Assembly (NCBI GenBank): GCA_015486845.1
Contig: WFQU01000129.1
Span: 3,955 to 67,954 of the forward strand
Direction: 5' to 3'
From: Anaerolineae bacterium
GTDB taxonomy: Bacteria > Chloroflexota > Anaerolineae > JAADDB01
Length of the DNA stretch: 64,000 bases
Below, piece by piece: positions 1 to 64,000 of the stretch (positions within the stretch are counted from its first letter, which is position 1; each line of letters opens with the position of its first letter). A program made the position numbers and the translations under genes. The notes below the pieces were generated by a model. That model saw only the letters and a list, made by a program, of their open reading frames with translations. It searched no databases and was not told the origin of the DNA.

Positions 1-690
1 GCCAGACCAGATAATGGCCGGATCGCCGCCTAAGGAAACTGCCACTGGCAGGCGCTCGGTACCGCTTTCCAACGCTTTGCGCTGATGCTCGGCCCCCCCC
101 TTGTGCAACTGCCAATGCATGCCCAACGTGCGGCGGTCGTGCTGTTGCAACCGATACATGCCCACATTGCGCACGCCGCTAACCGGATCCCGGGTGATGA
201 CCGTGGGCAACGTGATAAAGCGCCCACCATCCTGTGGCCAGCACTGCAGAATCGGCACTCTGTCCAAATCAATTTCGTCACCGGTATAAACGATTCCCTG
301 CACCGGCGCCCTGCGCACCATTTTCGGCTTCAGTCCCACGCTGCGCAGCGCCCCGAAAAGTTCCAGCGCTTTGCCGACCGTCGGGCCCAGCCCTTTCGGC
401 AGTTCCGGTGTGATCAGTTTGGCCAAATTGCGGTTGAGATCGTCCAGTGCTTTGACGTTGAGTGCCAGCGCCATCCTTTTTTCGTTGCCGAACATATTGG
501 TGAGCACCGGTATGTCGCCGCCGTCCACATTCTCGAACAGAAGCGCTTTATTCCGCGCTGCCGGCCCTTTGCTCACCCGGTCAGTGATGGCACTAATTTC
601 GAGCATGCTGCTGACCGGCGTCTTGACCCGAACCAACTCGCCTTCTTTTTCCAACCGACGCACGAACGCGCCCAAATTAGCGAACGCCAT
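1..690 (-). CDS. UbiD-family (4-hydroxybenzoate/prenylated-aromatic) decarboxylase, N-terminal 230 codons. The C-terminus runs off the left edge of the window.
   Basis: Reverse-complement translation from the ATG at 690..688 gives MAFANLGAFVRRLEKEGELVRV...GGRFITLPTVITRDPVSGVRNVGMYRLQ..., which carries the UbiD hallmark (GRxITLP...NxGMYR). The plus-strand ORFs 85..696 and 371..1132 in the track are its antisense shadows. The frame is open all the way to position 1. Confidence 0.7.
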   Translation of the reverse strand, partial: MAFANLGAFVRRLEKEGELVRVKTPVSSMLEISAITDRVSKGPAARNKALLFENVDGGDIPVLTNMFGNEKRMALALNVKALDDLNRNLAKLITPELPKGLGPTVGKALELFGALRSVGLKPKMVRRAPVQGIVYTGDEIDLDRVPILQCWPQDGGRFITLPTVITRDPVSGVRNVGMYRLQQHDRRTLGMHWQLHKGGAEHQRKALESGTERLPVAVSLGGDPAIIWSG

Positions 691-706
691 AGTTGATTCC
701 TTTCCG

Positions 707-2104
707 TCAGATAGCGAACCGGGTCGCGTTGGCACGGGCTTTTTCGATCTCTTGCCGGCGCTTTTCATAGCCGGAGCGCCCCAACAGCGCGTAGGTAGCG
801 ATTTTCCCCGCTTCTACCCCGGGTTGATCGAACGCGTCGATATCGTAAAGCTCGCCGCTGTATGCCGTAGCCACTTCCAGTGTGAAGAGAAGCTGTCCCA
901 AAGTATGGGCGTTCAGCTCCGGCAGGATAAAAGAGCCGTTGGCGCGCCTCGCTTCTGTCAACACAAGAGCGGTGGCGTCCCCTTCCGCCTGGAAAAGCTC
1001 GTTAAAACTGTGTTCGCCCAAATAATCGACGCCGCTTTGTCCCGTGGTCCAGCGAGGCATGGAAAGCTCATGGGCGAAACGTTCCACCCGCAGGAAAGTG
1101 ATCACTTTGTCGTACGGCCCTTCAATATATAACTGCACTTGAGAATGCTGGTCGGTGACGCCAAGCGCTTTCACCGGCGTCGGCCCGGCGAAAATCTCCT
1201 GGCCGGTGCGGTTCAGCCGCTTGCCCAACGATTCCGCCCACAATTGCCGGTACCAATCCGCCACGTCCCGCAACGCCTGGCTGTACGGCATCATCACGCT
1301 GATCGGCTTGCCCCGGCGGTAGCTGAGCCATTGCGATACCGCATAGAGCAGTGCCCGATTCTGCCAGATGTCCTCGGCTTGCGTCTCGGCGTCCGCTTGC
1401 GCCGCGCCGGCAAGTAGTGCGTCAATATCAATGCCGGCTACCGCAGCGGGGAAAAGCCCCACCGACGAAAGCACCGAAAAGCGCCCCCCGACCCCATCCG
1501 GCACGACGAAGCTGGAATAACCTTCCTGTTGTACCAGCGGCCGCAAGCTGCCTTTTCCCGCGTCGGTGGTGATCACCATCCGCTGGACGTAGCTATCTCC
1601 CAGCCGCTCTTGCAACGCATCGCGGAAAAGCAGAAATTGGCTCATGGTCTCGGCGGTGCTGCCGGATTTAGAAATGACGTTAAAGCAACTATCTTCCAGG
1701 TCAATGATGTCAAAGAAACCGGCCAACCAATCCGGGTCCACGTTGTCCAGCACGAAAAGCCGCGGCCCCGGTCGTTTTTCATCCGGCAACGTATTATGCC
1801 ACGGGTGCAGCAAGGCCGAGCGCAACGCAATACTGCCCAAAGCGCTACCGCCGATACCCAGGACAATGCAATTATGATAACGGCTGGCCATTTCCACTGC
1901 CAACTGTTTGATAGCGCCAACATTTTCCTGCTGGTATGGCAGGCCGAACCAGCGCAACCAGCCACTGCCCCGTTTGCGCTGCACATTGCGCACGGCAGAA
2001 CGCGCCCGTTCCGCCACGGCGTCGATTTCTTCCCGACGAATACCTTGTTCCTGGCCCAACTGCTCGGCCATCATATTGCTAAAATCATAAACGATACTTT
2101 TCAT
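707..2104 (-). CDS. pgi: Glucose-6-phosphate isomerase
   Basis: 465-aa ORF with the PGI family pattern (...GGRFSVLSSVGL..., sugar-isomerase domains). Confidence 0.85.
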   Translation of the reverse strand: MKSIVYDFSNMMAEQLGQEQGIRREEIDAVAERARSAVRNVQRKRGSGWLRWFGLPYQQENVGAIKQLAVEMASRYHNCIVLGIGGSALGSIALRSALLHPWHNTLPDEKRPGPRLFVLDNVDPDWLAGFFDIIDLEDSCFNVISKSGSTAETMSQFLLFRDALQERLGDSYVQRMVITTDAGKGSLRPLVQQEGYSSFVVPDGVGGRFSVLSSVGLFPAAVAGIDIDALLAGAAQADAETQAEDIWQNRALLYAVSQWLSYRRGKPISVMMPYSQALRDVADWYRQLWAESLGKRLNRTGQEIFAGPTPVKALGVTDQHSQVQLYIEGPYDKVITFLRVERFAHELSMPRWTTGQSGVDYLGEHSFNELFQAEGDATALVLTEARRANGSFILPELNAHTLGQLLFTLEVATAYSGELYDIDAFDQPGVEAGKIATYALLGRSGYEKRRQEIEKARANATRFAI

Positions 2105-2127
2105 GATCGGCTCCTCGAAATAATATA

Positions 2128-2503
2128 GAACGCTGATATCGCTGATGCATGCTGTTTCGACCGGCGATTAAAATCGCTGCTACGATTGCGAAACCTGCCT
2201 GCGCAGGTTATCTTTTAATCGCCGTAGGGCGATTTCGCAGGTGTTGCCCGCGACTTCCAATTGAACGCTGATATCGCTGATGCACGCTGTTTCGACCGGC
2301 GATTAAAATCGCTGCTACGATTGCGAGACCTGCCTGCGCAGGTTATCTTTCAATCGCCGTAGGGCGATTTCGCAGGTGTTGCCCGCGACTTCCAATTGAA
2401 CGCTGATATCGCTGATGCACGCTGTTTCGACCGGCGATTAAAATCGCTGCTACGATTGCAAAACCTGCCTGCGCAGGTTATCTTTCAATCGCCTTGGAAA
2501 AGG
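2128..2503. repeat. Tandem array of a 135-bp unit (two full copies plus about 0.8 of a third, near-identical) belonging to dispersed repeat family R1
   Basis: The unit gaacgctgatatcgctgatgcaYgctgtttcgaccggcgattaaaatcgctgctacgattgcgaRacctgcctgcgcaggttatctttYaatcgccgtagggcgatttcgcaggtgttgcccgcgacttccaatt recurs at 2128, 2263 and 2398. Each unit contains three short palindromes: gcgattaaaatcgc, acctgcctgcgcaggt and aatcgccGTAGggcgatt. Confidence 0.9.
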
Positions 2504-2509
2504 GTTCCA

Positions 2510-3463
2510 TCACGGCTTGAGCGTCGTGGCCACAATTACTTTATAGTCCAAGGGCTGGCTGATGAGTTTTTTGCTCAGCATCCAGGCGCTCACGTCTTTG
2601 ACCTCAGCCTCCGTAGGCAGTAAATTCACCGGGTAAGCCGGCACCTGATATTCCTTTTCGATGAAACCCGGCACCCGGCCTTTTTTCACCAGCAAAGGTT
2701 TGTATTTGTCGGGATGAGCATTGATCTCCGCGGATGCTTTGTACCACGCTTGCATAAATTTGGCTATATTGTGCGGCTTGGCGGCCAACGATTCAGTTCG
2801 AACAGCGAGCACAGATTGGGAAAACTGCGGATACTGGCTATCGTCCACAATCAGCTTCGCGCCTTTGGCGATAGCGCCGCTGGCCAGCGGCTCCGGCAAA
2901 GTCGCTGCAGCCACTTTGCCTTGCATCAAGAGCTCGAAACGCACCGGAATTTGCGTCACTTCGGTAATGCGAATATCCTTCGATGTCAACCCTTTCGCTT
3001 CCAACAGACGATCGGTAACATATTCGATGATAGTGTGCTGGGAAATAGCCACCGGCACGCCTTTCATAGCAGCCGGGCCGATGATATGGCCGCCGGGCGC
3101 GGCTAATATCCTGAACTGCGGCATTTTAGCCGTAGCGTGCATGAGCGTGCCGACAACTTTCAGCTTAGCTGTATCCTTATCAAACAGCCCCACGCTAATC
3201 AAATCCGTCAAAGCTCCGTCAACTTGCCCGGTCTGCAAAAGCGTGTCGCGTTCCTGGGCGCTTTTGACAAAAATCGCTTGCACTTGCAGTCCCTCGGCAG
3301 CAAAATAACCCTTATCTTGAGCCACGTAATAGGGCAGCGCGTCCATAATGGGCAATAACGCCACTTTAATGGATGTGTCTTCCTGCTTTTGACAAGCCAC
3401 CGTAGCCGGCAACAACATGGCTATAACGAGCAATAACAGCATCGAACGTTTCACGAAATACAC
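2510..3463 (-). CDS. ABC transporter periplasmic substrate-binding lipoprotein, NMT1/SsuA/TauA-like (nitrate/sulfonate/bicarbonate family)
   Basis: Signal peptide plus lipobox (LPATVAC) and an SsuA-like fold pattern. 317 aa. Confidence 0.65.
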   Translation of the reverse strand: MYFVKRSMLLLLVIAMLLPATVACQKQEDTSIKVALLPIMDALPYYVAQDKGYFAAEGLQVQAIFVKSAQERDTLLQTGQVDGALTDLISVGLFDKDTAKLKVVGTLMHATAKMPQFRILAAPGGHIIGPAAMKGVPVAISQHTIIEYVTDRLLEAKGLTSKDIRITEVTQIPVRFELLMQGKVAAATLPEPLASGAIAKGAKLIVDDSQYPQFSQSVLAVRTESLAAKPHNIAKFMQAWYKASAEINAHPDKYKPLLVKKGRVPGFIEKEYQVPAYPVNLLPTEAEVKDVSAWMLSKKLISQPLDYKVIVATTLKP

Positions 3464-3491
3464 CTTTCCTTTACAGATGCAGGCCCAAGTG

Positions 3492-4055
3492 TCACTTTCC
3501 CACCGTCACAACCAACGTGCCCTGGCTAACCTGGACTTCTTTCACTTTGAGTTCTTCGCCGCTGCCGGAAGCCAGCGCAGAGTTTAGCGCATCGGTCAAC
3601 GCCGAGCGAATCTGTGACGGGAGAGGCAGCGAGCCCAAATACGCTTCTTCGATTCTCACTTGCAAATGACCATCCTTCACAAACGGGGACAGTTTGGTGA
3701 CGACAGTGCCGTGCAAAGCGGTATTTTCCAGTTGGATATCACCCCGCAAATAAATGGCATCTGCCTCGAACCAAACGGTCGCGTTGGCCATGGGCAGATT
3801 TTTACCCGAGAGTTTGTGATGAAAATAAGAGGTCACCTCGGACTCCGTGACGGTCAGCCGGTAACTGTTGGCGCCGACTTTGTTCCAGGACTGTAGCTTT
3901 TTCTCCATGCTGGCAGCCGCTTTCTTGCTAATGGTGACTTTGCGGGCCGGGACAGTGGCTTTCGGTTTGGAACCGATAAGGCTGCACCCGGCGAAAATGA
4001 CCAGGAGTGACGCGAGAGTGACGATGACAGGGACAAAACGTTTGTGTAATCGCAT
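3492..4055 (-). CDS. Hypothetical secreted lipoprotein
   Basis: Internal start MRLHKRFVPVIVTLASLLVIFAGC (lipobox) preceded by an AAGGAG ribosome-binding site. No recognisable family. Confidence 0.45.
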   Translation of the reverse strand: MRLHKRFVPVIVTLASLLVIFAGCSLIGSKPKATVPARKVTISKKAAASMEKKLQSWNKVGANSYRLTVTESEVTSYFHHKLSGKNLPMANATVWFEADAIYLRGDIQLENTALHGTVVTKLSPFVKDGHLQVRIEEAYLGSLPLPSQIRSALTDALNSALASGSGEELKVKEVQVSQGTLVVTVGK

Positions 4056-4084
4056 GGCATGCTCCTTTTCTCTTGCCTCAGCGG

Positions 4085-4612
4085 CTACGAATGGCCGGCC
4101 GAGTCCGGTGCCCACTGTCCAATGGGCGGAAATTTATCCTCTTCGACCATCTGGATAAGTGATTGTAAACTATGCCGGGCGGCCTTGGCTAATGGCGGCG
4201 TAATCCACTTTTCGGCAATGGCTTCCTCGAATTCATCTTCATCCAAAATGTAGTAAGTGTGCCGATCCTGGCGCACCCACAAGTCCAGCTTCAAGTCGGT
4301 CACACAAAGCCGGTTCCCGCAGAAAATAGCTGGTGTGGCGATATCACAATAAAAACCGGTTAACGTTCTCTCTTTGTTATAAGTCTCGGTGATCGCGTAC
4401 CAATGATCCAGAAAGTAATAAGCCCGGCCATAATAAATATCTCCTGCTTGCGCTAACTGGATACCGTGATATTCACGCCCTGTACTTTGGTTGTGGTGTG
4501 GATAAGTCCACTCCACAACCACGTAATTGTCCTTTATCTCGATAGACGTATGGTTGCGGTAGACAACAATAATGCCAGGTAACCGGGTGTATTGAATAAA
4601 CAGATCATCCAT
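4085..4612 (-). CDS. DUF402-family protein (FomD/YgaC-like, RNase G/E-associated). The assignment is tentative.
   Basis: 175 aa. The size and aromatic-rich pattern (DHWYAITE...DLWV) recall DUF402. Confidence 0.4.
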   Translation of the reverse strand: MDDLFIQYTRLPGIIVVYRNHTSIEIKDNYVVVEWTYPHHNQSTGREYHGIQLAQAGDIYYGRAYYFLDHWYAITETYNKERTLTGFYCDIATPAIFCGNRLCVTDLKLDLWVRQDRHTYYILDEDEFEEAIAEKWITPPLAKAARHSLQSLIQMVEEDKFPPIGQWAPDSAGHS

Positions 4613-4739
4613 CTCTCTTCATTGCTCCTTGTCTGCTATCATTTTGCGCTTAGTAAATCATAAATCGGCATAAATGTCCAACACGGAGCATTTCCCCTTT
4701 AGCTATTCAACGCCTGCGAGGAGGTGCACTTCTAAACAG

Positions 4740-5016
4740 GGAGTTATCATGAGCCTATGGCACACCACAGCGGCTGAAAACGAAGCGGCTGGTGTCAAGC
4801 CTTTAGGTGGGTTGGTGGGTCTACCACCGGCTAAAGCCTCGATGCCGGTACGGTGGCGGGGTACGTCAAAGTTGCGTCCGCTGCCAAAAGGCTGCTCAAC
4901 ACTAGCCCCCTTTCAGGGGGCTTCTTGGCGACGTAGCACGGGGATTTGACCCCCGTGCGCTCGGGCGGAGAACGCTGTCGATTAGAAGTTCAACTTCTCG
5001 CAGAAGTTGAACTTCT
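4740..5016 (+). repeat. Composite dispersed repeat made of module S (gagttatcATGagcctRYggcRcaccacagcggMtgaaaa), the 200-bp module R2 and the terminal palindromic hairpin H
   Basis: About 85 to 90 percent identical to the copies at 22210..22400 and 50211..50471, and to the inverted copy at 16014..16200. It ends with GAAGTTCAACTTCTcgcAGAAGTTGAACTTC at 4985..5015. The track ORF 4674..4949 lies inside this repeat and is probably spurious. Confidence 0.85.
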
Positions 5017-5059
5017 TAAAGATACTCTGCGCCTTTGCGCCGCTGCGTCAACTGATTTT

Positions 5060-5150
5060 CAAGGGAGTTATCATGAGCCTACGGCGCACCACAGCGGATG
5101 AAAATTAAGATCAGCGTGCATCAGCGTTAATCTGCGTTCTATTTTCAGAG
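5060..5150 (+). repeat. Second, shorter repeat block: module S followed by leader module L' (gatcagcgtgcatcagcgttaatctgcgttctattttcagaggag)
   Basis: Same motif set as 50527..50590, 25390..25435 and 45308..45335. Confidence 0.8.
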
Positions 5151-5190
5151 GAGATAATTCTTGGATGCTTACCAAGACAGTTTTGGGCCG

Positions 5191-5490
5191 TTATAGCATC
5201 TCAATCTGTGTATTCACGATTTCCGCATCTACGCGCCATGCTTCCAGCGCGTTCAGTGCCTTTTGGAGTAAGCCCTCGGCGTAGCGGTGATCATTGCTAA
5301 TGCAAACTAAACCTAAAAGTGCTTGCTGAGGACGATCCAAATAGCCCACTTCGGCAGCAGCCAGGTTAAATTGGTTGTGCAGCCGGGTTAGCACCGATTT
5401 TACCAGACGCCGTTTTGTCTTCAGGGAATGGCTATAAGCGATATAAAGTTCCACGGTGGCCAAGCCAATGACTATTTGTGTGCCGTCCAT
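5191..5490 (-). CDS. DUF503-family protein (YlxP-like)
   Basis: 99 aa with the typical DUF503 pattern (LELYIAYSHSLKTKRRLVKSV...). Confidence 0.6.
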   Translation of the reverse strand: MDGTQIVIGLATVELYIAYSHSLKTKRRLVKSVLTRLHNQFNLAAAEVGYLDRPQQALLGLVCISNDHRYAEGLLQKALNALEAWRVDAEIVNTQIEML

Positions 5491-6287
5491 GCCTCATTCC
5501 CGTAGCGTTGTTCCTGAATTTCCCGGGCTAGAGCAATTTCAGGCTCACTTAATGCCTCCTGGTGCAGTTGGATATCCAGGGCTCGCTTGAAACCATCGGC
5601 CAGCGCAGCTGTGGCTTTTGTCCAACTAACAGGCCGGCCCAAAGTTTCTCGCAAAGTGGTTGCCCGGTGCAATAACCGGCGTCGCAGCATTTCCCGTTCT
5701 GCCGCGGGGAGCGCCAAATAACGAGTCAGCCGGGTGACGTCGCCACGCAGCGGCAAAGCACCGTGCTGCAATACCCAGTCCCGGCGCCTGGTCTGGGCGC
5801 TGCCGATGAGCTTGCGTCCCTGTGCGTCGATGATCTCGTAAGCAGAAGGCACCTCGAAACAGACAGCGCTCACATCGGACGGTGTGCGGCTCTCCCCCGG
5901 GGCCTCTTCCACCGACACGCCCAACTGCCGTAGCCCCAACAACAAACCCTGGCTGATCTGCAGGTAGACATCCAGCACATTGCCCTGCAGCAGAGGGTGA
6001 CCAGTCGGTCCGGCCACGCTGTAAGTCAGTTCGTCCGTGTGCAAAATGGCCCGGCCGCCAGTGGGCCGACGCACCACATCGATCCCATCGCGCCGGCAAG
6101 CCGCCCTATCGATTTCCGCCACCGGCTGGTGCCGCCCCAACGAAACGCATGCCGGCCGCCAGGCATAGAAACGAAGGGTCGGCGGCACAGCACCGGAAGC
6201 CGTCTGCTGAGCAATAGCTTCATCGACCGCCATGTTCCAACTTCCGCTCTGCGGATTAGATTGTATGATTAACCGCCATCTGTCCAT
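5472..6287 (-). CDS. Lipoate-protein ligase / octanoyltransferase family protein (BPL/LPL catalytic domain)
   Basis: LplA/LipB-like catalytic-domain pattern (RRPTGGRAILH...). It overlaps the DUF503 gene by 19 nt. The true start may be the internal Met at about 6233. Confidence 0.65.
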   Translation of the reverse strand: MDRWRLIIQSNPQSGSWNMAVDEAIAQQTASGAVPPTLRFYAWRPACVSLGRHQPVAEIDRAACRRDGIDVVRRPTGGRAILHTDELTYSVAGPTGHPLLQGNVLDVYLQISQGLLLGLRQLGVSVEEAPGESRTPSDVSAVCFEVPSAYEIIDAQGRKLIGSAQTRRRDWVLQHGALPLRGDVTRLTRYLALPAAEREMLRRRLLHRATTLRETLGRPVSWTKATAALADGFKRALDIQLHQEALSEPEIALAREIQEQRYGNEAWTAHK

Positions 6288-6389
6288 TGCTCTTCACCCG
6301 AAATGCATAACTGTAGTATAATCCAACATGTTTCGCTCGACGTCGAGCGCTTTGTCCTGTTTCCCCCATAGACATTCACCTGAGCACGA

Positions 6390-7562
6390 ATGGAGGTTAC
6401 CATGACACGCAGTCGCTTGGAATTAGAAGAATACGAGCAACGTTCCTTAGCTCCTTATGCCATGAAAAGCAGCGAAAGTCAAGGACGGCGCTATCCGGAC
6501 GACGAAGACGCCTTCCGGTCACGCTTCCAGAAGGATCGCGATCGTATCATTCACACCACCGCTTTCCGCCGGCTGGCGTACAAAACACAAGTGTTTGTCT
6601 ATTACGAAGGCGATCACTACCGCACTCGCCTAACCCATTCCATTGAAGTCGCCCAAATCGGGACCTCACTGGCCCGCGCTTTACGCTGCAATGAGGATTT
6701 AACGGAAGCGATCTGCCTGGCCCACGATTTAGGCCATCCGCCTTTCGGGCACACCGGGGAAGGGGCGCTAAACGAGCTGATGGCCGGCCATGGCGGCTTC
6801 GATCACCAGCGGCAGACCATGCGCATCCTGGAAAAACTGGAAGTCGCCTACCCTGACTTTCCCGGCCTAAATCTGACCTACGAAGTGCGGGAAGGCTTGG
6901 TCAAGCACGATACGGATTACGATGTGACCAATGCCCATGGCTACGAACCGGACAAAGCCGGCACCTTGGAATGTCAGTTGGCTAATTTAGCGGACGAAAT
7001 TGCTTACAACACGAGCGATTTAGACGATGGTCTGCGCAGCGATGTATTGCATTTAGAAGAAGTCGCTCAGCTCACACTTTGGCAGGATGCACTACGATCT
7101 TTGGGCATGTCGGAAATCACGCATTTGAATCACTTGCTGCGGGCGCGCATCATCCGTCGTCTGGTAAGTTTCGAGATTAACGATGCGATTCAGGCTACGG
7201 CAGCAGCGCTGACCCACTATGATATCCATTCGTTGGCAGACTTGCGCAACCAGAAAGAAAATACAGCCCGGTTCTCCGGGCCCATGGAGAGCAAAAACCG
7301 CCAGCTCAAAGCATTCTTGATGGAAAAATTCTACCACCACTATCGCGTCATGCGCATGGCCACCAAAGCGCAGCGGGTGCTGAATGATCTTTTCAACGCG
7401 TATGTGAGCGACCCACGACAGCTGCCGCCAGAAACACAAGCCAAGTTCGCCTGTGAGCCCGGCGGCGTAGAAAGAGTGATCTGCGATTACATTGCCGGTA
7501 TGACTGATCGTTACGCTTTGGAGGAACACCAGAAACTATTCGATCCTACAGTGCGCGTGTGA
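6390..7562 (+). CDS. dgt: dGTP triphosphohydrolase-like HD-domain protein
   Basis: HD motif (HSIEVAQIG...HDLGHPPFGH) with the typical dGTPase N- and C-terminal regions. 390 aa. Confidence 0.8.
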   Translation: MEVTMTRSRLELEEYEQRSLAPYAMKSSESQGRRYPDDEDAFRSRFQKDRDRIIHTTAFRRLAYKTQVFVYYEGDHYRTRLTHSIEVAQIGTSLARALRCNEDLTEAICLAHDLGHPPFGHTGEGALNELMAGHGGFDHQRQTMRILEKLEVAYPDFPGLNLTYEVREGLVKHDTDYDVTNAHGYEPDKAGTLECQLANLADEIAYNTSDLDDGLRSDVLHLEEVAQLTLWQDALRSLGMSEITHLNHLLRARIIRRLVSFEINDAIQATAAALTHYDIHSLADLRNQKENTARFSGPMESKNRQLKAFLMEKFYHHYRVMRMATKAQRVLNDLFNAYVSDPRQLPPETQAKFACEPGGVERVICDYIAGMTDRYALEEHQKLFDPTVRV

Positions 7563-7677
7563 TGCGTGTTACGCAGAGAGGGCTTTAGGAAATAAGCCAT
7601 GTTGTAACCTTTATGCGCTTTTTGCATCACATTAAAAGATGTACCCTATGTTCTTTTACGTGGGGAGAGATATATGT

Positions 7678-7709
7678 CATGCGGGAAAGAGATACACCTT
7701 TCCCGCATG
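7678..7709. other. Perfect 12-bp-stem hairpin (CATGCGGGAAAG agatacac CTTTCCCGCATG) in the dgt-trxB spacer
   Basis: Seen directly in the sequence. There is no T-tract after it, so it is more likely regulatory or structural than an intrinsic terminator. Confidence 0.4.
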
Positions 7710-7811
7710 GTACGTCTTGGCAACATAAAAATGTAGATGAGGGAAATAGCTGTGGAATTTTCACTGTTTGGTACAACAGAAGAAACTAACCAGGATGTAA
7801 AACCGACGGAA

Positions 7812-8756
7812 ATGAAGCCGGAGCCGGATATTCGCAATGTCATTGTCATCGGGTCGGGGCCGGCCGGTTTGGCTGCCGGCTTATATACCGCCCGTGCACA
7901 TTTAGAGCCCCTTTTACTAACAGGCAACGATATTGGCGGCCAAGTCTCGCTGACCTCGGAAGTCGAGAACTATCCCGGCTTCCCGGCAAGCATCACGGGG
8001 CCAGAACTCGTGCAAAAGATGCAAGAGCAAGCAGAGAAATTCGGTGTTGATGTGCGCATCGACACCGTAACAGATGCCAATTTGGACGTCTATCCATTTG
8101 AATTAACAACTTATGAAGGCACTTACAAAACAAAAGCTTTGGTAATTGCCACCGGTGCTACGCCACGTAAACTCGACGTTCCCGGCGAGGAACGGTTAAT
8201 CGGTCGTGGCGTTTCTTACTGTGCGACGTGCGACGGCTGGTTTTTCAACGGCAAAGAGGTCGTGGTGGTCGGAGGCGGGGATAGTGCGTTAGAAGAAGGT
8301 CTTTTTCTGACCCGATTCGCCTCTAAAGTTACCATCATTCACCGACGAGACAAACTGCGGGCCGGCAAAACACTGCAAAAGCGCGCCTTCAATAATGATA
8401 AGATCGCATTCATCTGGAACTCAGTCGTGGAAGAAATTATCGGCGACGAAAAAGTATCCGGCGTGCGGCTGCACAACAAGGTCACCGGGGAAGATTCTGT
8501 GTTCTCCACGGATGGCGTTTTCATTTTCATTGGGCACACGCCGAATTCGCAGCTTTTCCAGGAACAATTAGAGGTCGATGAACACGGATACTTAGTTGTC
8601 GATAGACATTACAGCACCAGTAAGGAAGGGGTCTGGGCCGCCGGCGAAATTGCTGATTCGACTTTCCGGCAGGTGGTCACCTCGGCCGGCATGGGTGCTT
8701 CGGCTGCGATCATGGTAGAACGCTGGTTGGGCGAGAAAGCGGCTGAAGAAGCATAA
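7812..8756 (+). CDS. trxB: Thioredoxin-disulfide reductase
   Basis: FAD-binding GSGPAG motif, redox-active CATCDG, and an NADPH-binding motif. The start was chosen at MKPEPDIRNVIVIGSGPAG. The annotated upstream ATG at 7737 or a GTG at 7752 are also possible. Confidence 0.85.
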   Translation: MKPEPDIRNVIVIGSGPAGLAAGLYTARAHLEPLLLTGNDIGGQVSLTSEVENYPGFPASITGPELVQKMQEQAEKFGVDVRIDTVTDANLDVYPFELTTYEGTYKTKALVIATGATPRKLDVPGEERLIGRGVSYCATCDGWFFNGKEVVVVGGGDSALEEGLFLTRFASKVTIIHRRDKLRAGKTLQKRAFNNDKIAFIWNSVVEEIIGDEKVSGVRLHNKVTGEDSVFSTDGVFIFIGHTPNSQLFQEQLEVDEHGYLVVDRHYSTSKEGVWAAGEIADSTFRQVVTSAGMGASAAIMVERWLGEKAAEEA

Positions 8757-8784
8757 AGCCGCTTTTCTATAGCCGCTACACCAA

Positions 8785-8822
8785 AAAGAGGCAGGTCTCC
8801 GTCGACGGAGACCTGCCTCTTT
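8785..8822. terminator. Perfect 38-bp palindrome (AAAGAGGCAGGTCTCCGTCGACGGAGACCTGCCTCTTT), a likely bidirectional terminator between the convergent genes trxB (+) and kbl-like (-)
   Basis: The palindrome is seen directly. It is flanked by A and T runs on both sides, as expected for convergent transcripts. Confidence 0.6.
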
Positions 8823-8847
8823 CAGTTAGAAATTCAACTTCTGAGCA

Positions 8848-10032
8848 CTAAATCACGCCCAGCGCCTGGCCAACCTGCTGGAAAGTCGCCAACAAACGAT
8901 CGATCTGCTCATCCGTGTGGGTAGCCATGTAACTGGTGCGCAATAATGACATATTGGGCGGCACACCTGGTGGAATGACCGGATTGACAAAGACGCCGGC
9001 ATCCAGCAGCGCTTGCCAGAAAGCAAAAGTCTTCATTTCATCGCCGATGATAACCGGAATGATTGGCGTCTGCGTGTTGCTAATGTTGAAACCCATGGCG
9101 CGGAAACTTTTGTGCAAGTGGTGGGTAAGATCCCACAAATGCTGATTCCGTTCCGGTTCGTCGCGCATCACGTGTAGGGAAGCCAAAGCAGCAGCAGCGT
9201 TAGGCGGTGTCATGCTGGCGCTGAAAATCAACGAACGGGCATTGTGTTTGATGTACTCGATGACCACCCGATTGCCGGCAATGAATCCGCCCAACGAAGC
9301 GAAAGCCTTGCTGAAAGTGCCCATTACCAAGTCAATCCCCTCCGAGATGCCATAATAAGCCGCCGTGCCCCGGCCGCCACCCAGGACGCCAATACTGTGT
9401 GCATCATCCACCATGAGGCGAGCGCCATAGCGCTGGCAGACTTCGATCATCTCCGGCAAAGGCGCAATATCGCCACCCATGCTGAAAACGCCGTCGACAA
9501 CGACTAAGCTGCCGGCACCAGCAGGAATTTTCTGCAATGTTTGCGCCAAAGAGTCCATATCATTGTGTCGAAAGCGCGCCATTCTGCCATAACTCATTTT
9601 AGCGCCATCAATGATACTGGCGTGATCATCTTTGTCGGTCACCACGAAATCGCCTTTTTGCACTAACGAGGAAATCGTTCCTAAATTCGTCTGGTAGCCG
9701 GTGCTGAAAACTAAAGCGGCTTCCATTCCAACCCAGTCGGCTAATTCCCGCTCCAACTGTTCGTGTAAGGCTAAATTACCGTTGAGAAAACGCGAGCCGG
9801 TACAACTTGTGCCATATCGGTGCACGGCATCGATGGCAGCCTGGCGCACTTTAGGATGGGTCGTCAATCCCAAATAGTTGTTAGAACCGGCCATGATCAC
9901 GCGTTGGCCGCGCACCACCGCTTCCGGCCCTTCCGATTCATCTAAAGGAATGAAATAAGGATAATAACCTTCCCGCACAGCTTCTTCAACACGCTCGATG
10001 CCTGCTTGACACTTCTCGAATAAGTCCATCAA
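8848..10032 (-). CDS. PLP-dependent 2-amino-3-ketobutyrate CoA ligase / 8-amino-7-oxononanoate synthase family acyltransferase
   Basis: Class II aminotransferase fold with the lysine motif region (...FSKAFASLGGF...). 394 aa. Kbl versus BioF cannot be resolved without more analysis. Confidence 0.8.
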   Translation of the reverse strand: MMDLFEKCQAGIERVEEAVREGYYPYFIPLDESEGPEAVVRGQRVIMAGSNNYLGLTTHPKVRQAAIDAVHRYGTSCTGSRFLNGNLALHEQLERELADWVGMEAALVFSTGYQTNLGTISSLVQKGDFVVTDKDDHASIIDGAKMSYGRMARFRHNDMDSLAQTLQKIPAGAGSLVVVDGVFSMGGDIAPLPEMIEVCQRYGARLMVDDAHSIGVLGGGRGTAAYYGISEGIDLVMGTFSKAFASLGGFIAGNRVVIEYIKHNARSLIFSASMTPPNAAAALASLHVMRDEPERNQHLWDLTHHLHKSFRAMGFNISNTQTPIIPVIIGDEMKTFAFWQALLDAGVFVNPVIPPGVPPNMSLLRTSYMATHTDEQIDRLLATFQQVGQALGVI

Positions 10033-10326
10033 TTTGTTCCTTTCTCATGACATGGCACTTTGCCTATTTACTGCTCATAAATACCGATAAAGATTTCAAA
10101 GGCACAAACCCCGTTGCAATCCCATTATTTCCCTCCTTGCGCACTCCGCGTTCTCGGCGGTAAAAGTCTTTTAGTAAAGCCATCCTTTTATCCTGATAGG
10201 TATTCTCAATTTTTTAGGGGTATTTTCCCACCTGACGACGTTGTCAGGCGCGTTTTCGATGTCGCCAGCAATATAAACCACACGGGGAATTTCGTCAAGT
10301 GATGCGTAAAAACGCGGCGTAATCGG

Positions 10327-11613
10327 CTAATCAATCGCCGGATCACACGGGAATTGCCGGCCCAAGAGCATAACCTGGACAATGGCGCCCGGCTCCACTT
10401 TGTCCCACGATTCGGGGATGACAGCTAAGCCGTCCGCCAAAACCATGGAACGCAAAATGCCAGAGCCCTGGTCACCGGTAAGAAAAGCTTGCCAGGCACC
10501 ATTATCGCGTTGCAGGCGTACCCGTAAATAGTGACGGCGGTGGTCTTTGCGCTTAATGCGGTTCATAAAGTGAGCATCGATGACTTGTCGGCGCCAATCG
10601 TGTCGATTCTGCATCTTAGCCATGGCTGGACGGGCAAATAGCTCGAAGGTAATCATCGCAGAAACCGGATTTCCCGGCAAGCCCAGCAGCGGAATGCCGC
10701 TGATTTGCCCCATGGCGGCCGGCTTCCCCGGCTTCATCTGGACGCGCCAGAAATGGATCTCGCCTTCTGCGGCCAATACATCTTTTACGACGTCGAAATC
10801 TCCCAACGAGACGCCGCCGGACGTGAGAATAAGATCAGCTTTGGCGTCCACGGCTTGGTGCAATTTCTCGGTGAGCGCGACGATGTTGTCTTTGGCAATG
10901 CCTAACGAGATTGGCAGGCCGCCCATGCGCAATACCTGTGCGGCATTGGCGTAACTGTTCGCGTTGCGAATCTGTCCCGGCCCCGGCGTCTCTTCCACAT
11001 CCACCAATTCATCCCCCGTGGCTAAAATCGCCACCCGCGGCCGGCCGACAACGGCAGTACGCCGGTAGCCTAACGCCGCCAGCATGCCGATTTCCTGCGG
11101 GCGCAACGTTGTTCCCGCCGGCAAAATGACTTCACCTCGTTGCACATCTTCACCGGCGGCGCGCACATTGCGTCCCGGCTTGACTGCCTTGAAAATAGTA
11201 ACCCAATCGCCGTCTCGCTCTGTTTGCTCGAACGGGACCACCGCTTCCGTTCCCGGCGGCACCGGTGCACCGGTCATGATGCGCACCGCCGTGCCCGGCG
11301 CCACAGGCTGGGTGCGCACGTAGCCCGCAGCCAAATTGCCGGCAATACGCAGTCGCACCGGCCGCTCAGCCGTTGCGGCACTAATATCAGCCATGCACAC
11401 AGCATAACCATCCATAGCGCTATTAGCCAAAGGGGGAATATCGTTTATCGCTACGATGTCACGGGCTAAAACGCGATCCAGGCCATCCGAAATGTCGATT
11501 TCTTCGGCCGGCAGAACAGTGAACAGACGCAAAAAACGCTCAATAGCGCCTTCCACCGAAAGCCATGGATACGATTCCACCATTTCTTGTTCATGTCGTT
11601 TTTTCTCCGGCAT
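10327..11613 (-). CDS. moeA: Molybdopterin molybdotransferase
   Basis: MoeA N-terminal pattern (DIPPLANSAMDGYAV) and the MoCF-binding domain (ILTSGGVSLGDFD). The start was moved to MPEKK at 11613. Confidence 0.85.
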   Translation of the reverse strand: MPEKKRHEQEMVESYPWLSVEGAIERFLRLFTVLPAEEIDISDGLDRVLARDIVAINDIPPLANSAMDGYAVCMADISAATAERPVRLRIAGNLAAGYVRTQPVAPGTAVRIMTGAPVPPGTEAVVPFEQTERDGDWVTIFKAVKPGRNVRAAGEDVQRGEVILPAGTTLRPQEIGMLAALGYRRTAVVGRPRVAILATGDELVDVEETPGPGQIRNANSYANAAQVLRMGGLPISLGIAKDNIVALTEKLHQAVDAKADLILTSGGVSLGDFDVVKDVLAAEGEIHFWRVQMKPGKPAAMGQISGIPLLGLPGNPVSAMITFELFARPAMAKMQNRHDWRRQVIDAHFMNRIKRKDHRRHYLRVRLQRDNGAWQAFLTGDQGSGILRSMVLADGLAVIPESWDKVEPGAIVQVMLLGRQFPCDPAID

Positions 11614-11944
11614 TGTTTTGTTATACCCCCTAACCTGTACAAGCCAGAACCAAAAACTCAACGCAGAGACGCAAAGATTCTTTGATTCTCTTTTTGCCCG
11701 TTTTCTCCGGTTTATACCGTCACTTTTGCCAAATCCTATTCATTCAGTTTAGATTAGTCCATTCCGCTAAACACGCATCATTTCATGTGCCACCATTTTA
11801 CGGTAATATGCCTCATCTTGCCAAGCCATGGCTACATTCTCTTGTCGCGGTCCGTCGAGGAATGGATGCTATTTCCAACAGAAACGGGAAACCGATGTAG
11901 AGACATTTCAGGCTGCCAAGACCTGGAACGTCTCTATGCGACGA

Positions 11945-14900
11945 TCAATTTTTGGGTAGCTGGAACGCTTGCACCCGGCAAGTAGCGCTATCCACCACTA
12001 CGATCCGGTTGCCGCGCAGGCTGTCGATACCCAACGGCAGGGTGAACAGGTTCGCACCGCCGAACTGGCCATACGGCGTGCCGTCCGCTTCGTAAATCTG
12101 CACGCTCTTCGTCGTCGGGACGGTCACGGCAATCCGATCAGGCGGCAAGACAGCCAAATGCGGCGCATCCACGCTGTTGTGCTGGCCAACAAACCAGTTT
12201 CGCAAGACATTTCCTTGTGCGTCGAAAGCCCAGATTCGACCGGAAGCCGATTCGGCAGCGAAAATCAGCCCGGAAGGGATAACTGCTACGTCCACAGGCT
12301 GCCCCGGCCCAAACAGTTGCTTTTTACCACCGATCTGTGCCAAGGTGTGACCTTGTTGATCCATCTTGACAACCCGCACACCGCCGGTATCAGCCACGTA
12401 CAGATTGCCGCCCGGCCCGGTCGTTAGGCCACGCGGACGATACCATGGGCTTTCCGGCCGCACTATAGCAATGAGCTTGCCGTCCGGCGTGAAATGTTTG
12501 AGCAATTGCAACACGGAATCCAAAACCCAGACTGTGCCATCTGGCGCCACGGCCACATCGAACGGTTCCTCGAACTGATCAGGGCCACTCCCGGCGCTGC
12601 CCCAAGCGGTAATGAACTTCCCATCTGCGTCCAGTTTGACAATGCGACGGTTGCCACTATCGGCAACGTAAATCTGGCCACAGCGACAAACGGCCACCCC
12701 GCGTGGCTTGGCGAATTCGCCGTCACCGCTGCCACAATGGCCCGTTTGCCACAATTTTTGCACGGCCAACGCGGGCAAAGATTGCCGTTTAGCAGGGAAA
12801 CTCGCGGCGGGTTTTCCGGCTGGTGGCGTATTGGGCTGGGGCGTCTGCCCTGATAATGACGCAGGCGGCATTACAGCCAACGGCGGTGGCGGCAAGTGCA
12901 ACGTTTCTGGAATTTGATCGCCAACAATGGGAAACAAATAAGTGAGCGGTATCACTGATTGCCCCGCGCCGGGCGGCGTCCACGACAGCGTCAGCGCCCG
13001 GCCACCGCCGTTCTGGAAATAGTCTAAACGAATTTTGTGGAATCCGGCATCCAGATGAATAGCGCCTGCTTTAAACATGGCACCGTGGCTGCCGCCGTTA
13101 TCCACCACCAGTTTGTCGTCGATCCAGAGCATGGAACCGTCATCAGAACGGGTGGCGAAGCCGTAACGGCCGCTCTTCGGCGCGGCGATGTAGCCCACCC
13201 AGCGGATGCTGAACGGTTCCCGCAAAATATTATTGGGCATGATGAACAGGTCTCGCCGCACCACCGCCGGCATGCCTTGCCAATTATTGTTGGGATAATA
13301 ATAGCCTACCAAGCCATTGTCACCGATATTCAGTGTGTATAGCGCCCCTCGCCCAACCGTTGCCGAGGGCATGCCTTCCCCGGCCCAGGAGAGACGCAAC
13401 CGCCCCGGCGTTCCGCCGCTATAATATGACAGCGTGAACGGGTAAAACCCAGCTACCAAGAATTTTGTAACTTGCTGGTCGCCGTGATTGGCCGCAATGA
13501 GCACGTCCTGGCCCAAATGCAGCATCGTGCGCCCCGAAGTGGACAGTTTAAACGTGTAATGGCCGAACTTCGGCACCAACAGCGTGCCGTGCAATTTCAG
13601 GGTGAAAGCCCCTTGCAGCGGCGCTTTCTGGCTGAAGTCGAAGTCCACGGCTGCTACTTTCTGATGCAACAAAGGTCGGCCAGACGCCTTATCACCGGCG
13701 TAGAAATCTGCGGTTAAACCACCTGCTTCGTGCAAAGCAGCCACTGGCACCCGATAGCTGAGGAAAAGTGTGCCGCCGAAAGGATCACGATGTTCCCGGA
13801 AGGCGCCATCCGGGTAAAGCTGTTGAAGAAGTGGAATGACCTGCCGGTCGGCCGTGTTGAGAATGTAAACGACATCGCCTTGCACTGGCCGGCGCAGTGG
13901 CACATCGCGCGTCAAATCCAACGATTGGACCTTTTTTTGCCCGATAAGCTTCACGGCGGAGTGATGGCTGTAATCAGGATCCACTAAAATAGTTGTAGTC
14001 GAGGGAAGGCCATGGATAAACTGGCCGATGGCGGATTCTTGCGGGCTGAACGCTAAGACGACGCTGGGGTTATGGACCTGAACGACAAAATAGTCGTGTA
14101 AACCGGCTTTAGCGCCAAACAGGGCAATGAGCAGTAATAACGCGTAGAGCCAGCCCCGCCCTGTTCTCCCCCAAGCGTGTTGCCAGGCGTCGGCGCCTTG
14201 CTGCAAAATCTCTCCGGCCAACAGAAACGCTAACGGCAAGATCATGACTACCCGCCGGGCATTAGGTGCTTCATGCACTACAGTGAAAATGGCCGTGCTG
14301 ATGCCTACCAGGAACCAGGTCGTGTAGAGAAAGCCCAGCGGCTTCCAAAAATAGCGCAGTGCGTAGAAAAGTCCCACTAGCGCCAGGGCGCCGACGATGG
14401 GGCCCAACATGGGTGCGCCGGGCAGGTTGTTCAGCGCGGCTAAGTCGCCCCGGAAATTGAACATTAACAATACTTTGCGGGCATTATCCACCACCGGCTG
14501 GTAGCTGCCGGCCCGGGCGACATCGCCGAGCACGGAAATATGTTGGGTGCGGCTGAGGAAGATATGCCAATGCCGGCTGACATACGCCAAGAGCGGCAAA
14601 CTTCCCAACGCCGCGGAGAGGGTGAAAAGCACCATCCCTTGCAAATCAGTGCGCCAGCGTGACGATTTTTGCACGCCCAGTCGGATTAACCAGTAAATAA
14701 AATAAAGCATGATCCAGGCCGGTACAACCCGAAAAGCCGTGTAGCTATTCAGTCCCAGGGCCAACATCAACCCACCCCACAGCCAGTGGCTGCGTTTGCC
14801 GCTTTCCTGTGCTTTGAGGATGAAATAGACCAACAACGAAAGGAAGAGCGGCACCAAGATCAGTTCATACACGATGCGGCTGATGGTGATGTGCCAGCGG

Positions 14901-15655
14901 GCCACGGCAAACAGCGCTGTGATGGTCAACGCCACCGGTGGCTTGAAGCGCAGCCGGGCTAACGGGTAAAAAGCAGCCATAGTGAGCGTGCCTACGACCG
15001 CCGAGAGCAAGCGCATAGAGACCACGGAGACACCGAAAAGCTGGAAAAAGAGCGCAATCAGATAGGTGAATAGTGTCGCCTGCCCTTCATTCGTTTCGGC
15101 ATAAGGAATGTAAGGGGCACCATGTAGCCATTTGAGTGCATCCAGGCCATTGTTGCCTTCGTCGGACTGACAACCAAAGGGAAAGGAAGCGATATGCCAA
15201 ACGCGCACCACAAACGCTACCATGATGATTAAAAACAGAACGAGCAATTCCCAACGATGCCTGCGGAACCAGGTTTTGCACCGCTCTAAGAACGGCCGCC
15301 GACCAGGCAACACGCCTTCGAAATAACCACTGATCAAGAAGATAAATATACCGATCAACCATAACCAGAATGGCCAGCCGTCGTAGCGATTCGCCCGTTG
15401 CCAAAAGCCGAAGAGGGCACTAAGGCCCAAAAGCAGGCCCGCGCCGGCTAACAATTCTCCTAAGTGCCACCAGGGACGTGCCGCTATCGCCCCATCGGGC
15501 CAAGAGGGTAGCGGTTTAGCTTGCCAAAGGAAAATAACAATGGCCATCGCGAAAAGGATAAAGCCATCCAGGGGGATGGGTTTGGGCACATGCCAGAAAT
15601 GTTCTGCCCACAGAGCAATCAGCACAGCGATGGAAAGCCAGGTAAAACGTTTCAT
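11945..15655 (-). CDS. Large multidomain protein of 1236 aa. The N-terminal half is a polytopic GT-C-fold glycosyltransferase (ArnT/PMT-like, GT39/GT83 type, with a DE motif in the first loop). The C-terminal half has two PA14 domains, a proline-rich linker and a six-bladed NHL-repeat beta-propeller.
   Basis: The true start is MKRFTWLSIAVLIALW at 15655, with an AGGGAG ribosome-binding site supplied by a repeat module. There are more than ten predicted transmembrane segments, and the loop motif FPFGCQSDEGNNGLDALKW fits the DE loop. Two PA14-like segments are present (...FTLKLHGTLLVPKFGHYTFKLSTSGRTMLHL... and ...FSIRWVGYIAAPKSGRYGFATRSDDGSMLWIDDKLVVDNGG...). NHL repeats follow (...PRGVAVCRCGQIYVADSGNRRIVKLDADGKFI... 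repeated). Confidence 0.75.
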   Translation of the reverse strand: MKRFTWLSIAVLIALWAEHFWHVPKPIPLDGFILFAMAIVIFLWQAKPLPSWPDGAIAARPWWHLGELLAGAGLLLGLSALFGFWQRANRYDGWPFWLWLIGIFIFLISGYFEGVLPGRRPFLERCKTWFRRHRWELLVLFLIIMVAFVVRVWHIASFPFGCQSDEGNNGLDALKWLHGAPYIPYAETNEGQATLFTYLIALFFQLFGVSVVSMRLLSAVVGTLTMAAFYPLARLRFKPPVALTITALFAVARWHITISRIVYELILVPLFLSLLVYFILKAQESGKRSHWLWGGLMLALGLNSYTAFRVVPAWIMLYFIYWLIRLGVQKSSRWRTDLQGMVLFTLSAALGSLPLLAYVSRHWHIFLSRTQHISVLGDVARAGSYQPVVDNARKVLLMFNFRGDLAALNNLPGAPMLGPIVGALALVGLFYALRYFWKPLGFLYTTWFLVGISTAIFTVVHEAPNARRVVMILPLAFLLAGEILQQGADAWQHAWGRTGRGWLYALLLLIALFGAKAGLHDYFVVQVHNPSVVLAFSPQESAIGQFIHGLPSTTTILVDPDYSHHSAVKLIGQKKVQSLDLTRDVPLRRPVQGDVVYILNTADRQVIPLLQQLYPDGAFREHRDPFGGTLFLSYRVPVAALHEAGGLTADFYAGDKASGRPLLHQKVAAVDFDFSQKAPLQGAFTLKLHGTLLVPKFGHYTFKLSTSGRTMLHLGQDVLIAANHGDQQVTKFLVAGFYPFTLSYYSGGTPGRLRLSWAGEGMPSATVGRGALYTLNIGDNGLVGYYYPNNNWQGMPAVVRRDLFIMPNNILREPFSIRWVGYIAAPKSGRYGFATRSDDGSMLWIDDKLVVDNGGSHGAMFKAGAIHLDAGFHKIRLDYFQNGGGRALTLSWTPPGAGQSVIPLTYLFPIVGDQIPETLHLPPPPLAVMPPASLSGQTPQPNTPPAGKPAASFPAKRQSLPALAVQKLWQTGHCGSGDGEFAKPRGVAVCRCGQIYVADSGNRRIVKLDADGKFITAWGSAGSGPDQFEEPFDVAVAPDGTVWVLDSVLQLLKHFTPDGKLIAIVRPESPWYRPRGLTTGPGGNLYVADTGGVRVVKMDQQGHTLAQIGGKKQLFGPGQPVDVAVIPSGLIFAAESASGRIWAFDAQGNVLRNWFVGQHNSVDAPHLAVLPPDRIAVTVPTTKSVQIYEADGTPYGQFGGANLFTLPLGIDSLRGNRIVVVDSATCRVQAFQLPKN

Positions 15656-15690
15656 GCGCACACTCCCTTGAAAATAAACTTCTCTGGAGG

Positions 15691-15725
15691 GTAGCCGAGG
15701 GCAATGCCTTCGGCTACCCTCTGTA
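15691..15725 (-). promoter_or_regulatory. Perfect 13-bp-stem hairpin (GAGGGTAGCCGAgggcaatgccTTCGGCTACCCTC) in the 5' leader of the giant GT-C/PA14/NHL gene. A GC-only hairpin (CCCCTCCCCgtatcGGGGAGGGG) lies further upstream at 15785..15807.
   Basis: Seen directly. It lies between the presumed promoter and the AGGGAG Shine-Dalgarno sequence. Confidence 0.35.
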
Positions 15726-16013
15726 CCGTCTTTGAAAAAAAGACCTCTCCCCTGGCTTGCCGCCCAAAGGGGCGGCAAGCCTCCCCCTCCCCGTATCGGG
15801 GAGGGGGAAAAGCTAAGCGCAGCGCCTTCAAATTAGTCGTGTCATTGCGAGCGAAGCGACAGTGTGATCCTCTTTTTGGTCAAGCAATCTCCAATGATAG
15901 TGAGAGAGAGTGCCACGGCCCTGCCGGGCCTCGCAATGACAAACTTCTCTGAAAATAAGTTGATGCAGCAGCGCCAAGGCACAGGGCGTCTAAAAAAATC
16001 AGGCCTCCTTTTA

Positions 16014-16200
16014 GAGGTTCAACTTCTTCAAGAAGTTGAACCTCTCCGGCGTTTTCCGCCCGAGCGCACGGGGGTCAAATCCCCGTGCTACGTCGCCAAG
16101 AAGCCCCCTGAAAGGGGGCTGGCGTTGAGCAGCCCGTTTGCAGCGGATGCTGCCTTGACGTACCCCGCCGCCGCACCGGAATCGGAACCGCATATCCTCA
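16014..16200 (-). repeat. Inverted-orientation partial copy of the composite repeat (hairpin H plus module R2)
   Basis: GAGGTTCAACTTCTtcaAGAAGTTGAACCTC at 16014..16044, followed by the reverse complement of the R2 core (ccgcccgagcgcacgggggtcaaatccccgtgctacgtcgccaagaagccccctgaaagggggct...). Confidence 0.8.
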
Positions 16201-16350
16201 TTGGGTTTCATGTGTTTCTATTATAGCATCAAAAGGCAACGCAGGGGAATGGCACAAAACGCCAGCCGGCGCGTCGCATGCCGGGCGCTGACAGGGGATG
16301 GATACAATGACTCGCTGAACTTTCGCGCCCTGTTGAACATTTGTCGCATT

Positions 16351-16379
16351 TTGGCCTTTCCCCGCCTTTGCGCTATAAT
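16351..16379 (+). promoter_or_regulatory. Putative sigma-70-type promoter (TTGGCC, 17 nt spacer, TATAAT) for the small downstream ORF
   Basis: TATAAT sits at 16374..16379. The -35 element is weak (TTGGCC). Confidence 0.35.
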
Positions 16380-16444
16380 GTAAATGAACAAAAACGCTAA
16401 CTCTAATCCGTTATGCAGTATCTCGACAGGAGACATATCTCAGC

Positions 16445-16615
16445 ATGAGCGAGATTCGCTCTGATTTGCTGTTGCCAACACAGAGAGCAAAATATCACGG
16501 CATCGACGAACATTTGTTGTTAGCCGGTGCCGGCACCTTCCGCATGTGCGTGGGTGTCGGCACCCACTCTGTCTTGCCCGGGATGGTTCTCATTAAGAAT
16601 AGCCATACGCTATAG
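16445..16615 (+). CDS. Small ORF of 56 aa (MSEIRSDLLLPTQRAKYHGIDEHLLLAGAGTFRMCVGVGTHSVLPGMVLIKNSHTL). It has its own ribosome-binding site, promoter and terminator. Function unknown. It is absent from the 60-aa-or-longer ORF track.
   Basis: AGGAG lies 7 nt upstream of the ATG. An intrinsic terminator follows immediately after the stop codon. It sits just upstream of the 2-oxoacid dehydrogenase operon. Confidence 0.35.
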   Translation: MSEIRSDLLLPTQRAKYHGIDEHLLLAGAGTFRMCVGVGTHSVLPGMVLIKNSHTL

Positions 16616-16618
16616 CCA

Positions 16619-16650
16619 CGACCAGCCGCTGAGCTGGTCGTTCTTTATTT
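16619..16650 (+). terminator. Intrinsic terminator (CGACCAGC cgctga GCTGGTCG followed by TTCTTTATTT)
   Basis: Perfect 8-bp GC-rich stem followed by a T-tract. Confidence 0.6.
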
Positions 16651-16690
16651 AGACAGCGTTACATCTATCACAATAAGGAGGTTTTCCATC

Positions 16691-17698
16691 ATGACTGCAT
16701 ATCAACAACCGTTACCGCCAGCAGCAGAACTTGAAGATAGTGTTCTGCTGCAAATGTACTACCAGATGTTGCGAGCGCGGCGTCTCGATGAGCGGATGTG
16801 GGTGTTACACCGCCAAGGAAAAGTCGCTTTTCACATTTCCGGCATTGGACAAGAAGGCACACAGATCGGCGCTGCTTTCGCCCTGCGCAAAGGATATGAT
16901 TGGGTCTATCCCTACTATCGCGATATTTCATTAGTACTCACTTTGGGCATGACGCCGAGAATGCTCATGTTGGGTCTTTTCGGCAAAAAGGAAGCAGTCA
17001 GCAGCGGCGGCCGGCAAATGCCGGAGCACTTCAGCTACCGTCCTTCCAAACTGGTAACGATTTCCAGCCCCGTAGGCACACAAATCGCCCAGGCGCCGGG
17101 CACCGCCTTCGCCTCCAAGATTAAAGGCAGCGACGAGGTCACCGTAGTTTGTTTTGGCGAAGGCACGACCAGCCAGGGCGATTTCCACGAAGGATTGAAC
17201 TGGGCCAGCATTCACAAGTTGCCGGTCATTTTCCTCTGTCAAAACAACCAATATGCCATTTCGGAACCAATGAGCGTGGAAATGGCGGTGAAAAGCGTGG
17301 CGGATCGAGCTAAAGGATATAACATGGTTGGCGTCAAAGTGGATGGCAACGATGTTTTGGCTGTCTATGATGTCATGCGCGAAGCTGTAGCCCGGGCGCG
17401 AAAAGGGGAAGGGCCCACATTAGTCGAAGGTTTCACCTACAGGCCGGTACCCCATTCCAGTGATGACGACGATCGCACTTATCGCAGTCGCGAAGAGGTG
17501 GAATCTTGGAAGAAAAAAGATCCCATTTTGCGTTTCGAAAAGCTGCTATATGAGCGCAAGCTTTTAGACGATGCTAAGAAAACCGAAATCGAGGCCGGCA
17601 TCATGGATGAAGTCAATGATGCCACCGATTACGCAATGAGAGCGCCTTATCCGGCGGCCGAAGAGTGTCTTTATCCCGTTTACGGGCCGTTGCCTTAG
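16691..17698 (+). CDS. 2-oxoacid (branched-chain keto acid / pyruvate) dehydrogenase E1 component, alpha subunit (TPP-binding)
   Basis: E1-alpha family pattern, GDG...N TPP motif region, 335 aa, first gene of an E1a-E1b-E2-E3 operon. Confidence 0.9.
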   Translation: MTAYQQPLPPAAELEDSVLLQMYYQMLRARRLDERMWVLHRQGKVAFHISGIGQEGTQIGAAFALRKGYDWVYPYYRDISLVLTLGMTPRMLMLGLFGKKEAVSSGGRQMPEHFSYRPSKLVTISSPVGTQIAQAPGTAFASKIKGSDEVTVVCFGEGTTSQGDFHEGLNWASIHKLPVIFLCQNNQYAISEPMSVEMAVKSVADRAKGYNMVGVKVDGNDVLAVYDVMREAVARARKGEGPTLVEGFTYRPVPHSSDDDDRTYRSREEVESWKKKDPILRFEKLLYERKLLDDAKKTEIEAGIMDEVNDATDYAMRAPYPAAEECLYPVYGPLP

Positions 17699-17801
17699 TA
17701 AGCCGGACGAAGCGGAACTAAAAAGCTAACGCGAGGCCACAAGGGCTTTATTCTTCCTTGTACAAGAATCTCATTGCTAAGATACCAATGAGCAAAGGAG
17801 C

Positions 17802-18791
17802 ATGATCATGACAGTGAAATCCATCATTGAAGCGATACATGATACGATATTAGAAGAAATGCGCCGGGATCCGACCATTATCATTACCGGCGAAGACATT
17901 GGCAAGCGGGGCGGTGTTTTCCGAGCGACCCAAGGCCTTTACGATGAGTTCGGCCCCATGCGGGTCATCGACAGCCCGCTTTCGGAACTTTCCATCATTG
18001 GCACGGGCATTGGCATGGCGATCAACGGCCTGCATCCAATTTGCGAAATCCAGTTCGCGGATTTCATTTTCCCCGCTTTCAACCAGATCGTCAACGAAGC
18101 GGCCCGTATCCGTTACCGATCAAACGGTGCCTATACTTGCCCCATGGTGATCCGGGCGCCGTACGGCGGCGGTATTGGCGGGGGCTTGTACCATTCCCAA
18201 TCCGTAGAAGCGTATTTTGCCCACGTGCCGGGGCTCTACGTTTTAGCACCTTCTACCCCTTACGACGCCAAAGGTCTGTTGCGCACGGCATTGCGCACGC
18301 CAGATCCGGTTCTCTTCCTAGAACACAAAAAGACGTATAGGCTGGTCAAAGGGGAAGTGCCGGATGAAGACTATCTCGTTCCCATTGGCAAAGCAAATGT
18401 TGTTCGGGCCGGCGATGATCTGACCGTCATTAGCTACGGTTTGATGTTGCATGAAACATTGAAAGCGGCAGAGATCGTCGGCCGAGAGGGGATTAGCGTA
18501 GAAGTAATCGATTTGCGCACTTTGCATCCGTTGGACAAAGAGACGATTCTGGCTTCGGTAGCAAAAACGAGCAAAGTGCTCACCGTACACGAGGATAATT
18601 TGACCGGCGGTTTAGGTGCGGAGATCAGTGCCATTATTGCTTCTGAAGGATTCGAGGATTTAGACGCACCAATTCGCCGCTACGCCGGCCCAGATATTCC
18701 GGGGGTGCCGTTTAGCCCGCCCATGCAGGATTTCTTCATGCCTAACGCGGCAAAGATCGCCAACCAAATCCGTGACTTAGCCGCTTATTGA
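17802..18791 (+). CDS. 2-oxoacid dehydrogenase E1 component, beta subunit
   Basis: Transketolase-like pyrimidine-binding and C-terminal domains. 329 aa. Confidence 0.9.
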   Translation: MIMTVKSIIEAIHDTILEEMRRDPTIIITGEDIGKRGGVFRATQGLYDEFGPMRVIDSPLSELSIIGTGIGMAINGLHPICEIQFADFIFPAFNQIVNEAARIRYRSNGAYTCPMVIRAPYGGGIGGGLYHSQSVEAYFAHVPGLYVLAPSTPYDAKGLLRTALRTPDPVLFLEHKKTYRLVKGEVPDEDYLVPIGKANVVRAGDDLTVISYGLMLHETLKAAEIVGREGISVEVIDLRTLHPLDKETILASVAKTSKVLTVHEDNLTGGLGAEISAIIASEGFEDLDAPIRRYAGPDIPGVPFSPPMQDFFMPNAAKIANQIRDLAAY

Positions 18792-18870
18792 CGCTTTTTG
18801 CGTCTCTGCACTGAGTTCTTTGGGTTCTGGTTCGTCCAGGGTAGAAATATAGCGCTAAAAGGAGACAAAA

Positions 18871-20352
18871 TTGGCTGAATATATCGTTATGCCCCAATTA
18901 GGGGAGAGCATTGTTGAAGGAACGGTCAGCAAGTGGCTGGTAAAAGAAGGCGATCCGGTTAAACGCTACGACCCCGTTTTGGAAGTTGGCAGTGACAAGG
19001 TGGACACCGAGGTGACTTCCACAGCGGACGGGGCCATTCTGCGCATCGTGGTACCGGAGGGCAAGACGGTGAAAGCCGGCACGATTTTAGCTGTGGTCGG
19101 CCAGCCTGGCGAGGCAATTGGCGAGATTCCCGCAGCCATCGCGTTGCACGCTGCCGAAACAACCCCCGCGGAAGCAGCCCCACCATCACCACCGGCTATC
19201 ACGCCGGTTGTGGCCCGCATGGCTGCGGAACACAACCTGGATCTAATGAAAATCAAAGGTAGCGGCGCCGGGGGGCGGATCACCAAAAAAGACGTGCTGG
19301 ACTATTTAGCGCAACGCCAGGCAGCAGAGAAAGTGATCGAATTGCCGCCGTGGGAACAGCCCGGCAGCGGCGATCTCTTCAAGCCAACCGATCAATTCGT
19401 GAAAGAGGTCGTTTCAGCGAAGCCAGAACCGAGGGTTCCACCTCAGCCAGGCCAAAAAGCGCTGGCCATCAGTCCTGTGGTGGCTCGTTTGGCAGCACAA
19501 CACGGGGTGGATCTCAATGCCGTGCGCGGTAGTGGTGCCGGAGGGCGGATCACCAAAAAGGATATTTTGGCTTTCGTGGAAGGGCGTAAAACAGCGCCGG
19601 CCGCTCAGCCTGTGCCGCTCGCCACACCTGTTCCGCCGCCATCATTCATCGCGCCGGCGCCGGCGGCGGGTGAAGATGAAGTAGTTGTGCCGCTGACCCG
19701 CATGCGCCGGCTCATTGCGGAGCACATGGTGCTGAGTAAGCACACCGCACCCCATGCTACCAGTGTCATGGAAGCAAATTTGAGCAAAGTAGTAGCGCAC
19801 CGGGCCGCAAACAAAGACGCTTTTGCCGCCAAAGGTGTACGACTTACTTTCATGCCCTATTTCGTGCAGGCCACGGTGACCGCGTTAAAAGCCGTGCCGG
19901 AAATGAACAGCATTTTCCGGGAAGACGCGTTAGTACTGAAGCGGCGCATTCATATTGGCATGGCGGTGGCTATCCCCGACGGGCTGATGGTGCCGGTCCT
20001 TCGCGACGCGGATGAAAAGAACTTGTTAGGCTTGGCCCGGACGGTCAACGATTTGGCAGAACGGGCTCGTTTGGGTAAGCTATCCCCGGGTGAATTGGGA
20101 GGCAGCACATTTTCAATCACCAATCATGGCACTGGCGGCAGTCTTTTTGCGGCGCCAGTCATCAACCAGCCCAACGTGGGCATTTTGGGGATCGGCATTA
20201 TCCAGAAACGGGTTGTGGTAATCGACGATGCCATCGCCATCCGGCCGATGGTTTATTTGAGCTTGTCTTTTGACCACAGAGCCGTAGACGGCGCCGGGGC
20301 GGACCGGTTTTTGTTAGTCGTTAAAGAGACGTTGGAGAATTGGACAGCATAA
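18871..20352 (+). CDS. Dihydrolipoamide acyltransferase (E2) with one lipoyl domain, two peripheral-subunit-binding domains and the catalytic domain
   Basis: Lipoyl-lysine motif (VGSDKVDTEV). Two PSBD copies are present (PVVARMAAEHNLDLMKIKGSGAGGRITKKDVLDYL and PVVARLAAQHGVDLNAVRGSGAGGRITKKDILAFV). The catalytic DHRAVDGA motif is present. Confidence 0.9.
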   Translation: MAEYIVMPQLGESIVEGTVSKWLVKEGDPVKRYDPVLEVGSDKVDTEVTSTADGAILRIVVPEGKTVKAGTILAVVGQPGEAIGEIPAAIALHAAETTPAEAAPPSPPAITPVVARMAAEHNLDLMKIKGSGAGGRITKKDVLDYLAQRQAAEKVIELPPWEQPGSGDLFKPTDQFVKEVVSAKPEPRVPPQPGQKALAISPVVARLAAQHGVDLNAVRGSGAGGRITKKDILAFVEGRKTAPAAQPVPLATPVPPPSFIAPAPAAGEDEVVVPLTRMRRLIAEHMVLSKHTAPHATSVMEANLSKVVAHRAANKDAFAAKGVRLTFMPYFVQATVTALKAVPEMNSIFREDALVLKRRIHIGMAVAIPDGLMVPVLRDADEKNLLGLARTVNDLAERARLGKLSPGELGGSTFSITNHGTGGSLFAAPVINQPNVGILGIGIIQKRVVVIDDAIAIRPMVYLSLSFDHRAVDGAGADRFLLVVKETLENWTA

Positions 20353-20463
20353 CTTTTACACGCTACGGGCTATGCCGTATGGGGTACGACGCCCCGGCAT
20401 AGTCCGTAGCAAAGGTCATTTTTCCGCTCGCACAGTAATAGTAGAATGGAGGGGAAGAGAAAC

Positions 20464-21870
20464 ATGCGCGAAGAAAAAGTTTACGATGTGATTATTTTAG
20501 GCGGTGGGCCGGGCGGCTATGTGGCTGCGATTCGAGCTGCTCAATTGGGCTTACAAACGGCCATTGTCGAACGTGAGGCATTGGGCGGCATCTGTCTGAA
20601 CTGGGGGTGTGTGCCCACCAAAGCGTTGTTGCGCAACGCAGAATTAATGCACACCTTGCAGCATCGACAGCAAGAATTCGGTTTTAGCTTCGATAATTTC
20701 CAGGCTGATTACGGCGTGGCCATGGCGCGCAGCCGCCAGGTGTCGCAGCGGCTGGTCAAAGGGGTAGGCTTTTTAATGCGCAAGAACAATGTGGACGTTT
20801 TTTACGGCAGAGGGAAACTCCTTTCGCCTACACAGATTGCCATTACTGACGACAAAAATGTGACCCAAGTGCTAACCACCCGCCATATTATCGTGGCCAC
20901 AGGCGCCCGGCCGCGAGCTATCCCCGGCATGGAGGTAGACGGCAAAACGGTGGTCACGTACCGACAGGCCATTGTACAAAAAGATCTGCCCAAAGCGGCT
21001 ATTATCATCGGCGCCGGCGCTATCGGTGTCGAATTCGGCTATGTCTGGCACAATTACGGCGTGGACGTGACCATCGTGGAGATGCTGCCCCGGGTTGTGC
21101 CGTTGGAAGATGAGGAAGTCAGCAAAGAATTGGCCCGCGCTTTCCGCAAGCTGAAAATCAAAACGCTCACCAACAGCAAAGTGACCGATTTGCAGACGGA
21201 CGAGAAAGGCGCCCAGGTAACCATCAGTGGGGCGGATGGGAAGACAGAGACATTGATGGCAGATGAAGTGTTGGTTTCCATCGGCGTGCAGCCCAATTCC
21301 GATGACATCGGCTTAGAGGCGTTAGGCGTACATACGGAACGAGGCTATATCGTTATCGACGATAAAATGCGCACCAACGTGCCGGGCATTTACGCCGTAG
21401 GGGACGTGACCGGCAAGGTGATGTTGGCTCATGTGGCGCAAGCGCAAGGAATTGTGGCGGCGGAGAGTATTGCAGGGGCACAGAGCATCGTCCTGGATTA
21501 CACCATGATGCCGCACGCCACGTATACCCAGCCGCAGATCGCCAGTTTCGGTCTCACGGAAGCACAAGCCAAAGAACATGGCTACGAGATTAACGTGGGC
21601 AAGTTCCCGTTCCAAGCCAACGGCAAAGCGCTTGGTTTGGGCGACTATCAAGGTTTCGTGAAGATTATCACCGACAAACGCTACGGCGAAATTTTAGGTG
21701 CCCATATGATCGGCCCAGAAGTGACCGAATTATTGCCAGAACTGACCTTGGCTCGTACCTGGGAATTGACGGCTAATGAGATTGCCCGCAATGTACACGC
21801 TCACCCGACCCTTTCCGAAGCGTTGATGGAAGCAGCACACGCAGTGGAAGGGAAAGCTATCCATATATGA
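20464..21870 (+). CDS. lpdA: Dihydrolipoyl dehydrogenase (E3)
   Basis: GGGPGGY FAD motif, redox-active CLNWGCVPTK, and the C-terminal HAHPTLSE dimerisation motif. The start was moved to MREEK. Confidence 0.9.
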   Translation: MREEKVYDVIILGGGPGGYVAAIRAAQLGLQTAIVEREALGGICLNWGCVPTKALLRNAELMHTLQHRQQEFGFSFDNFQADYGVAMARSRQVSQRLVKGVGFLMRKNNVDVFYGRGKLLSPTQIAITDDKNVTQVLTTRHIIVATGARPRAIPGMEVDGKTVVTYRQAIVQKDLPKAAIIIGAGAIGVEFGYVWHNYGVDVTIVEMLPRVVPLEDEEVSKELARAFRKLKIKTLTNSKVTDLQTDEKGAQVTISGADGKTETLMADEVLVSIGVQPNSDDIGLEALGVHTERGYIVIDDKMRTNVPGIYAVGDVTGKVMLAHVAQAQGIVAAESIAGAQSIVLDYTMMPHATYTQPQIASFGLTEAQAKEHGYEINVGKFPFQANGKALGLGDYQGFVKIITDKRYGEILGAHMIGPEVTELLPELTLARTWELTANEIARNVHAHPTLSEALMEAAHAVEGKAIHI

Positions 21871-22055
21871 GATCGATTCCGCAGGACAGCGACCGGCTGG
21901 TCTAAGCAGCGACCAATGACCTGTTTAATTCGTTTGACCATCTTAGCTGGGGGAACGCTTTTCGGAAGAGTTGGAGGGGAACCGTACGGTTCCCCTGCTG
22001 GGAGCTCGAGGGTAGAGCCCTCGAAAAAGAAAAAGGGAGGCGAGATCATCTTTGA

Positions 22056-22400
22056 CTAGAAGTTCAACTTCTTCAAGAAGTTGAACTTCTAGAACGGCAA
22101 CATCTGCAAAATCGCCCTACGGCGATTAGCATGCAACCTGCGTAGGCAAGTTTCGCAGCTGTGGCAGCGATTTCTAATCGCAGGGCGAAGCAGCCTGTGT
22201 TGACCTACGTCCCATTCCGGTGGGCCGGCCCCTTGCCGCCGCGGCGGCGGGGTACGTCGGTCCGCTGCCAAGAGGCTGCTCAACACCAGCCCCCTTTTAG
22301 GGGGCTTCTTGGCGACGTAGTACGGGGATTTGACCCCCGTGCGCTCGGGCGGAGAACGCTGTCGATTGGAAGTTCAACTTCTCGCAGAAGTTGAACTTCT
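22056..22400. repeat. Repeat cluster made of hairpin H (22056..22093), an inverted R1-family copy (22089..22200), an R2 copy (22210..22365) and a second hairpin H (22369..22399)
   Basis: The sequence ctaGAAGTTCAACTTCTtcaAGAAGTTGAACTTCtag is followed by acatctgcaaaatcgccctacggcgatt..., then the R2 core and GAAGTTCAACTTCTcgcAGAAGTTGAACTTC. The track ORFs 22089..22286, 22161..22394 and 22280..22494 lie inside the repeats. Confidence 0.85.
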
Positions 22401-22514
22401 TTAAAAAATTGACCACGCATGTTGTTGTTGCCTGGAACGTTGTCGGCGTTGGGGATAGTTTTGCGCCAATCAGCCATGACATAACGGAGTCCATTTTTGA
22501 CTATTGTTTTTTTA

Positions 22515-22566
22515 TCTGCGTGCGCAGCCTGCGTTAATCTGCGTCCTATTTTTATTTTCAGAGGAG
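22515..22566 (+). repeat. Leader module L (ttatctgcgtgcgcagcctgcgttaatctgcgtcctatttttattttcagaggag), positioned 75 nt upstream of the fabD start
   Basis: Near-identical blocks occur at 50715..50782 (where it supplies the secG Shine-Dalgarno) and at 59135..59203. Confidence 0.8.
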
Positions 22567-22641
22567 ATTGATTTTAATCTCTGCACCTTAGCGGCTCCGC
22601 GTCGAGCTTTTAGTTCCGGCCTGTCCCGGTTAGGAGAATTC

Positions 22642-23592
22642 ATGAAAAAAGCAGCTTTTATTTTTCCAGGCCAGGGCTCACAATTCGTGGGCATGGGGAA
22701 ATCATTAGCCGAAAAATATCCGTTGGCCCGGCAAACTTTCGCCGAGGCGGACGAATTATTAGGCTTTCCGCTGAGCGAACTCTGTTTTGACGGCCCGGCG
22801 GAGCAATTGAACGATACCATCAACACCCAACCTGCCCTTTTCGTGGTCAGCATGGCCGCGTTTCGAGTCTTGCAAGCGGAACTGCCGGCATGGCAACCAT
22901 CAGCCGTGGCCGGGCACAGTTTAGGCGAGTACTCAGCCTTGACGGCAGCCGGCGCGCTTTCTTTTGCCGATGGCCTCCGTTTGGTACGAGAACGCGGCCG
23001 GCTGATGAAACAAGCCGGCGAAGTGTCCCCCGGCGGCATGGCCGCGGTCTTAGGACTGACAGCGGAACAAGTGGCAGCAATCTGCCGGGAAGCCAGCGAC
23101 GGGCAAACAGCGGTACAAATTGCCAATGACAATTGTCCCGGGCAGATCGTGATTTCCGGCCACAAAGAGGCGGTAGAACGGGCTTTGCCGCTTGCTCAGG
23201 CAATGGGCGCACGCCGGGTCGTGCCGTTAGCCGTGAGCATCGCTGCCCATTCGCCATTAATGGCGCCCATCGCCGCTGATTTTGCGGCTGCTATCGAGGC
23301 AACGCCGCTACACTTACCCACACTGCCGGTGGTGGCCAACGCCAGCGCCGCGCCGGTGCACAATCTAACCGAAATGAAGCAGCTTCTGGCCGCCCAATTA
23401 ACCTCGCAGGTGCGTTGGACTACATCGGTGCGCTATTTGCTAAATGAGGGCATCGACACGTTCATCGAAGTTGGCCCGGGCAACGTTTTAATCGGCCTGG
23501 TTAAACGCATTGACCGCAAAACAGAACGTTTAGCCATCGGCACAGCCGCAGAAATAGAGAAACATAAAGCGAAAACGGAGAAACAAGCATGA
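22642..23592 (+). CDS. fabD: Malonyl CoA-ACP transacylase
   Basis: The start MKKAAFIFPGQGSQ lies after an AGGAG ribosome-binding site. The GHSLGE active-site motif is present. Confidence 0.9.
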   Translation: MKKAAFIFPGQGSQFVGMGKSLAEKYPLARQTFAEADELLGFPLSELCFDGPAEQLNDTINTQPALFVVSMAAFRVLQAELPAWQPSAVAGHSLGEYSALTAAGALSFADGLRLVRERGRLMKQAGEVSPGGMAAVLGLTAEQVAAICREASDGQTAVQIANDNCPGQIVISGHKEAVERALPLAQAMGARRVVPLAVSIAAHSPLMAPIAADFAAAIEATPLHLPTLPVVANASAAPVHNLTEMKQLLAAQLTSQVRWTTSVRYLLNEGIDTFIEVGPGNVLIGLVKRIDRKTERLAIGTAAEIEKHKAKTEKQA

Positions 23593-24338
23593 ACGGTTTA
23601 CAAGATAAAATTGCTGTGGTAACCGGCGCCTCCCGAGGCATTGGCCGAGGTATTGCACAGCGCTTGGCCGCTGAAGGAGTAACCGTCATCATCAATTACC
23701 ATCACAGCGCCGAGGCGGCAGCGGAAGTTGTGGCAGAGATCGAAGCCGCCGGCGGCCAGGCAGTGGCTATGCAGGCTGATGTGAGCCAGTTTGCCGAGGC
23801 CCAAGCGTTGATCAAACAAGTGAAAAAGCAGTTCGGCCGCATCGATATTTTAGTCAACAACGCCGGCACCACCCGTGATAATCTCATCCTCTTAATGAAA
23901 GAAGCGGAATGGGACACGGTTATTGAGACAAATCTGAAAAGCGTGTATAATTGCAGTAAGGCAGCCGTCCGTTTTATGATCAAACAACGCAGCGGCCGCA
24001 TCATCAACATTACTTCGGTAGTAGGCCTTTCGGGGCAGGCCGGGCAGACCAATTATGCCGCATCGAAAGCGGGTATCATCGGCTTCACCAAGAGTTTGGC
24101 CAAAGAAGTCGGTTCACGTCACGTGACGGTGAATGCCATTGCGCCAGGCTTTGTGCTCACAGCTTTGACCGAGGTGTTGCCAGAAGAAATGCAAGCGCAG
24201 ATTATTGCTGCCACGCCTTTGGGGCGCATGGGAAACGCCGAGGATATTGCCGGCACGGTAGCTTTTCTGGCTTCCGATGACGCTTCTTTCATCACTGGCC
24301 AAGTGATCTCGGTCGATGGTGGATTAGTAATGCAATAG
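23589..24338 (+). CDS. fabG: 3-oxoacyl-ACP reductase
   Basis: Short-chain dehydrogenase/reductase: TGASRGIG, NNAG, and YAASKAG catalytic motif. Its start overlaps the fabD stop (ATGA). Confidence 0.9.
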   Translation: MNGLQDKIAVVTGASRGIGRGIAQRLAAEGVTVIINYHHSAEAAAEVVAEIEAAGGQAVAMQADVSQFAEAQALIKQVKKQFGRIDILVNNAGTTRDNLILLMKEAEWDTVIETNLKSVYNCSKAAVRFMIKQRSGRIINITSVVGLSGQAGQTNYAASKAGIIGFTKSLAKEVGSRHVTVNAIAPGFVLTALTEVLPEEMQAQIIAATPLGRMGNAEDIAGTVAFLASDDASFITGQVISVDGGLVMQ

Positions 24339-24344
24339 AACTCA

Positions 24345-24740
24345 GTGGGGGAGGAGATATACAATATGGACGACGCACCAGGTCGCATTACCATTGCGCC
24401 AGATGTCCTATTGACCATTATCCGGCGTTCTGTCTTAAATCAGCCGGGCGTTGTAGAATTAGTCGGGAAACCGACACATTTGACCGAAGAAAGACGTCAT
24501 GCCCAAAAAGCGAAAGCGGAAGGCATTCGTATTATCATCGATGATAGCGGCGTCGGCATTGGTCTGCGGCTCATCGCGCGCAAAGAAAAAGGAATCTCCG
24601 TGCACATGTTAGCTACGAAAATTCAGAAAGATGTGGCTCGTTCCATTGAAACGATCACCGGTTTATCAGTGCATACAGTGGATGTACACATCGAGGCTAT
24701 CAAACAATCCGAAAACAATGCCGAGTCCGATGCACGCTAA
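24345..24740 (+). CDS. Asp23/Gls24-family alkaline-shock/envelope-stress protein
   Basis: Asp23 pattern (RITIAPDVLLTIIRRSVLNQPGVVEL...). Confidence 0.7.
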   Translation: MGEEIYNMDDAPGRITIAPDVLLTIIRRSVLNQPGVVELVGKPTHLTEERRHAQKAKAEGIRIIIDDSGVGIGLRLIARKEKGISVHMLATKIQKDVARSIETITGLSVHTVDVHIEAIKQSENNAESDAR

Positions 24741-25212
24741 AGGGAAAGATCGCCACAAGGCACGTATCTTAGCCTTGCAGGCACTGTTCGAGTTAGACAT
24801 GACCCAGCACACGCCACAACAAGTCATTACCGAGCGTTTGGACGGAGATAAATTAGGTCCCAAGGGCACAGCGTTTTTTCAAGACTTATTAAATGGCGCT
24901 TTAGCGCACCGTGAGGAACTGGATCGGTACATTCAGGAATTGGCGCCAGAGCGGCCGGTGTCGCAATTAGCGGCCATTGATCGCAATATCTTGCGCTTAG
25001 CGATCTGGGAAATTTCTTCCGCTAAAATGCACACCCCTTATCGTGTCGCGATTAATGAGGCGATAGAGTTAGCCAAGACTTTTGGATCGAAAAGCACACC
25101 CCGGTTTGTAAACGGCGTTCTGGGCGGCATGGTTAATAAACATCCTGAATCTGTAGTGACGTTGTTAGATATAGCAAAGGGGGAAAAAAGAAGTTCTGCA
25201 CGTAATACATAA
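24718..25212 (+). CDS. nusB: Transcription antitermination factor NusB
   Basis: NusB pattern (ARILALQALFELD...). The start overlaps the asp23 end and is ambiguous between 24718 and 24730. Confidence 0.8.
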   Translation: MPSPMHAKGKDRHKARILALQALFELDMTQHTPQQVITERLDGDKLGPKGTAFFQDLLNGALAHREELDRYIQELAPERPVSQLAAIDRNILRLAIWEISSAKMHTPYRVAINEAIELAKTFGSKSTPRFVNGVLGGMVNKHPESVVTLLDIAKGEKRSSARNT

Positions 25213-25284
25213 CGTGTTGCCGGAGGCTACATAACGGCTCAGCCCAGGTCAAATGGAACGCTGATGGGCCCAGCGACAAAAGTC

Positions 25285-25435
25285 ACGGCAACAATCTGCA
25301 AAATCGCCCTACGGCGATTAGCTTGCAGCCTGCGCAGGCAGGTTTCGCAGCTGTGGCAGCGATTTCTAATCGCCGGACAAGGCAGACTGCGTTAATCAGC
25401 GTTCTATTTTCCAGAGCATTCTATTTTCAAAGGAG
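25285..25435. repeat. Inverted R1-family copy (caacaatctgcaaaatcgccctacggcgattagcttgcagcctgcgcaggcaggtttcgcagctgtggcagcgatttctaatcgcc...) fused to leader module L' (gcgttaatcagcgttctattttccagagcattctattttcaaaggag), which ends 10 nt before the next start codon
   Basis: Direct comparison with 2128..2503 (reverse complement) and with 22089..22200. Confidence 0.8.
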
Positions 25436-25444
25436 ATTGTTTCA

Positions 25445-26767
25445 ATGGAGAAACAGCGGGTTTTAATTATGGGTGCTGCGGGACGTGATTTCCACAATTT
25501 CAACGTTTATCTTCGCGGCAACGAACATTATGAAGTGGTCGCCTTCACGGCGACACAAATTCCCAACATCGAGGGACGAGTTTATCCCTCCGAATTGGCC
25601 GGTCCCGGCTATTCAGAAGGAATTCCCATTTATCCGGAGGCGGAATTGGACCGCCTCATCAAAGAACTACACGTGCAGCAAGTCCTCTTCTCCTATTCTG
25701 ATGTGCCTTACGAATATGTGATGGGCCGGGCAGCCATTGTCCAGGCAGCCGGTGCAGATTTTCGTCTACTAGGGCCAAATAACACTATGTTGAATTCCAG
25801 CAAGCCGGTCATTGCCATTTGTGCCGTGCGCACGGGTTGCGGCAAAAGCCAAACCACCCGGCGCGTTGCTGAAATTCTCCGGCGCATAGGCAAGAAGGTC
25901 GTGGCAGTGCGGCATCCCATGCCCTACGGCAACCTGGTCGAACAGGCCGTGCAGCGGTTTGCCACTTACGAAGACTTAGATCGCTATCATTGCACCATTG
26001 AAGAGCGTGAAGAATACGAGCCGCATTTAGACCGCGGTGTGATTGTTTACGCCGGCGTGGACTACGAAGCGATTTTGCGTCAAGCAGAGCAGGAAGCAGA
26101 TGTAATCCTCTGGGATGGCGGCAATAATGATCTGCCGTTTTATCGTCCCAATTTGCACATCGTCGTGGTAGATCCACTGCGGCCGGGGCACGAGTTGCGC
26201 TATTACCCCGGCGAAACGAACCTACGCATGGCGGATATTGTCGTGGTAAACAAAGTGGACAGCGCCGACGAAGCAGCGGTTCGCCAGGTTATAGATAATG
26301 CCCGCCAGGTCAATCCGACAGCCACGATTCTGACCGCTGCATCGCCGATTTTTGTGGAAAACCCGGACGCCATCGCAGGCAAAAAGGTGCTGGTCATCGA
26401 GGATGGCCCGACGCTGACCCATGGTAGCATGTCCATTGGCGCCGGCTGGGTAGCTGCCCGCCGTTACGGTGCCGCCGAGATCGTCGACCCGCGTCCTTAC
26501 GCCGTTGGCTCCATCAAAGCAACGTACGCGAAATACCCCAACACCGGTAATGTGTTGCCGGCCATGGGCTATGGCGAAGAAATGATCCACGAACTGGAAG
26601 AAACGGTCAATGCTGCGCCGGTGGATTTGGTCATCGTGGGCACGCCCATCGACCTGCGCCGGGTGATGCATATCAAACATCCCGCGGATCGGGTGCGCTA
26701 TGAACTGCAAGTCATCGGCCGGCCCACACTGGAAGACATTTTGCAGCGCTGGCTGGAGAAGAAGTAG
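25445..26767 (+). CDS. P-loop NTPase resembling cyclic 2,3-diphosphoglycerate synthetase (cDPGS/DUF1611-related family). The assignment is tentative.
   Basis: 440 aa with an N-terminal Rossmann-like region (RVLIMGAAGRDFHNFN...EHYEVVAF) and a Walker A-like motif (AVRTGCGKSQTT). The family was recalled from memory and not verified. Confidence 0.4.
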   Translation: MEKQRVLIMGAAGRDFHNFNVYLRGNEHYEVVAFTATQIPNIEGRVYPSELAGPGYSEGIPIYPEAELDRLIKELHVQQVLFSYSDVPYEYVMGRAAIVQAAGADFRLLGPNNTMLNSSKPVIAICAVRTGCGKSQTTRRVAEILRRIGKKVVAVRHPMPYGNLVEQAVQRFATYEDLDRYHCTIEEREEYEPHLDRGVIVYAGVDYEAILRQAEQEADVILWDGGNNDLPFYRPNLHIVVVDPLRPGHELRYYPGETNLRMADIVVVNKVDSADEAAVRQVIDNARQVNPTATILTAASPIFVENPDAIAGKKVLVIEDGPTLTHGSMSIGAGWVAARRYGAAEIVDPRPYAVGSIKATYAKYPNTGNVLPAMGYGEEMIHELEETVNAAPVDLVIVGTPIDLRRVMHIKHPADRVRYELQVIGRPTLEDILQRWLEKK

Positions 26768-26999
26768 GAACAGCCGCGGCAAGACAAGTGGCTCAGAGTA
26801 AACATTCAAGCCACACCGTGGTTTGGTGTAAGCTATTCAAATCCTCAACATGAGGACGCTGAGGACCGCAGATAAAGCAGAAAAGATCAGCGAAAATCAG
26901 CGTCATCAGCGTTCCATTTGATCTTAGCTGAGCACGAACGATCCTGTTTCTAAATATGTCCGTTCAATCAATATCTCACAAGCAAAAAGGAGGTTATTC

Positions 27000-28358
27000 A
27001 TGCGTGCCGTTTATGCTGTTTCCGGTGGGGTAAGCAAGTTTGCCAAGGCTCGCCCGGACAAAACGTTTCCGGCCTTGGTCAAAGAAGCGTACGATTACAT
27101 GCTGGCCGACGTCGGCCTGGAACATCCGCAGTTCTATGAACTGGTGGACGGATCGGTCGTCTCCTACTTTTCCGATCATTTCGCCCGCCAGTTGATGGCC
27201 GGTATCATGGTGCAGGACTATTTAGGGTTGCTACCTAAACCATCGCATCGAGTAGAAGGCGGCGGTGCTACCGGCGGCATCTGTTTCCAGGAGGCGTACA
27301 AATCGGTGGCTTCCGGCGACATGGATGTGGCGCTGGCCATGGGTTTCGAGAGTATGTCTCACGTGAATACCTGGAAAGGCAACGAGTTTATCGCCTTGGC
27401 GTCGGACACCAGCTTTGATTATCCAGTAGGGGGCTTTTATTCTGGTTATTACGCCATGATGGTTACCCGACACATGAAAGAATTTGGCACTACGGTGGAA
27501 CAATTGGCCCACGTGTCGGTGAAAAATCACATGAACGCTTATTACAATCCCTATTCCCAGAAACGCCGCAAATTGACCATCCAAGACGTGCGCGATGCGC
27601 CCATGGTGGCTTGGCCGCTGACCCGTCTGGATATTTGTGTGATGAGCGACGGGGCGGCGGTGGTGCTTTTGGCCAGCGAGGACGGGTTGGCCAAATTGGA
27701 GAAGGCAGCCGGTCGACGCTTGCCCCACGTGAAAGTGGCAGCCATTGGCCGGGGCACCGATGCCATGCGCATGGCCGATCGTCCCCATCAGTCGTATGAC
27801 GATTTTTACCGCTACAACGCTCTGCCCAACGAAATGGACGCCGATTCCAAAGCGTATTACAAAGCGTTGTGGGAAAAAGGGTTCCGCTATCCCGGCGTGC
27901 ATTCATTCCGGGCAGGACGCATGGCCTCCAAGCAAGCCTACCAGCGCGCCGGCATCACCAGGCCGGCCCAAGAGATCGATTTCGTCGAGTTGCACGATGC
28001 TTATACCAGCTCCGAAATTCAAACCTATGAAGACATGGGGCTCTGCCGTTATGGTGAAGGTGGCCCATTTGCTGCTTCCGGCAAAGCGTTTCTGCCTAAT
28101 GTGGATTACGGCTTGGATTTGCCGGAACCATCGCAAGTGCCGGTCAATCCCTCCGGCGGGTTGATTGCTTGCGGCCATCCGGTGGGGGCTACAGGCCTAA
28201 TGCAAGCGGTCTTTGCCATCTGGCAACTACAACATCGCATTAAAGACCATTTCGGTAACGATACGCTGCAAGTGCCTCATGCTAAGCGGGGTGCGATTCA
28301 TTCCCACGCCGGCACCGGCACTTACGTTACAGTCAGTATCCTTGAGCGCGAAGCATAA
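27000..28358 (+). CDS. Thiolase-like protein (SCP-x/archaeal-type acetyl-CoA C-acyltransferase family)
   Basis: 452 aa with the thiolase fold pattern and the C-terminal GHPVGATG motif. It pairs with a downstream DUF35 gene, as is typical for this family. Confidence 0.75.
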   Translation: MRAVYAVSGGVSKFAKARPDKTFPALVKEAYDYMLADVGLEHPQFYELVDGSVVSYFSDHFARQLMAGIMVQDYLGLLPKPSHRVEGGGATGGICFQEAYKSVASGDMDVALAMGFESMSHVNTWKGNEFIALASDTSFDYPVGGFYSGYYAMMVTRHMKEFGTTVEQLAHVSVKNHMNAYYNPYSQKRRKLTIQDVRDAPMVAWPLTRLDICVMSDGAAVVLLASEDGLAKLEKAAGRRLPHVKVAAIGRGTDAMRMADRPHQSYDDFYRYNALPNEMDADSKAYYKALWEKGFRYPGVHSFRAGRMASKQAYQRAGITRPAQEIDFVELHDAYTSSEIQTYEDMGLCRYGEGGPFAASGKAFLPNVDYGLDLPEPSQVPVNPSGGLIACGHPVGATGLMQAVFAIWQLQHRIKDHFGNDTLQVPHAKRGAIHSHAGTGTYVTVSILEREA

Positions 28359-28371
28359 AAAGGAGGTTTCC

Positions 28372-28932
28372 ATGACCGAGAATAAGAAAACGATCAAAAC
28401 GAAAATGGAAGAAACCGAGGACGGCAGCGTTCTTTTTAATGTGCCCTTTCCCACGGAATTAACGGAGGAAACGTTAGCCAGCCTCAAGAAAATGGGCCCG
28501 ATACTGGTCAAAGATCCTTATGCCATCACCTATTTGCATTCCTATGGGCAGGACTCGCCCTGGTTCGCCGGATTGAGCAACAAAGTGCTTTTAGGCTCCC
28601 GAGATCCGGAAACAGGCTACACCTATGCGACGCCGCGCGGCCATGCTATGCACACAGGTCAAGAAACGGATTGGATCGTACTGCCTCAAGAAGGGAAGAT
28701 TCACACATTTACCGTCTGTCATTTCGGCTCGGAGACCTTTTTGCCGGAAACCCCTTACATCCTGGTACAAGTGGAATTTGAGGGCGCTGACACATTGCTG
28801 TTAGGGCGTCTCATCGGCCTGGATCCGAACGAAGCCAGTTTAGACTGGATTGGCATGAAAGTGCAAGCGAAGTTCCGCCGCTTGAGTAAGTTCAAGCCGA
28901 CGGATGTCTATTTTGTGCCAACCGAAGGGTAG
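28372..28932 (+). CDS. DUF35 OB-fold protein, the usual partner of SCP-x-type thiolases
   Basis: The start MTENKK follows an AGGAGG ribosome-binding site. The size and OB-fold pattern match DUF35, but the N-terminal rubredoxin-like Cys4 motif is not apparent. Confidence 0.6.
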   Translation: MTENKKTIKTKMEETEDGSVLFNVPFPTELTEETLASLKKMGPILVKDPYAITYLHSYGQDSPWFAGLSNKVLLGSRDPETGYTYATPRGHAMHTGQETDWIVLPQEGKIHTFTVCHFGSETFLPETPYILVQVEFEGADTLLLGRLIGLDPNEASLDWIGMKVQAKFRRLSKFKPTDVYFVPTEG

Positions 28933-29202
28933 TAATCGACAAAGCAGCTAAACGCTCTAAAATGGGTGCCGCAACGCCATGGATGGCGATAGTTTTATAC
29001 GATTGAAGCAATAAGTTCTATTGAAAGAGCCTTTACCGCAGAGAACGCAAGTGCACAGAGACGAAGGCAATAGGGTTGCAACAGGATTTTTCTCTATACC
29101 CCTTACTTTTTCTCAGCTTTCTCAGCGATCCCTGCGGTTTAACGGCTTTTTTAGGGGGCTACAAGAACTTTCCGCACAGATTTGCGAGATGATACGCGCA
29201 AT

Positions 29203-29231
29203 TTGACATAATTTCGAAATGTTGCTAAAGT
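29203..29231 (+). promoter_or_regulatory. Sigma-70-type promoter (TTGACA, 17 nt spacer, TAAAGT) driving cspA with a leader of about 110 nt
   Basis: Perfect -35 hexamer. The long 5'UTR is typical of cold-shock genes. Confidence 0.5.
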
Positions 29232-29340
29232 GTAAGCGTTGGCAGTAGTCGTTCTTTATTCAGCAAGACAGCAATTATTGCAGCACTGGTATCAGAACGC
29301 CCTGTCTTAACGTACTTTCGAGGAAAGGAGGATATTCACC

Positions 29341-29553
29341 ATGGGAGAACGCGAAACCGGAACCGTTAAGTGGTTTAATGCGACTAAAGGTTATGGCTTC
29401 ATCGCTCGCGATGACGAGTCGGACATCTTTGTCCATTACAGCGCCATTCAGGGCTCAGGATACCGCTCATTAGAGGAAGGCCAAAAGGTCGAATTTACGG
29501 TTGCTCAAGGCCCCAAAGGTCTACAGGCACAGGACGTTGTTGTTGTTGGCTAA
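29341..29553 (+). CDS. cspA: Cold-shock protein (CspA family)
   Basis: RNP1/RNP2 motifs (KGYGFI, VFVHY). 70 aa. Confidence 0.9.
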
Positions 29554-29663
29554 ATAGTTTTCATAGAAAAAGCAAGGTCACATTTCCTAACGTTGTATAG
29601 GATTTTCTACCTCGCCAAATAGGGCGGCACTAAACTTTGTTTGGTAACGCCAATTTGTAATAA

Positions 29664-29712
29664 GCCGCCGACAGCGCCACTGCACGTCTGTCGGCGGTTA
29701 TGTTTTCTCTGC
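29664..29712 (+). terminator. Intrinsic terminator (GCCGCCGACAG...CTGTCGGCGG followed by TTATGTTTTCTCT)
   Basis: Stem of about 11 bp followed by a T-rich tract, after cspA. Confidence 0.6.
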
Positions 29713-29727
29713 GGAGAACCATGCCAA

Positions 29728-30894
29728 TTATACAACGTTAAACTCTGCCGTTAAATCTTCCCCAGTCAAAAATCGATCATAACGAAATGGATCGATACCC
29801 ACCGTGTGCGCCTGTCCATCCAAAATTTCCTCGGCCATGAGTAGACCGATAACTGGCCCGTGCATAAAGCCGTGGCCGCTAAATCCCGCCGCGGTGTAAA
29901 ATCCAGCCACGCCGGGAATCGCTCCCATAATGGCTTGGGCGTCCGGTGTGACTTCGTACAGTCCGGCCCAATGCGCCAGCAAGCCGGCTTGTTCCAACAA
30001 CGGTAGCCGGTAAATCGCCTCTTCCATGTGCCGCAACTCCCAATCTTCGTCCACTTTGAGCTTGAAGCCGGGGGTTTCGTCGTGATTCGATTTGCCCGTC
30101 AAAATTCCTTTCCCTTCCGGGTGGAAATAAAGTGCCTCTTTGAAGAAAAGCACGAAAGGAAAGTCGGGGCGCAAGGAGGGCAACGGCGTTGTGACCACAA
30201 TTTGTCGCCGGATGGGTTGGATCGGCAACTGGACCTCCACCATGGCAGCAATTTGTGGTGCCCAGGCGCCACAAGCATTGACGACAATTGGTGTGGCAAT
30301 GCGGCCCTGATTCGTTTGCACGGCAGTGATAGCGCCTTGATTTCGCTCAATGCCGGTGACTTCCACATTGTTGAGCAGTTTTGCGCCCAGCCGCCGGGCA
30401 TTCTTCGCGTAGCCCGCCACCACGCTGGACGGATCGGCCAGGCCATCGCCGTCATAAAATGTGCCGGCCAACGCCCCATCCACATTGACCTGAGGCACTA
30501 ACGCTTTAATCTCTGCCGGCTCCAGCCACTGTGTCATGATGCCATGGCGATGCTGTAAACGTACATTCTCTCGAAATGGCTCGATATCGGCTGGATCAGT
30601 AAGCACAAAAAGATAACCGACCCAACGCAAGTCGATCTCCTGATCCATCTCTTCCGCAAACCGATCCAACATCTGCAAACTGACTTTAGAAAGCTCAATA
30701 TTGATAGCGGAAGAAAACTGATGGCGGATACCACCAGCACATTGCCCAGTGGACATGCTACCTAAAAAGGGTTCTTTCTCCAATAGAACGACATCTTTCA
30801 CACCCCGCTGCGCTAAGTGATAAGCAATGCTGCACCCCATCACGCCACCGCCGATCACAACGACATCTGCTGTCTTGGGCAATTCGGAACTCAT
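29728..30894 (-). CDS. FAD-dependent oxidoreductase (DadA/glycine-oxidase/sarcosine-oxidase-beta family)
   Basis: Start MSSELPKTADVVVIGGGVMGCSIAYHLA (GxGxxG). Its start overlaps the stop of the upstream ornithine cyclodeaminase-like gene by 4 nt. Confidence 0.8.
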   Translation of the reverse strand: MSSELPKTADVVVIGGGVMGCSIAYHLAQRGVKDVVLLEKEPFLGSMSTGQCAGGIRHQFSSAINIELSKVSLQMLDRFAEEMDQEIDLRWVGYLFVLTDPADIEPFRENVRLQHRHGIMTQWLEPAEIKALVPQVNVDGALAGTFYDGDGLADPSSVVAGYAKNARRLGAKLLNNVEVTGIERNQGAITAVQTNQGRIATPIVVNACGAWAPQIAAMVEVQLPIQPIRRQIVVTTPLPSLRPDFPFVLFFKEALYFHPEGKGILTGKSNHDETPGFKLKVDEDWELRHMEEAIYRLPLLEQAGLLAHWAGLYEVTPDAQAIMGAIPGVAGFYTAAGFSGHGFMHGPVIGLLMAEEILDGQAHTVGIDPFRYDRFLTGEDLTAEFNVV

Positions 30895-31868
30895 AACCTG
30901 AATACCTCCCCTTTCCCTTCTGCTAATGCTCCTTGATAAGCCAACTGTGCCGTAACGACATCTTGCGCTGCCACACCGACGGACTTGAAGAAAGTAATTT
31001 CCGTCGGCGAACGCCGTCCAGGGGAAGTTCCTGCCACAACGGCGCCGATTTCTGTCCACAACGATTGATCCGTAGCGCCGGCCGCCGCGGCTTGAATGAG
31101 GTCGCCGGCCTCAGCTAACGCCGCCGACACAGAATCCACGAAAACGCGGGCGTCCGATAGTCCCGGCAGATCGATTTCACACATCGCAGGCGTATACGCG
31201 CCAATGCCATTGATATGTGCGCCGGGCTTGACCGCCGCGGCCGGGAAAACCGGCCGTGTGGAAGTTGTAACAGTTGTAATCACGTCCGCACCGGCCACGG
31301 CCTGGGCTGGTGTTTGAGCAGCCACAAAACACACCGCGGGGAATTGGGAAGCCATGCGGTCTACTAATTTGGGGGCGGCATCAGGTCGTAAATCGAAGAT
31401 GCGCACTTCGCGGAGGGGACGCACGGTCAGCACAGCCCGAATCTGTTGTTCCGATTGCCCTCCAGCGCCGAAAATAGCCAAAATGGAGGCCTCCGGTCGA
31501 GCCAAATAGTGTGTAGCCACGCCACTGGCTGCACCAGTGCGTACAGCGGTGAGGAAGCCGCCTTCCATGAGCGCCAACGGCCGACCGCTGTCCGCTTCCA
31601 CGAGAATCACTAAAGCGTGAATCGTTGGCAAGTGCTTAGCCGCGTTGCCGCTAAAGACAGAAACGAGCTTGACGGCCAACGCGTCGCTTTCTACTAAATA
31701 ACCCGGCATGATTAAGAAATCGCCGCCATTGGCCGGCAAATTCAGTCGCTGCGGTAGTCGAGCTTTACCCTGACTGACCTGCCGGTAAGCAGCGGCCACA
31801 GCCGGGATGACCTTCTCCATGGGTAACAATTCTTGCAATGACTGGCGATTCAGCAACAACAGCTCCAC
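30891..31868 (-). CDS. Ornithine cyclodeaminase / mu-crystallin family protein
   Basis: 325 aa with the OCD/mu-crystallin Rossmann pattern (ILAIFGAGGQSEQQIRAV...). Confidence 0.8.
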   Translation of the reverse strand: MELLLLNRQSLQELLPMEKVIPAVAAAYRQVSQGKARLPQRLNLPANGGDFLIMPGYLVESDALAVKLVSVFSGNAAKHLPTIHALVILVEADSGRPLALMEGGFLTAVRTGAASGVATHYLARPEASILAIFGAGGQSEQQIRAVLTVRPLREVRIFDLRPDAAPKLVDRMASQFPAVCFVAAQTPAQAVAGADVITTVTTSTRPVFPAAAVKPGAHINGIGAYTPAMCEIDLPGLSDARVFVDSVSAALAEAGDLIQAAAAGATDQSLWTEIGAVVAGTSPGRRSPTEITFFKSVGVAAQDVVTAQLAYQGALAEGKGEVFRL

Positions 31869-32190
31869 TTCTCGCCTCCTTCGAAAATAGAACCCTGATG
31901 TGCGCTGATCCTATTCATTCGCAGCGCTGTGCCGACCTACGTTGCCGTTTTAGTGACCACACAGGTAGTCGCTTGGCGGTGAGCGCAGCGAGCCGTCCTT
32001 TCGGCATGGCTTTAGCCGACATGCCCGGGGCCAAAAGCCGCCGGGCTACATCAAGTTCAAGCCCGCTCAAGCGGGCTGCTTCACCCCAGCCCCCTTCAGG
32101 AGGCACCTCATCATGTAGCACGGAGCTTTGAGCTCCGTGTGCGCCCCGAAAAACAGCTTCATAGAACTGCGTAGTTTGACGCTGACAATT

Positions 32191-33186
32191 TTACCTCTTA
32201 GCTTTGCCTCGCCGCAAATCACGAAGCTCTTGGAAAAGCTTTCTCTCAGCCGGCGTTAGTTTATCAGGCAATTGTACGTTGACTGTAACCAGCAAGTCGC
32301 CGTGTTTCTTCGGATCATGCAGGTCCGGCATGCCCTTGCCGCGCAGTCGGAACACCTTACCATTATTAGTGCCCGGCGGGATAGAAAGCATAATCGGCTT
32401 TTCCATGGTGGGCACTTGCACCTCGCCGCCTAAAATGACGGTGTAGAGGTCTACCGGCACGCTGGTATGCAGGTTGTTGCCATGTCTGCTGAACCGAGGG
32501 TGAGGCCGCACCCGGATTTTCAGGTACAAATCGCCGGCAGGTCCTCCTGCCCTGCCCGGCACGCCTTCGCCGCGAATGCGCACTTTAGAGCCAGTTCTCA
32601 CGCCAGGAGGGATATTGACCATAACGCTACTGCCATTAGCCCGGCGTAATTGCCGTGTAGTGCCCCGATAGGCCTCCTCCAACATAATCTCCACAGGTTG
32701 TTCGATATCGCGCCCTTTCACAGGGCGTTGAGCATAACGAACGCCACCGGGCCCCGGTCGGGCGCCCGACCGTGCCCCGGGTCGTGTTCCTCCCATATTG
32801 CCAAAAATTGTCTGGAAGAAATCAGAAAAGCCCCCGCTGCCACCAAACAGATCGCCAATATCGCCGATATTGCCGTATTCCACGTGCACGCCGCCCGGCC
32901 GGCCAGGTTGACCACTGGCCCATTGGCCCCAATCGAATCCGCCGGGGGCGCCACTCTGTTGATATTGTTTCCACTGGGCACCCAATGTGTCGTACTTCTT
33001 CCGCTTTTCAGTATCGGAGAGCACTTCATGCGCTTCGTTGATCTCTTTGAATTTCCTCTCCGCGTCCGGGCTTTTGTTCACATCAGGGTGATATTTGCGG
33101 GCTAAACGACGAAACGCCTGCTTAATTTCTTCTTGTGAGGCGGTGCGTTTGACCCCTAATATTTTATAATAGTCTTTATACTCCAT
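32191..33186 (-). CDS. DnaJ-class co-chaperone without a zinc finger (CbpA-like): J domain, G/F-rich region and C-terminal substrate-binding domains
   Basis: [12 protein letters not shown]...HPDVNK J-domain with HPD. 331 aa. No Cys-rich region. Confidence 0.85.
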
Positions 33187-33497
33187 TATCGTCGTTCTCC
33201 TTTATCCTTTGCCTTTTATAGTTTACCCCCATAATAGCTAAAACGCAATCAAAAATATATCGGAAATTTATCTGTTTTCTGTCTGAAATAGTGATCCGGC
33301 CGGCGTTAAGGCTGGTGCTGGGATGAGGAGAAGTTCATAGCGGAATCATCTATCGGAGCTTCTGAGGCGCAAAGCCTCGGTCTGTGTGTTAACAAGCCCC
33401 CCGAGGTGGGCTGGCATTGTTCCGAATTGTGGACTGTTTTTTCTCCGCGTTCTTACGTCTCCGCGTCGAAATTTGTGGCGTCTGGAAGTCACGCTGC

Positions 33498-34688
33498 TCA
33501 GCCGGCCACATCCATGATAATTTGGGCATATGCGTGTACTGCTTGTACGACATCGCTGAGATGGACATGTTCACGTACTGTATAAATTAGTTCCTCTTTG
33601 CCGGGCCCAAATCCCACCGTCGGGATGCCTCTTTCCCCCACCAAATACGTGCCGTCCGTGGAATAAGCCCAGGTGCGCAACTGTGGCCGGTATCCTAAAG
33701 CGCGTTCCACGCTGTGCATGACACGCCGCAAAAAAGGATCTTCTTTAGGGAGAAGCCAGGCTGGATAACTACTACGACCACCGGTCCTATAGCCGGTATA
33801 AGTCGTCATCTGGTATTCGTGCACTTTGATTTCCGCTCCTACCTGCTCGCGCAGCAACATGCCTTCCAGCTCAGAAATAGCCCGGGCTTCTGTTTCACCT
33901 ATCGTCAAGCGGCGGTCTACGATCAACGTACAACGGTCCGGGATTGCGTTACGGCTGGGGGTGTGCACCATCAAATCAGTAACGGTAATGCCACCGGCAC
34001 CTAAAACGGAATCAGAGGGCAAAGAGGTAGCTAATAACTCTATACCAAAAATGGCCCGGGCCGCCGCAGAAAGCGCGTTAACCCCCGTTTGCGGGCTCGC
34101 CGCATGTGCGGATTGCCCTTTCGTGGTAACATGCAACTCTAACCGCCCCCGATGGCCCCGATGAACCTGCAAATTCGTGGGATTGCCCAACAAGACCATA
34201 TCCGGCTGCAAATTCGCGTCGGCTAACGCTGCTTGAATGCCTTTTCCTTCATGTTTACCCCCGTCCACGACAGCAATGAGATACAAATCACCTTTTATCT
34301 TCCCTAAAAGGCCTTGTTGTTGCAATAATGCCACGGCGTAGACCATAGCTGCTAAGCCGCTTTTGCAATTCGCGCTGCCCCAGCCGTAAATTTTGTCGTT
34401 GTTGATCGTGCCGGGAGAAAACATCTCATGTTGTGTGCCGCTTTCCAAGCCATTGCCGATGGCGTCCATGTGAGCATCGAAAACGAGAAACGGACCATGT
34501 CCTTGGCCTATGTGTCCTATGACATTTCCAGCAACATCTTGCCAAACTTGCAAAAATCCGGCAGCATGCATTTCGGTCATCAACCGTTTTGCCAGCGCAC
34601 CTTCCTGCCCGGGCGGGGACGGAATGCGTATCAACTCTTGTAAGAATCCGATCAGTTTGTGCTCTTGTTGTCGAGTCAACTGCGACAC
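33498..34688 (-). CDS. M20-family metallopeptidase (ArgE/DapE/acetylornithine deacetylase-like)
   Basis: M20 pattern (DAHMDAIGNG..., DGGKHEGKG). 396 aa. Confidence 0.8.
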   Translation of the reverse strand: MSQLTRQQEHKLIGFLQELIRIPSPPGQEGALAKRLMTEMHAAGFLQVWQDVAGNVIGHIGQGHGPFLVFDAHMDAIGNGLESGTQHEMFSPGTINNDKIYGWGSANCKSGLAAMVYAVALLQQQGLLGKIKGDLYLIAVVDGGKHEGKGIQAALADANLQPDMVLLGNPTNLQVHRGHRGRLELHVTTKGQSAHAASPQTGVNALSAAARAIFGIELLATSLPSDSVLGAGGITVTDLMVHTPSRNAIPDRCTLIVDRRLTIGETEARAISELEGMLLREQVGAEIKVHEYQMTTYTGYRTGGRSSYPAWLLPKEDPFLRRVMHSVERALGYRPQLRTWAYSTDGTYLVGERGIPTVGFGPGKEELIYTVREHVHLSDVVQAVHAYAQIIMDVAG

Positions 34689-34852
34689 GACTCGCCTCCA
34701 TCTCTATCGATCAGAACATTTAGCGGCTGAATGCGCAGGAACCTCTGCGACATAAATCTCCATCAGTTCAATCTTGCGTCAGCCCGCGTCGACTTCGCAA
34801 AAGTTAGCACGCCTTAACGGCCGGCCGCAGGCCGTCTCAGCAGATTATCCCT

Positions 34853-36295
34853 TCAATATGCGCCTTCGCCCACAATCACCTTGGGGATCGTGCGCAGCAA
34901 AATAGAGATATCCAGCCCCACAGACCAATTCTCGGCGTAATAAATATCCAGCAAAACCATTTCGTCGAAAGTCAAATGGCTGCGCCCACTCACCTGCCAG
35001 AGACCGGTTAGGCCGGGAAGCACGTCCAGCCGTTTACGATGCCAATCGCTATACGCTTCCACCTCACGCGGCAGGGCAGGACGAGGTCCCACCAAGCTCA
35101 TATTGCCCTGTATAACGTTGATCAATTGGGGCAGCTCATCCAAGCTCAACCGGCGCAAAATCTTGCCCACCCGTGTAATACGCGGGTCATCACGCATTTT
35201 GAAAAGGGGCCCATCCGCTTCGTTATAACGTTCTAAGTCCGGCAATTGTTCCTCAGCATCGTCGACCATGGAACGGAATTTCCAAACTGCGAAAGGTATT
35301 CCTCCTTTGCCGATACGCTCTTGGCGAAACAATGCCGGGCCGCGGCTATCCAATTTGATGGATAAAACAATAAGCAGCCACAACGGGGCCAGCAGAATAA
35401 GCATGAACATACCTAATAGCAAATCCATAGTTCTCTTGACCGTCAAATTCCAGCCGGCAATGCGTATTTCTTTCATGCCAATGATCGGTAGCCCGTTTAG
35501 TTGTTCAATCATAACATTTGTCAGGCGCAGTTGAAAGAAATCGGGCACGATATAAGCGCGTACCCCGGCGTGCTGGCTCTGGGCCAAGACGCGCATGATT
35601 TGGCGATGGTATTGCCACGGCAAAGTAATAATGACCGAATCGACTAAATTCGCATCAAGAATGCCAGGTAGACAGGCAATATCTCCCATACCCTGAAAAG
35701 GTCCGATGTGTTGGTTCCCTCGCTGCGGATTGTCGTCGATAAAGCCAACAATCTGATAGCCGAGATCCGGGGCTGCTAAAATATTGCGAATCACCGCCCG
35801 CCCCACCTCACCAGCGCCTACCACCACCACGCGTTCCACACCAATGCCGCGATGGCGCAAGTAGCGCAAATACAAGTCTAATAGTATTCGAAAAATCGTC
35901 AAAAAGAGAATAATGAGGAATGCTGCATAAAAGAAAATCAATCGAGAATAAACCAGGGGACGGAAGATGAAAACAATCACCATGCTCAACACGATGCCTG
36001 TCGTTGTGCCGTGTAGTATTACGCGAAAATTATCGGTAGCATGCCGCCCTCGTCGCGGTCGATAAGCGCCATCAGCATAATAACTGAGCATCAAAATGAT
36101 AGTCAGCAAAAAGGCAAACGGGATGTAAGCGCTAAAATGCGAGTAATAGGCAGGATCCAAGGCGCGGAACCACTGATATTCATAGCGTATTTTATAGGAG
36201 AGAAAAAAAGCCAGGTTGATGAGCAAAATATCTCCCAATGCTGTCAACCAAGGCAAAGACGGTAAATACTTTGATGTAGGCGTTTGCGACGTCAT
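34853..36295 (-). CDS. Undecaprenyl-phosphate sugar phosphotransferase (WbaP/exopolysaccharide priming glycosyltransferase)
   Basis: Bacterial sugar-transferase C-terminal domain (KRTMDLLLG...DELPQLINVIQGNMSLVGPRP). Confidence 0.85.
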   Translation of the reverse strand: MTSQTPTSKYLPSLPWLTALGDILLINLAFFLSYKIRYEYQWFRALDPAYYSHFSAYIPFAFLLTIILMLSYYADGAYRPRRGRHATDNFRVILHGTTTGIVLSMVIVFIFRPLVYSRLIFFYAAFLIILFLTIFRILLDLYLRYLRHRGIGVERVVVVGAGEVGRAVIRNILAAPDLGYQIVGFIDDNPQRGNQHIGPFQGMGDIACLPGILDANLVDSVIITLPWQYHRQIMRVLAQSQHAGVRAYIVPDFFQLRLTNVMIEQLNGLPIIGMKEIRIAGWNLTVKRTMDLLLGMFMLILLAPLWLLIVLSIKLDSRGPALFRQERIGKGGIPFAVWKFRSMVDDAEEQLPDLERYNEADGPLFKMRDDPRITRVGKILRRLSLDELPQLINVIQGNMSLVGPRPALPREVEAYSDWHRKRLDVLPGLTGLWQVSGRSHLTFDEMVLLDIYYAENWSVGLDISILLRTIPKVIVGEGAY

Positions 36296-37458
36296 CCCAA
36301 GATCTGCCTGTACACACCGATCGTCTCATGAACTGTGCGCACCCAGGTAAAAGAGAGGCTCTTCTGCCGCCCGGCGTGCGCTAAATGCGCCGCCAACTCA
36401 CGATCGTCCAACAACTGTTGCAATCCGTCGGTCCAAGCATCGGCATCCCGTGGTGGGAGCAAAAGGCCTGCGTCGCCGACAACTTCCGGCAAAGCGGAAG
36501 CATCAGCCGCGACAACCGGCGTACCGCAAGCCATCGCTTCGGCTACTGGCAGCCCAAAGCCTTCATACAAGGACGGATAGGCGAAAAGCGTGGCAGCATT
36601 ATACCAATAAGGAAGTTCCTCATCCGGCAAGAAGCCGGTAAAACGGACTACATTCCCCAGATTCAGCGTCGCCACCAAAGATAAAAGCGCTTTATATCCC
36701 CAACCTTGGGCGCCGGCAAGAATGAGCGGCACATCCTGCACGCCGCTCTGTTGTCGCCATTGTGCATATGCTTTAATCAACGTGGTCACATTTTTGCGCG
36801 GCTGCAACGTGCCCAAATAGAAAATGAAACGTGTCGGCAATCCTTTCTGCCGGCGCCACGTTTCGATTTCTGTTGCTGGCAACGGCTTGAAACGGTCGCT
36901 AATGCCGTTGTAAATAGCGTGAACACGTTCCTCCGGCACACCTAGTAATCGCACGACATCTTGCTTACTGCTTTCCGAAACTGTGATGATAGCGGCGGCC
37001 CGTTGCGCTGATTCTTGTGTGATCCAGCTTAAATAACGGCGTTTCCAGGGTGAAAAGGTCTCCGGGTAGCGCAGGAAACTCAGGTCGTGGATCGTGATGA
37101 CCGTCGGCACTTTGGCGGCTACGGGTGCGGCGAAAGCCAAGCCGTGGTATAAGTCACCTTGCAGTTTCTGGATCACGTGGGTTTGCAAAGTTTGTTCCCA
37201 TAGAATGCGTGGCACAGGATGACGGGTGATCTGAGGCGGGCGGTGCAGTAATATGCCCGGCGGGGGTTGATAAGCCGGATCACTGACGAATGCCCAGAAG
37301 AGCATACCTTTTGCCTCGTGACAAAAGGCTGGCAACAGCGCTAATAATGAGCGGCTGTAACCGCTTATGCCCGCGTTACGATATGTTTTCCCCGATGTCA
37401 ACAAAAGTGCGTTGATAAAAACGCGCTTTCCGATTAATTTTTCGCGTACGTTTACCAT
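36292..37458 (-). CDS. Glycosyltransferase family 4 (GT-B, glycosyl transferase group 1)
   Basis: GT4 C-terminal EGFGLPVAEAMACGTPVV motif. Its start overlaps the stop of the gene at 37569..38570, and it overlaps the downstream gene by 4 nt. Confidence 0.8.
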   Translation of the reverse strand: MVNVREKLIGKRVFINALLLTSGKTYRNAGISGYSRSLLALLPAFCHEAKGMLFWAFVSDPAYQPPPGILLHRPPQITRHPVPRILWEQTLQTHVIQKLQGDLYHGLAFAAPVAAKVPTVITIHDLSFLRYPETFSPWKRRYLSWITQESAQRAAAIITVSESSKQDVVRLLGVPEERVHAIYNGISDRFKPLPATEIETWRRQKGLPTRFIFYLGTLQPRKNVTTLIKAYAQWRQQSGVQDVPLILAGAQGWGYKALLSLVATLNLGNVVRFTGFLPDEELPYWYNAATLFAYPSLYEGFGLPVAEAMACGTPVVAADASALPEVVGDAGLLLPPRDADAWTDGLQQLLDDRELAAHLAHAGRQKSLSFTWVRTVHETIGVYRQILG

Positions 37459-37568
37459 AGTGTTCCCATTATAGCACAAAATTTGTGCGTCCAAAGATTC
37501 AGATGGGTCAAGCATTTGGCGGAGAAGGAAAAGTGGAAATTCGTGCCCCCGAGTGCGGCACCGCGGCG

Positions 37569-38570
37569 CTACAGCATTGCATTTCCCCGAGCGATAACAC
37601 GCCGGTAGACCTCGCTAACCCGATGGGCGCTTGTTGATAATGCATAAACCTGCATGCGCTGCCGGCCATCGGTGCGCCGGCCAAAAGCCAGCGCCAACTT
37701 CAATTTGGCGGCTGTGTCTTCTGCCGAACGGTCGCAAATGTAGCAGCCTGCTGTATCCCCAATGACCGTCTTCGCATCTCCTAAATCACCGCTAACGATG
37801 GGCAGATTGCACGCCATGGCTTCTTTGATCACCATAGGCGAACCTTCGTAATCGGAAATCAGCACCAGCGCGTCGGCAGCATTCATATAAACAGGCACTT
37901 TCTCGTGGGGCTGCCCGCTGGCGATGAGTAGATTCACCCGCATGCCACCGTTCTGTAATATTTGTACGGCCTGCCGAATAACCGGCACCCGTTTGTCCGG
38001 GCGCATTTGCCCGGCAAACAACACATACTTATCATGAGGTGACAAACTCAGCCCCAGTGCCTCGCGCGCCGCTGTCTGCGCTAGAGGACGGAAACGTTGC
38101 AGGTTGATGCCCGGCGGAATCACCACCGCTGACGGCCAGGCCAATGTTTCTTGCACCCAGCGGCTAGTAACGATAACCGCAGCGGCATGGCGAGCTAACA
38201 AGCGGGAAAGGGGCGCCGTCAGACCAATTTTGACCTCGCTACCGTGGAAAGTTATCACGGACGGAAGCCGCCGCTGCGCCATCGCGATGAGCCCGGAAAG
38301 CGCGTAATGGGCATGGACTAGCTGGTAGGGCCTACCCTTCAATTGCCGCCAAAAAGGCGGGTAAGCGCGCAAATAGTTAGTCTTGCTGGCTTTGCCGTTG
38401 ACAAAAAACACATCCACACCCACGCCTAAATCCCGTAATGCCTCGACTTCATCGCGAACAAAAGTGCCGAAATCGGGAGCGCCGGGGTGCGGGTATAAAT
38501 TTGCCACCACTAGCACCCGTAGCGATGCTTCTTCCAGGTTGGGGTCGGCAAACAGTTGGATTACACTCAT
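37569..38570 (-). CDS. Glycosyltransferase family 4
   Basis: Start MSVIQLF at 38570. GT-B pattern with the EGSPMVIKEAMAC motif. Confidence 0.75.
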   Translation of the reverse strand: MSVIQLFADPNLEEASLRVLVVANLYPHPGAPDFGTFVRDEVEALRDLGVGVDVFFVNGKASKTNYLRAYPPFWRQLKGRPYQLVHAHYALSGLIAMAQRRLPSVITFHGSEVKIGLTAPLSRLLARHAAAVIVTSRWVQETLAWPSAVVIPPGINLQRFRPLAQTAAREALGLSLSPHDKYVLFAGQMRPDKRVPVIRQAVQILQNGGMRVNLLIASGQPHEKVPVYMNAADALVLISDYEGSPMVIKEAMACNLPIVSGDLGDAKTVIGDTAGCYICDRSAEDTAAKLKLALAFGRRTDGRQRMQVYALSTSAHRVSEVYRRVIARGNAML

Positions 38571-39595
38571 ACTTTCTTCCTGGCAACGATGCGAAACGCG
38601 TTGGCCAGCCAGATAGTCAACCGCGTAGGCACTTTGTGCGTGAGCCAATTGTTGACTTTGGCAATTCTGTTGCTCCGGGAACCACCAAAATAGGCATAGG
38701 CCTGGACATCGAACCCGTAATACGCCATCTCGTCTCGCAATTTCAGCGGGTTGAAAAGGAGCGTTGCATACTGATTGGTCACCGGATCGATGGGACATGT
38801 ACCGTGCTGATAAAAGTGTTGTGGCTTAGCGCCGGTATCCGTGAAATAGTGCACCACGGCCAAGGTCTCGCCTCTACTCAGTCCCGAAGTGCCCCGCGCT
38901 AAACTATCTACGACGTCCTGGTTCAAAAACGGGAAAGCCTCACTAATAATTTCCCGGCGCTGTTGCAAGAAAGACTTGGCGATGGGACGATGATGCCCGC
39001 TGCCTTCTCGACCGTTCTCGAGCATCGCCCATCGCCGCCGCATCCGTTTCACCTGCCATGGATTGGCACCGTTATGAGAATCCGCCACGATGAGCACGCC
39101 GCCGGGGCGCAACACGCGGCACGTCTCTTTGAAAAACCCGGTTATATCTCGGCAATGTGATATGGCGTCCATGGTAAGAATCACGTCGAAGCTATTATCT
39201 TCATATGGCATCGCGGCGGCATCACCCTGGCGGACGAAGACCGGCAGGTCCGCCGGGAAAATAGCGCGAAAAGCGTCGAATGTGTCCACATAATTTTGCT
39301 CGGGTTCCAAGCTATGCGCGGTTTTGGCGCCAGCTAAGGCGAGAAAAATGGATGGAAGGCCGAAATCAGCACCACAATCCAAGATATCCTGGCCGGCGAT
39401 CGGCACCATGGCCAGAGCCAATAGCGATTCTACATGGCGCCTGTAACGGCGCAAAAAACGTTTTTTGCGCAAATGGCCAAATTGTTGCCATAGTTGCGGA
39501 TCATACTGTTGGCGTCGTTCCGGTGCAAAAAGCTCGCCCATGAGCTGAGCTACATCGTATTGTTGCCCTTGCCACTGAAATGTTGTGCTTTTCAT
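38567..39595 (-). CDS. Class I SAM-dependent methyltransferase
   Basis: Motif I (ILDCGADFGLPSIFLA) and the post-I acidic residue. Its stop overlaps the start of the downstream GT4 gene by 4 nt. Confidence 0.75.
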   Translation of the reverse strand: MKSTTFQWQGQQYDVAQLMGELFAPERRQQYDPQLWQQFGHLRKKRFLRRYRRHVESLLALAMVPIAGQDILDCGADFGLPSIFLALAGAKTAHSLEPEQNYVDTFDAFRAIFPADLPVFVRQGDAAAMPYEDNSFDVILTMDAISHCRDITGFFKETCRVLRPGGVLIVADSHNGANPWQVKRMRRRWAMLENGREGSGHHRPIAKSFLQQRREIISEAFPFLNQDVVDSLARGTSGLSRGETLAVVHYFTDTGAKPQHFYQHGTCPIDPVTNQYATLLFNPLKLRDEMAYYGFDVQAYAYFGGSRSNRIAKVNNWLTHKVPTRLTIWLANAFRIVARKKV

Positions 39596-39638
39596 CTAAG
39601 CCCTTCCTGCGGCGTAACGTCTCTACGTCAGTTTTTTC

Positions 39639-40847
39639 TCACGGCACGAAATCCCCATTTTCCACACTCCGCTTTTCATTCTCCACACGCCAGGCTCTAT
39701 TTCCCTGCCCCGCAATGATTTCGCGGTACATGGTCAAATGCTTGGCAGCGACAATATCAGGGTGAAAACGTTTGGCTGCTTCCTGCCGTGCTGCCGCGCC
39801 CCGGCGCAATGTTTCCGCCTGATTCGCTAACGCTTGTGTCATAGCTCGCCGCAAAGCTGTTTGATCTCCCCATGGCACAATCCAGCCAGTGCGTCCGTGT
39901 TCGATCATGTATCGATGGCCGCCCACATCATTGGCGATGACAGCACGACCAGACGCCATGGCTTCGGTGATGACGACAGGAGCCGTTTCCTGTTGGGAGT
40001 TTAACACAAAAACAGTAGCTTGGCGATACGCGCCCAATAACGCAGAACGATCCAGAGCCCCCAAGAAATGGATACGCCCTGCCAAACCTAATTGCTGCAC
40101 CCGGGTCCGGCAGGCCTGGGCGTAGTTCGGGAAAGCATCCATTTCACCGGCGATGCGCAAATGTGCCGCCGGAAAATCTGATGCTATGCCAGCAAACGCG
40201 TCAATAAGCGGCAAGATCCCTTTGCGTGGAATGACCCTGGCCACGGTCAATAAGGCTCCCGGCTCTGCTTCCCCATCGGCAGCAAAGAAACACGGATCTA
40301 CCGGATTTTCGATAGCGAACAGCCGCGCCCGTAGCCAGGGATAAGCCTGGGTCACGTATGGCGAAATAGCCACAACGTTCCGCGCCTGAGGCAACAACCA
40401 GCGCTCAAACCAACGATCGATTTCCCGCGCCACCCGCTTTTTCCTCCCCCAGACGGTATGCGCTTCAGCGAACATAACGCCATGGATGGTAACCACATGC
40501 GGCCATCGACTCCGGATCGCCGCGGCGGCGTAAAGATCAGAACCGTGCCCGTGGACGATATCCGGTTGGATGGTCGAGAGCAGAGCGTGCAACCGGTGCA
40601 TTGCCAGCCCGTGCCAGGTCAAACGGCCAAAACGAGGCTGGGGCGCCACGTGTACAAACAAACGGCCAATCTGGCGGGTGGTCGGTACGGTAATATCGTT
40701 GCGCAGCGTCACCACATGCACTTCGACACCGTTCATGTGGCTGAGTGCTCCAGCCAAAAGCTGCGTCACAGCCTCCACGCCACCAACAACCGGGCCGTCT
40801 TGCACCGGGAAAAGTCCTAATATGGCTACGCGTAACGGTTTAGACAT
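39639..40847 (-). CDS. Glycosyltransferase family 4
   Basis: GT4 pattern (ETAPVVITEAMASGRAVIAN). Confidence 0.8.
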   Translation of the reverse strand: MSKPLRVAILGLFPVQDGPVVGGVEAVTQLLAGALSHMNGVEVHVVTLRNDITVPTTRQIGRLFVHVAPQPRFGRLTWHGLAMHRLHALLSTIQPDIVHGHGSDLYAAAAIRSRWPHVVTIHGVMFAEAHTVWGRKKRVAREIDRWFERWLLPQARNVVAISPYVTQAYPWLRARLFAIENPVDPCFFAADGEAEPGALLTVARVIPRKGILPLIDAFAGIASDFPAAHLRIAGEMDAFPNYAQACRTRVQQLGLAGRIHFLGALDRSALLGAYRQATVFVLNSQQETAPVVITEAMASGRAVIANDVGGHRYMIEHGRTGWIVPWGDQTALRRAMTQALANQAETLRRGAAARQEAAKRFHPDIVAAKHLTMYREIIAGQGNRAWRVENEKRSVENGDFVP

Positions 40848-42309
40848 CGTCTTGTCTCTTCCCCCAAGCGATCATCTGCCGCCGTCTTGCCTCGGCTGCT
40901 TGGAGATAAGCGAAAAGGACGCCCAACAGATAGAAATAGACAATATTGCCGAATTGGTTAGGGCCGGTATCCAGCGTGGCGATAATGCTCATGTAAGCTA
41001 ATGTGGCGGCCACGACAATGCCCCATAAAGCGCGTTCGCCCGGCAAATGCTGGTTGAACCAACGGCAGCCGGCGATGATTTTTCGCCAAAGGGTGATCCA
41101 GAAGCCTAACAACGGGAGAAAGCCCAACAACCCTGCCGAGAGCAGAATATCTAAATAGGTATCATGCGGCATGGGCATCCAGTGCGGCGCATATTGGTAC
41201 CACAAGCCGGCGGCTAAGCTTCGATAGCCAAAATTGGCATAGCCAATACCCCAGAGGGGCGAGGAGAGAAAGTAGCCAATACCGATATCGAACGCTTTGC
41301 CACGATAGCCCACCGTTTCGCCTTGGGCCAGCCGTTCTTTGAACAACGCCGATCGACTGAGCGGGCCCCATAAGAGCAGCACACTAAGCCCAGCTAACGC
41401 CATAAAAGTGAAAAACGGCCGGCGAAAGCGCGGTTCAATGATGGACCAAACGACGAACACGATGAGCAATCCCATATAGCCGGCTCGCGTGTACAGCAGA
41501 CCGACGGCCACACTCATCAAAACGATATATGTGCCGTAAAACCATTTTTGCCCGGCCCGAGTGGCTTGGAAATAACGATACAGAAAATAGGGCATAAGCA
41601 CGTCTAAAATCGTAGCGTGGTAGGCGGGATCGCCCAACAAACCGGTCATACGGTGAAGGTGGGCGGTATACTGAGCAGCTCTTCCCCAGGGATAAAACCA
41701 GATTACCCCGGTAGTCTGTTCGTGCAGGACAAGCACGACAAGATAGCCAGCGATAAGGGGCAAAATGCTCAGTGCCCGGCGCAACTGTTCCCGGCTGTTC
41801 ACATAGAAGCGCACCAGGAAGAAAAGCGAAAGGGGCAGAACCCAGATGTCGAAGAAGGATTGACCGGCCTCTATGAGGCCTTTAACCGAAAGTCGGATGG
41901 ACAGGCCATAGCCGATGAGAAAGAGCAGCAGCCAGCCGGCCAGCCAGGTAAAGTGTGGCCAGGGGCGGCGGCCAGTAGCCCATTGCAAGAAAAGGATGAG
42001 CGCCAAAAGGACAAAGACTAACCGATTATAACCTAAATCCGGCACGCCAGCACCTAAGCTCAAATTCAGATGCCAGAATGGCGCAAAGGGTGAAACGACC
42101 ATCCAGGTGAGCAGGCCGAGGAATGGATCCATTATGGTGAGCACGGCCTGGAAGAAAAGACCAATGGGCGAAAAAAGCCGCTCCGGATGGGGCTGCAAGG
42201 TGCCCCGGATCAGGAAGAAGGCGGCTGCGATGGCAATGCCGCTCTGGGCGCCGATGTTCAGCACGCCACGCCAAAGTCCTCCGGACTGTTTATGGGCAGC
42301 TACTGACAT
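40840..42309 (-). CDS. O-antigen ligase/polymerase-like (Wzy/WaaL family) polytopic membrane protein
   Basis: About 490 aa with 10 to 12 transmembrane segments and a large periplasmic loop, typical of Wzy_C. The start was moved to MSVAAHK at 42309. Confidence 0.65.
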   Translation of the reverse strand: MSVAAHKQSGGLWRGVLNIGAQSGIAIAAAFFLIRGTLQPHPERLFSPIGLFFQAVLTIMDPFLGLLTWMVVSPFAPFWHLNLSLGAGVPDLGYNRLVFVLLALILFLQWATGRRPWPHFTWLAGWLLLFLIGYGLSIRLSVKGLIEAGQSFFDIWVLPLSLFFLVRFYVNSREQLRRALSILPLIAGYLVVLVLHEQTTGVIWFYPWGRAAQYTAHLHRMTGLLGDPAYHATILDVLMPYFLYRYFQATRAGQKWFYGTYIVLMSVAVGLLYTRAGYMGLLIVFVVWSIIEPRFRRPFFTFMALAGLSVLLLWGPLSRSALFKERLAQGETVGYRGKAFDIGIGYFLSSPLWGIGYANFGYRSLAAGLWYQYAPHWMPMPHDTYLDILLSAGLLGFLPLLGFWITLWRKIIAGCRWFNQHLPGERALWGIVVAATLAYMSIIATLDTGPNQFGNIVYFYLLGVLFAYLQAAEARRRQMIAWGKRQDDV

Positions 42310-42316
42310 AATCCGT

Positions 42317-43546
42317 TCATCCTTGTCCCAGAATATCGGCGTAGACCGCTTCGACGCCGCGCACAGTTTGGGCAGCGCTGAAATGTTGCCGCACATGCTC
42401 TCGCCCCGCCTGCCCCAAAGCAACCGCTTGGGCCGGATAGGATAACAGCCGTTCAATGGCAGATGCCATGGCCATGGCATCTCCTGGCGGTACCAGTAGA
42501 CCGGTTTGACCCGCTTGCACGATTTCAGGCACCGCCCCGGCGTCGGTGGCTATCACCGGCAACTGTGCGGCCATCCCTTCGATAAGCACCCGGCCGAACG
42601 GCTCCGGCTCCACCGAGGCGTGCACCAATAGATCCAGCGACGGTAACAAGCCCGGAATATCTTCCTGGTGTCCCAAGAAATGGATACGCTGAGCAATGCC
42701 GGAAGATTCGGCCAAATGGTGCAAAGTCTGTGCATAGCTTTCTGCGCCGACTTCCGGCTCGCCAACAATCCAAGCGTGAAAAGCTGGGTTTTTACGTGCA
42801 ATTTGCGCCACGGCTTGCAAAAAAATGTGTTGTCCTTTCCATGGCACAATGCGCCCGACCAGGCCCGCCAAAGGCCCGTCCGGCGGTGTTTGCCACGCCT
42901 GCCGCAGTGCGGGATCGGCAACAGTGGAAAAATCCTCCACGTCCAAGCCGTTGTAGACAACGGTCAAACGCCTTTGCAACACGCCTAAGGTCGCCATCTG
43001 ATCAGCAACGGCGCCGGAAATGCAAAGATAACGAGCGACGCTCTGGTCCAGCCAGCGATCAAAAATAGTCCAGCTATCCCAGCCGCGCACATGGCAGACC
43101 AATGGCAGCCGGTTCATTTTAGCAGCCCAAATAGCGCCTCGGTTAACAGTAAGCCGATCGTTGACATGTACTAGATCCGGCTGGACTTGGGCCATCACGC
43201 GTGCTAACCTTTTTGCCTGGGGATAAAAGCGGCGGGCAATACGTCCCATGAAGCCAATGCCGTGCCAAATGGGACGCAAAAATGTTTGCCGGCGCATGAA
43301 ATCCCCTACATACCCTTGCCGAGCCCGATCTACGCTTGCACCGTATTGCACCGGCTGTCCCTGGCTGGAGGGAAAGTCGATGACCTCAACACCCAAATCG
43401 ACAAACCGTTGCCGGCGCCGCTGCCCAGCCGCTAAAATCAACGTGGGGCGGTAATGATTGGGCAGCTTGCGGAGGAGATATTCTAAACTGGCCAACGATC
43501 CGGCCGCCCGGGGGGCCAGATCGACGTACAAAATGCGTTTCTCCAT
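42317..43546 (-). CDS. Glycosyltransferase family 4
   Basis: Start MEKRILYV at 43546. GT4 C-terminal EPFGRVLIEGMAAQLPVIAT motif. Confidence 0.8.
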   Translation of the reverse strand: MEKRILYVDLAPRAAGSLASLEYLLRKLPNHYRPTLILAAGQRRRQRFVDLGVEVIDFPSSQGQPVQYGASVDRARQGYVGDFMRRQTFLRPIWHGIGFMGRIARRFYPQAKRLARVMAQVQPDLVHVNDRLTVNRGAIWAAKMNRLPLVCHVRGWDSWTIFDRWLDQSVARYLCISGAVADQMATLGVLQRRLTVVYNGLDVEDFSTVADPALRQAWQTPPDGPLAGLVGRIVPWKGQHIFLQAVAQIARKNPAFHAWIVGEPEVGAESYAQTLHHLAESSGIAQRIHFLGHQEDIPGLLPSLDLLVHASVEPEPFGRVLIEGMAAQLPVIATDAGAVPEIVQAGQTGLLVPPGDAMAMASAIERLLSYPAQAVALGQAGREHVRQHFSAAQTVRGVEAVYADILGQG

Positions 43547-43550
43547 GATT

Positions 43551-44765
43551 TTACGGCTGTTTGCGTTGAACAGAACGGCGCCGCCAGGTACGATCGATGC
43601 CTTCCAAGAGAAAAGCGAGCAATAGACCAACCAGTAGAGAAGCCCCAAACGCAACGGTCAAGTACCGTCCCATTTGAGTCGGTGCACGCTGGGCCGGGGT
43701 TTTGTTGCCTTTGTCCAACCAGACTAAATAGCCGGCGTGCAGCGCCTGGTTCTCTTTGATCTTCGCTTCATTGAGCTTGTTGAGCAAGAAGCTGTATTGT
43801 TGACGGGCATTAGCCACGTTATCCGAGAGCGTTTGATATTGCCCTTCAATGCCCACCAATTCGGCCAACCGGCTACCTTGTTGGGTGGCCAGCAAATCAT
43901 AGCGTTGTTGGGCGGCTTCCTGCCCGGCGACGAGCGCCTCTTGTTGGGACGCGTTGGTAAAATTGGATTGTGCTAAGCCACGATAAAAGTCAGCCGTGGC
44001 GGTTGCCTGCCGAGCTTCGGCCTCGCTGCTCATTTTGAGGGCTGATTCTGCTTGCTGGCGGTAACTTGCCGCCAATGCTTTGGCTTGATCCGCTTTGACG
44101 GTTGCCATTTGTTGGCTGTTACGGTAGGCCCGTATGGTGGCTTGCACAGCCTCGGCCTCCGCTTGCACTGAATTGATGTTGTAACGCAAACGAAAGGTTG
44201 TCAAGGCGGATTGGGCCGCCGCCAGACGCTTTTCCTGGGCGTGAACCTGCTCTTCGATGAACTGCCGGGACTGAATAACCGGCAGAGAGCGCTCCTGGCG
44301 AAATGCTTCCAACGCGTTGGCCACATGCGTGTCGACGACAGTGCGGGCCAAAGTCGCCGTTGGCTCATAGAAAATCACGACAACGTCAGCCTCATCCGGG
44401 ATGGGCCACATTTCGTAATTGATGTCTGCCGGCGTTTTGTGCAAGTGTAAGTCTTTGATGGTCTTCCAGGCGACTGAGTTCTCCCGCAATGTCTTGATGA
44501 AAGCGTCCCGTGTGGCTCGGGCCGACTCGCTGGCCCCCACAGAACGGTAGGAGCCGTAAATCGCGACATTATCTGCCTGGGTAGGCAAAGCTTGCAAGCG
44601 CACGGTGGCCTGATACCGGGGGGGCTTACGAGCCTGATAATAATACACTCCGCCGACGGTTACGACGACCAAAAGGGTAATCAGCCACCAGCGCCGCCAA
44701 ATGACGTTCAAATAAGCTTGTATGTCGTTCAAGTTTCTTTTGACCTCTTTCGAGACAGGCTCCAT
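43551..44765 (-). CDS. Polysaccharide chain-length determinant (Wzz/GumC-like co-polymerase) without a kinase domain
   Basis: N-terminal transmembrane helix, a long coiled-coil periplasmic region, and a C-terminal transmembrane helix (LLVGLLLAFLL). About 404 aa. Confidence 0.65.
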   Translation of the reverse strand: MEPVSKEVKRNLNDIQAYLNVIWRRWWLITLLVVVTVGGVYYYQARKPPRYQATVRLQALPTQADNVAIYGSYRSVGASESARATRDAFIKTLRENSVAWKTIKDLHLHKTPADINYEMWPIPDEADVVVIFYEPTATLARTVVDTHVANALEAFRQERSLPVIQSRQFIEEQVHAQEKRLAAAQSALTTFRLRYNINSVQAEAEAVQATIRAYRNSQQMATVKADQAKALAASYRQQAESALKMSSEAEARQATATADFYRGLAQSNFTNASQQEALVAGQEAAQQRYDLLATQQGSRLAELVGIEGQYQTLSDNVANARQQYSFLLNKLNEAKIKENQALHAGYLVWLDKGNKTPAQRAPTQMGRYLTVAFGASLLVGLLLAFLLEGIDRTWRRRSVQRKQP

Positions 44766-45363
44766 CTCTATTTTATTGAGACATGGGCACAAAAGTATAG
44801 CATAGCAAAACGTTTTCTCAAAAGCGTAGTTGCTAATAACCTCGGGCTATTGGTATAGCCAGTCGTGACTCATCCGAAAACAGGCTCACCGCGGAATACG
44901 CAACGTGCGCCGCGGTCAAATTAGTGTGATTTTAGCAACTATTTGCTTCCGAAACTGTAACTGCTCGTTTCTGATAAAACAGTGGCGCCGGCACGGGCCG
45001 GCGGCCGGCCTGTGCCGGCACGCAGACAGGCGCACCATAGCGGCTGAAAACGCCCCCTATCCCCCAACCTTGGGGGGAGCAACATGCCCCAGCCCTCCGA
45101 AAAAGGGTCTTGGCTACGCCGGATCTGGTTCGTTGCGGGCAGCACTCCCTCTCGCCACGCTGCGGTCTGCCGCTATCCTGTTGGCAACGAGCGCATAGCC
45201 CGTGTTGTCGTCGTGCGTTGGTATGCGCTTAATCGTGGCTAATCGTATGAGCCGGGTCTGATAACATGAATTTTCGTGTTGCTGGCGTAATATATTTGAG
45301 ATCAGCGTTGATCAGCGTTCTATTTTCAAATGAAACAAAATTGCTGGTCGCAAGCAGCTTTGT

Positions 45364-45392
45364 TTGACCAACACAGACTGATAGCGTATAAT
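45364..45392 (+). promoter_or_regulatory. Strong sigma-70-type promoter (TTGACC, 17 nt spacer, TATAAT)
   Basis: -35 at 45364..45369 and -10 at 45387..45392. It lies immediately downstream of a leader-type repeat module (45308..45335). Confidence 0.5.
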
Positions 45393-45399
45393 TTTTTCA

Positions 45400-45620
45400 T
45401 TCAGCTATACTGTCAAGTTCGCGTAAATTCGAGTTCTATAGACCATAAAGGCGTGGCAGTCGTGGACGTTTTCAGCAGGCAAGGTTTTTTATGTCAAGCT
45501 TGGTACAACAAACAAAAACCAAGTGGGCCAAAAGCATTCACGGGCAGGAAAATTGTAAGTTGTGGTAGAGCCAGGAAACTTAGCCAGAAACAAGGCAGTT
45601 CTTGGCTGTTTTTATTTTAA
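45400..45620 (+). ncRNA. Candidate small noncoding transcript of about 220 nt, bounded by the promoter above and an intrinsic terminator. Only a 26-codon ORF with a weak ribosome-binding site lies within it. Identity unknown.
   Basis: Terminator-like hairpin AGCCAGAAacaaggcagTTCTTGGCT followed by GTTTTTATTTT at 45583..45620. The unit sits upstream of the korA leader. It was not matched to a known RNA family by eye. Confidence 0.25.
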
Positions 45621-45744
45621 GTATAGGCTCTCTTGCAGGTGGGTGAGCGCATGCACTGGGATAAGGAAGCTAGTCAAGAGGTCGTTTATCTCAATGTGCT
45701 ATGAAAAAGGGAGACTTAATTACTAATGAGGAAGGCTATTCGCT

Positions 45745-47478
45745 ATGGGTGCAAATGATCTGGTAATTCGTATTGGTGGTGAATCGGGAGACGGTTACGT
45801 TAGCACCGGTGACATTTTAGGGCGCATTGCTGCCAGTTCCGGTTATGACGTTTATACTTTTCGAACTTTTCCTGCTGAGATTTTAGGTGGCCATGTCATG
45901 TTCCAATTGCGTATCGACGTGGAAAAAGTTACGTCACGCGGGGACATGTTGGATGTTTTAGTGGCGACCAATCAGGAAGGTTACGAAAAACATCACAAAG
46001 ACTTACACGAAACTGGTCTAATTGTCTACGATAGCAACTCGGCCGAGATCCCCGCCGAGAACACGCGGGAGAAATTAGGTATCCCGGTGGTAGATATTGC
46101 CCGCAAGCTCAAGTATCCCCGCGGGAAAAATGCCGTGCTGTTAGGCGCTGTCGTGCAATTGATCGGCTTGGAAGTCGAAGAGGCAGAAACGATGATTATG
46201 CGTCGTTGGGGACGCAAGTCGGCAGCCATCGGTGAGCAAAATATCGCCGCCATGCGAGCTGGCATGGCCTACGCCGCTGAAAACTGGCCGACGGAGCGCC
46301 AATTCAGGTTGGAAAAGCCACATGATACAGAATCAGAACGGCTGGTCATAGACGGCAACCAGGCCATTTCTATGGGCGCCTTGGCTGCCGGCTGCCGGTT
46401 CTATGCCGGTTATCCTATCACGCCTGCTTCCAGTGTGATGGAGTTCATGGCCAAAGAATTGCCCAAATTCGGTGGCGTGATGATCCAGGCTGAAGATGAA
46501 ATTGCGGCCATCAACATGGTTGTCGGCGGCTCTTTTGCTGGCAAACGCTCTATGACGGCTACCTCCGGCCCCGGCGTGGCTTTGATGTCCGAAACATTAG
46601 GCATGGCCTCCATGGCCGAAATTCCCCTCGTCCTGGTGGACGTGCAACGAGTCGGCCCCAGCACCGGCATGCCAACAAAAACGGATCAAGGCGATCTAAA
46701 CCTGGCCATTTACGGCATGGCCGGCGAAGGCCCGAAAGTGGTTCTGGCTGCGGACAATGTGGAAGATTGTTTCTACGTGATGAGCGCAGCGTTCAATGCA
46801 GCCGAGCGGTTCCAATTGCCCGTTCTCGTGCTCAGCGATCAAGACCTTTCCAACCGCATTCAAACGGTACCGCTATTCGATATGAGCCGGATGCAGCAAA
46901 TTCCTCGTGTGTTACCGGAAATCAAAGAAGGCGAGAAATATCTCCGTTACACTGTGACTGAAAACGGCATCTCGCCCATGAGCATTCCCGGCATGCCCGG
47001 CGGCAATTACACGGCGGAAAGCCTGGAACACAAGCCAATGGGTGCACCCAGTCACGAGCCGGATAACCGTATCACACAGATGAATAAACGTTTCCGCAAG
47101 ATGGAAACTGTGGCCAAAGAAATGGCCGACTGGAACCTATTCAAATATCACGGTGAGCGCAAGCCGAATATTGCCATTTTAGGATGGGGAACGTCGGAAG
47201 GCGCCGTCACCGAGGCGGTCAGCCGTTGTCAGGCCAAAGGAATCAGCGTGGGTGCTTTCTACACGAATTTACTCCTACCGCTACCGGTGGATGTCATTGC
47301 TGAATTCGTGAAAGACGCTAAAGTCGTGTTTGTGCCCGAGTTGAACTATACGGGACAATACGCCAATTGGCTGCGGTCCCAAATGGGGTTAGAAAGTGTC
47401 GGTTATTACCGCTATGACGGATTACCGTTCACAGCCGGCGAAATTGAAGCAGAAATCGAGAAATTAGCCGCTTCCTAA
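45745..47478 (+). CDS. korA: 2-oxoacid:ferredoxin oxidoreductase, alpha subunit (KorA-type, gamma-alpha fusion)
   Basis: Pyruvate/2-oxoglutarate:ferredoxin oxidoreductase domains. 577 aa. Followed by the TPP-binding beta subunit. Confidence 0.85.
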   Translation: MGANDLVIRIGGESGDGYVSTGDILGRIAASSGYDVYTFRTFPAEILGGHVMFQLRIDVEKVTSRGDMLDVLVATNQEGYEKHHKDLHETGLIVYDSNSAEIPAENTREKLGIPVVDIARKLKYPRGKNAVLLGAVVQLIGLEVEEAETMIMRRWGRKSAAIGEQNIAAMRAGMAYAAENWPTERQFRLEKPHDTESERLVIDGNQAISMGALAAGCRFYAGYPITPASSVMEFMAKELPKFGGVMIQAEDEIAAINMVVGGSFAGKRSMTATSGPGVALMSETLGMASMAEIPLVLVDVQRVGPSTGMPTKTDQGDLNLAIYGMAGEGPKVVLAADNVEDCFYVMSAAFNAAERFQLPVLVLSDQDLSNRIQTVPLFDMSRMQQIPRVLPEIKEGEKYLRYTVTENGISPMSIPGMPGGNYTAESLEHKPMGAPSHEPDNRITQMNKRFRKMETVAKEMADWNLFKYHGERKPNIAILGWGTSEGAVTEAVSRCQAKGISVGAFYTNLLLPLPVDVIAEFVKDAKVVFVPELNYTGQYANWLRSQMGLESVGYYRYDGLPFTAGEIEAEIEKLAAS

Positions 47479-47506
47479 AGCGGGGAAGGCATAAAAGGAG
47501 ATCATC

Positions 47507-48358
47507 ATGGCTGAACAAGCTAAACTAACACCTAACGATTATAAAAGTGGCGTCAAGCCGATTTGGTGCCCTGGTTGTGGCGATTATGCTGTCTTCAACG
47601 GCGTTTTGACCGCACTGTCCACATTGCAAATTCCGTTTCATCAAATTTCCATTGGCTCAGGGATCGGCTGCTCCGGGCGTTTCCCGGCTTTCGTGAAATC
47701 TTTCGGCTTCCACGGCGTACACGGCCGCGCTTTGCCGCTCTCCACCGGCATGAAAATGGCCAACCCGGACTTGACCGTTTTGACCGTCGGCGGCGATGGG
47801 GACGCATTCTCCATTGGCGGCGGTCACATTGCGCATGCCGCCCGCCGCAATGTCGATGTAACCTACATCGTCATGGATAACGAGATATATGGTTTGACCA
47901 AAGGGCAGCCTTCACCCACCAGCCCATTAGGTTTGGTGCGCAAAGCCTCGCCCTACGGCACAGTGGAACAGCCATTGAATCCGTTGCCCATGGTTTTAGC
48001 AACTAACGCTTCCTTCGTCGCCCGTGGCTTTTCTTCCCGGCCCAAGGATTTAGCTGCTTTAATTCAGAAGGGGATCGAGCACAAAGGCTTTTCTTTCATT
48101 CAGGTGATGAGCCCATGCGTTAGCTTCCACAATACCTACAAGCATTTCCGTTCCGTGACAAAGCCGCTACCGGAAGATCACGATTCATCCGATATGAATA
48201 GCGCTATGAAATACGCATTGGACCAAGAAACGGTTTGGTTGGGCATTTTCTTCGAGCGCCAGGCGCCATCTTACGACGAACTGCAGCGAGGCGTGCAGGA
48301 AAAGGTGCACAAAGAGGGCTACGACGTAGAAACACTGGTGCGAGGCTTCTTGCGCTAA
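47507..48358 (+). CDS. korB: 2-oxoacid:ferredoxin oxidoreductase, beta subunit (TPP-binding)
   Basis: GDG...N TPP motif region (TVGGDGDAFSIGGGH) and CPGCGD. Confidence 0.85.
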   Translation: MAEQAKLTPNDYKSGVKPIWCPGCGDYAVFNGVLTALSTLQIPFHQISIGSGIGCSGRFPAFVKSFGFHGVHGRALPLSTGMKMANPDLTVLTVGGDGDAFSIGGGHIAHAARRNVDVTYIVMDNEIYGLTKGQPSPTSPLGLVRKASPYGTVEQPLNPLPMVLATNASFVARGFSSRPKDLAALIQKGIEHKGFSFIQVMSPCVSFHNTYKHFRSVTKPLPEDHDSSDMNSAMKYALDQETVWLGIFFERQAPSYDELQRGVQEKVHKEGYDVETLVRGFLR

Positions 48359-48454
48359 GCGCTGATCAGCCAACAGGAGTGAACCGCGTCCTGTTTTGTT
48401 AGTCATTGGCGTTGCCCTCCAGCAATGTGCTGGGGGGCGATTTTTTGCCGGGGA

Positions 48455-48556
48455 GTTATCATAAGCCCGACAAGGTGGAGAAGTTCAACTTCTGTCAGAA
48501 GTTGAACTTCTCCACCGGAAAGTTTTCTTGACGCTTTGCGTCGGCTATTTTCAAGG
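48455..48556 (+). repeat. Repeat block made of a partial module S, hairpin H (48479..48510) and leader module T (ttttcttgacgctttgcgtcggctattttcaagggacagc), ending 6 nt before the birA ATG
   Basis: GAAGTTCAACTTCTgtcAGAAGTTGAACTTC. The T module also occurs at 52955..53020 upstream of the PBP gene. Confidence 0.8.
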
Positions 48557-48562
48557 GACAGC

Positions 48563-49342
48563 ATGGAAGAACGAATACCGCCGTTGACGGACGCCATTGC
48601 TTGGCGTTGGCGACGGCTGGACAAAGTTACATCCACGCAGGATATTGTCCGGCGTGAGGCGGAAGCCGGCGCGGCAGCGGGGCTAATTTTGTGTGCTAAT
48701 TGGCAATCCGCCGGCCGGGGGCGTTTGCAGCGCCGTTGGGAAAGCGCCCCCGGCGCCGCGCTGCTCTGTTCACTGTTGGTGCGGCCAATAGCGTTGCCCG
48801 CTCAGCAGGCCGCCCATTTGACCATGATCACAGCGTTAGCACTGGCGGATGCCGTTGCCGAGACGGCCGGCGTGCAGCCGGATATCAAATGGCCCAACGA
48901 TCTATACCTGCAAGGACGCAAATTAGCCGGCATCCTGACAGAAACGCAGATAGACGCTAATAATGTGCAATGGGCAGTCATCGGCTTCGGGCTGAACTTG
49001 CGGCGCAGTTTTCCAGAAGGGCATCCCTTGGCCCGGCAGAGTATTGCTTTAGCCGAAGTCTGTGGGGCCGTGCCGGAACGAGAAACTTTGTTGCGGGCCG
49101 TCGTGTTGCATTTAGCCGCATCTTGTCGCCGCCGGCGCGCGGGCTGGTCTCCGCACAGAGCATGGCAGCAGCGATTGCTGACACTGGGCCGCGAGGTAAC
49201 CGTCACAGCGGGGGCTAAACGATGGCACGGCACCGCCGTGGGAACGACCTCCGCCGGCGCGCTGCAACTGCGTCTGCAAAATGGGTCGTTACGAGAAATA
49301 TGGGCAGGTGAGGTCACGCTAAGTGCCTCGATAGGAGATTAA
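48563..49342 (+). CDS. birA: Biotin-[acetyl-CoA-carboxylase] ligase (catalytic and C-terminal domains, no N-terminal HTH)
   Basis: BPL motif (QSAGRGRLQRRWESAPGAALLCSL), KWPND. Confidence 0.8.
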   Translation: MEERIPPLTDAIAWRWRRLDKVTSTQDIVRREAEAGAAAGLILCANWQSAGRGRLQRRWESAPGAALLCSLLVRPIALPAQQAAHLTMITALALADAVAETAGVQPDIKWPNDLYLQGRKLAGILTETQIDANNVQWAVIGFGLNLRRSFPEGHPLARQSIALAEVCGAVPERETLLRAVVLHLAASCRRRRAGWSPHRAWQQRLLTLGREVTVTAGAKRWHGTAVGTTSAGALQLRLQNGSLREIWAGEVTLSASIGD

Positions 49343-49470
49343 ACCAGCCGCTATTTGTCTCCGCCACGGGCAATATTTGACAGGCACGCTGCCTTATCAT
49401 AGGATTGTGGATGAAATGCTATAGTGTTACGGTAATGTAATTTTCAAGAGAGTAAAGGGGTAAGAAGTTA

Positions 49471-50028
49471 ATGATTGGTGTTCATAATTTACGTAAAGGT
49501 GTAACTTTTGAATTAGACGGCGAGTTATATCGTGTCATGGATTTTCACCACCACAAACCAGGACGGGGCACGGCGGTTATCCGCACACGGCTGCGCAATT
49601 TGCGCACTGGCGCAACGATTGATCGCACATTTACCTCTGGCGGCAAAGTACAAGACATCCGCCTCGACCATGCCACCGTGCAATATCTCTATAATGATGG
49701 CCAGATGTACTATTTCATGGACTCGGAAACATTCGAACAGGTGGCTTTGCCGGCAAATGTGCTGGGCGACATGGTCAATTATTTGGTAGATAGCATTAAC
49801 GTCGAGCTGGAAACGTATAACCACGAGCCAATTAGCATTGAACTACCAACAACGGTGGATATGAAAGTAATCAAAACAGATCCGGGCTGGGCCGGTGATA
49901 CAGCGCAAAATGCCACCAAAGCATGTGTCGTGGAAACTGGATTGACCATACAAGTACCTTTATTTGTCAACGAAAACGATGTCATTCGGGTAGATTCGCG
50001 CACGGGCACTTATGTGACACGGGTTTAG
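49471..50028 (+). CDS. efp: Elongation factor P
   Basis: 185 aa with the KPGKG loop (HHHKPGRGTA), KOW-like and OB domains. Confidence 0.9.
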   Translation: MIGVHNLRKGVTFELDGELYRVMDFHHHKPGRGTAVIRTRLRNLRTGATIDRTFTSGGKVQDIRLDHATVQYLYNDGQMYYFMDSETFEQVALPANVLGDMVNYLVDSINVELETYNHEPISIELPTTVDMKVIKTDPGWAGDTAQNATKACVVETGLTIQVPLFVNENDVIRVDSRTGTYVTRV

Positions 50029-50210
50029 GGACCTTTGCGGGTAACGAGATAGCAAGTTTTTTTGACGACGTGCTAATTCTATGTGGGTAGTGCTTGCAAG
50101 GGTACCCTTTCTCTGTGTATAATGTTCTTTCACGCGTTAAGCGGATACGTAGACACGGCGATTTATTTACAGCCGGCTTAAGCGAGGAGAAACGGTCGTT
50201 ATTGAGGAAA

Positions 50211-50782
50211 TTGTCACAAGCCCGCCACAGCGGCTGAAAAACTGCGGCTGGTGTAAGCCTTTAGGTGGGTTGGTGAGTCTATTACCGACTAAAGCTTCGA
50301 TTCCGGTACGGCGGCGGGGTACGTCAAGGTAGCGTCTGTTGCCAAGAGGCGACTCAACACCAGCCCCCTTTCTGGTGGCTTCTTGGCGACGTAGCACGGG
50401 CCTTTGACCTCCGTGCGCTTGGGCAGGGAACGCCGTCGATTAAAGTTCAACTTTTTGAAAAAGTTGAACTTCTTAAAGGAGACCTGATTTTGAAGGGACT
50501 GTTTCCGTATTGCCTGCGTAATATATTTGAGATCAGCGTTAATCAGCGTTCTATTTTCAAGGGAGTTATCATGGGCCTGCGGCACACCACAGCGGATGAA
50601 AACCTATGGCTGGACTCGAGCCTTTAGGCGGTTTTGTAGCGTTACCCCCGGCTAAAGCCTCGAGTCCGGCGCAATGGGAGCTATTTTCAGGGGAGAATCT
50701 GTTACTAATTTCTTGACCATTGTTTTTTATCTGCGTGCGCAGCCTGCGTTGATCTGCGTCCCATTTTTATTTTCAGAGGAGG
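50211..50782 (+). repeat. Largest repeat cluster in the window. It contains module S with the R2 copy (50211..50440), hairpin H (50443..50471), a second S with leader L' block (50510..50610), and leader module L (50715..50782), whose AGGAGG is the secG Shine-Dalgarno sequence.
   Basis: Direct alignment with the copies at 4740..5150 and 22160..22566. The upstream part of track ORF 50674..51012 is repeat sequence. Confidence 0.85.
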
Positions 50783-50790
50783 TTTTGAGA

Positions 50791-51012
50791 TTGACAACAT
50801 ATCTTTATATCATTCAAATGATCTTAGCCGTTGCTTTAATCATCATCGTCATGGTAGGATCGAAAGGTTCCGGTGTAGGTAGTGTATTCGGTGGCGATTC
50901 GGCCGTTTATAACACCCGTCGCGGGGTAGACAAGCTTTTGTTTCAAATCACCATTGGTCTCTCTTTCGTTTTCTTCCTGATATCGCTGCTCTCGGTGATG
51001 ATCGGCGGCTAA
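50791..51012 (+). CDS. secG: Preprotein translocase subunit SecG (TTG start)
   Basis: TTG start 8 nt after AGGAGG. 73 aa with two transmembrane helices and a glycine-rich loop (GSKGSGVGSVFGG), typical of SecG. Confidence 0.65.
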   Translation: MTTYLYIIQMILAVALIIIVMVGSKGSGVGSVFGGDSAVYNTRRGVDKLLFQITIGLSFVFFLISLLSVMIGG

Positions 51013-51027
51013 TTTGGTCTTATCGCG

Positions 51028-52683
51028 GTGAAACGACATCTTTATTGGCAAACGCTTGTTGCATTGGTGGGCATCGTGTTAGTCGTCGGTGTTTTGGGTA
51101 CGGCTTCTCACCGTTATACGACCACGGTCATTGCTGAAAACGGCGGGGTCTTCCGAGAAGGCATGACCGGTGCACCACACTATCTGAATCCGCTCTTGTC
51201 GGCATTCAACCAGACAGATCAAGACTTAACACCCCTAATTTTCGATGGTTTGGTCAAAGTCGACGTGCGCGGCGTGTACCATCCCGACTTAGCTAAAAAA
51301 TGGTGGATCGATACCACCGGCATGACCTATACCGTTGCGCTGCGACCGGACGTGCGTTGGCACGACGGCCAGCTCTTTACCGCCGATGATGTTCTGTACA
51401 CGATCCAGGTCATGCAGTCACCGAATTTCCCCGGTTTACCAAGTTTGCACGATTTTTGGAGCAATGTCCGGGTCAAGAAGATCACGGACTATGTGGTTCA
51501 ATTTCGACTGGCAGAGCCGCTCTCTTCTTTCTTAGATGCGTTGACCATTGGCATTCTGCCGGCCCATCTCTGGAAAAACATTCCGGTTGACGTGCTTGAT
51601 AAGTCCGATTTGAATCTCAACCCGGTTGGGACCGGTCCTTTCAAATTCCAGGCACTCTATCGAGATCACTTAGCTTTAGTACCCAATCCTTTTCAGCACG
51701 GCGGGCAACCTTATTTACAAAGCGTGGATTTTTACTTCTATCCGAACCCATTCGCTATGTTGAACGCTTATCAAAAGGGCAACTTGGATGGAATGTCCGA
51801 TATCCCGCCCGATTTACTTCCAGAAGCTAAACAGCTTGACGATTTGCAACTTTTCTTCGGTGCCCGACCTGCTTATGTGGCCATTCTCCTGAATTTGCAA
51901 AATGCTGATGTGCCTTATTTGCAGGATGTGCGAGTGCGCCGGGCGTTGCTTATGGCCATCGACCGGCAAAAACTCATCGATAAGGTACTGAACGGTGCCG
52001 GCGTGATCGCAGAAACGCCTTTCCTGCCCGATAGCTGGGCTTACACAAACGACATTCATCATTACACTTACGACCCAGGCGCAGCAAAGCAGTTGCTCAC
52101 CGCCGCCGGCTGGCAACGGCAGGGCGATAGTTTTCGCAGCAAGGCAGGGAAACCGTTGACTTTGACCCTTTATTGCGACGACAGGTCGGTTCACATTGCG
52201 CTCGGCCAAGCTATCGTGCAGGCATGGCGAGCCATTGGGGTCGACGCTCAGTTGAAAACAGCCTCCTTTGCCGACATTGTGAATGACCAGTTACGGCCAC
52301 ATAAATTCCAGGCTGCATTAGTCCGTTGGGATTTGCATGGAGATCCTGATCCTTATCCTTTGTGGCATTCAACGCAAATGGAACACGGGCAAAATTACGG
52401 CGGTTGGCAAAATCGCCATGCTGATGAGGCGATGGAACAAGGCCGACGAGCTATCACGATGACTGATCGCATCACGGCCTATCATGCATTCCAACAGATT
52501 TTTGCCGATCAGGTGCCGGCGCTGTTGTTATACGCTTCCATGTTCACCTGCGGTGTGCGTGACAATATACACGGCGTGCGCATGGGCAGTGTGACCCGCC
52601 CGGCCGATTGTTTTCGCTATTTCTCGGCATGGTACATAGCCGAGAAGCGTGTACCCGTTTATCCGGCAGCCGACCAGCCATGA
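51028..52683 (+). CDS. ABC transporter substrate-binding protein, family 5 (oligopeptide/nickel type)
   Basis: N-terminal signal/anchor, SBP_bac_5-like length (551 aa) and pattern. Confidence 0.75.
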   Translation: MKRHLYWQTLVALVGIVLVVGVLGTASHRYTTTVIAENGGVFREGMTGAPHYLNPLLSAFNQTDQDLTPLIFDGLVKVDVRGVYHPDLAKKWWIDTTGMTYTVALRPDVRWHDGQLFTADDVLYTIQVMQSPNFPGLPSLHDFWSNVRVKKITDYVVQFRLAEPLSSFLDALTIGILPAHLWKNIPVDVLDKSDLNLNPVGTGPFKFQALYRDHLALVPNPFQHGGQPYLQSVDFYFYPNPFAMLNAYQKGNLDGMSDIPPDLLPEAKQLDDLQLFFGARPAYVAILLNLQNADVPYLQDVRVRRALLMAIDRQKLIDKVLNGAGVIAETPFLPDSWAYTNDIHHYTYDPGAAKQLLTAAGWQRQGDSFRSKAGKPLTLTLYCDDRSVHIALGQAIVQAWRAIGVDAQLKTASFADIVNDQLRPHKFQAALVRWDLHGDPDPYPLWHSTQMEHGQNYGGWQNRHADEAMEQGRRAITMTDRITAYHAFQQIFADQVPALLLYASMFTCGVRDNIHGVRMGSVTRPADCFRYFSAWYIAEKRVPVYPAADQP

Positions 52684-52701
52684 ACACGGTAACATTGGTG
52701 A

Positions 52702-52733
52702 GACGTTCAACTTCTCAAAGAAGTTGAACGTCT
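52702..52733. repeat. Hairpin H variant with compensatory outer-stem changes (GACGTTCAACTTCTcaaAGAAGTTGAACGTC)
   Basis: Same invariant core as the other copies. The outer base pair has switched from A:T to C:G. Confidence 0.85.
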
Positions 52734-52954
52734 TCACCGGAAAGCTCCGTGCTACGTTAATGGGAAGCCCCCTTCAGGGGGCTGAAGTCACGCAGCCCGC
52801 TTCAGCGGGCTTGGACTTGCTGTAGCCCGGCGGCTTTAGCCCCGGGCAGGTTTGCGGTGCGGCTTCAATTGCGGTTGTGATCAGCGGCAATGAATTAGGT
52901 GCCCCTGATGCGGCAGATTTAATCCTGAGACGGCAGGTCACGGACCTGCCTGGA

Positions 52955-53020
52955 ACGCGGCAAAAAGCTTTTTTGACGCTCGGCGTCTTTGCGGCTCAGC
53001 GTCGGCTATTTGCAAAGGGA
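52955..53020 (+). repeat. Leader module T (ttttttgacgctcggcgtctttgcggctcagcgtcggctatttgcaaagggag), ending 13 nt before the PBP1A start
   Basis: Homologous to 48521..48556. It supplies the GGGAG Shine-Dalgarno sequence. Confidence 0.75.
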
Positions 53021-53033
53021 GTCATAGAACGTT

Positions 53034-56000
53034 ATGCAAAATATTGATCTTGTCCGTATCATCCGGCGCCGCCGGGGACGTCGTGTCCGGCACCAATCCA
53101 TTAGCGTGCCCGGCTGGACATGGCGCCTGACCATTGCCAATATTGCCGTGGTCATAGCAGTTGTTGTTTCGCTGCTCATGGTCAGCGGCGGCACGGCGAC
53201 GGCCGTTTATTTGCATTTTGCCCGCCAATTGCCGGACCCAAGCGCTATCGAAACCAAACAAGAGAAATTCGAGACGGTTCGTATTTACGACCGAACGGGC
53301 AAACATCTCCTTTACGAAGCCATCGATCCCCGACCTTACCGCGGTGATCGCACCTATGAACCACTGCGCGACATTTCACCCTGGCTACAAAAGGCAACTA
53401 TCGCGTTAGAAGACCGCAGCTTTTATACCAATCCCGGCGTTAATGTGCGCGGCATCGCACGCGCTTTTTTTGCTAATTTACAGGGCCAATCCGTACAGGG
53501 CGGTAGTTCTATCACCCAGCAACTCATCAAAAGCGTTCTCTTCAGCTATCACGAGCGCGTGTCTCGCAGCTTTACCCGCAAAATCAAAGAAGTCATCATG
53601 GCGGTGGAAATCACACGCCGCTATCCCAAGAACAAAATCTTGGAATGGTATCTGAACTATAACTTTTACGGCAATGCAGCTTATGGTATCGAAGCAGCGT
53701 CTCGCATTTATTTCGACAAGCCGGCTAAGGACTTAGACCTGGCGGAAGCAGCCATGTTAGCCCATTTGCCGCAATACCCGGCGCTGAATCCCATCAATAA
53801 CCCGATCGATGCCAAACGCCGCCAGAAAAAAGTCTTGCAGGCTATGGTGAGTGCCGGCTACATCACGCAGGCACAAGCTGATGCGGCGTTTGCCGAGCCG
53901 TTGGATGTACGTAAGTCCGCTGCCGAACGGTATCATATCAATGATGCCCCACATTTCGCCCTGTACGTGCTCCACGAATTAGACCATCGCTACAACACGC
54001 CCCAAGATCCTTTCCGTATTTGGAAGGAAGGGCTTGTGGTTTACACAACACTGGATTACGATTTGCAAAAACAGGCCGAGAAAATTGCCCGCGAGCACAT
54101 TAAAGCGCTGGAAGCGGATAAAAAGGTAGACCGCAACGCACACAATGCAGCGGTTGTCGTCCTACGTCCCTCCACCGGTGAGGTCTTAGCCATGGTTGGC
54201 AGCTTAGACTTCTACAACAACGCCATCAACGGCCAGGTGAACATGGTCACGGCGAACCGGCAGCCCGGCTCCAGCTTCAAGCCGTTCACGTACATGACCG
54301 GCTTTGCGGGGAAATTCTCGCCGGCATCTATGGTTTTGGACGTCCGGACTGTCTTCCCAGACCCGCAGACCGGCGTTTATGTGCCGGAAAACTACTCTCG
54401 CACTTATCATGGCCCACAGAGCTTGCGCCAGGCCTTGCAACGGTCGCTCAATATCCCCGCGGTCTGGCTCATGAGCCAGGTCGGCGTGCGCAATGTACTG
54501 AAAACAGCCCATAAAATGGGCATCACGACGCTGAACCAGGATTATTATGGCCTCAGTTTGACGCTGGGCGGCGGCGAGGTCAAATTGATTGATATGGCTT
54601 ACGCTTTTGGTGTCATGGCGAATAACGGCTACATGGCCGGCAAACCGGTGCCAGTGGACCAACAGCGCCTTGGTTACCGTGTTCTCAATCCTGTTTCCAT
54701 TCTATTAGTCAAAGATAAAGACGGCAAAGTGATCGATCAGTTCACCAAACCGGAGATTACCCAGGTCATCACGCCGCAACTGGCCTATATGATGAACAAT
54801 GTTTTGTCCGACCCTAAGCCGCGGCCTATGACATTTGGCCGATTCGCCAAATATCTACAATTGCCGGATGGCCGGCCGGTGGCCGCCAAAACCGGCACAA
54901 CCAACGATTTCCGCGATGCGTGGACCATCGGCTACACGCCCCAGATCGTCACCGGCGTCTGGGTCGGCAATGCCAACAACGATGCCATGAATCATATCTC
55001 CGGCGCGGTGGGTGCAGCGCCTATTTGGCAGGATGTAATGAAGTACGCATTGCGTGATACCAAACCGATGAGCTTCACCGAGCCGCCGGGCATTGTGCAC
55101 ATGGATATATGCTGGCCTTCCGGCCTATTAGTAACCGATGCCTGTAAACAAGTTCACGCGGTGCAAAAAGACATTTTTCTGCCCAAGAATGTGCCCACGA
55201 AACCGGATAATGTTTGGCAAGTGTTCCGCATCAACCGACAGAACGGTAAATTGGCGACGCCATATACGCCACCGGAGCTGATCGACGAGAAAATATTCGA
55301 GATCCTTCCACCTCATGCGGATGACTGGATCCGCCAGGCACACGTTCCGCAGCCACCGAGGCAGTACGATGATACCTACGCAAATGTCGTGCTCAATGGC
55401 GACACGGTGATCGCTCAGCCCCGGCCCTACGCTTATGTGCATGAAATGGTGGAGATACGCGGCAACGCTCGCGCCGGCCGTGGTTATCATATTTTATTAG
55501 GCCAGGGCCTCGCACCGAAGACATGGCAACAGATTGGCCCAGACCATTGGAACCACGTCAGCAACAACGTGTTAGAATACCTGGATACCCGCACTTTCCC
55601 GGATGGCGTTTATACTTTACGCTTAGCTGTTTTGAATGGCAGCGGCGAAGTCAATGATATTCCCATCGTAATCGATAATACGCCCCCCAAAGTGGAAATC
55701 ACCTCACCCACTTACGACGAACTTTTCGTCAAAGAAGATGACGAGTGGGTCATGGTGCAAGTGAATGCCACCGATCAATGGGCAATGGACAAGGTAATCT
55801 TTTCCATTGATGGCACCGATTTTGCCACCAGCACGGTGCCGCCGTACAACCAGCGCTGGAACATTGTCATTTCCGATACAAAAGTGTACACAGAGACCCG
55901 CTGGCTGACCGTCAAAGCTTTCGACAAAGCCGGCAATGAAACGGATAGCGATCCGTTACCCATTCGCGTTATTTCCAAGAAGAAAAAATTGCCGGCTGAG

Positions 56001-56165
56001 GGGGGAGCTGGGAGTAATCCCAGCGGAACCCGGCTACCAGTCGGCCCCATTTGGTCCTATCGCCGACCACAACAGCAACCAGTAGCTACCCTGCCAGGCG
56101 CCCGTCCGCCCGAGCTGTGGGCTGAGGGCCAGGCCCGAGAGCGTCAAGGGCCAAGAAAGACATGA
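53034..56165 (+). CDS. Class A penicillin-binding protein (transglycosylase plus transpeptidase) with a C-terminal extension of about 300 aa, beta-rich and probably Ig/Fn-like
   Basis: GT51 motifs (EDRSFYTNPGVN, GGSSITQQL) and transpeptidase motifs SxxK (GSSFKP), SxN and KTG (AKTGTTND). 1043 aa. Confidence 0.9.
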   Translation: MQNIDLVRIIRRRRGRRVRHQSISVPGWTWRLTIANIAVVIAVVVSLLMVSGGTATAVYLHFARQLPDPSAIETKQEKFETVRIYDRTGKHLLYEAIDPRPYRGDRTYEPLRDISPWLQKATIALEDRSFYTNPGVNVRGIARAFFANLQGQSVQGGSSITQQLIKSVLFSYHERVSRSFTRKIKEVIMAVEITRRYPKNKILEWYLNYNFYGNAAYGIEAASRIYFDKPAKDLDLAEAAMLAHLPQYPALNPINNPIDAKRRQKKVLQAMVSAGYITQAQADAAFAEPLDVRKSAAERYHINDAPHFALYVLHELDHRYNTPQDPFRIWKEGLVVYTTLDYDLQKQAEKIAREHIKALEADKKVDRNAHNAAVVVLRPSTGEVLAMVGSLDFYNNAINGQVNMVTANRQPGSSFKPFTYMTGFAGKFSPASMVLDVRTVFPDPQTGVYVPENYSRTYHGPQSLRQALQRSLNIPAVWLMSQVGVRNVLKTAHKMGITTLNQDYYGLSLTLGGGEVKLIDMAYAFGVMANNGYMAGKPVPVDQQRLGYRVLNPVSILLVKDKDGKVIDQFTKPEITQVITPQLAYMMNNVLSDPKPRPMTFGRFAKYLQLPDGRPVAAKTGTTNDFRDAWTIGYTPQIVTGVWVGNANNDAMNHISGAVGAAPIWQDVMKYALRDTKPMSFTEPPGIVHMDICWPSGLLVTDACKQVHAVQKDIFLPKNVPTKPDNVWQVFRINRQNGKLATPYTPPELIDEKIFEILPPHADDWIRQAHVPQPPRQYDDTYANVVLNGDTVIAQPRPYAYVHEMVEIRGNARAGRGYHILLGQGLAPKTWQQIGPDHWNHVSNNVLEYLDTRTFPDGVYTLRLAVLNGSGEVNDIPIVIDNTPPKVEITSPTYDELFVKEDDEWVMVQVNATDQWAMDKVIFSIDGTDFATSTVPPYNQRWNIVISDTKVYTETRWLTVKAFDKAGNETDSDPLPIRVISKKKKLPAEGGAGSNPSGTRLPVGPIWSYRRPQQQPVATLPGARPPELWAEGQARERQGPRKT

Positions 56166-56169
56166 TAAT

Positions 56170-56967
56170 ATGCGTTTACCTTTAATTTTACTGACCAACG
56201 ATGACGGCGTGGACGCGCCGGGATTGCTGGCGCTCCGCCAGGCGCTTGTCGATATCGCCGAAGTGGTTGTTTTTGCGCCCAGCCACAATTGGTCCGCGGC
56301 CGGACACACGAAAACGATGCATAAGCCGATGCGGGCTTATCCGGTCACGCTGGCCGATGGCTCGCCGGCTACGGCGACCACCGGCGCGCCTTCGGATTGT
56401 GTGGCGTTGGCGCTGCTGGGATTATTGGACCGCAAGCCGGATTTGGTCATTTCCGGCATCAACCTGGGCGCTAATTTAGGTTTCGATATTACATATTCCG
56501 GCACAGTGGCCGGTGCCATGGAAGGGGTCGTGGCCGGCATTCCCGGCATCGCTTGTTCCCAGGAATTCGACAAAGACAGCACTCGGCCCGATTTTGGGTT
56601 GGCCGCGCAAGCGTGCCGTGAGGTGATTCATCGTGTATTGTTACACGGATTGCCCGACAAGATTTTTCTGAACGTTAATGTTCCATTGCACTCGGCTATC
56701 CAGCCACGCATCCGCATTAGCCGCTTGGGGAAACGGGTCTACCGGGACAAATTAATCGTCCGGGAAGACCCGCGTGGGCAGCCTTACTATTGGATCGGCG
56801 GTGAAGCGCCCACCGGTGTTTATCAATCGGGAACCGATGTCGCTATTCTACAGGAAGGTGATATTTCCGTAACCCCCCTTTCTTTGGACCTGACGGCTAT
56901 GGAACTCATGGATGTGCTGAAAAGTTGGCGCTGGAAACGAAATCTATCTAGTATCAAAAATCATTGA
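56170..56967 (+). CDS. surE: 5'/3'-nucleotidase SurE
   Basis: SurE N-terminal motif (ILLTNDDGVDAPGL). 265 aa. Confidence 0.9.
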   Translation: MRLPLILLTNDDGVDAPGLLALRQALVDIAEVVVFAPSHNWSAAGHTKTMHKPMRAYPVTLADGSPATATTGAPSDCVALALLGLLDRKPDLVISGINLGANLGFDITYSGTVAGAMEGVVAGIPGIACSQEFDKDSTRPDFGLAAQACREVIHRVLLHGLPDKIFLNVNVPLHSAIQPRIRISRLGKRVYRDKLIVREDPRGQPYYWIGGEAPTGVYQSGTDVAILQEGDISVTPLSLDLTAMELMDVLKSWRWKRNLSSIKNH

Positions 56968-57860
56968 CGGTATATGGAGGCCTACACGTGCACAGATCGG
57001 CTGCTGGGGTGATTTTGCCCGCTGCTAAAACGGATGTAGCCCAAGAAGGATTATTGCTGGCTTTTGGGAGCTTCGTCGCCGGCATACTAATATTAATGCT
57101 TGTGATCAAGCGTCCGTGGGGTATCGTTTCTTACCTCTTACTGCTGATCGCCATTCTCGTTACGGCTGTGGCCGCACGCTTGGCATACCGCAGTTACGCA
57201 CTGATGCGGTTGCGGTATCAAATCAATCGCGATGCGGTTTTCATTTATTGGGGGTGGAGCCGGTACACACTGCCGCTACCGAACATCGAGGGCATCAGAG
57301 CACAGCGCACGCCAGAAATAGAGCCACCGCTTTCCCGCTGGCAGGCTATTTGGCGTTGGCCGGCGGCGTTTGTCGGTCGTACCTTAACGGCAAACGGCCC
57401 TGTGTTCGTTTTAGCCAGCCAGCCCACGCCCCAGCAGTTGCTCCTGGAAGTGAATCGGGGCATACCTTGCGCCCTTTCCCCGGCCGATCCGGAAGCATTC
57501 CTGCAAACACTGTCCATTCGCCATCACCTGGGCCCTAATCGGCGCCTGGAAGCCGGGTTCTCAGCGCCGGTTTTATGGCGGGCGCCTTTGCTGCACGACC
57601 GCTTAGCGCTCTCTCTCCTTCTGACCGGATGGCTGCTACTTTTTGGATTACTAACCTACTTGACCTGGCATTGGCCGGCAGCGCAGTGGAGCCAGGAGCA
57701 GAGAGCACTATTGCTAATAGCGGCTATCATTTCGTTGGTGAATAGTGTGGCCGGTCTTTTGCTCTACGCGTTACAACGTTGGGAAAGTTATTTACTCTGG
57801 AGCGCCACTGTGCTAATCAACGGCATTGCGTTCATGGCACTCTTTTTAATTCCGGGCTAA
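56964..57860 (+). CDS. Hypothetical polytopic membrane protein, possibly of the bacterial PH-domain (YdbS/YdbT-like) type
   Basis: Multiple transmembrane helices and no strong family motif. The start is uncertain. Confidence 0.45.
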   Translation: MTVYGGLHVHRSAAGVILPAAKTDVAQEGLLLAFGSFVAGILILMLVIKRPWGIVSYLLLLIAILVTAVAARLAYRSYALMRLRYQINRDAVFIYWGWSRYTLPLPNIEGIRAQRTPEIEPPLSRWQAIWRWPAAFVGRTLTANGPVFVLASQPTPQQLLLEVNRGIPCALSPADPEAFLQTLSIRHHLGPNRRLEAGFSAPVLWRAPLLHDRLALSLLLTGWLLLFGLLTYLTWHWPAAQWSQEQRALLLIAAIISLVNSVAGLLLYALQRWESYLLWSATVLINGIAFMALFLIPG

Positions 57861-57861
57861 A

Positions 57862-58692
57862 ATGTGGCGCTCTCCGTGGTGCGTGGGTGCGTTCATCAGC
57901 AGTTGCATCGTAAGTGCGGCGTACTGGCGGCGTGATCTTTCCCTTAGCGGCCTGTTCGCAGCGTTCCTTTTGGGATTATTCGTTTATGTCGCCGGCGGCG
58001 TCGTGTGGAGCATTGTTTTGGTCGCATTCTTCCTTTCCGCCTCGGCGCTCTCACATGTGCAAACGGCCAACAAACGGAGCGTGATGATCGCATTTGCCAA
58101 AGGCGGGCAGCGGGATGCGGCACAGGTATTAGCTAACGGTAGTATCGCACTGTTAGCGGCATTGTTTGTGCTCTGGTCAGGCCGGTGCGGTCTGGGCAGC
58201 AACACAGCCTGGCTAATTTTCTTGGCTTCTCTTGCCGGGGCCACAGCGGACACCTGGGCCACAGAAATTGGCACGCTTCGGCCGGGAGAGCCCCGTTTGT
58301 TGACGACCTTGCAATCCGTGCCGGCCGGTCGTTCCGGCGGCGTGACCTGGCTGGGCTCGCTTGCGGCGCTCGGCGGAGCAAGCTTCATCACTTTGACGGC
58401 GTGGGGCGCACTGCTATTGTGGCCGGGGCCGTGGCGATTTTCCGCCGAGCTGGCTATATGGGGCATTCTCGCCGGCCTGGTCGGCTCCTTTGTGGATAGT
58501 CTCCTCGGCGCCACCCTGCAAGCCCAGTATTTCTGCCCCCGTTGCGCAAAAATCACCGAAGCCCGCGTGCATCATTGCGGCACGCCGACCATTTACCGGA
58601 GCGGTTGGCGCTGGCTGAACAACGATTGGGTGAACTTCTTCAGTCTGTGTGCCGCTGCCGTCGTGGTCATCTTCGGCTCCCTGCTTTTCTGA
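57862..58692 (+). CDS. DUF92/TMEM19-like integral membrane protein. The assignment is tentative.
   Basis: About 270 aa with 6 to 7 transmembrane helices and a KGGQRDAAQVLANG motif, consistent with DUF92. Confidence 0.5.
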   Translation: MWRSPWCVGAFISSCIVSAAYWRRDLSLSGLFAAFLLGLFVYVAGGVVWSIVLVAFFLSASALSHVQTANKRSVMIAFAKGGQRDAAQVLANGSIALLAALFVLWSGRCGLGSNTAWLIFLASLAGATADTWATEIGTLRPGEPRLLTTLQSVPAGRSGGVTWLGSLAALGGASFITLTAWGALLLWPGPWRFSAELAIWGILAGLVGSFVDSLLGATLQAQYFCPRCAKITEARVHHCGTPTIYRSGWRWLNNDWVNFFSLCAAAVVVIFGSLLF

Positions 58693-58704
58693 GAAGACAT
58701 CATG

Positions 58705-59205
58705 AGACTACGGCCTGCCTTGTGCGCTGCGCGCGGACAGGCACACCATAGCGGATGAAAGTCGGCCGATAGCCGGTAGGCGTTCGCCGTTAGCAAATAT
58801 ATAAGCGGACGTTGCTGGAGCATTAATCGTGGGGAGCTGAAGCCGCACCGAAAGTGCCTGCAGCCAGGCGACCACCTACGTGGTCGCGACGACGCCAACG
58901 CACAAGAGCGAGACATTCAACTTCTGAGAGAAATTGAATGTCTGCACTGCGGTTGAAACCGCGGCACAGGAAACCGGCAAAGCAGTTCGCCCGTGCGTAG
59001 TGCAGTTTTGGCTGCTGGCAGCTGGAGCTTAGCCTTTTGGCAGCCTGGAAGCGTCGACACCGGCTAAAGCCTCGACTCCAGTGCTGGGGAAAGTGTCGCA
59101 CTTTTTTCGCGACGACATCTTCGGGATCGTTTTTTGACCGTTGTTTTTTTATCTGCGTGCGCAGCCTGCGTTTATCTGCGTCCCATTTCATTTTCAAGGG
59201 AGGGC
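58705..59205. repeat. Repeat cluster made of an S-like module (58705..58760), hairpin H variant GACATTCAACTTCTgagAGAAATTGAATGTC (58912..58942) and leader module L (59135..59203)
   Basis: Alignment with the other copies. It marks the boundary of an islet that looks lower in GC. Confidence 0.8.
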
Positions 59206-59555
59206 GGTGGCCGTCATCCCGTGCCAGGAACTGCGAGAGAGCGTGTTTAAGCAAGTACGGTAGAGACATAGCAAATAATCATCCAATGTGGTAAAATATA
59301 GGTGATAATTCATAAAGATTTTGCTGAACGACGAGTCCGAATCAACAGTATTGATCGCTCGTTCGATCTGGAATTTCGGAGTAAACAAACACACCAGGCG
59401 CGTTTTGACGTAGCCTGGACATTGGCCACTCATGCAAACAGGGTCAAGGGGTTAGCTGTTCGTCAACTCCGACTTCACCAACCCATTGAGGTTTTTCGAC
59501 GTTTACAGCGTTAAATACCTTGTGATCGTGAGTATATTATTCAAGGAGTCAAGTC

Positions 59556-59786
59556 ATGCCTTCAACAGCCATCGCGACGGTGGAGAGGATGTTAGAGCCT
59601 TTGCCGGAAGAAGCGCAAGAGCGAGTCGTAGAACACCTGCGAGAGTATATTTTAGACCTGGAGGATGAACTTCTGTGGGACGATCAATTCAGAAGCACGC
59701 AGGACAAGCTTATCATGGCAGCCCGCCGTGCCAAGAAAGAGATTGCTGCTGGCAAAGCGGAACCCATGGACTTTGAACGACTATGA
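59556..59786 (+). CDS. Type II toxin-antitoxin system antitoxin, partner of a RelE/ParE-family toxin
   Basis: 76 aa, acidic N-terminus and a C-terminal ...AARRAKKEIAAGKAEPMDFERL tail, typical of antitoxins that pair with this toxin clade. Its stop overlaps the toxin start (ATGA). Confidence 0.55.
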   Translation: MPSTAIATVERMLEPLPEEAQERVVEHLREYILDLEDELLWDDQFRSTQDKLIMAARRAKKEIAAGKAEPMDFERL

Positions 59787-60063
59787 AGTCGGCCACGTTA
59801 CCCTCCTTCTGGGAAGCCTATGCCTCCCTTGGCGAAGACGTCAGACGCCAGGCGAGGAAAGCCTTCGATTTATGGATTCAGAACCCATTTCTCATCCATC
59901 TCTGCACTTCAAGTGCATCAATTGCGAGGAAGATATTTGGTCTGTCCGGATAACCCGACAATATCGTGCAGTAGGTGTCTGAGAAGTAGGTGTCTGAGAA
60001 GGAGATGTCGTCACCTGGTTTTGGATTGGTCACCATGACCATTACCAACGCTTCTTTTCGTGA
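59783..60063 (+). pseudogene. RelE/ParE-superfamily toxin gene disrupted by a 1-bp deletion (frameshift at about 59888..59892) and a 15-bp tandem duplication (59971..60000) that introduces in-frame TGA codons
   Basis: Frame 1 reads MKSATLPSFWEAYASLGEDVRRQARKAFDLWIQNPF. Frame 2 reads HPSLHFKCINCEEDIWSVRITRQYRAVGV*EVGV*EGDVVTWFWIGHHDHYQRFFS*. Together these rebuild a canonical toxin of about 90 aa (...NP..LH.K......WSVRI...YRA.......WFWIGSH..Y). Confidence 0.6.
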
Positions 60064-60408
60064 TCGAGTCCGTTTATCGCTCCGAAATGTCAAAGACAAG
60101 CCATCGCACTTGCCGCTGTTCTCGTATTTAGGCCAGTTTGTCATCCAGACCCATGGTTTCGTCGCCGAGAAGGAACATGGTAAGATGGGCCCAGCAGCCA
60201 GCAGCAGCCGGGTTATGATCCTGGATTCTTTGTCAAACTCGAGAAACTGGAACATGCCATGTCAGACAAGTATCCGTACTATCTCTTGGCACGTCATTTT
60301 CAGATCGTTGCAACTAAGCCTGGAAATGATGTAGGTCTTTAGGCAACACAATCAATGGTCAATGTCATGTCAAACTGAATTAGGCCGCCGCTGGCGAGAA
60401 AGTGAACA

Positions 60409-60981
60409 TTGCAAATGACTTCTATCTCTGAGAATCAGAAAGCTCGAATAATTTCTTTGCTCCAGGAAAGGCAACTCGGCCGCGAAGAGATCGCAGCGAA
60501 AGTCGGCGTTTCTCCCGGAACGGTCAGCGCAATCAAGGCGCATGTGACGATGGGTACTTACGGGACGGCCTCTAATCCCGAAACAGAAACCGACGAGCTT
60601 ATCGATGCTGCCGAAACAACATTTGGACTTGAACGTGATTTACAGCTTGCGTTGCGATCGAACATCCAGCAACTCGAAGATGGGCTCACTATCATTGATG
60701 GTGGCAAGGAATGCGTTACCGACGCAGGCAGAATCGATATTCTTGCCCGAGCCCTAGATGATTCGATTGTTGTGATTGAATTGAAGGCGGGGATGGCTTC
60801 CCCGGCAGCTTTGACCCAACTCTTAGCCTATATGGGAACCATCAACGAGCAGGGCAAGGCAGTGCGAGGAGTTTTAGTAGCAGGCGACTTTCATCCACGC
60901 GTTGTATTCGCGGTGAGAGCTGTGCCCCGTGTGAGGTTGTACCGATATCGTTTCAAATTCAATTTTGAGTCAGTGGAGTAA
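60409..60981 (+). CDS. N-terminal HTH domain fused to a DUF91/NucS-C-type PD-(D/E)xK nuclease domain
   Basis: HTH (EEIAAKVGVSPGTVSAI). C-terminal ...GRIDILARALDDSIVVIELKAGMASPAALTQLLAYM...VRGVLVA... matches the D...(D/E)xK core of NucS/DUF91-like nucleases. Confidence 0.5.
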   Translation: MQMTSISENQKARIISLLQERQLGREEIAAKVGVSPGTVSAIKAHVTMGTYGTASNPETETDELIDAAETTFGLERDLQLALRSNIQQLEDGLTIIDGGKECVTDAGRIDILARALDDSIVVIELKAGMASPAALTQLLAYMGTINEQGKAVRGVLVAGDFHPRVVFAVRAVPRVRLYRYRFKFNFESVE

Positions 60982-61117
60982 GTTCCAGGCTACAAGAGAT
61001 CTCATTACAGCTGCTTCCGCTCGACCGCGATTGCACTGGCATTCAAGCAGCCGTCCGAACCTGATCACAAGCTCGCCCACCGCCAAACCTATTAAGGACA
61101 TAAGACAGAGAGAAAAA

Positions 61118-61810
61118 GTGAAAACACTCATCGTCATGCCGCTGCCGGAAGAAATGGCACCATTCATGGAGCTTTGTGCGGCTAAGTCCATTCGGTTAGA
61201 GGCTGCTACGATAGGAAAACTTGATGTAACACACTGTCCAGATTTAGACCTGACGGTGGCTAACGGCGGTCTCGGCAAAACGCAGTTCGCGATACAGGTG
61301 CAGCACTTGCTGGATTTTTCTCCAGATTTCGATCTGGTTATTTGTGCAGGGGCGGCCGGGGCGTTAGATGATCCTCTCACCATCGGGGATGTGGTGATCG
61401 CAACGGAGACAGTGGAATACGACATTTACAACGGATTCGCAACACCGTTGCTGCCCCGGTACCCCAGCGACGAAAGCGTTCGTAACTCGTTTAGAGAAAT
61501 ACCGTTTGGAGAAAATGCTTTTCGGGTGCATTTTGGGCCCATTGCCAGCGGGGACGAGGATATTGTCGGTATCGAGCGAAAAAAGGAGATTCAAAGAAAA
61601 ACAGGTGGGCTGGCGGTAGCCTGGGAAGGGGCCGGAGGTGCCCGTGCTTGCCAGTTCAACCGGGTACCCTACCTGGAAATTCGAGGTGTGACGGACGATG
61701 CCGATGGAACTGCTTTGACGGATTTCAAGAAGAATCTGCCGGCAGCCATGCGTAATGTAGCGGCGGTGATTTTAGCCTGGGCTGAGAGACAGAAGGCGGC
61801 ATCATCATAG
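61118..61810 (+). CDS. MTA/SAH nucleosidase family protein (PNP_UDP_1 fold; an MtnN-like or MqnB-like futalosine hydrolase)
   Basis: GTG start. The pattern TLIVMPLPEEMAP...ICAGAAGAL...IGDVV...GDEDIV...AVAWEGAGGARACQFNRVPYLEIRGVTDDAD parallels the MtnN catalytic core. Confidence 0.6.
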   Translation: MKTLIVMPLPEEMAPFMELCAAKSIRLEAATIGKLDVTHCPDLDLTVANGGLGKTQFAIQVQHLLDFSPDFDLVICAGAAGALDDPLTIGDVVIATETVEYDIYNGFATPLLPRYPSDESVRNSFREIPFGENAFRVHFGPIASGDEDIVGIERKKEIQRKTGGLAVAWEGAGGARACQFNRVPYLEIRGVTDDADGTALTDFKKNLPAAMRNVAAVILAWAERQKAASS

Positions 61811-61856
61811 CCTGCAGCCACCACAGCGGATGCAACTGCATCCAAAGGAGCAACAG

Positions 61857-62282
61857 ATGACCAACAAAGATGACGATTTCAGGATAGAACGGGATTCCAC
61901 GGGCGAAATCGCTGGGCCGGGCGGCGCACTTTATGGCGCCGAGACCTAACGCTCTGTAGAGCTCAGCGGTTAGTTGAAGCGGGTGGTGGCGTCGTTGCGA
62001 AAAATCGCCCAGGATTTGTGCTGGATGAACTCAGTGCCCGTTTCCGGCCTGGCCGAGATCCAGTTGCCGGCGTTGCAGCCCGGTTCGTCCATCATGCCGG
62101 GCAAAATCAACCCGGTCATCCCGGAAGCGGTCATTCAGGGGACAACGCAAGTCATGGGGCAAGACCTGATCGTGACGGTGAGCGGGGCCATGGGCAATTT
62201 TCAACTCAATGTCATGTTGTCCGTCATAGCAAATGGCGATTGTTCTACTATAATTGATCTACATTGCAATTACCGGCAGTGA
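61857..62282 (+). pseudogene. Remnant of a class II fumarate hydratase / aspartate ammonia-lyase gene. The N-terminal 30 codons are intact, followed by stop codons and an in-frame internal deletion of about 250 codons, then a fragment carrying the [11 protein letters not shown] signature that is C-terminally truncated.
   Basis: MTNKDDDFRIERDSTGEIAGPGGALYGAET* matches the FumC/AspA N-terminus. 61974..62282 encodes ...[20 protein letters not shown]...GNFQLNVM..., the fumarase/aspartase signature region. Confidence 0.65.
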
Positions 62283-62392
62283 CGCGAACAAGTATCAAAA
62301 GGTCTGAGTTATCACTGTTTCTCATTGAGCAGTCAAATGCCAGGGACTCCCCTGGGCCACAGCATTCAGTTGATTTCATGAAGGAGGGAAGT

Positions 62393-63271
62393 ATGAACGT
62401 ACCCAATTTGACCGAACACTTTTTGGAGTTGATCCGGCGTTCTTCCACCGACTTGCCGGCGGACGTCGAAGCCGCTTTGCGACGGGGCCGGGATCAGGAA
62501 GAAGAGGGATCGGCGGCGCAGGCGGCATTAGACACCATTTTGCAGAACGTGCAAATGGCGCGCGAGCTCTCCACGCCGATCTGCCAAGATACTGGCACGC
62601 CTATTTTTTACGTCTGGTATCCCACAGGCTGGAGCACCCTGCCGTTGAAAGCCCAGTTATTAGAAGCTACGCAGCAGGCCACGCGGAAATACTATTTGCG
62701 CCCCAATGCAGTGGATTCGCTAACGGGCCGAAATTCCGGTGACAACACTGGCATTGATTTTCCCACGATGCATTTCATCGAGTGGGAAGCAGATTACTTA
62801 CAGGTCAAATTGGTGCAAAAAGGTGGCGGCAGCGAGAATGTTTCCCGGCAATACACCATTCCCAGCGCCGAATTCGCAGCCAGCCGTGACCTGAAAGGGG
62901 TGCGCAAAGCGATTTTGGATGTTGTTTGGCGAGCACAAGGAAAAGGTTGTGCACCGGCAGCCGCCATTGGCGTGGGCATCGGCGGCGACCGCGCTTCTGG
63001 CATGATGAAAGCCAAAGAACAACTTTTCCGCAAGCTGGATGATATCAACCCAGTGCCGGAACTGGCCCAATTCGAGCAAGAAATGTACGAAGAACTGAAT
63101 CAACTGGGCATTGGCCCCATGGGTTTCGGCGGCAAAACCACCGTTTTGGGCGTGAAAGTGGGCACAGCACACCGTTTGCCGGCGTGTTATTTCGTTTCTA
63201 TTGCCTACATGTGCTGGGCAGACCGGCGTCGGACACTGACCTATCGTGACGGTCAGGTTACCATCGAATAA
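62393..63271 (+). CDS. Class I (Fe-S) fumarate hydratase / L(+)-tartrate dehydratase, alpha (N-terminal domain) subunit
   Basis: The start MNVPNLTEHF follows an AAGGAGGG ribosome-binding site. Fe-S hydro-lyase alpha pattern (CQDTGTPIFYV...). Confidence 0.85.
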   Translation: MNVPNLTEHFLELIRRSSTDLPADVEAALRRGRDQEEEGSAAQAALDTILQNVQMARELSTPICQDTGTPIFYVWYPTGWSTLPLKAQLLEATQQATRKYYLRPNAVDSLTGRNSGDNTGIDFPTMHFIEWEADYLQVKLVQKGGGSENVSRQYTIPSAEFAASRDLKGVRKAILDVVWRAQGKGCAPAAAIGVGIGGDRASGMMKAKEQLFRKLDDINPVPELAQFEQEMYEELNQLGIGPMGFGGKTTVLGVKVGTAHRLPACYFVSIAYMCWADRRRTLTYRDGQVTIE

Positions 63272-63282
63272 GGAGGGGCAAA

Positions 63283-63903
63283 ATGGCTGTTTACAAACTG
63301 ACTGTGCCGATTAGTGAAGAACAAATTCGTGCCCTCAAAGTGGGGGACCAGGTGCTGCTGAGCGGTGTTATTACCACCGGCCGTGATGCTGCACACAAAT
63401 ATATGATCGAGAATTTCATTCATAGCGACGCCGTACCGCCGGAAGAAGAAGCGCTCTATCACCGCCTGCAAGAGATATTGCACGAGGGCGTAATCTACCA
63501 CTGCGGCCCGGTGGTGGGTCAGCGAGAGGACGGCAGCTACTACTTCGTGGCCGCCGGCCCTACCACCAGCATTCGCGAGGAGCCGTACGAAGGGGAAGTC
63601 ATCGGCCATTTCGGCATGCGGGCTGTGATCGGTAAAGGCGGTATGGGACCCAAAACGCTGGCGGCGTTGCAAAAGAACGGCGCTGTGTATCTACACGCTG
63701 TGGGCGGCGCCGCGACCCTCATCGCTCAGTCTGTCAAGGAAGTCGTCGAAGTGCACAAAATGGAGTTCGGCGTGCCGGAAGCTTTTTGGGTAATCCGGGT
63801 GGAAGATTTTCCCACCGTTGTGACCATGGATTCCCACGGCAACAGCATCCACGAAAAGATAGAAGAAGCGTCTAAAGTTCAATTAGAGAAGTTGCTGGCG
63901 TAA
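63283..63903 (+). CDS. Class I fumarate hydratase / tartrate dehydratase, beta (C-terminal domain) subunit
   Basis: Fe-S hydro-lyase beta pattern (GDQVLLSGVITTGRDAAHK...GKGGMGPKT). 206 aa. Confidence 0.85.
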   Translation: MAVYKLTVPISEEQIRALKVGDQVLLSGVITTGRDAAHKYMIENFIHSDAVPPEEEALYHRLQEILHEGVIYHCGPVVGQREDGSYYFVAAGPTTSIREEPYEGEVIGHFGMRAVIGKGGMGPKTLAALQKNGAVYLHAVGGAATLIAQSVKEVVEVHKMEFGVPEAFWVIRVEDFPTVVTMDSHGNSIHEKIEEASKVQLEKLLA

Positions 63904-64000
63904 CGCAGGCTATTCTGTGAAACATTGTGCACACGTCAGGCCAAGGCGCCTCCCTGCTATCGCGCTCGGGAGGCGTCCTGCGCGCTGCCGCACAACGCGA

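Follow-up and report, generated by a model that had tools for sequence, protein, structure and literature searches.

The window, by which we mean the whole stretch of 64,000 nucleotides that was analysed, carries two overlapping genes on its plus strand between positions 59556 and 60063, the first coding for an antitoxin and the second being the remnant of a toxin gene. The names 'toxin' and 'antitoxin' are used here because of homology, predicted fold and gene architecture, and on these grounds the pair is assigned to the type II toxin-antitoxin (TA) cassettes. The following features make up the cassette:

59543..59548, plus strand: Shine-Dalgarno-like AAGGAG, 7 nt before the antitoxin ATG, read from the sequence
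59556..59786, plus strand: antitoxin gene of 76 aa with an ATG start, an open reading frame (ORF) without interruption
59783..59786, plus strand: overlap of the antitoxin stop and the toxin start (ATGA) seen in the sequence, the translational-coupling architecture of the family
59783..60063, plus strand: toxin pseudogene, remnant of an 87-aa ParE_like (PF24732) toxin, defined by Pfam, tblastn and alignments

A preliminary description of this DNA had reported an uninterrupted antitoxin whose stop overlaps the toxin ATG, and both statements were confirmed. The ATGA junction is also found in most of 80 homologous loci, for example in the Ardenticatenia contig L004, which shows the same gene order and the same 4-nt overlap. 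A protein search retrieved 252 relatives of the antitoxin with up to 86% identity, none of them with a Pfam domain, and in 93 of the best 120 among these 252 homologues the length is exactly 76 aa. The antitoxin of the window likewise matched no Pfam or NCBIfam family. It keeps all invariant and nearly invariant columns of its own family, with 0 deviations at the 32 columns conserved at 95% or more. The AF2 model (pLDDT 88.9) predicts two helices, a short one at residues 4-13 and a long one at residues 18-64, and a C-terminal tail that is flexible and conserved. No match for the antitoxin was obtained in the PDB, neither by sequence profile nor by fold, the Foldseek search being blank because the model is essentially one long helix. 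An antitoxin of this kind, small, helical and devoid of any DNA-binding domain that could be recognised, presumably recalls PaaA2, a likeness that is taken as a lead only. When the antitoxin profile was run against 1.84 billion representatives, 516 clusters, defined at 50% identity, were obtained, none of which brought an annotation, and Pfam analysis of the longer matches was uninformative. The top match of this search was a protein of 4072 aa with 30 matched stretches, which may be repetitive or helical. A scan of 58600..60500 for sigma-70 promoters and terminators gave counts equal to the shuffle expectation, and as the sigma-70 consensus did not rise above it, no promoter was assigned.

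The assignment of the second gene to the RelE/ParE toxins, likewise made in the preliminary description, agrees with both the profile search and the predicted YoeB/RelE-type fold. The conceptually repaired translation matched Pfam ParE_like PF24732 at profile positions 2-66 of 67 with 36.6 bits (E = 4.5e-9; gathering threshold, 24.4 bits), and its intact homologues carry PF24732 as a precomputed assignment. The NCBIfam Txe/YoeB equivalog TIGR02116 gave 12.9 bits, which is below its cutoff of 51.8. A protein search yielded 598 toxin relatives, the closest being 82-83% identical to the repaired toxin and 87 aa long; the best 120 of these 598 homologues measure 86-94 aa, and 108 of the 120 have exactly 87 aa. 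For P0001, the intact toxin closest to that of the window, the AF2 model (pLDDT 92.1) consists of helices at residues 7-14 and 18-33 and of strands at 43-46, 51-57, 60-67 and 70-78, and thereby presents the N-terminal helical hairpin on a three- to four-stranded antiparallel sheet that characterizes the RelE/ParE superfamily. Foldseek comparison of this model with the PDB returned YoeB, RelE, RelK and YafQ first (E down to 3e-6, TM 0.70-0.78), and the 29 matches with E ≤ 1e-3 were essentially all toxins of the RelE/YoeB/YafQ type. A PDB sequence search with the toxin profile gave nothing meaningful, and the predicted resemblance to YoeB is one of fold only. Throughout the toxin family K43, E49, R55, R61, H79 and Y82 are kept at 95% or more, a set of residues that would suit an RNase. 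A literature search on PF24732 retrieved no paper, and experimental reports were found neither for this toxin family nor for the antitoxin family.

With the YoeB, RelE and RelK mRNA interferases, which depend on the ribosome (PDB 2a6r, 3bpq, 3oei, 8yxv), the cassette shares a toxin of about 85 aa, the antitoxin-first order and the overlap of the two genes, and the modelled toxin has in common with them the two N-terminal helices, the four-stranded antiparallel sheet and the C-terminal His/Tyr segment. It differs from them in that sequence identity is only 16-23%, that the partner belongs to neither the Phd/YefM nor the RelB antitoxins and that the RNase activity is putative. The ParE gyrase poisons (PaaA2-ParE2, PDB 5czf) share the predicted superfamily fold as well, and it is Pfam ParE_like that is matched; in the fold search ParE2 ranked below the YoeB/RelE structures (E about 2e-3, TM 0.59-0.67).

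With the family consensus as the tblastn query, 59783..59890 corresponded to toxin residues 1-36 and 59893..60060 to residues 37-87, so that the remnant lies in two frames and not in three, as had been supposed at first. From the ATG at 59783 the translation reads MKSATLPSFWEAYASLGEDVRRQARKAFDLWIQNPF and then departs from the family sequence, the frame changing directly after ...DLWIQNPF, just as noted before. The shifted ORF continues for 20 out-of-frame residues after F36 up to a stop at 59951..59953, which yields an ORF of 56 aa (59783..59953). In the second frame the sequence is HPSLHFKCINCEEDIWSVRITRQYRAVGV-stop-EVGV-stop-EGDVVTWFWIGHHDHYQRFFS-stop, the two internal stops being in-frame TGAs at 59980..59982 and 59995..59997. 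Alignment of the DNA with five intact toxin genes revealed one insertion of 2 nt and one of 15 nt in the window and no others. The remnant bears three lesions:

59890..59893, plus strand: lesion 1, TC doubled to TCTC, a +2 frameshift after codon 36 (F36), from the alignments
59980..59982, plus strand: lesion 2, a nonsense TGA at toxin codon 66, from the protein and DNA alignments
59971..60000, plus strand: lesion 3, an exact 15-bp tandem duplication of GTAGGTGTCTGAGAA (59971..59985 and 59986..60000), from TRF and the DNA alignment

The preliminary description had counted two lesions and had ascribed the frameshift to a T missing from a T-run. The protein alignment with 17 homologues and the DNA alignment with the five toxins both contradict this and indicate a 2-bp insertion of TC. 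In 17 of the 17 aligned homologues the motif NPFHPSL has no residue between F36 and H37, and it is restored when one TC is removed from TCTC at 59890..59893. Deletion of a single T would instead give NPFSHPSL and a protein of 88 aa with an extra residue that is absent from all 17 aligned homologues. The gap placement chosen by MAFFT, in which AT is removed, would turn the invariant F36 into Ser, and removal of TC was preferred.

The third lesion to be added to the earlier count is the TGA at codon 66, which is separate from the duplication and older than it. Among 108 homologues this codon specifies Leu in 80, Phe in 20, Met in 5, Trp in 2 and Val in 1, and TGA is one step away from TTA, which is present at this position in locus L015, or from TGG. 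The metagenome locus L127 has acquired an independent stop at the same toxin codon. The exact 15-mer tandem with a TGA in each copy was found as previously described; the duplication had been taken as a killing lesion, but it is not the source of the stop, as it is in frame and a single copy already contains the TGA. It copies codons 63-67 (V-G-V-stop-E) and thus gives rise to the second TGA, and because it carries a copy of the nonsense codon it is, most parsimoniously, later than the nonsense mutation. The chance expectation for exact 15-bp tandem pairs in 64 kb is about 6e-5 (64000/4^15). TRF reported a period of 15 and a score of 66 and carried the array on to 59970..60009 (2.7 copies), since 8 of the 10 bases of AGGAGATGTC, which comes next, agree with the start of the unit, AGTAGGTGTC; this imperfect direct repeat (AGGAGATGTC/AGTAGGTGTC), 15 bp apart, could have templated slipped-strand mispairing. 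Small tandem duplications account for two of the three toxin lesions. The frameshift costs the protein all its β-strands along with the conserved H79 and Y82. The comparison with intact homologues, which the preliminary description had recommended, therefore upheld the dead toxin but changed the inventory of its lesions, and the annotation of the locus should read an antitoxin gene followed by a toxin pseudogene, instead of the spurious ORFs of 56 aa, 99 aa and 105 aa.

The exact antitoxin protein was encountered on three further contigs (ENA ERZ23495671, Logan SRR10312495 and ENA ERZ23495180), which are 99.8-100% identical to the window across the locus, without gaps, and in which all three lesions are present and the antitoxin shows zero differences. 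These contigs are metagenome assemblies from different pipelines (ENA and Logan) and from at least two samples; they may share one study site and are thus independent assemblies, not necessarily independent populations. One of them, L003, is 3 SNPs away from the window and therefore represents a different strain, with one variable position in the remnant of the toxin:

59941, plus strand: polymorphic site in the toxin remnant, T in the window and C in L003, Ser53 TCT to Pro CCT, from the contig alignment

Ser53 (column S54 of alignment A1) is identical in 18 of 18 rows. Assembly errors can produce short indels and small tandem duplications, and all available data are metagenomic assemblies, which would allow the lesions to be artefacts of sequencing or assembly and the toxin to be intact in the organism. 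We consider this highly improbable, as all three lesions recur in three other contigs, which were obtained with different pipelines, stem from two or more samples and include a strain that differs by SNPs. A nonsense substitution is moreover atypical of assembly errors, and three independent errors within 110 bp next to a clean antitoxin would be extraordinary. The toxin gene is a pseudogene, carrying lesions that disable it in comparison with five intact genes and that recur in three assemblies, and we are highly confident that the combination of a dead toxin with an intact antitoxin is real.

Some toxin could still be made at a low level if programmed recoding took place, with a frameshift at TCTC and read-through of both TGA codons. 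TGA is the leakiest of the stop codons and the shift site follows a T-run, but nothing specific favours such a scheme, which would demand that a single round of translation combine a frameshift with read-through at two stops. No homologue is arranged in this way, the intact genes among the best 120, including the 108 of 87 aa, being plain ORFs; an Rfam search of the whole window detected no RNA family, including tRNA, and no recoding element; and the other decayed loci of the family bear lesions that are different from and unrelated to those of the window. Recoding is thus hardly conceivable at this locus.

The preferred reading, a toxin inactivated beside an intact antitoxin, is best accounted for by the following course of events. 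A horizontally spread type II TA cassette, encoding a predicted helical antitoxin of 76 aa and a toxin of 87 aa belonging to the RelE/ParE superfamily, lies in an Anaerolineae-like Chloroflexota chromosome. Its toxin gene was hit by three small lesions of independent origin, namely a presumed slipped-strand insertion by which TC became TCTC after codon 36, a nonsense TGA at codon 66 and, later, a presumed slipped-strand tandem duplication of 15 bp that copied the nonsense codon. Lesion 1 or lesion 2 alone would remove the whole β-sheet and the conserved C-terminal His/Tyr and leave no active toxin, this loss of activity being predicted from the structural model for a family whose toxicity is itself putative. 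Once the toxin is dead, the module should no longer addict the cell, and the antitoxin would be free to be lost or kept; here it is still entirely intact, and its ribosome-binding site is a good one.

Lesions aside, the toxin remnant shows 0 deviations at the 36 columns that are conserved at 95% or more in 108 homologues. As no strongly conserved toxin residue has changed, the toxin was inactivated recently on an evolutionary scale. Nonsynonymous distances from the closest relatives are much the same for the antitoxin (0.08-0.11) and the toxin (0.10-0.12). In dN/dS comparisons of the window genes with the closest loci for which DNA was available (L004-L006, L013 and others) synonymous sites were saturated (dS > 2 or undefined), and hence no branch-specific dN/dS was derived for the window antitoxin or the repaired toxin; in intact pairs the median dN/dS is about 0.10 for both genes. 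The locus can serve as a clean and datable pseudogene at an early stage: its lesions number three, two of which are slipped-strand duplications, and its conserved residues have not begun to drift.

The frequency of such losses was surveyed with the antitoxin profile in one genome per species (GTDB representatives), followed by inspection of the sequence downstream of each match, which left 80 loci that could be assessed and whose antitoxin ORF is full-length. Profile matches came from Chloroflexota, Poribacteria, Cyanobacteria, Syntrophobacteraceae and one archaeal MAG. The toxin was intact in 48 of the 80 loci and broken or missing in 32 (40%). In eight of these 32, as in the window, nearly the full length of the toxin gene is left but is broken by a frameshift, a stop or an insertion; eight retain partial remnants, two keep 25 codons or fewer, and the remaining 14 gave no remnant by tblastn. 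In several of these 14 loci the ATGA is still there, with a few codons from the start of the toxin gene. A reciprocal scan of metagenome contigs with the toxin profile showed a full-length 76-aa antitoxin ORF beside 69 of 69 intact toxins, counting those metagenomic toxins with room upstream, and several further toxin matches with in-frame stops each adjoin an intact antitoxin. Both families thus occur together across unrelated genomes, and decay that strikes the toxin first, as the preliminary description had proposed for this locus with its inactivated toxin and intact antitoxin, is the rule in the family. A toxin cannot outlive its antitoxin, while the reverse case is harmless, and for this reason the asymmetry is in line with theory and with earlier work. 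As a survey result for this TA family, about 40% toxin-less loci versus 0 of 69 antitoxin-less ones, it also provides indirect genetic evidence that the PF24732 protein is toxic and the 76-aa protein its antidote.

[quoted passage not shown] The asymmetry is strong there as well as here (32/80 versus 0/69), toxin-only pseudogenes being common and antitoxin-only ones rare (PMC13617665). The locus of the window resembles the erosion of chromosomal type II TA systems, such as ccdO157 in E. coli and those of Photorhabdus (PMC13617665), in that small mutations or truncations kill the toxin and the antitoxin ORF persists. It differs from these in its toxin and antitoxin families and in its host phylum, Chloroflexota, and the toxin and antitoxin activities are putative here. 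The locus adds one ordinary example to the recognised two-step erosion that chromosomal type II TA systems undergo, a phenomenon that is well known and very common in this family.

Orphan antitoxins and anti-addiction have been reviewed, with a parE pseudogene in Caulobacter and a yacB frameshift in Shigella as examples (PMC7354431), and in these, as in the window, an intact antitoxin adjoins a defective cognate toxin; the likeness is one of genes, and expression and cross-neutralization are putative here. Selection could likewise have kept the orphan antitoxin of the window, as an anti-addiction or immunity factor against incoming related toxins or against those of an intact paralogous cassette at another site of the genome, a possibility to which we give less than even credence and which would refine the main explanation and not replace it. 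Besides the conservation of all family residues and the strong Shine-Dalgarno sequence of the antitoxin, it is favoured by the movement of the cassette family between phyla, which makes encounters with related toxins plausible, and by one orthologous locus in Poribacteria at which toxin loss can be followed. There, about 60 toxin codons are left in L059, 17 in L057 and about six or fewer in L051, L060, L027 and L032. The pairs L051/L060 and L027/L032 each have a toxin deletion common to both members and are collinear at 90-93% nucleotide identity, and their antitoxins are full 76-aa ORFs with dN/dS values of 0.22 and 0.32, which are based on 7-10 nonsynonymous and about 8 synonymous differences, that is on fewer than 20 substitutions per pair. 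These values fit, as a hint, continued but relaxed constraint on the antitoxin. The counts are tiny, however, and an ω two to three times that of intact pairs would also fit relaxed constraint as such; in the lineage of the window itself dS is saturated, no second copy of the family was found within the 64-kb window, and a young pseudogene beside a still-unmutated gene of 231 bp is expected by chance. More tentatively still, the antitoxins of this family may outlast their toxins by a long time, serving on their own as immunity (anti-addiction) genes against a cassette that passes promiscuously from phylum to phylum. Should this be true, the window would represent the first step of a recurrent route of domestication; about 40% of the species-representative loci have already become toxin-less, and the Poribacteria orphan has survived speciation with a dN/dS of about 0.1-0.3.

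The host is an Anaerolineae-like member of the Chloroflexota, as judged from homologues of the DUF92 protein encoded upstream of the cassette. Beyond 59556..60066 there is no similarity to other TA loci, and neither flank resembles any of the loci fetched; as the similarity ends at the borders of the cassette, the two-gene cassette itself seems to be the mobile unit. Notable direct repeats flanking it were not detected. The DUF92 gene ends at 58692, and the spacer of about 860 bp between it and the antitoxin gene consists for the most part of a mosaic of intergenic repeat modules of the dispersed kind, which recur across the window and are overlain by a 148-aa minus-strand ORF from the gene caller that belongs to no family. 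The flanking ORFs at 58823..59269 (minus strand), 59302..59514 (plus strand), 60035..60334 (plus strand) and 59878..60255 (minus strand) had no Pfam match and were therefore treated as probably spurious. In the nearest relative, whose DUF92 protein is 69% identical, the DNA is collinear at 79.5% nucleotide identity up to the DUF92 stop, and its two contigs end about 175-300 bp past DUF92, in repeat sequence; the next relative (DUF92, 56% amino acid identity) has unrelated genes downstream. The cassette had also been described as the left edge of an islet of low GC. A modest dip does exist, the GC content of 59001..61400 being 0.499 against a window mean of 0.537 and among the lowest 2.3% of 2.4-kb windows, but it begins at about 59000, some 550 bp before the cassette and within the repeat-rich spacer, and the islet is weakly supported. 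A stretch of still lower GC content (0.482) lies elsewhere in the window, near 49400.

At one orthologous chromosomal locus shared by six genomes of Candidatus Poribacteria (L051, L060, L027, L032, L057 and L059, in each case at about 3001-3420), the remnant of the toxin gene was found to be graded across species, shrinking from 60 to 17 and then to about 6 or fewer codons, and the 76-aa antitoxin ORF was intact in all six. Pairwise comparison of the antitoxin genes between members sharing a common toxin deletion gave dN/dS values of 0.2-0.3.

Elsewhere among the homologous loci, a few toxin codons have repeatedly been struck by independent nonsense mutations. These are as follows.

L127: stop at codon 66, the identical codon to that of the nonsense mutation in the window
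L062, L066 and L084: toxin ORF ends after residue 72, directly before the invariant Trp73
L105 and L114: nonsense mutation at Trp31
L148: nonsense mutation at Trp52
L141: nonsense mutations at two further codons

This recurrence probably reflects the fact that codons for Trp (TGG) and Leu (TTA/TTG) lie a single step away from a stop. In L040, a locus from a Chloroflexi MAG, the main cassette is preceded at a distance of ∼1.3 kb by a second, divergent toxin-like ORF (1683-1934, 41% identity), and paralogous cassettes are therefore able to neighbour each other.

A 99-aa ORF (60035-60334, + strand), predicted by gene callers in two public assemblies, starts within the 3'-terminal part of the window's toxin remnant. 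The Pfam scan assigned it to no family, and it showed no similarity to the DNA located 3' of the other cassettes compared; it is probably an annotation artefact arising from the decay of the toxin. Two further genes lie immediately 3' of the dead toxin and within the lower-GC stretch, and may constitute a small defence-type islet.

60409-60981, + strand: HTH and NucS_C/PD-(D/E)XK nuclease-like protein, matching PDC-S02, a candidate defence family of PADLOC (E = 1e-17)
61118-61810, + strand: PNP_UDP_1 nucleoside phosphorylase-like protein, weakly matching an 'Effector' model of PADLOC (description: PN-superfamily)

Further downstream, the class I fumarate hydratase genes (62264..63271 and 63283..63903) are immediately preceded by a short ORF of 85-102 aa (61974-62282, + strand), which matched Lyase_1 (PF00206) and also contained an 11-residue motif, the fumarase/aspartase signature. 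As enzymes of this type are ∼460 aa long, as against the 85-102 aa available here, this ORF looks like a gene fragment or a second pseudogene.

In intergenic regions of the window, a mosaic of several recurring short repeat modules was observed, distributed as listed below.

58700-59210, intergenic: site between DUF92 and the cassette
about 4700-5160, 16013-16055, 22058-22570 and 25294-25440, intergenic: further sites
about 45271-45337, 48479-48570, 50245-50790 and 52701-53029, intergenic: further sites
Module: hairpin AGAAGTTCAACTTCT-N4-AGAAGTTGAACTTCT, 10 copies
Module: 62 nt, GGCTGG...AGCCTTTAGG...CCGGCTAAAGCCTCGA, 4 copies
Module: TTTTTTATCTGCGTGCGCAGCCTGCGTTAATCTGCGT...TTTTCAGAGGAG
Module: ATCATGAGCCTACGGC...CACAGCGGATGAAAA

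Related modules occur in the nearest relative 3' of its DUF92 gene, where both of its contigs stop. By their appearance, these dispersed modules look like REP/MITE-like elements of the host lineage, and the 148-aa ORF called across them in the window (58823..59269, − strand) is probably spurious. Apart from these modules, the window carries a tandem repeat at 2125-2529, composed of about 2.7-3 copies of a 135-bp unit, the first two copies of which share 97% identity.

Follow-up and report, generated by a model that had tools for sequence, protein, structure and literature searches.

A probable former integron cassette encoding an HTH-NucS_C nuclease beside a resident MTA/SAH-nucleosidase-type gene in an Anaerolineae contig

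The window, by which we mean the whole 64-kb stretch of DNA analyzed here, contains two co-oriented open reading frames, 60409..60981 (+) and 60965/61118..61810 (+), whose sequences and Pfam matches confirm the two genes named in the initial annotation, an HTH protein with a NucS_C-type nuclease domain and a nucleosidase of the PNP_UDP_1 family (Table 1). The two genes are separated by 136 bp, no terminator was predicted between them, and they may be co-transcribed and share some local functional link. The region from 59.0 to 61.6 kb has a GC content of 49.9%, about 2 SD below windows of the same size (rank 10 of 615), and among the 48 genes compared the two show the third and fourth lowest fit to the codon usage of the window (z = -2.4 for the nuclease gene and -2.1 for the nucleosidase gene, relative to the window genes). 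The stretch is thus AT-richer than its surroundings, as had been noted by eye; however, these surroundings average 53.7% GC across the window and not the 58% assumed, the highest value nearby (59.9%) being found solely in the kilobase directly to the left, at 58-59 kb.

The flanking features were also largely as first described. At 58.7-59.2 kb there are short dispersed repeats, copies of which also occur elsewhere in the window; a decayed toxin-antitoxin (TA) module follows. Its toxin gene is interrupted by a frameshift near 59890 and an in-frame TGA at 59980-59982, and a stretch of 15 nt is tandemly duplicated at 59970-59999; the repaired product of 87 aa matched ParE_like with 31.3 bits (cut-off 24.4) over profile positions 2-66 of 67. 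The preceding ORF overlaps the toxin start by 4 nt and has only a weak Pfam match (HAAS, E = 0.014); judging by its position and size it is presumably the antitoxin of this pair. Downstream of the nucleosidase gene, fumC is indeed a remnant, as it covers only positions 253-312 of the Lyase_1 profile, and it shares 89.8% nucleotide identity with positions 3643-3898 of locus L003 from the closest related genome (GCA_015486895.1). The UbiD-family gene at the start of the window is real as well, although partial (1-813, minus strand).

Table 1. Features in and around the presumed former cassette (positions in the window).
Feature	Position	Strand	Remarks and evidence
Antitoxin-like ORF, intact, 76 aa	59556..59786	+	ORF list; possibly an older cassette
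ParE-like toxin gene, decayed	59783..60062	+	Three-frame reading, tandem repeat
Degenerate core site TTTAGGC, putative left boundary of former cassette	60338..60344	+	Aligns to GTTATGC of L007
Putative cassette 5' leader	60339..60414	+	Conserved with the Gemmatimonadaceae cassette L007
HTH-nuclease gene, 188 aa	60415..60981	+	Pfam, PADLOC, NCBIfam, family alignment, AlphaFold2, Foldseek, dN/dS
Spacer, expected place of attC	60982..61107	+	Eroded beyond recognition; ends where L003 homology begins
PNP_UDP_1 nucleosidase gene, MtnN-like, 230 aa	61118..61810	+	Pfam, NCBIfam, synteny
fumC (class II fumarase) remnant	61974..62282	+	Lyase_1, E = 3.7e-18

The true start of the nuclease gene is most likely the ATG at 60415, since the resulting 188-aa protein agrees with the database protein P0121 and with the family alignment. 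This protein matched the Pfam model NucS_C with 39.1 bits (cut-off 24) and HTH_23 with 22.9 bits, slightly under the cut-off, and is composed of a three-helix HTH (residues 6-45), an acidic disordered linker (residues 47-67) and a NucS_C-type PD-(D/E)xK nuclease. The AlphaFold2 model (pLDDT 80) correspondingly displays an N-terminal bundle of three helices, which a disordered linker connects to a nuclease core of the alpha/beta type. Residues D108, E122, K124, Q135 and Y139 are predicted to form the catalytic site, and the first three of them are invariant across 20 aligned members of the family. NucS/EndoMS (PF01939) was the best match by sequence (E = 1.5e-9) as well as by fold (Foldseek E = 3e-7 over 112 residues, with 5GKE and 2VLD as top PDB matches), and has in common with the window nuclease the C-terminal RecB-like PD-(D/E)xK domain with its D...ExK motif. 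In contrast, the N-terminal DNA-binding and dimerisation domain of NucS/EndoMS is replaced by the three-helix HTH and the acidic linker, the protein is shorter (188 aa compared to ~250 aa), and its scores with the NCBIfam NucS models (58.6 and 36.3 bits) are far below the cut-offs of 216 and 252. Moreover, NucS is a core repair gene, whereas the family of the window nuclease is sporadic and cassette-borne. The nuclease gene is under purifying selection, with a dN/dS of about 0.1 (0.10-0.14 relative to cassette copies). The N-terminal HTH would tether the NucS-like, Mg2+-dependent PD-(D/E)xK nuclease to DNA, and the enzyme, which is probably dimeric, would cleave the DNA to which it is tethered. 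Its role, as predicted from sequence, is most likely DNA-targeting and possibly directed against mobile genetic elements.

The neighboring gene starts with the GTG at 61118, and its product of 230 aa is identical to the database protein P0001. It is a single-domain protein (Pfam PNP_UDP_1, 89.7 bits) encoded by the only PNP_UDP_1 gene within the 64-kb window, and matched the NCBIfam model for MTA/SAH nucleosidase over its full length (E = 4.7e-26). In its single PNP_UDP_1 fold, its size of ~230 aa and its solitary occurrence in metabolic neighborhoods, the protein resembles MtnN/Pfs, whose residues Glu12, Glu174, Arg193 and Asp197 are kept as E12, E170, R189 and D193, all four being invariant in the family. 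The last three align with the ME...R..SD motif of the S. aureus MTAN 3BL6, and E12 is presumably the equivalent of MTAN Glu12, as judged from the full-length NCBIfam alignment. Likewise, the relatives with a solved structure, 39 in number, all belong to the MTAN type and are nucleosidases of MTA/SAH or aminofutalosine. The nucleosidase differs from MtnN/Pfs in falling under the curated equivalog cut-offs (NF004079, 91.7 vs 169 bits; TIGR01704, 48.6 vs 73.8 bits) and in carrying, according to our reading of the alignment, an Ala at the position of Ser76 and, as throughout its family, a Trp at that of Met173 (WEGAGGAR motif). It belongs to a separate clade that comprises more than 2000 proteins, mainly from uncultured lineages, with the nearest named matches in Chloroflexi and Tectomicrobia MAGs, and this clade, with its scores under the MtnN cut-offs, represents a gap in enzyme annotation in such lineages.

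Because the nucleosidase scores under every curated equivalog cut-off, its assignment to a substrate is putative. A more specialized enzyme, either an MqnB-like hydrolase that acts on futalosine or aminofutalosine in menaquinone synthesis or a hopanoid-associated HpnG-like protein, would account for both missed MtnN cut-offs and for the Trp in place of Met173, and sub-threshold matches to HpnG (56.5 bits) and MqnB (TIGR03664, 54.8 bits) as well as the presence of a UbiD-family gene in the window point in the same direction. However, the shortfalls from the cut-offs of these two models (187.1 and 124.7 bits, respectively) are much larger than that from the MTAN models, and the solved relatives are without exception of the MTAN type. 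In addition, the 149 neighbors in 67 loci of the nucleosidase family include no recurrent mqn or hopanoid genes, the UbiD gene is 60 kb distant, and no mqn genes were found among the ten large ORFs in the first 16 kb of the window (1-15,778). We therefore regard a specialized function as rather unlikely, and the displaced MqnB that had initially been considered is not borne out. An enzyme of the MTA/SAH nucleosidase type would most likely cleave adenine from by-products of S-adenosylmethionine metabolism, i.e. MTA, SAH, 5'-deoxyadenosine and possibly aminofutalosine, using the conserved Glu12, Glu170, Arg189 and Asp193.

The initial annotation had proposed that both genes could form a new anti-phage module. 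In such a module the HTH-nuclease would sense or cut the DNA of an invader and the nucleosidase would deplete a nucleotide pool like the effectors of Detocs and CBASS. The co-orientation of the genes, their spacing without a predicted terminator and their atypical codon usage agree with this proposal, as do a match of the nuclease to the PADLOC model PDLC04824 of the candidate defense system PDC-S02 (E = 9.6e-18) and a weak match of the nucleosidase to a PNP effector model. However, the latter, the sole PADLOC match of the nucleosidase, extends over 70 residues with E = 2.2e-5, and the match to the MTA/SAH nucleosidase model is far better. Furthermore, although Detocs DtcC and the CBASS PNP effectors belong to the same PNP_UDP_1 superfamily, the window nucleosidase lacks a receiver, SAVED or other sensor domain as well as the partner genes of these systems, and its homologues occur outside defense contexts, among metabolic genes.

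The two families are not paired in other genomes. In 80 loci from metagenomes that carry a member of the nucleosidase family, tblastn and HMM searches did not detect the nuclease; many of these loci are short (33 of the 80 exceed 3.7 kb). The 79 loci from genomes that carry a member of the nuclease family (1.26 Mb in total) contained a single PNP homologue with 26% identity, located 8 kb away on the opposite strand. On the basis of these co-occurrence tests in 159 loci, a conserved nuclease-nucleosidase module was rejected. A conserved third partner gene was rejected as well, because all-against-all clustering of three genes per side revealed no neighbor family shared by more than four loci for either gene. 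The Pfam profiles of the neighbors are heterogeneous and mainly metabolic or housekeeping, the neighbors of the nuclease gene being mostly housekeeping genes and those of the nucleosidase gene in the 67 loci metabolic and not conserved. The closest related genome (L003) contains a 77%-identical nucleosidase gene (dN/dS = 0.16) followed by the fumC remnant, but no nuclease gene; its nucleosidase gene is preceded by an unrelated lipoprotein gene, and DNA homology with the window begins at 61108. The closest relatives of the nuclease, in turn, are single-gene cassettes. We consequently consider the two-gene module highly improbable. The nucleosidase is best explained, from its sequence and synteny, as a resident gene of the housekeeping type outside the cassette, whose position beside fumC would have been inherited vertically. 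A cassette origin of the nucleosidase gene itself was rejected, as 53 attC-like hairpins were counted in 82 loci compared to 50 in reversed controls.

In summary, the nuclease gene is probably a former integron cassette located beside a resident gene of the MTA/SAH nucleosidase type, and the two appear to be unrelated neighbors, so that the combination of a nuclease and a PNP nucleosidase in a low-GC patch would represent a chance juxtaposition and a false lead rather than a new defense system. This corresponds to the alternative that the initial annotation had itself offered, a housekeeping-type nucleosidase next to an unrelated orphan nuclease. Its notion of an islet holds for the nuclease gene, which was probably acquired horizontally, but not for the nucleosidase gene, which lies outside, and the integron cassette as a vehicle had not been foreseen.

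The argument for a cassette origin starts from the relatives of the nuclease. Identities of 60-80% across many bacterial and archaeal phyla indicate that the family has spread horizontally. Carriage by phages or plasmids was rejected, as there was no match in INPHARED, only two partial matches among the 2.9 million contigs of IMG/VR, and only distant matches to the nuclease domain on 20 plasmids. Instead, all five of the closest relatives (77-81% amino acid identity) are cassettes flanked by attC sites. In a Nitrospinota MAG (L010), two copies of the nuclease gene share a 733-bp unit with 97% identity, which ends with G|TTGTGC and CGTTG|G, and the array is preceded, in divergent orientation, by the gene of an integron integrase (291 bits with TIGR02249, cut-off 265). 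The possibility that this unit with its 13-nt inverted repeat is a tiny IS-like or homing element was dismissed, because its ends are the R' and R'' boxes of attC. On a Blastocatellia chromosome (L021) the nuclease gene resides inside an array of at least 36 attC sites, and compensatory changes occur in 15 of the 23 pairs of their consensus hairpin. Flanking attC sites were found in L006, L007, L011, L016, L019, L023, L166 and L168/169, a set that includes the five closest relatives; the site directly follows the ORF on its 3' side in L006, L007, L010, L011, L013, L016, L019, L021 and L168. Intact cassettes measure 733-740 bp. RNAalifold recovered a structure for the homogeneous array of L021 and none for an attC alignment from mixed genomes. 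Our hand-written attC detectors proved overly strict or did not rise above background and were used for clear arrays only, and the per-locus shuffling test of attC is confounded inside arrays. Archaea are known to have integrons, by which cassettes cross the domains (PMC9668308), and integron cassette traffic can explain a gene without conserved neighbors, with high identity across phyla and with DNA homology limited to the ORF.

Within the window neither a recognizable attC nor intI is present, so that the case for a cassette origin is built on the 5' boundary and these relatives. Similarity to the Gemmatimonadaceae cassette L007 includes the 76-nt leader in front of the ORF, of which 57 positions are identical (75%; the local alignment score was reached by none of 2000 shuffles), and starts at the TT following the crossover G, exactly at the G|TT point, the adjacent 76 nt upstream showing no similarity to L007 (score reached by 1624 of 2000 shuffles). 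Since a T at 60338 replaces the crossover G expected from the canonical core site GTTRRRY, the core site is present by position but mutated. The unit between 60339 and 61107 is 769 bp long and resembles integron cassettes in size (about 740 bp) and in its layout of a short leader and one ORF, and its putative left boundary falls at the position of the GTTRRRY crossover, where the site is mutated. Its nearest homologues are genuine cassettes, which have attC sites, occur in arrays and in one case are accompanied by intI. The unit differs from them in that both core sites are non-intact (TTTAGGC on the left, no GTT on the right) and in that no attC of its own and no intI or other attC were detectable in the 64 kb, which would make it an immobile fossil. 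Between 58.6 and 61.2 kb the covariance model R1 (E <= 10, filters off) found no attC, nhmmer with the attC profile of the relatives gave no match in the window, hairpin scans remained at background, no attC clusters were seen in the 64 kb, and tblastn with an approximate IntI1 probe detected no intI. A decayed attC on the 3' side of the nuclease gene, where visual inspection suggests an L''/L' stem (GCTGCTT/AAGCAGC) and a TCATTAC resembling R'', was accordingly discarded as a candidate: neither nhmmer nor the covariance model detected it, two of the three pairwise shuffle tests were negative, and the spacer is marginally similar to the attC of L007 (score reached by 44 of 2000 shuffles).

These negative results, together with the purifying selection on the gene and its mainly housekeeping neighbors elsewhere, would also fit an ordinary chromosomal gene, for instance in DNA repair or regulation, that has never been a cassette at this site, the cassettes found in other genomes being recruited from chromosomal copies. 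No attC is seen in about two thirds of the loci examined for this family, which shows that the nuclease gene also exists outside integrons. However, an ordinary chromosomal gene explains neither the homology to L007 that spans the leader and halts exactly at the G|TT crossover nor the absence of the gene from the syntenic site in L003, and its codon usage, among the least typical of the window, the five nearest relatives, which are all cassettes, and the horizontal spread across bacterial and archaeal phyla also argue against it. This explanation is thus unlikely, and the probable cassette origin illustrates that an exact 5' boundary can still reveal such an origin once attC has decayed.

From these data we infer the following insertion history. 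Immediately 5' of the nucleosidase gene, an integron integrase would have inserted a promoterless unit of ~740 bp, consisting of the 5' leader, the ORF and attC, into a G|TT site. The unit would have arrived either singly, as in SALINs, or within a small array of which the now decayed ParE-like TA pair would also have been a part. Cassettes are known to insert outside integrons too, as SALINs and at attG sites (Loot et al., bioRxiv 10.1101/2022.09.11.507474), and among the cassette functions that can be recognized, TA modules and single-gene nucleases occur most often (bioRxiv 10.1101/2024.07.02.601686). A TA module alongside, as in the window, is likewise a feature of sedentary chromosomal integrons. 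After the insertion both crossover sites would have mutated and the attC hairpin would have eroded, which would have fixed the cassette in place, while purifying selection would have kept the ORF. Such an erosion of the crossover sites and the attC hairpin is consistent with the dS of ~0.8-1.4 between the window nuclease and the nearest cassette copies.

The substrates proposed here for the two enzymes and any defensive role are likewise what we infer. For a single-gene cassette of this kind, a streamlined defense nuclease attacking foreign DNA appears to be the most plausible role. More specifically, we tentatively suggest that the 188-aa HTH-NucS_C protein might represent an undescribed single-gene nuclease system of defense or addiction that is circulated by integrons across at least 12 bacterial phyla and Archaea, and that the copy in the window was domesticated and outlived its attC through a benefit to the host; we consider this possible but on the whole doubtful. 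With its roughly 775 members, its high conservation, its carriage on cassettes and its intact catalytic site, this small family is a cheap and reasonable candidate for screens of cassette-encoded nucleases against phages or plasmids. Single-gene defenses of the PDC-S02 and Shedu type likewise combine a NucS-like or PD-(D/E)xK C-terminus with a variable N-terminal domain, and single-gene nuclease defenses like Shedu are common in integron cassettes. In contrast, the window nuclease has no match to DUF4263 of Shedu, and its neighborhood is not enriched for defense genes. One representative of PDC-S02, itself a candidate system, gave no protection against T4, T5 and T7 (bioRxiv 10.1101/2024.09.26.614923). 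The match to the PDC-S02 model PDLC04824 places residues 34-187 of the nuclease on positions 139-306 of the 308 model positions and leaves the N-terminal 138 positions of the model unmatched.

Co-oriented ORFs for an HTH-NucS_C nuclease and a PNP_UDP_1 nucleosidase are indeed present in the window, and the initial annotation had proposed that they could form a defense module, with a housekeeping nucleosidase and an unrelated orphan nuclease as its fallback. Co-occurrence was tested by tblastn and profile HMM in two sets of loci, 79 with a nuclease relative, taken from species-representative genomes (1.26 Mb), and 80 with a nucleosidase relative, taken from metagenomes (0.39 Mb). In the nuclease loci the only PNP homologue was a distant one (26% identity) on the opposite strand, 8 kb away, and neither method found the nuclease in the nucleosidase loci. 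When three genes per side were clustered, no neighbor family occurred in more than four loci of either gene, and a Pfam scan of 132 and 149 neighbors returned heterogeneous, mainly housekeeping or metabolic families, with a few nuclease loci incidentally near CRISPR-Cas, AbiU or type I RM genes. In the closest relative available, GCA_015486895.1 (locus L003), the nucleosidase (77% identical) has the fumC remnant on its downstream side and an unrelated gene for a 460-aa lipoprotein upstream, and DNA homology to the window is limited to 61108-61793 and 61975-62230. Given this layout and the lack of co-occurrence and of shared neighbors, the adjacency is a local accident; the proposed module is thus not upheld, and the neighborhood data together with the L003 synteny favor the fallback of two unrelated genes.

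Coordinates of features in the window and in related loci
Feature	Position	Details
UbiD-family decarboxylase gene	1-813 (-)	partial, crosses window start; UbiD_N + UbiD, E = 1e-25 to 1e-38
Palindromic element, about 110-145 nt	22095-22205; 25267-25410; L002 3606-3749	L002 copy past window end
Dispersed repeat, cluster	58700-59210	40-75 nt, 77-89% identical, intergenic; left of nuclease/nucleosidase
Dispersed repeat, other copies	4789-4850; 22494-22566; 45002-45049; 48475-48512; 50619-50782; 52700-52737	
Dispersed repeat, L003 copy	L003 3535-3608	between nucleosidase and fumC remnant
Antitoxin-like ORF	59556-59786	76 aa, upstream of ParE-like toxin, still intact
ParE-like toxin	59783-60062	inactivated three ways; repaired version passes ParE_like cut-off
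Nuclease ORF	60409 (TTG) to 60981	co-oriented with nucleosidase ORF
Nucleosidase gene	61118 (GTG) to 61810	230 aa; PNP_UDP_1 89.7 bits (Pfam)
Short ORF	61857-61950	MTNKDDDFRIERDSTGEIAGPGGALYGAET
fumC remnant	61975-62230	
Nitrospinota MAG integron	L010 5594-6577 (-), 9093-19286 (+); L013	
Blastocatellia array	L021 1-20543	CAVSKO010000002.1, 3.44-3.46 Mb; dense, sedentary, one strand
Cut attC after HTH-NucS_C	L166 1439-1480	ends just past R'' box (GCATAAC); next ORF directly follows

The nuclease most likely starts at ATG 60415, since the resulting 188-aa product matches database protein P0121 exactly and is in register with its family. It carries a Pfam NucS_C domain (39.1 bits, cut-off 24) and sub-threshold HTH_23/HTH_28 matches at residues 7-49. 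In an AlphaFold2 model derived from 20 homologues (mean pLDDT 80), a three-helix bundle (6-45) is followed by a linker that is acidic and disordered (47-67) and then by a long helix and an alpha/beta core; the best matches among solved folds were the EndoMS/NucS catalytic domains (5GKE, 2VLD; Foldseek E about 3e-7). Since D108, E122, K124, Q135 and Y139 are invariant across the family, the PD-(D/E)xK catalytic site looks intact.

At E <= 0.001 the nuclease family counts 775 database proteins. It is 60-80% identical across Gemmatimonadota, Acidobacteriota, Chloroflexota, Nitrospinota and Poribacteria, extending at this identity to Deinococcota, Thermotogae, Desulfobacterota and several methanogen lineages. 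DNA homology reaches only a few tens of bases beyond the ORF. Such cross-phylum identity, ORF-limited homology and lack of a conserved neighbor are explained by the status of the gene as an integron cassette in related loci. In one Nitrospinota MAG (loci L010 and L013) two copies form a discrete 733-bp unit of 97% identity with the ends G|TTGTGC and ...CGTTG|G, corresponding to the attC boxes R' and R''. Many nuclease loci have an imperfect RYYYAAC...GTTRRRY hairpin of 55-100 nt 3' of the stop codon and a GTTRRRY core 20-90 nt upstream of the ATG. On a Blastocatellia chromosome (L021) the gene lies inside a dense attC array, in which 14 sites share a 23-pair consensus hairpin with compensatory double changes in 15 pairs and, as expected, with unpaired spacers and extrahelical bases. 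The covariance model derived from these aligned sites detected at least 36 attC sites in the 20-kb locus, arrays in L010 and L013, and an attC adjoining the nuclease gene in L006, L007, L019, L057, L166 and L168/169; hairpin scanning revealed AT-rich attC in L011, L016 and L023. Upstream of the L010 array lies a divergent integron integrase gene (TIGR02249, 291 bits, cut-off 265), whose ORF is cut short, apparently by a stop, at codon 259. The five proteins closest to the window nuclease (77-81% identity) are all encoded on cassettes, and in L166 the gene, 80% identical, is flanked by TA cassettes on either side. No family member occurs among INPHARED phages, IMG/VR has almost none, and plasmids carry only distant nuclease-domain relatives. 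An archaeal locus (L026) retains the conserved GGCAACAGTAGATAAC cassette end, and integrons in Archaea offer a route for cross-domain spread (PMC9668308).

Some further features of these arrays were observed. The two HTH-NucS_C cassettes of the Nitrospinota MAG are on different contigs, and L010 holds three paralogous cassettes of 620-850 bp. Several L021 attC sites are only about 240 bp apart, leaving cassettes below normal ORF size. The cut attC in L166 suggests a deletion or aberrant recombination at R'' that fused two cassettes.

The window copy shares its leader with a Gemmatimonadaceae cassette (L007) over 76 nt upstream of the ATG (57/76 identical, a score reached by 0 of 2000 shuffles). 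This homology ends exactly at the TT after the crossover G, and the preceding 76 nt are unrelated; owing to a T at 60338 the core site reads TTTAGGC, not GTTRRRY. The segment between 60339 and 61108, where homology to L003 sets in, measures 769 bp, the length of a cassette (733-740 bp) plus about 30 bp. A search for attC 3' of the stop codon was negative with the covariance model (filters off), with nhmmer and in two of three pairwise tests, and neither an attC cluster nor intI was found in the window. These negative results agree with the divergence: at a dS of 0.8-1.4 to the nearest cassettes, neutral sequence is expected to be unrecognizable. A dN/dS of 0.10-0.14 shows that the ORF has been kept. 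On the basis of the leader boundary, the cassette-length segment and this divergence, we interpret the stretch from 60339 to about 61100 as a fossil cassette, now domesticated and immobile at this site. It could have arisen by a single insertion at a genomic site through the SALIN/attG route, which has been shown experimentally (Loot et al., bioRxiv 10.1101/2022.09.11.507474). Alternatively, it could be the last remnant of a small array to which the decayed ParE-like TA pair also belonged, TA modules being the commonest recognizable cassettes of chromosomal integrons (bioRxiv 10.1101/2024.07.02.601686). The last ~24 nt of the leader (60390-60414, CTGGCGAsAAAGTGAACATTGCA) are almost identical in L007 despite an ORF dS of about 0.8 and have no obvious Shine-Dalgarno sequence; this stretch may be a regulatory or operator element for the HTH protein.

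The HTH would anchor to DNA a nuclease that is NucS-like and metal-dependent, with a dimer as the probable active form. Across phyla the recognition helix (GTVSAIKAH) is almost unchanged, which points to a target that stays the same from host to host. The C-terminal 155 residues partially match PADLOC candidate PDC-S02 (E = 9.6e-18), a candidate defense system that is itself unvalidated and of which one representative failed to protect against T4, T5 or T7 (bioRxiv 10.1101/2024.09.26.614923). The layout of the protein is like that of the nuclease fusions that, as single genes, defend Vibrio against phages. Taken together with the single-gene cassette, these likenesses make an anti-MGE role our best guess, albeit a tentative one that is somewhat likelier to be wrong than right.

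The nucleosidase belongs to a family of more than 2100 database proteins (E <= 0.001). Among curated models, MTA/SAH nucleosidase fits it best (E = 4.7e-26, residues 2-224), with a score of 91.7 bits below the cut-off of 169; the HpnG and MqnB models are weaker and far further under their cut-offs, so that the suggested assignment to MqnB is not borne out. The UbiD-family gene noted at the window start is present, and none of the ten large ORFs in the first 16 kb (1-15,778) looked like a futalosine-pathway gene. All 39 solved relatives are MTAN-type enzymes, the MTAN catalytic motif ME...R..SD aligns with W169-E170...R189..T192-D193, and E12, E170, R189 and D193 are invariant in 17 family members. 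The sole match in the defense library covers 70 residues of a PNP effector (E = 2e-5), and neither a sensor domain nor a conserved partner was found. In the nucleosidase loci attC-like hairpins are at background (53 vs 50 in reversed controls), and dN/dS against L003 is 0.16. We conclude that this is a resident, active, predicted MTAN-like adenine-nucleoside hydrolase of a divergent clade. What is new here is modest, namely a widely travelled, uncharacterized HTH-NucS_C cassette immobilized beside a divergent MTAN-type nucleosidase.

The flanks are as initially annotated, a decayed TA module on one side and a fumC remnant, matching only the end of Lyase_1, on the other. The toxin is disrupted by a frameshift, an in-frame TGA and a 15-nt tandem duplication (59970-59999). 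Compared with L003, the fumC remnant is 89.8% identical in nucleotides (dS 0.33, dN/dS 0.18; 16 of 28 differences at third codon positions), whereas the intact nucleosidase gene is less conserved (78%, dS 0.94). The difference might stem from recent exchange, from a retained function, or from independent decay that set in only recently in a gene with strong codon bias. The short ORF at 61857 may resemble the FumC N-terminus, which would imply an internal deletion of fumC. Low GC was also borne out (49.9% at 59.0-61.6 kb, about 2 SD low, rank 10/615), as was deviant codon usage (z = -2.4 for the nuclease and -2.1 for the nucleosidase), while the supposed surroundings of ~58% GC gave way to a window mean of 53.7%. 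The repeat cluster on the left is real and consists of short dispersed repeats, which are distinct from attC sites. The palindromic element resembles repeats of the REP/MITE type; its copies, at least three in number, are 88-90% identical and form a strong hairpin (about -24 kcal/mol on either strand).
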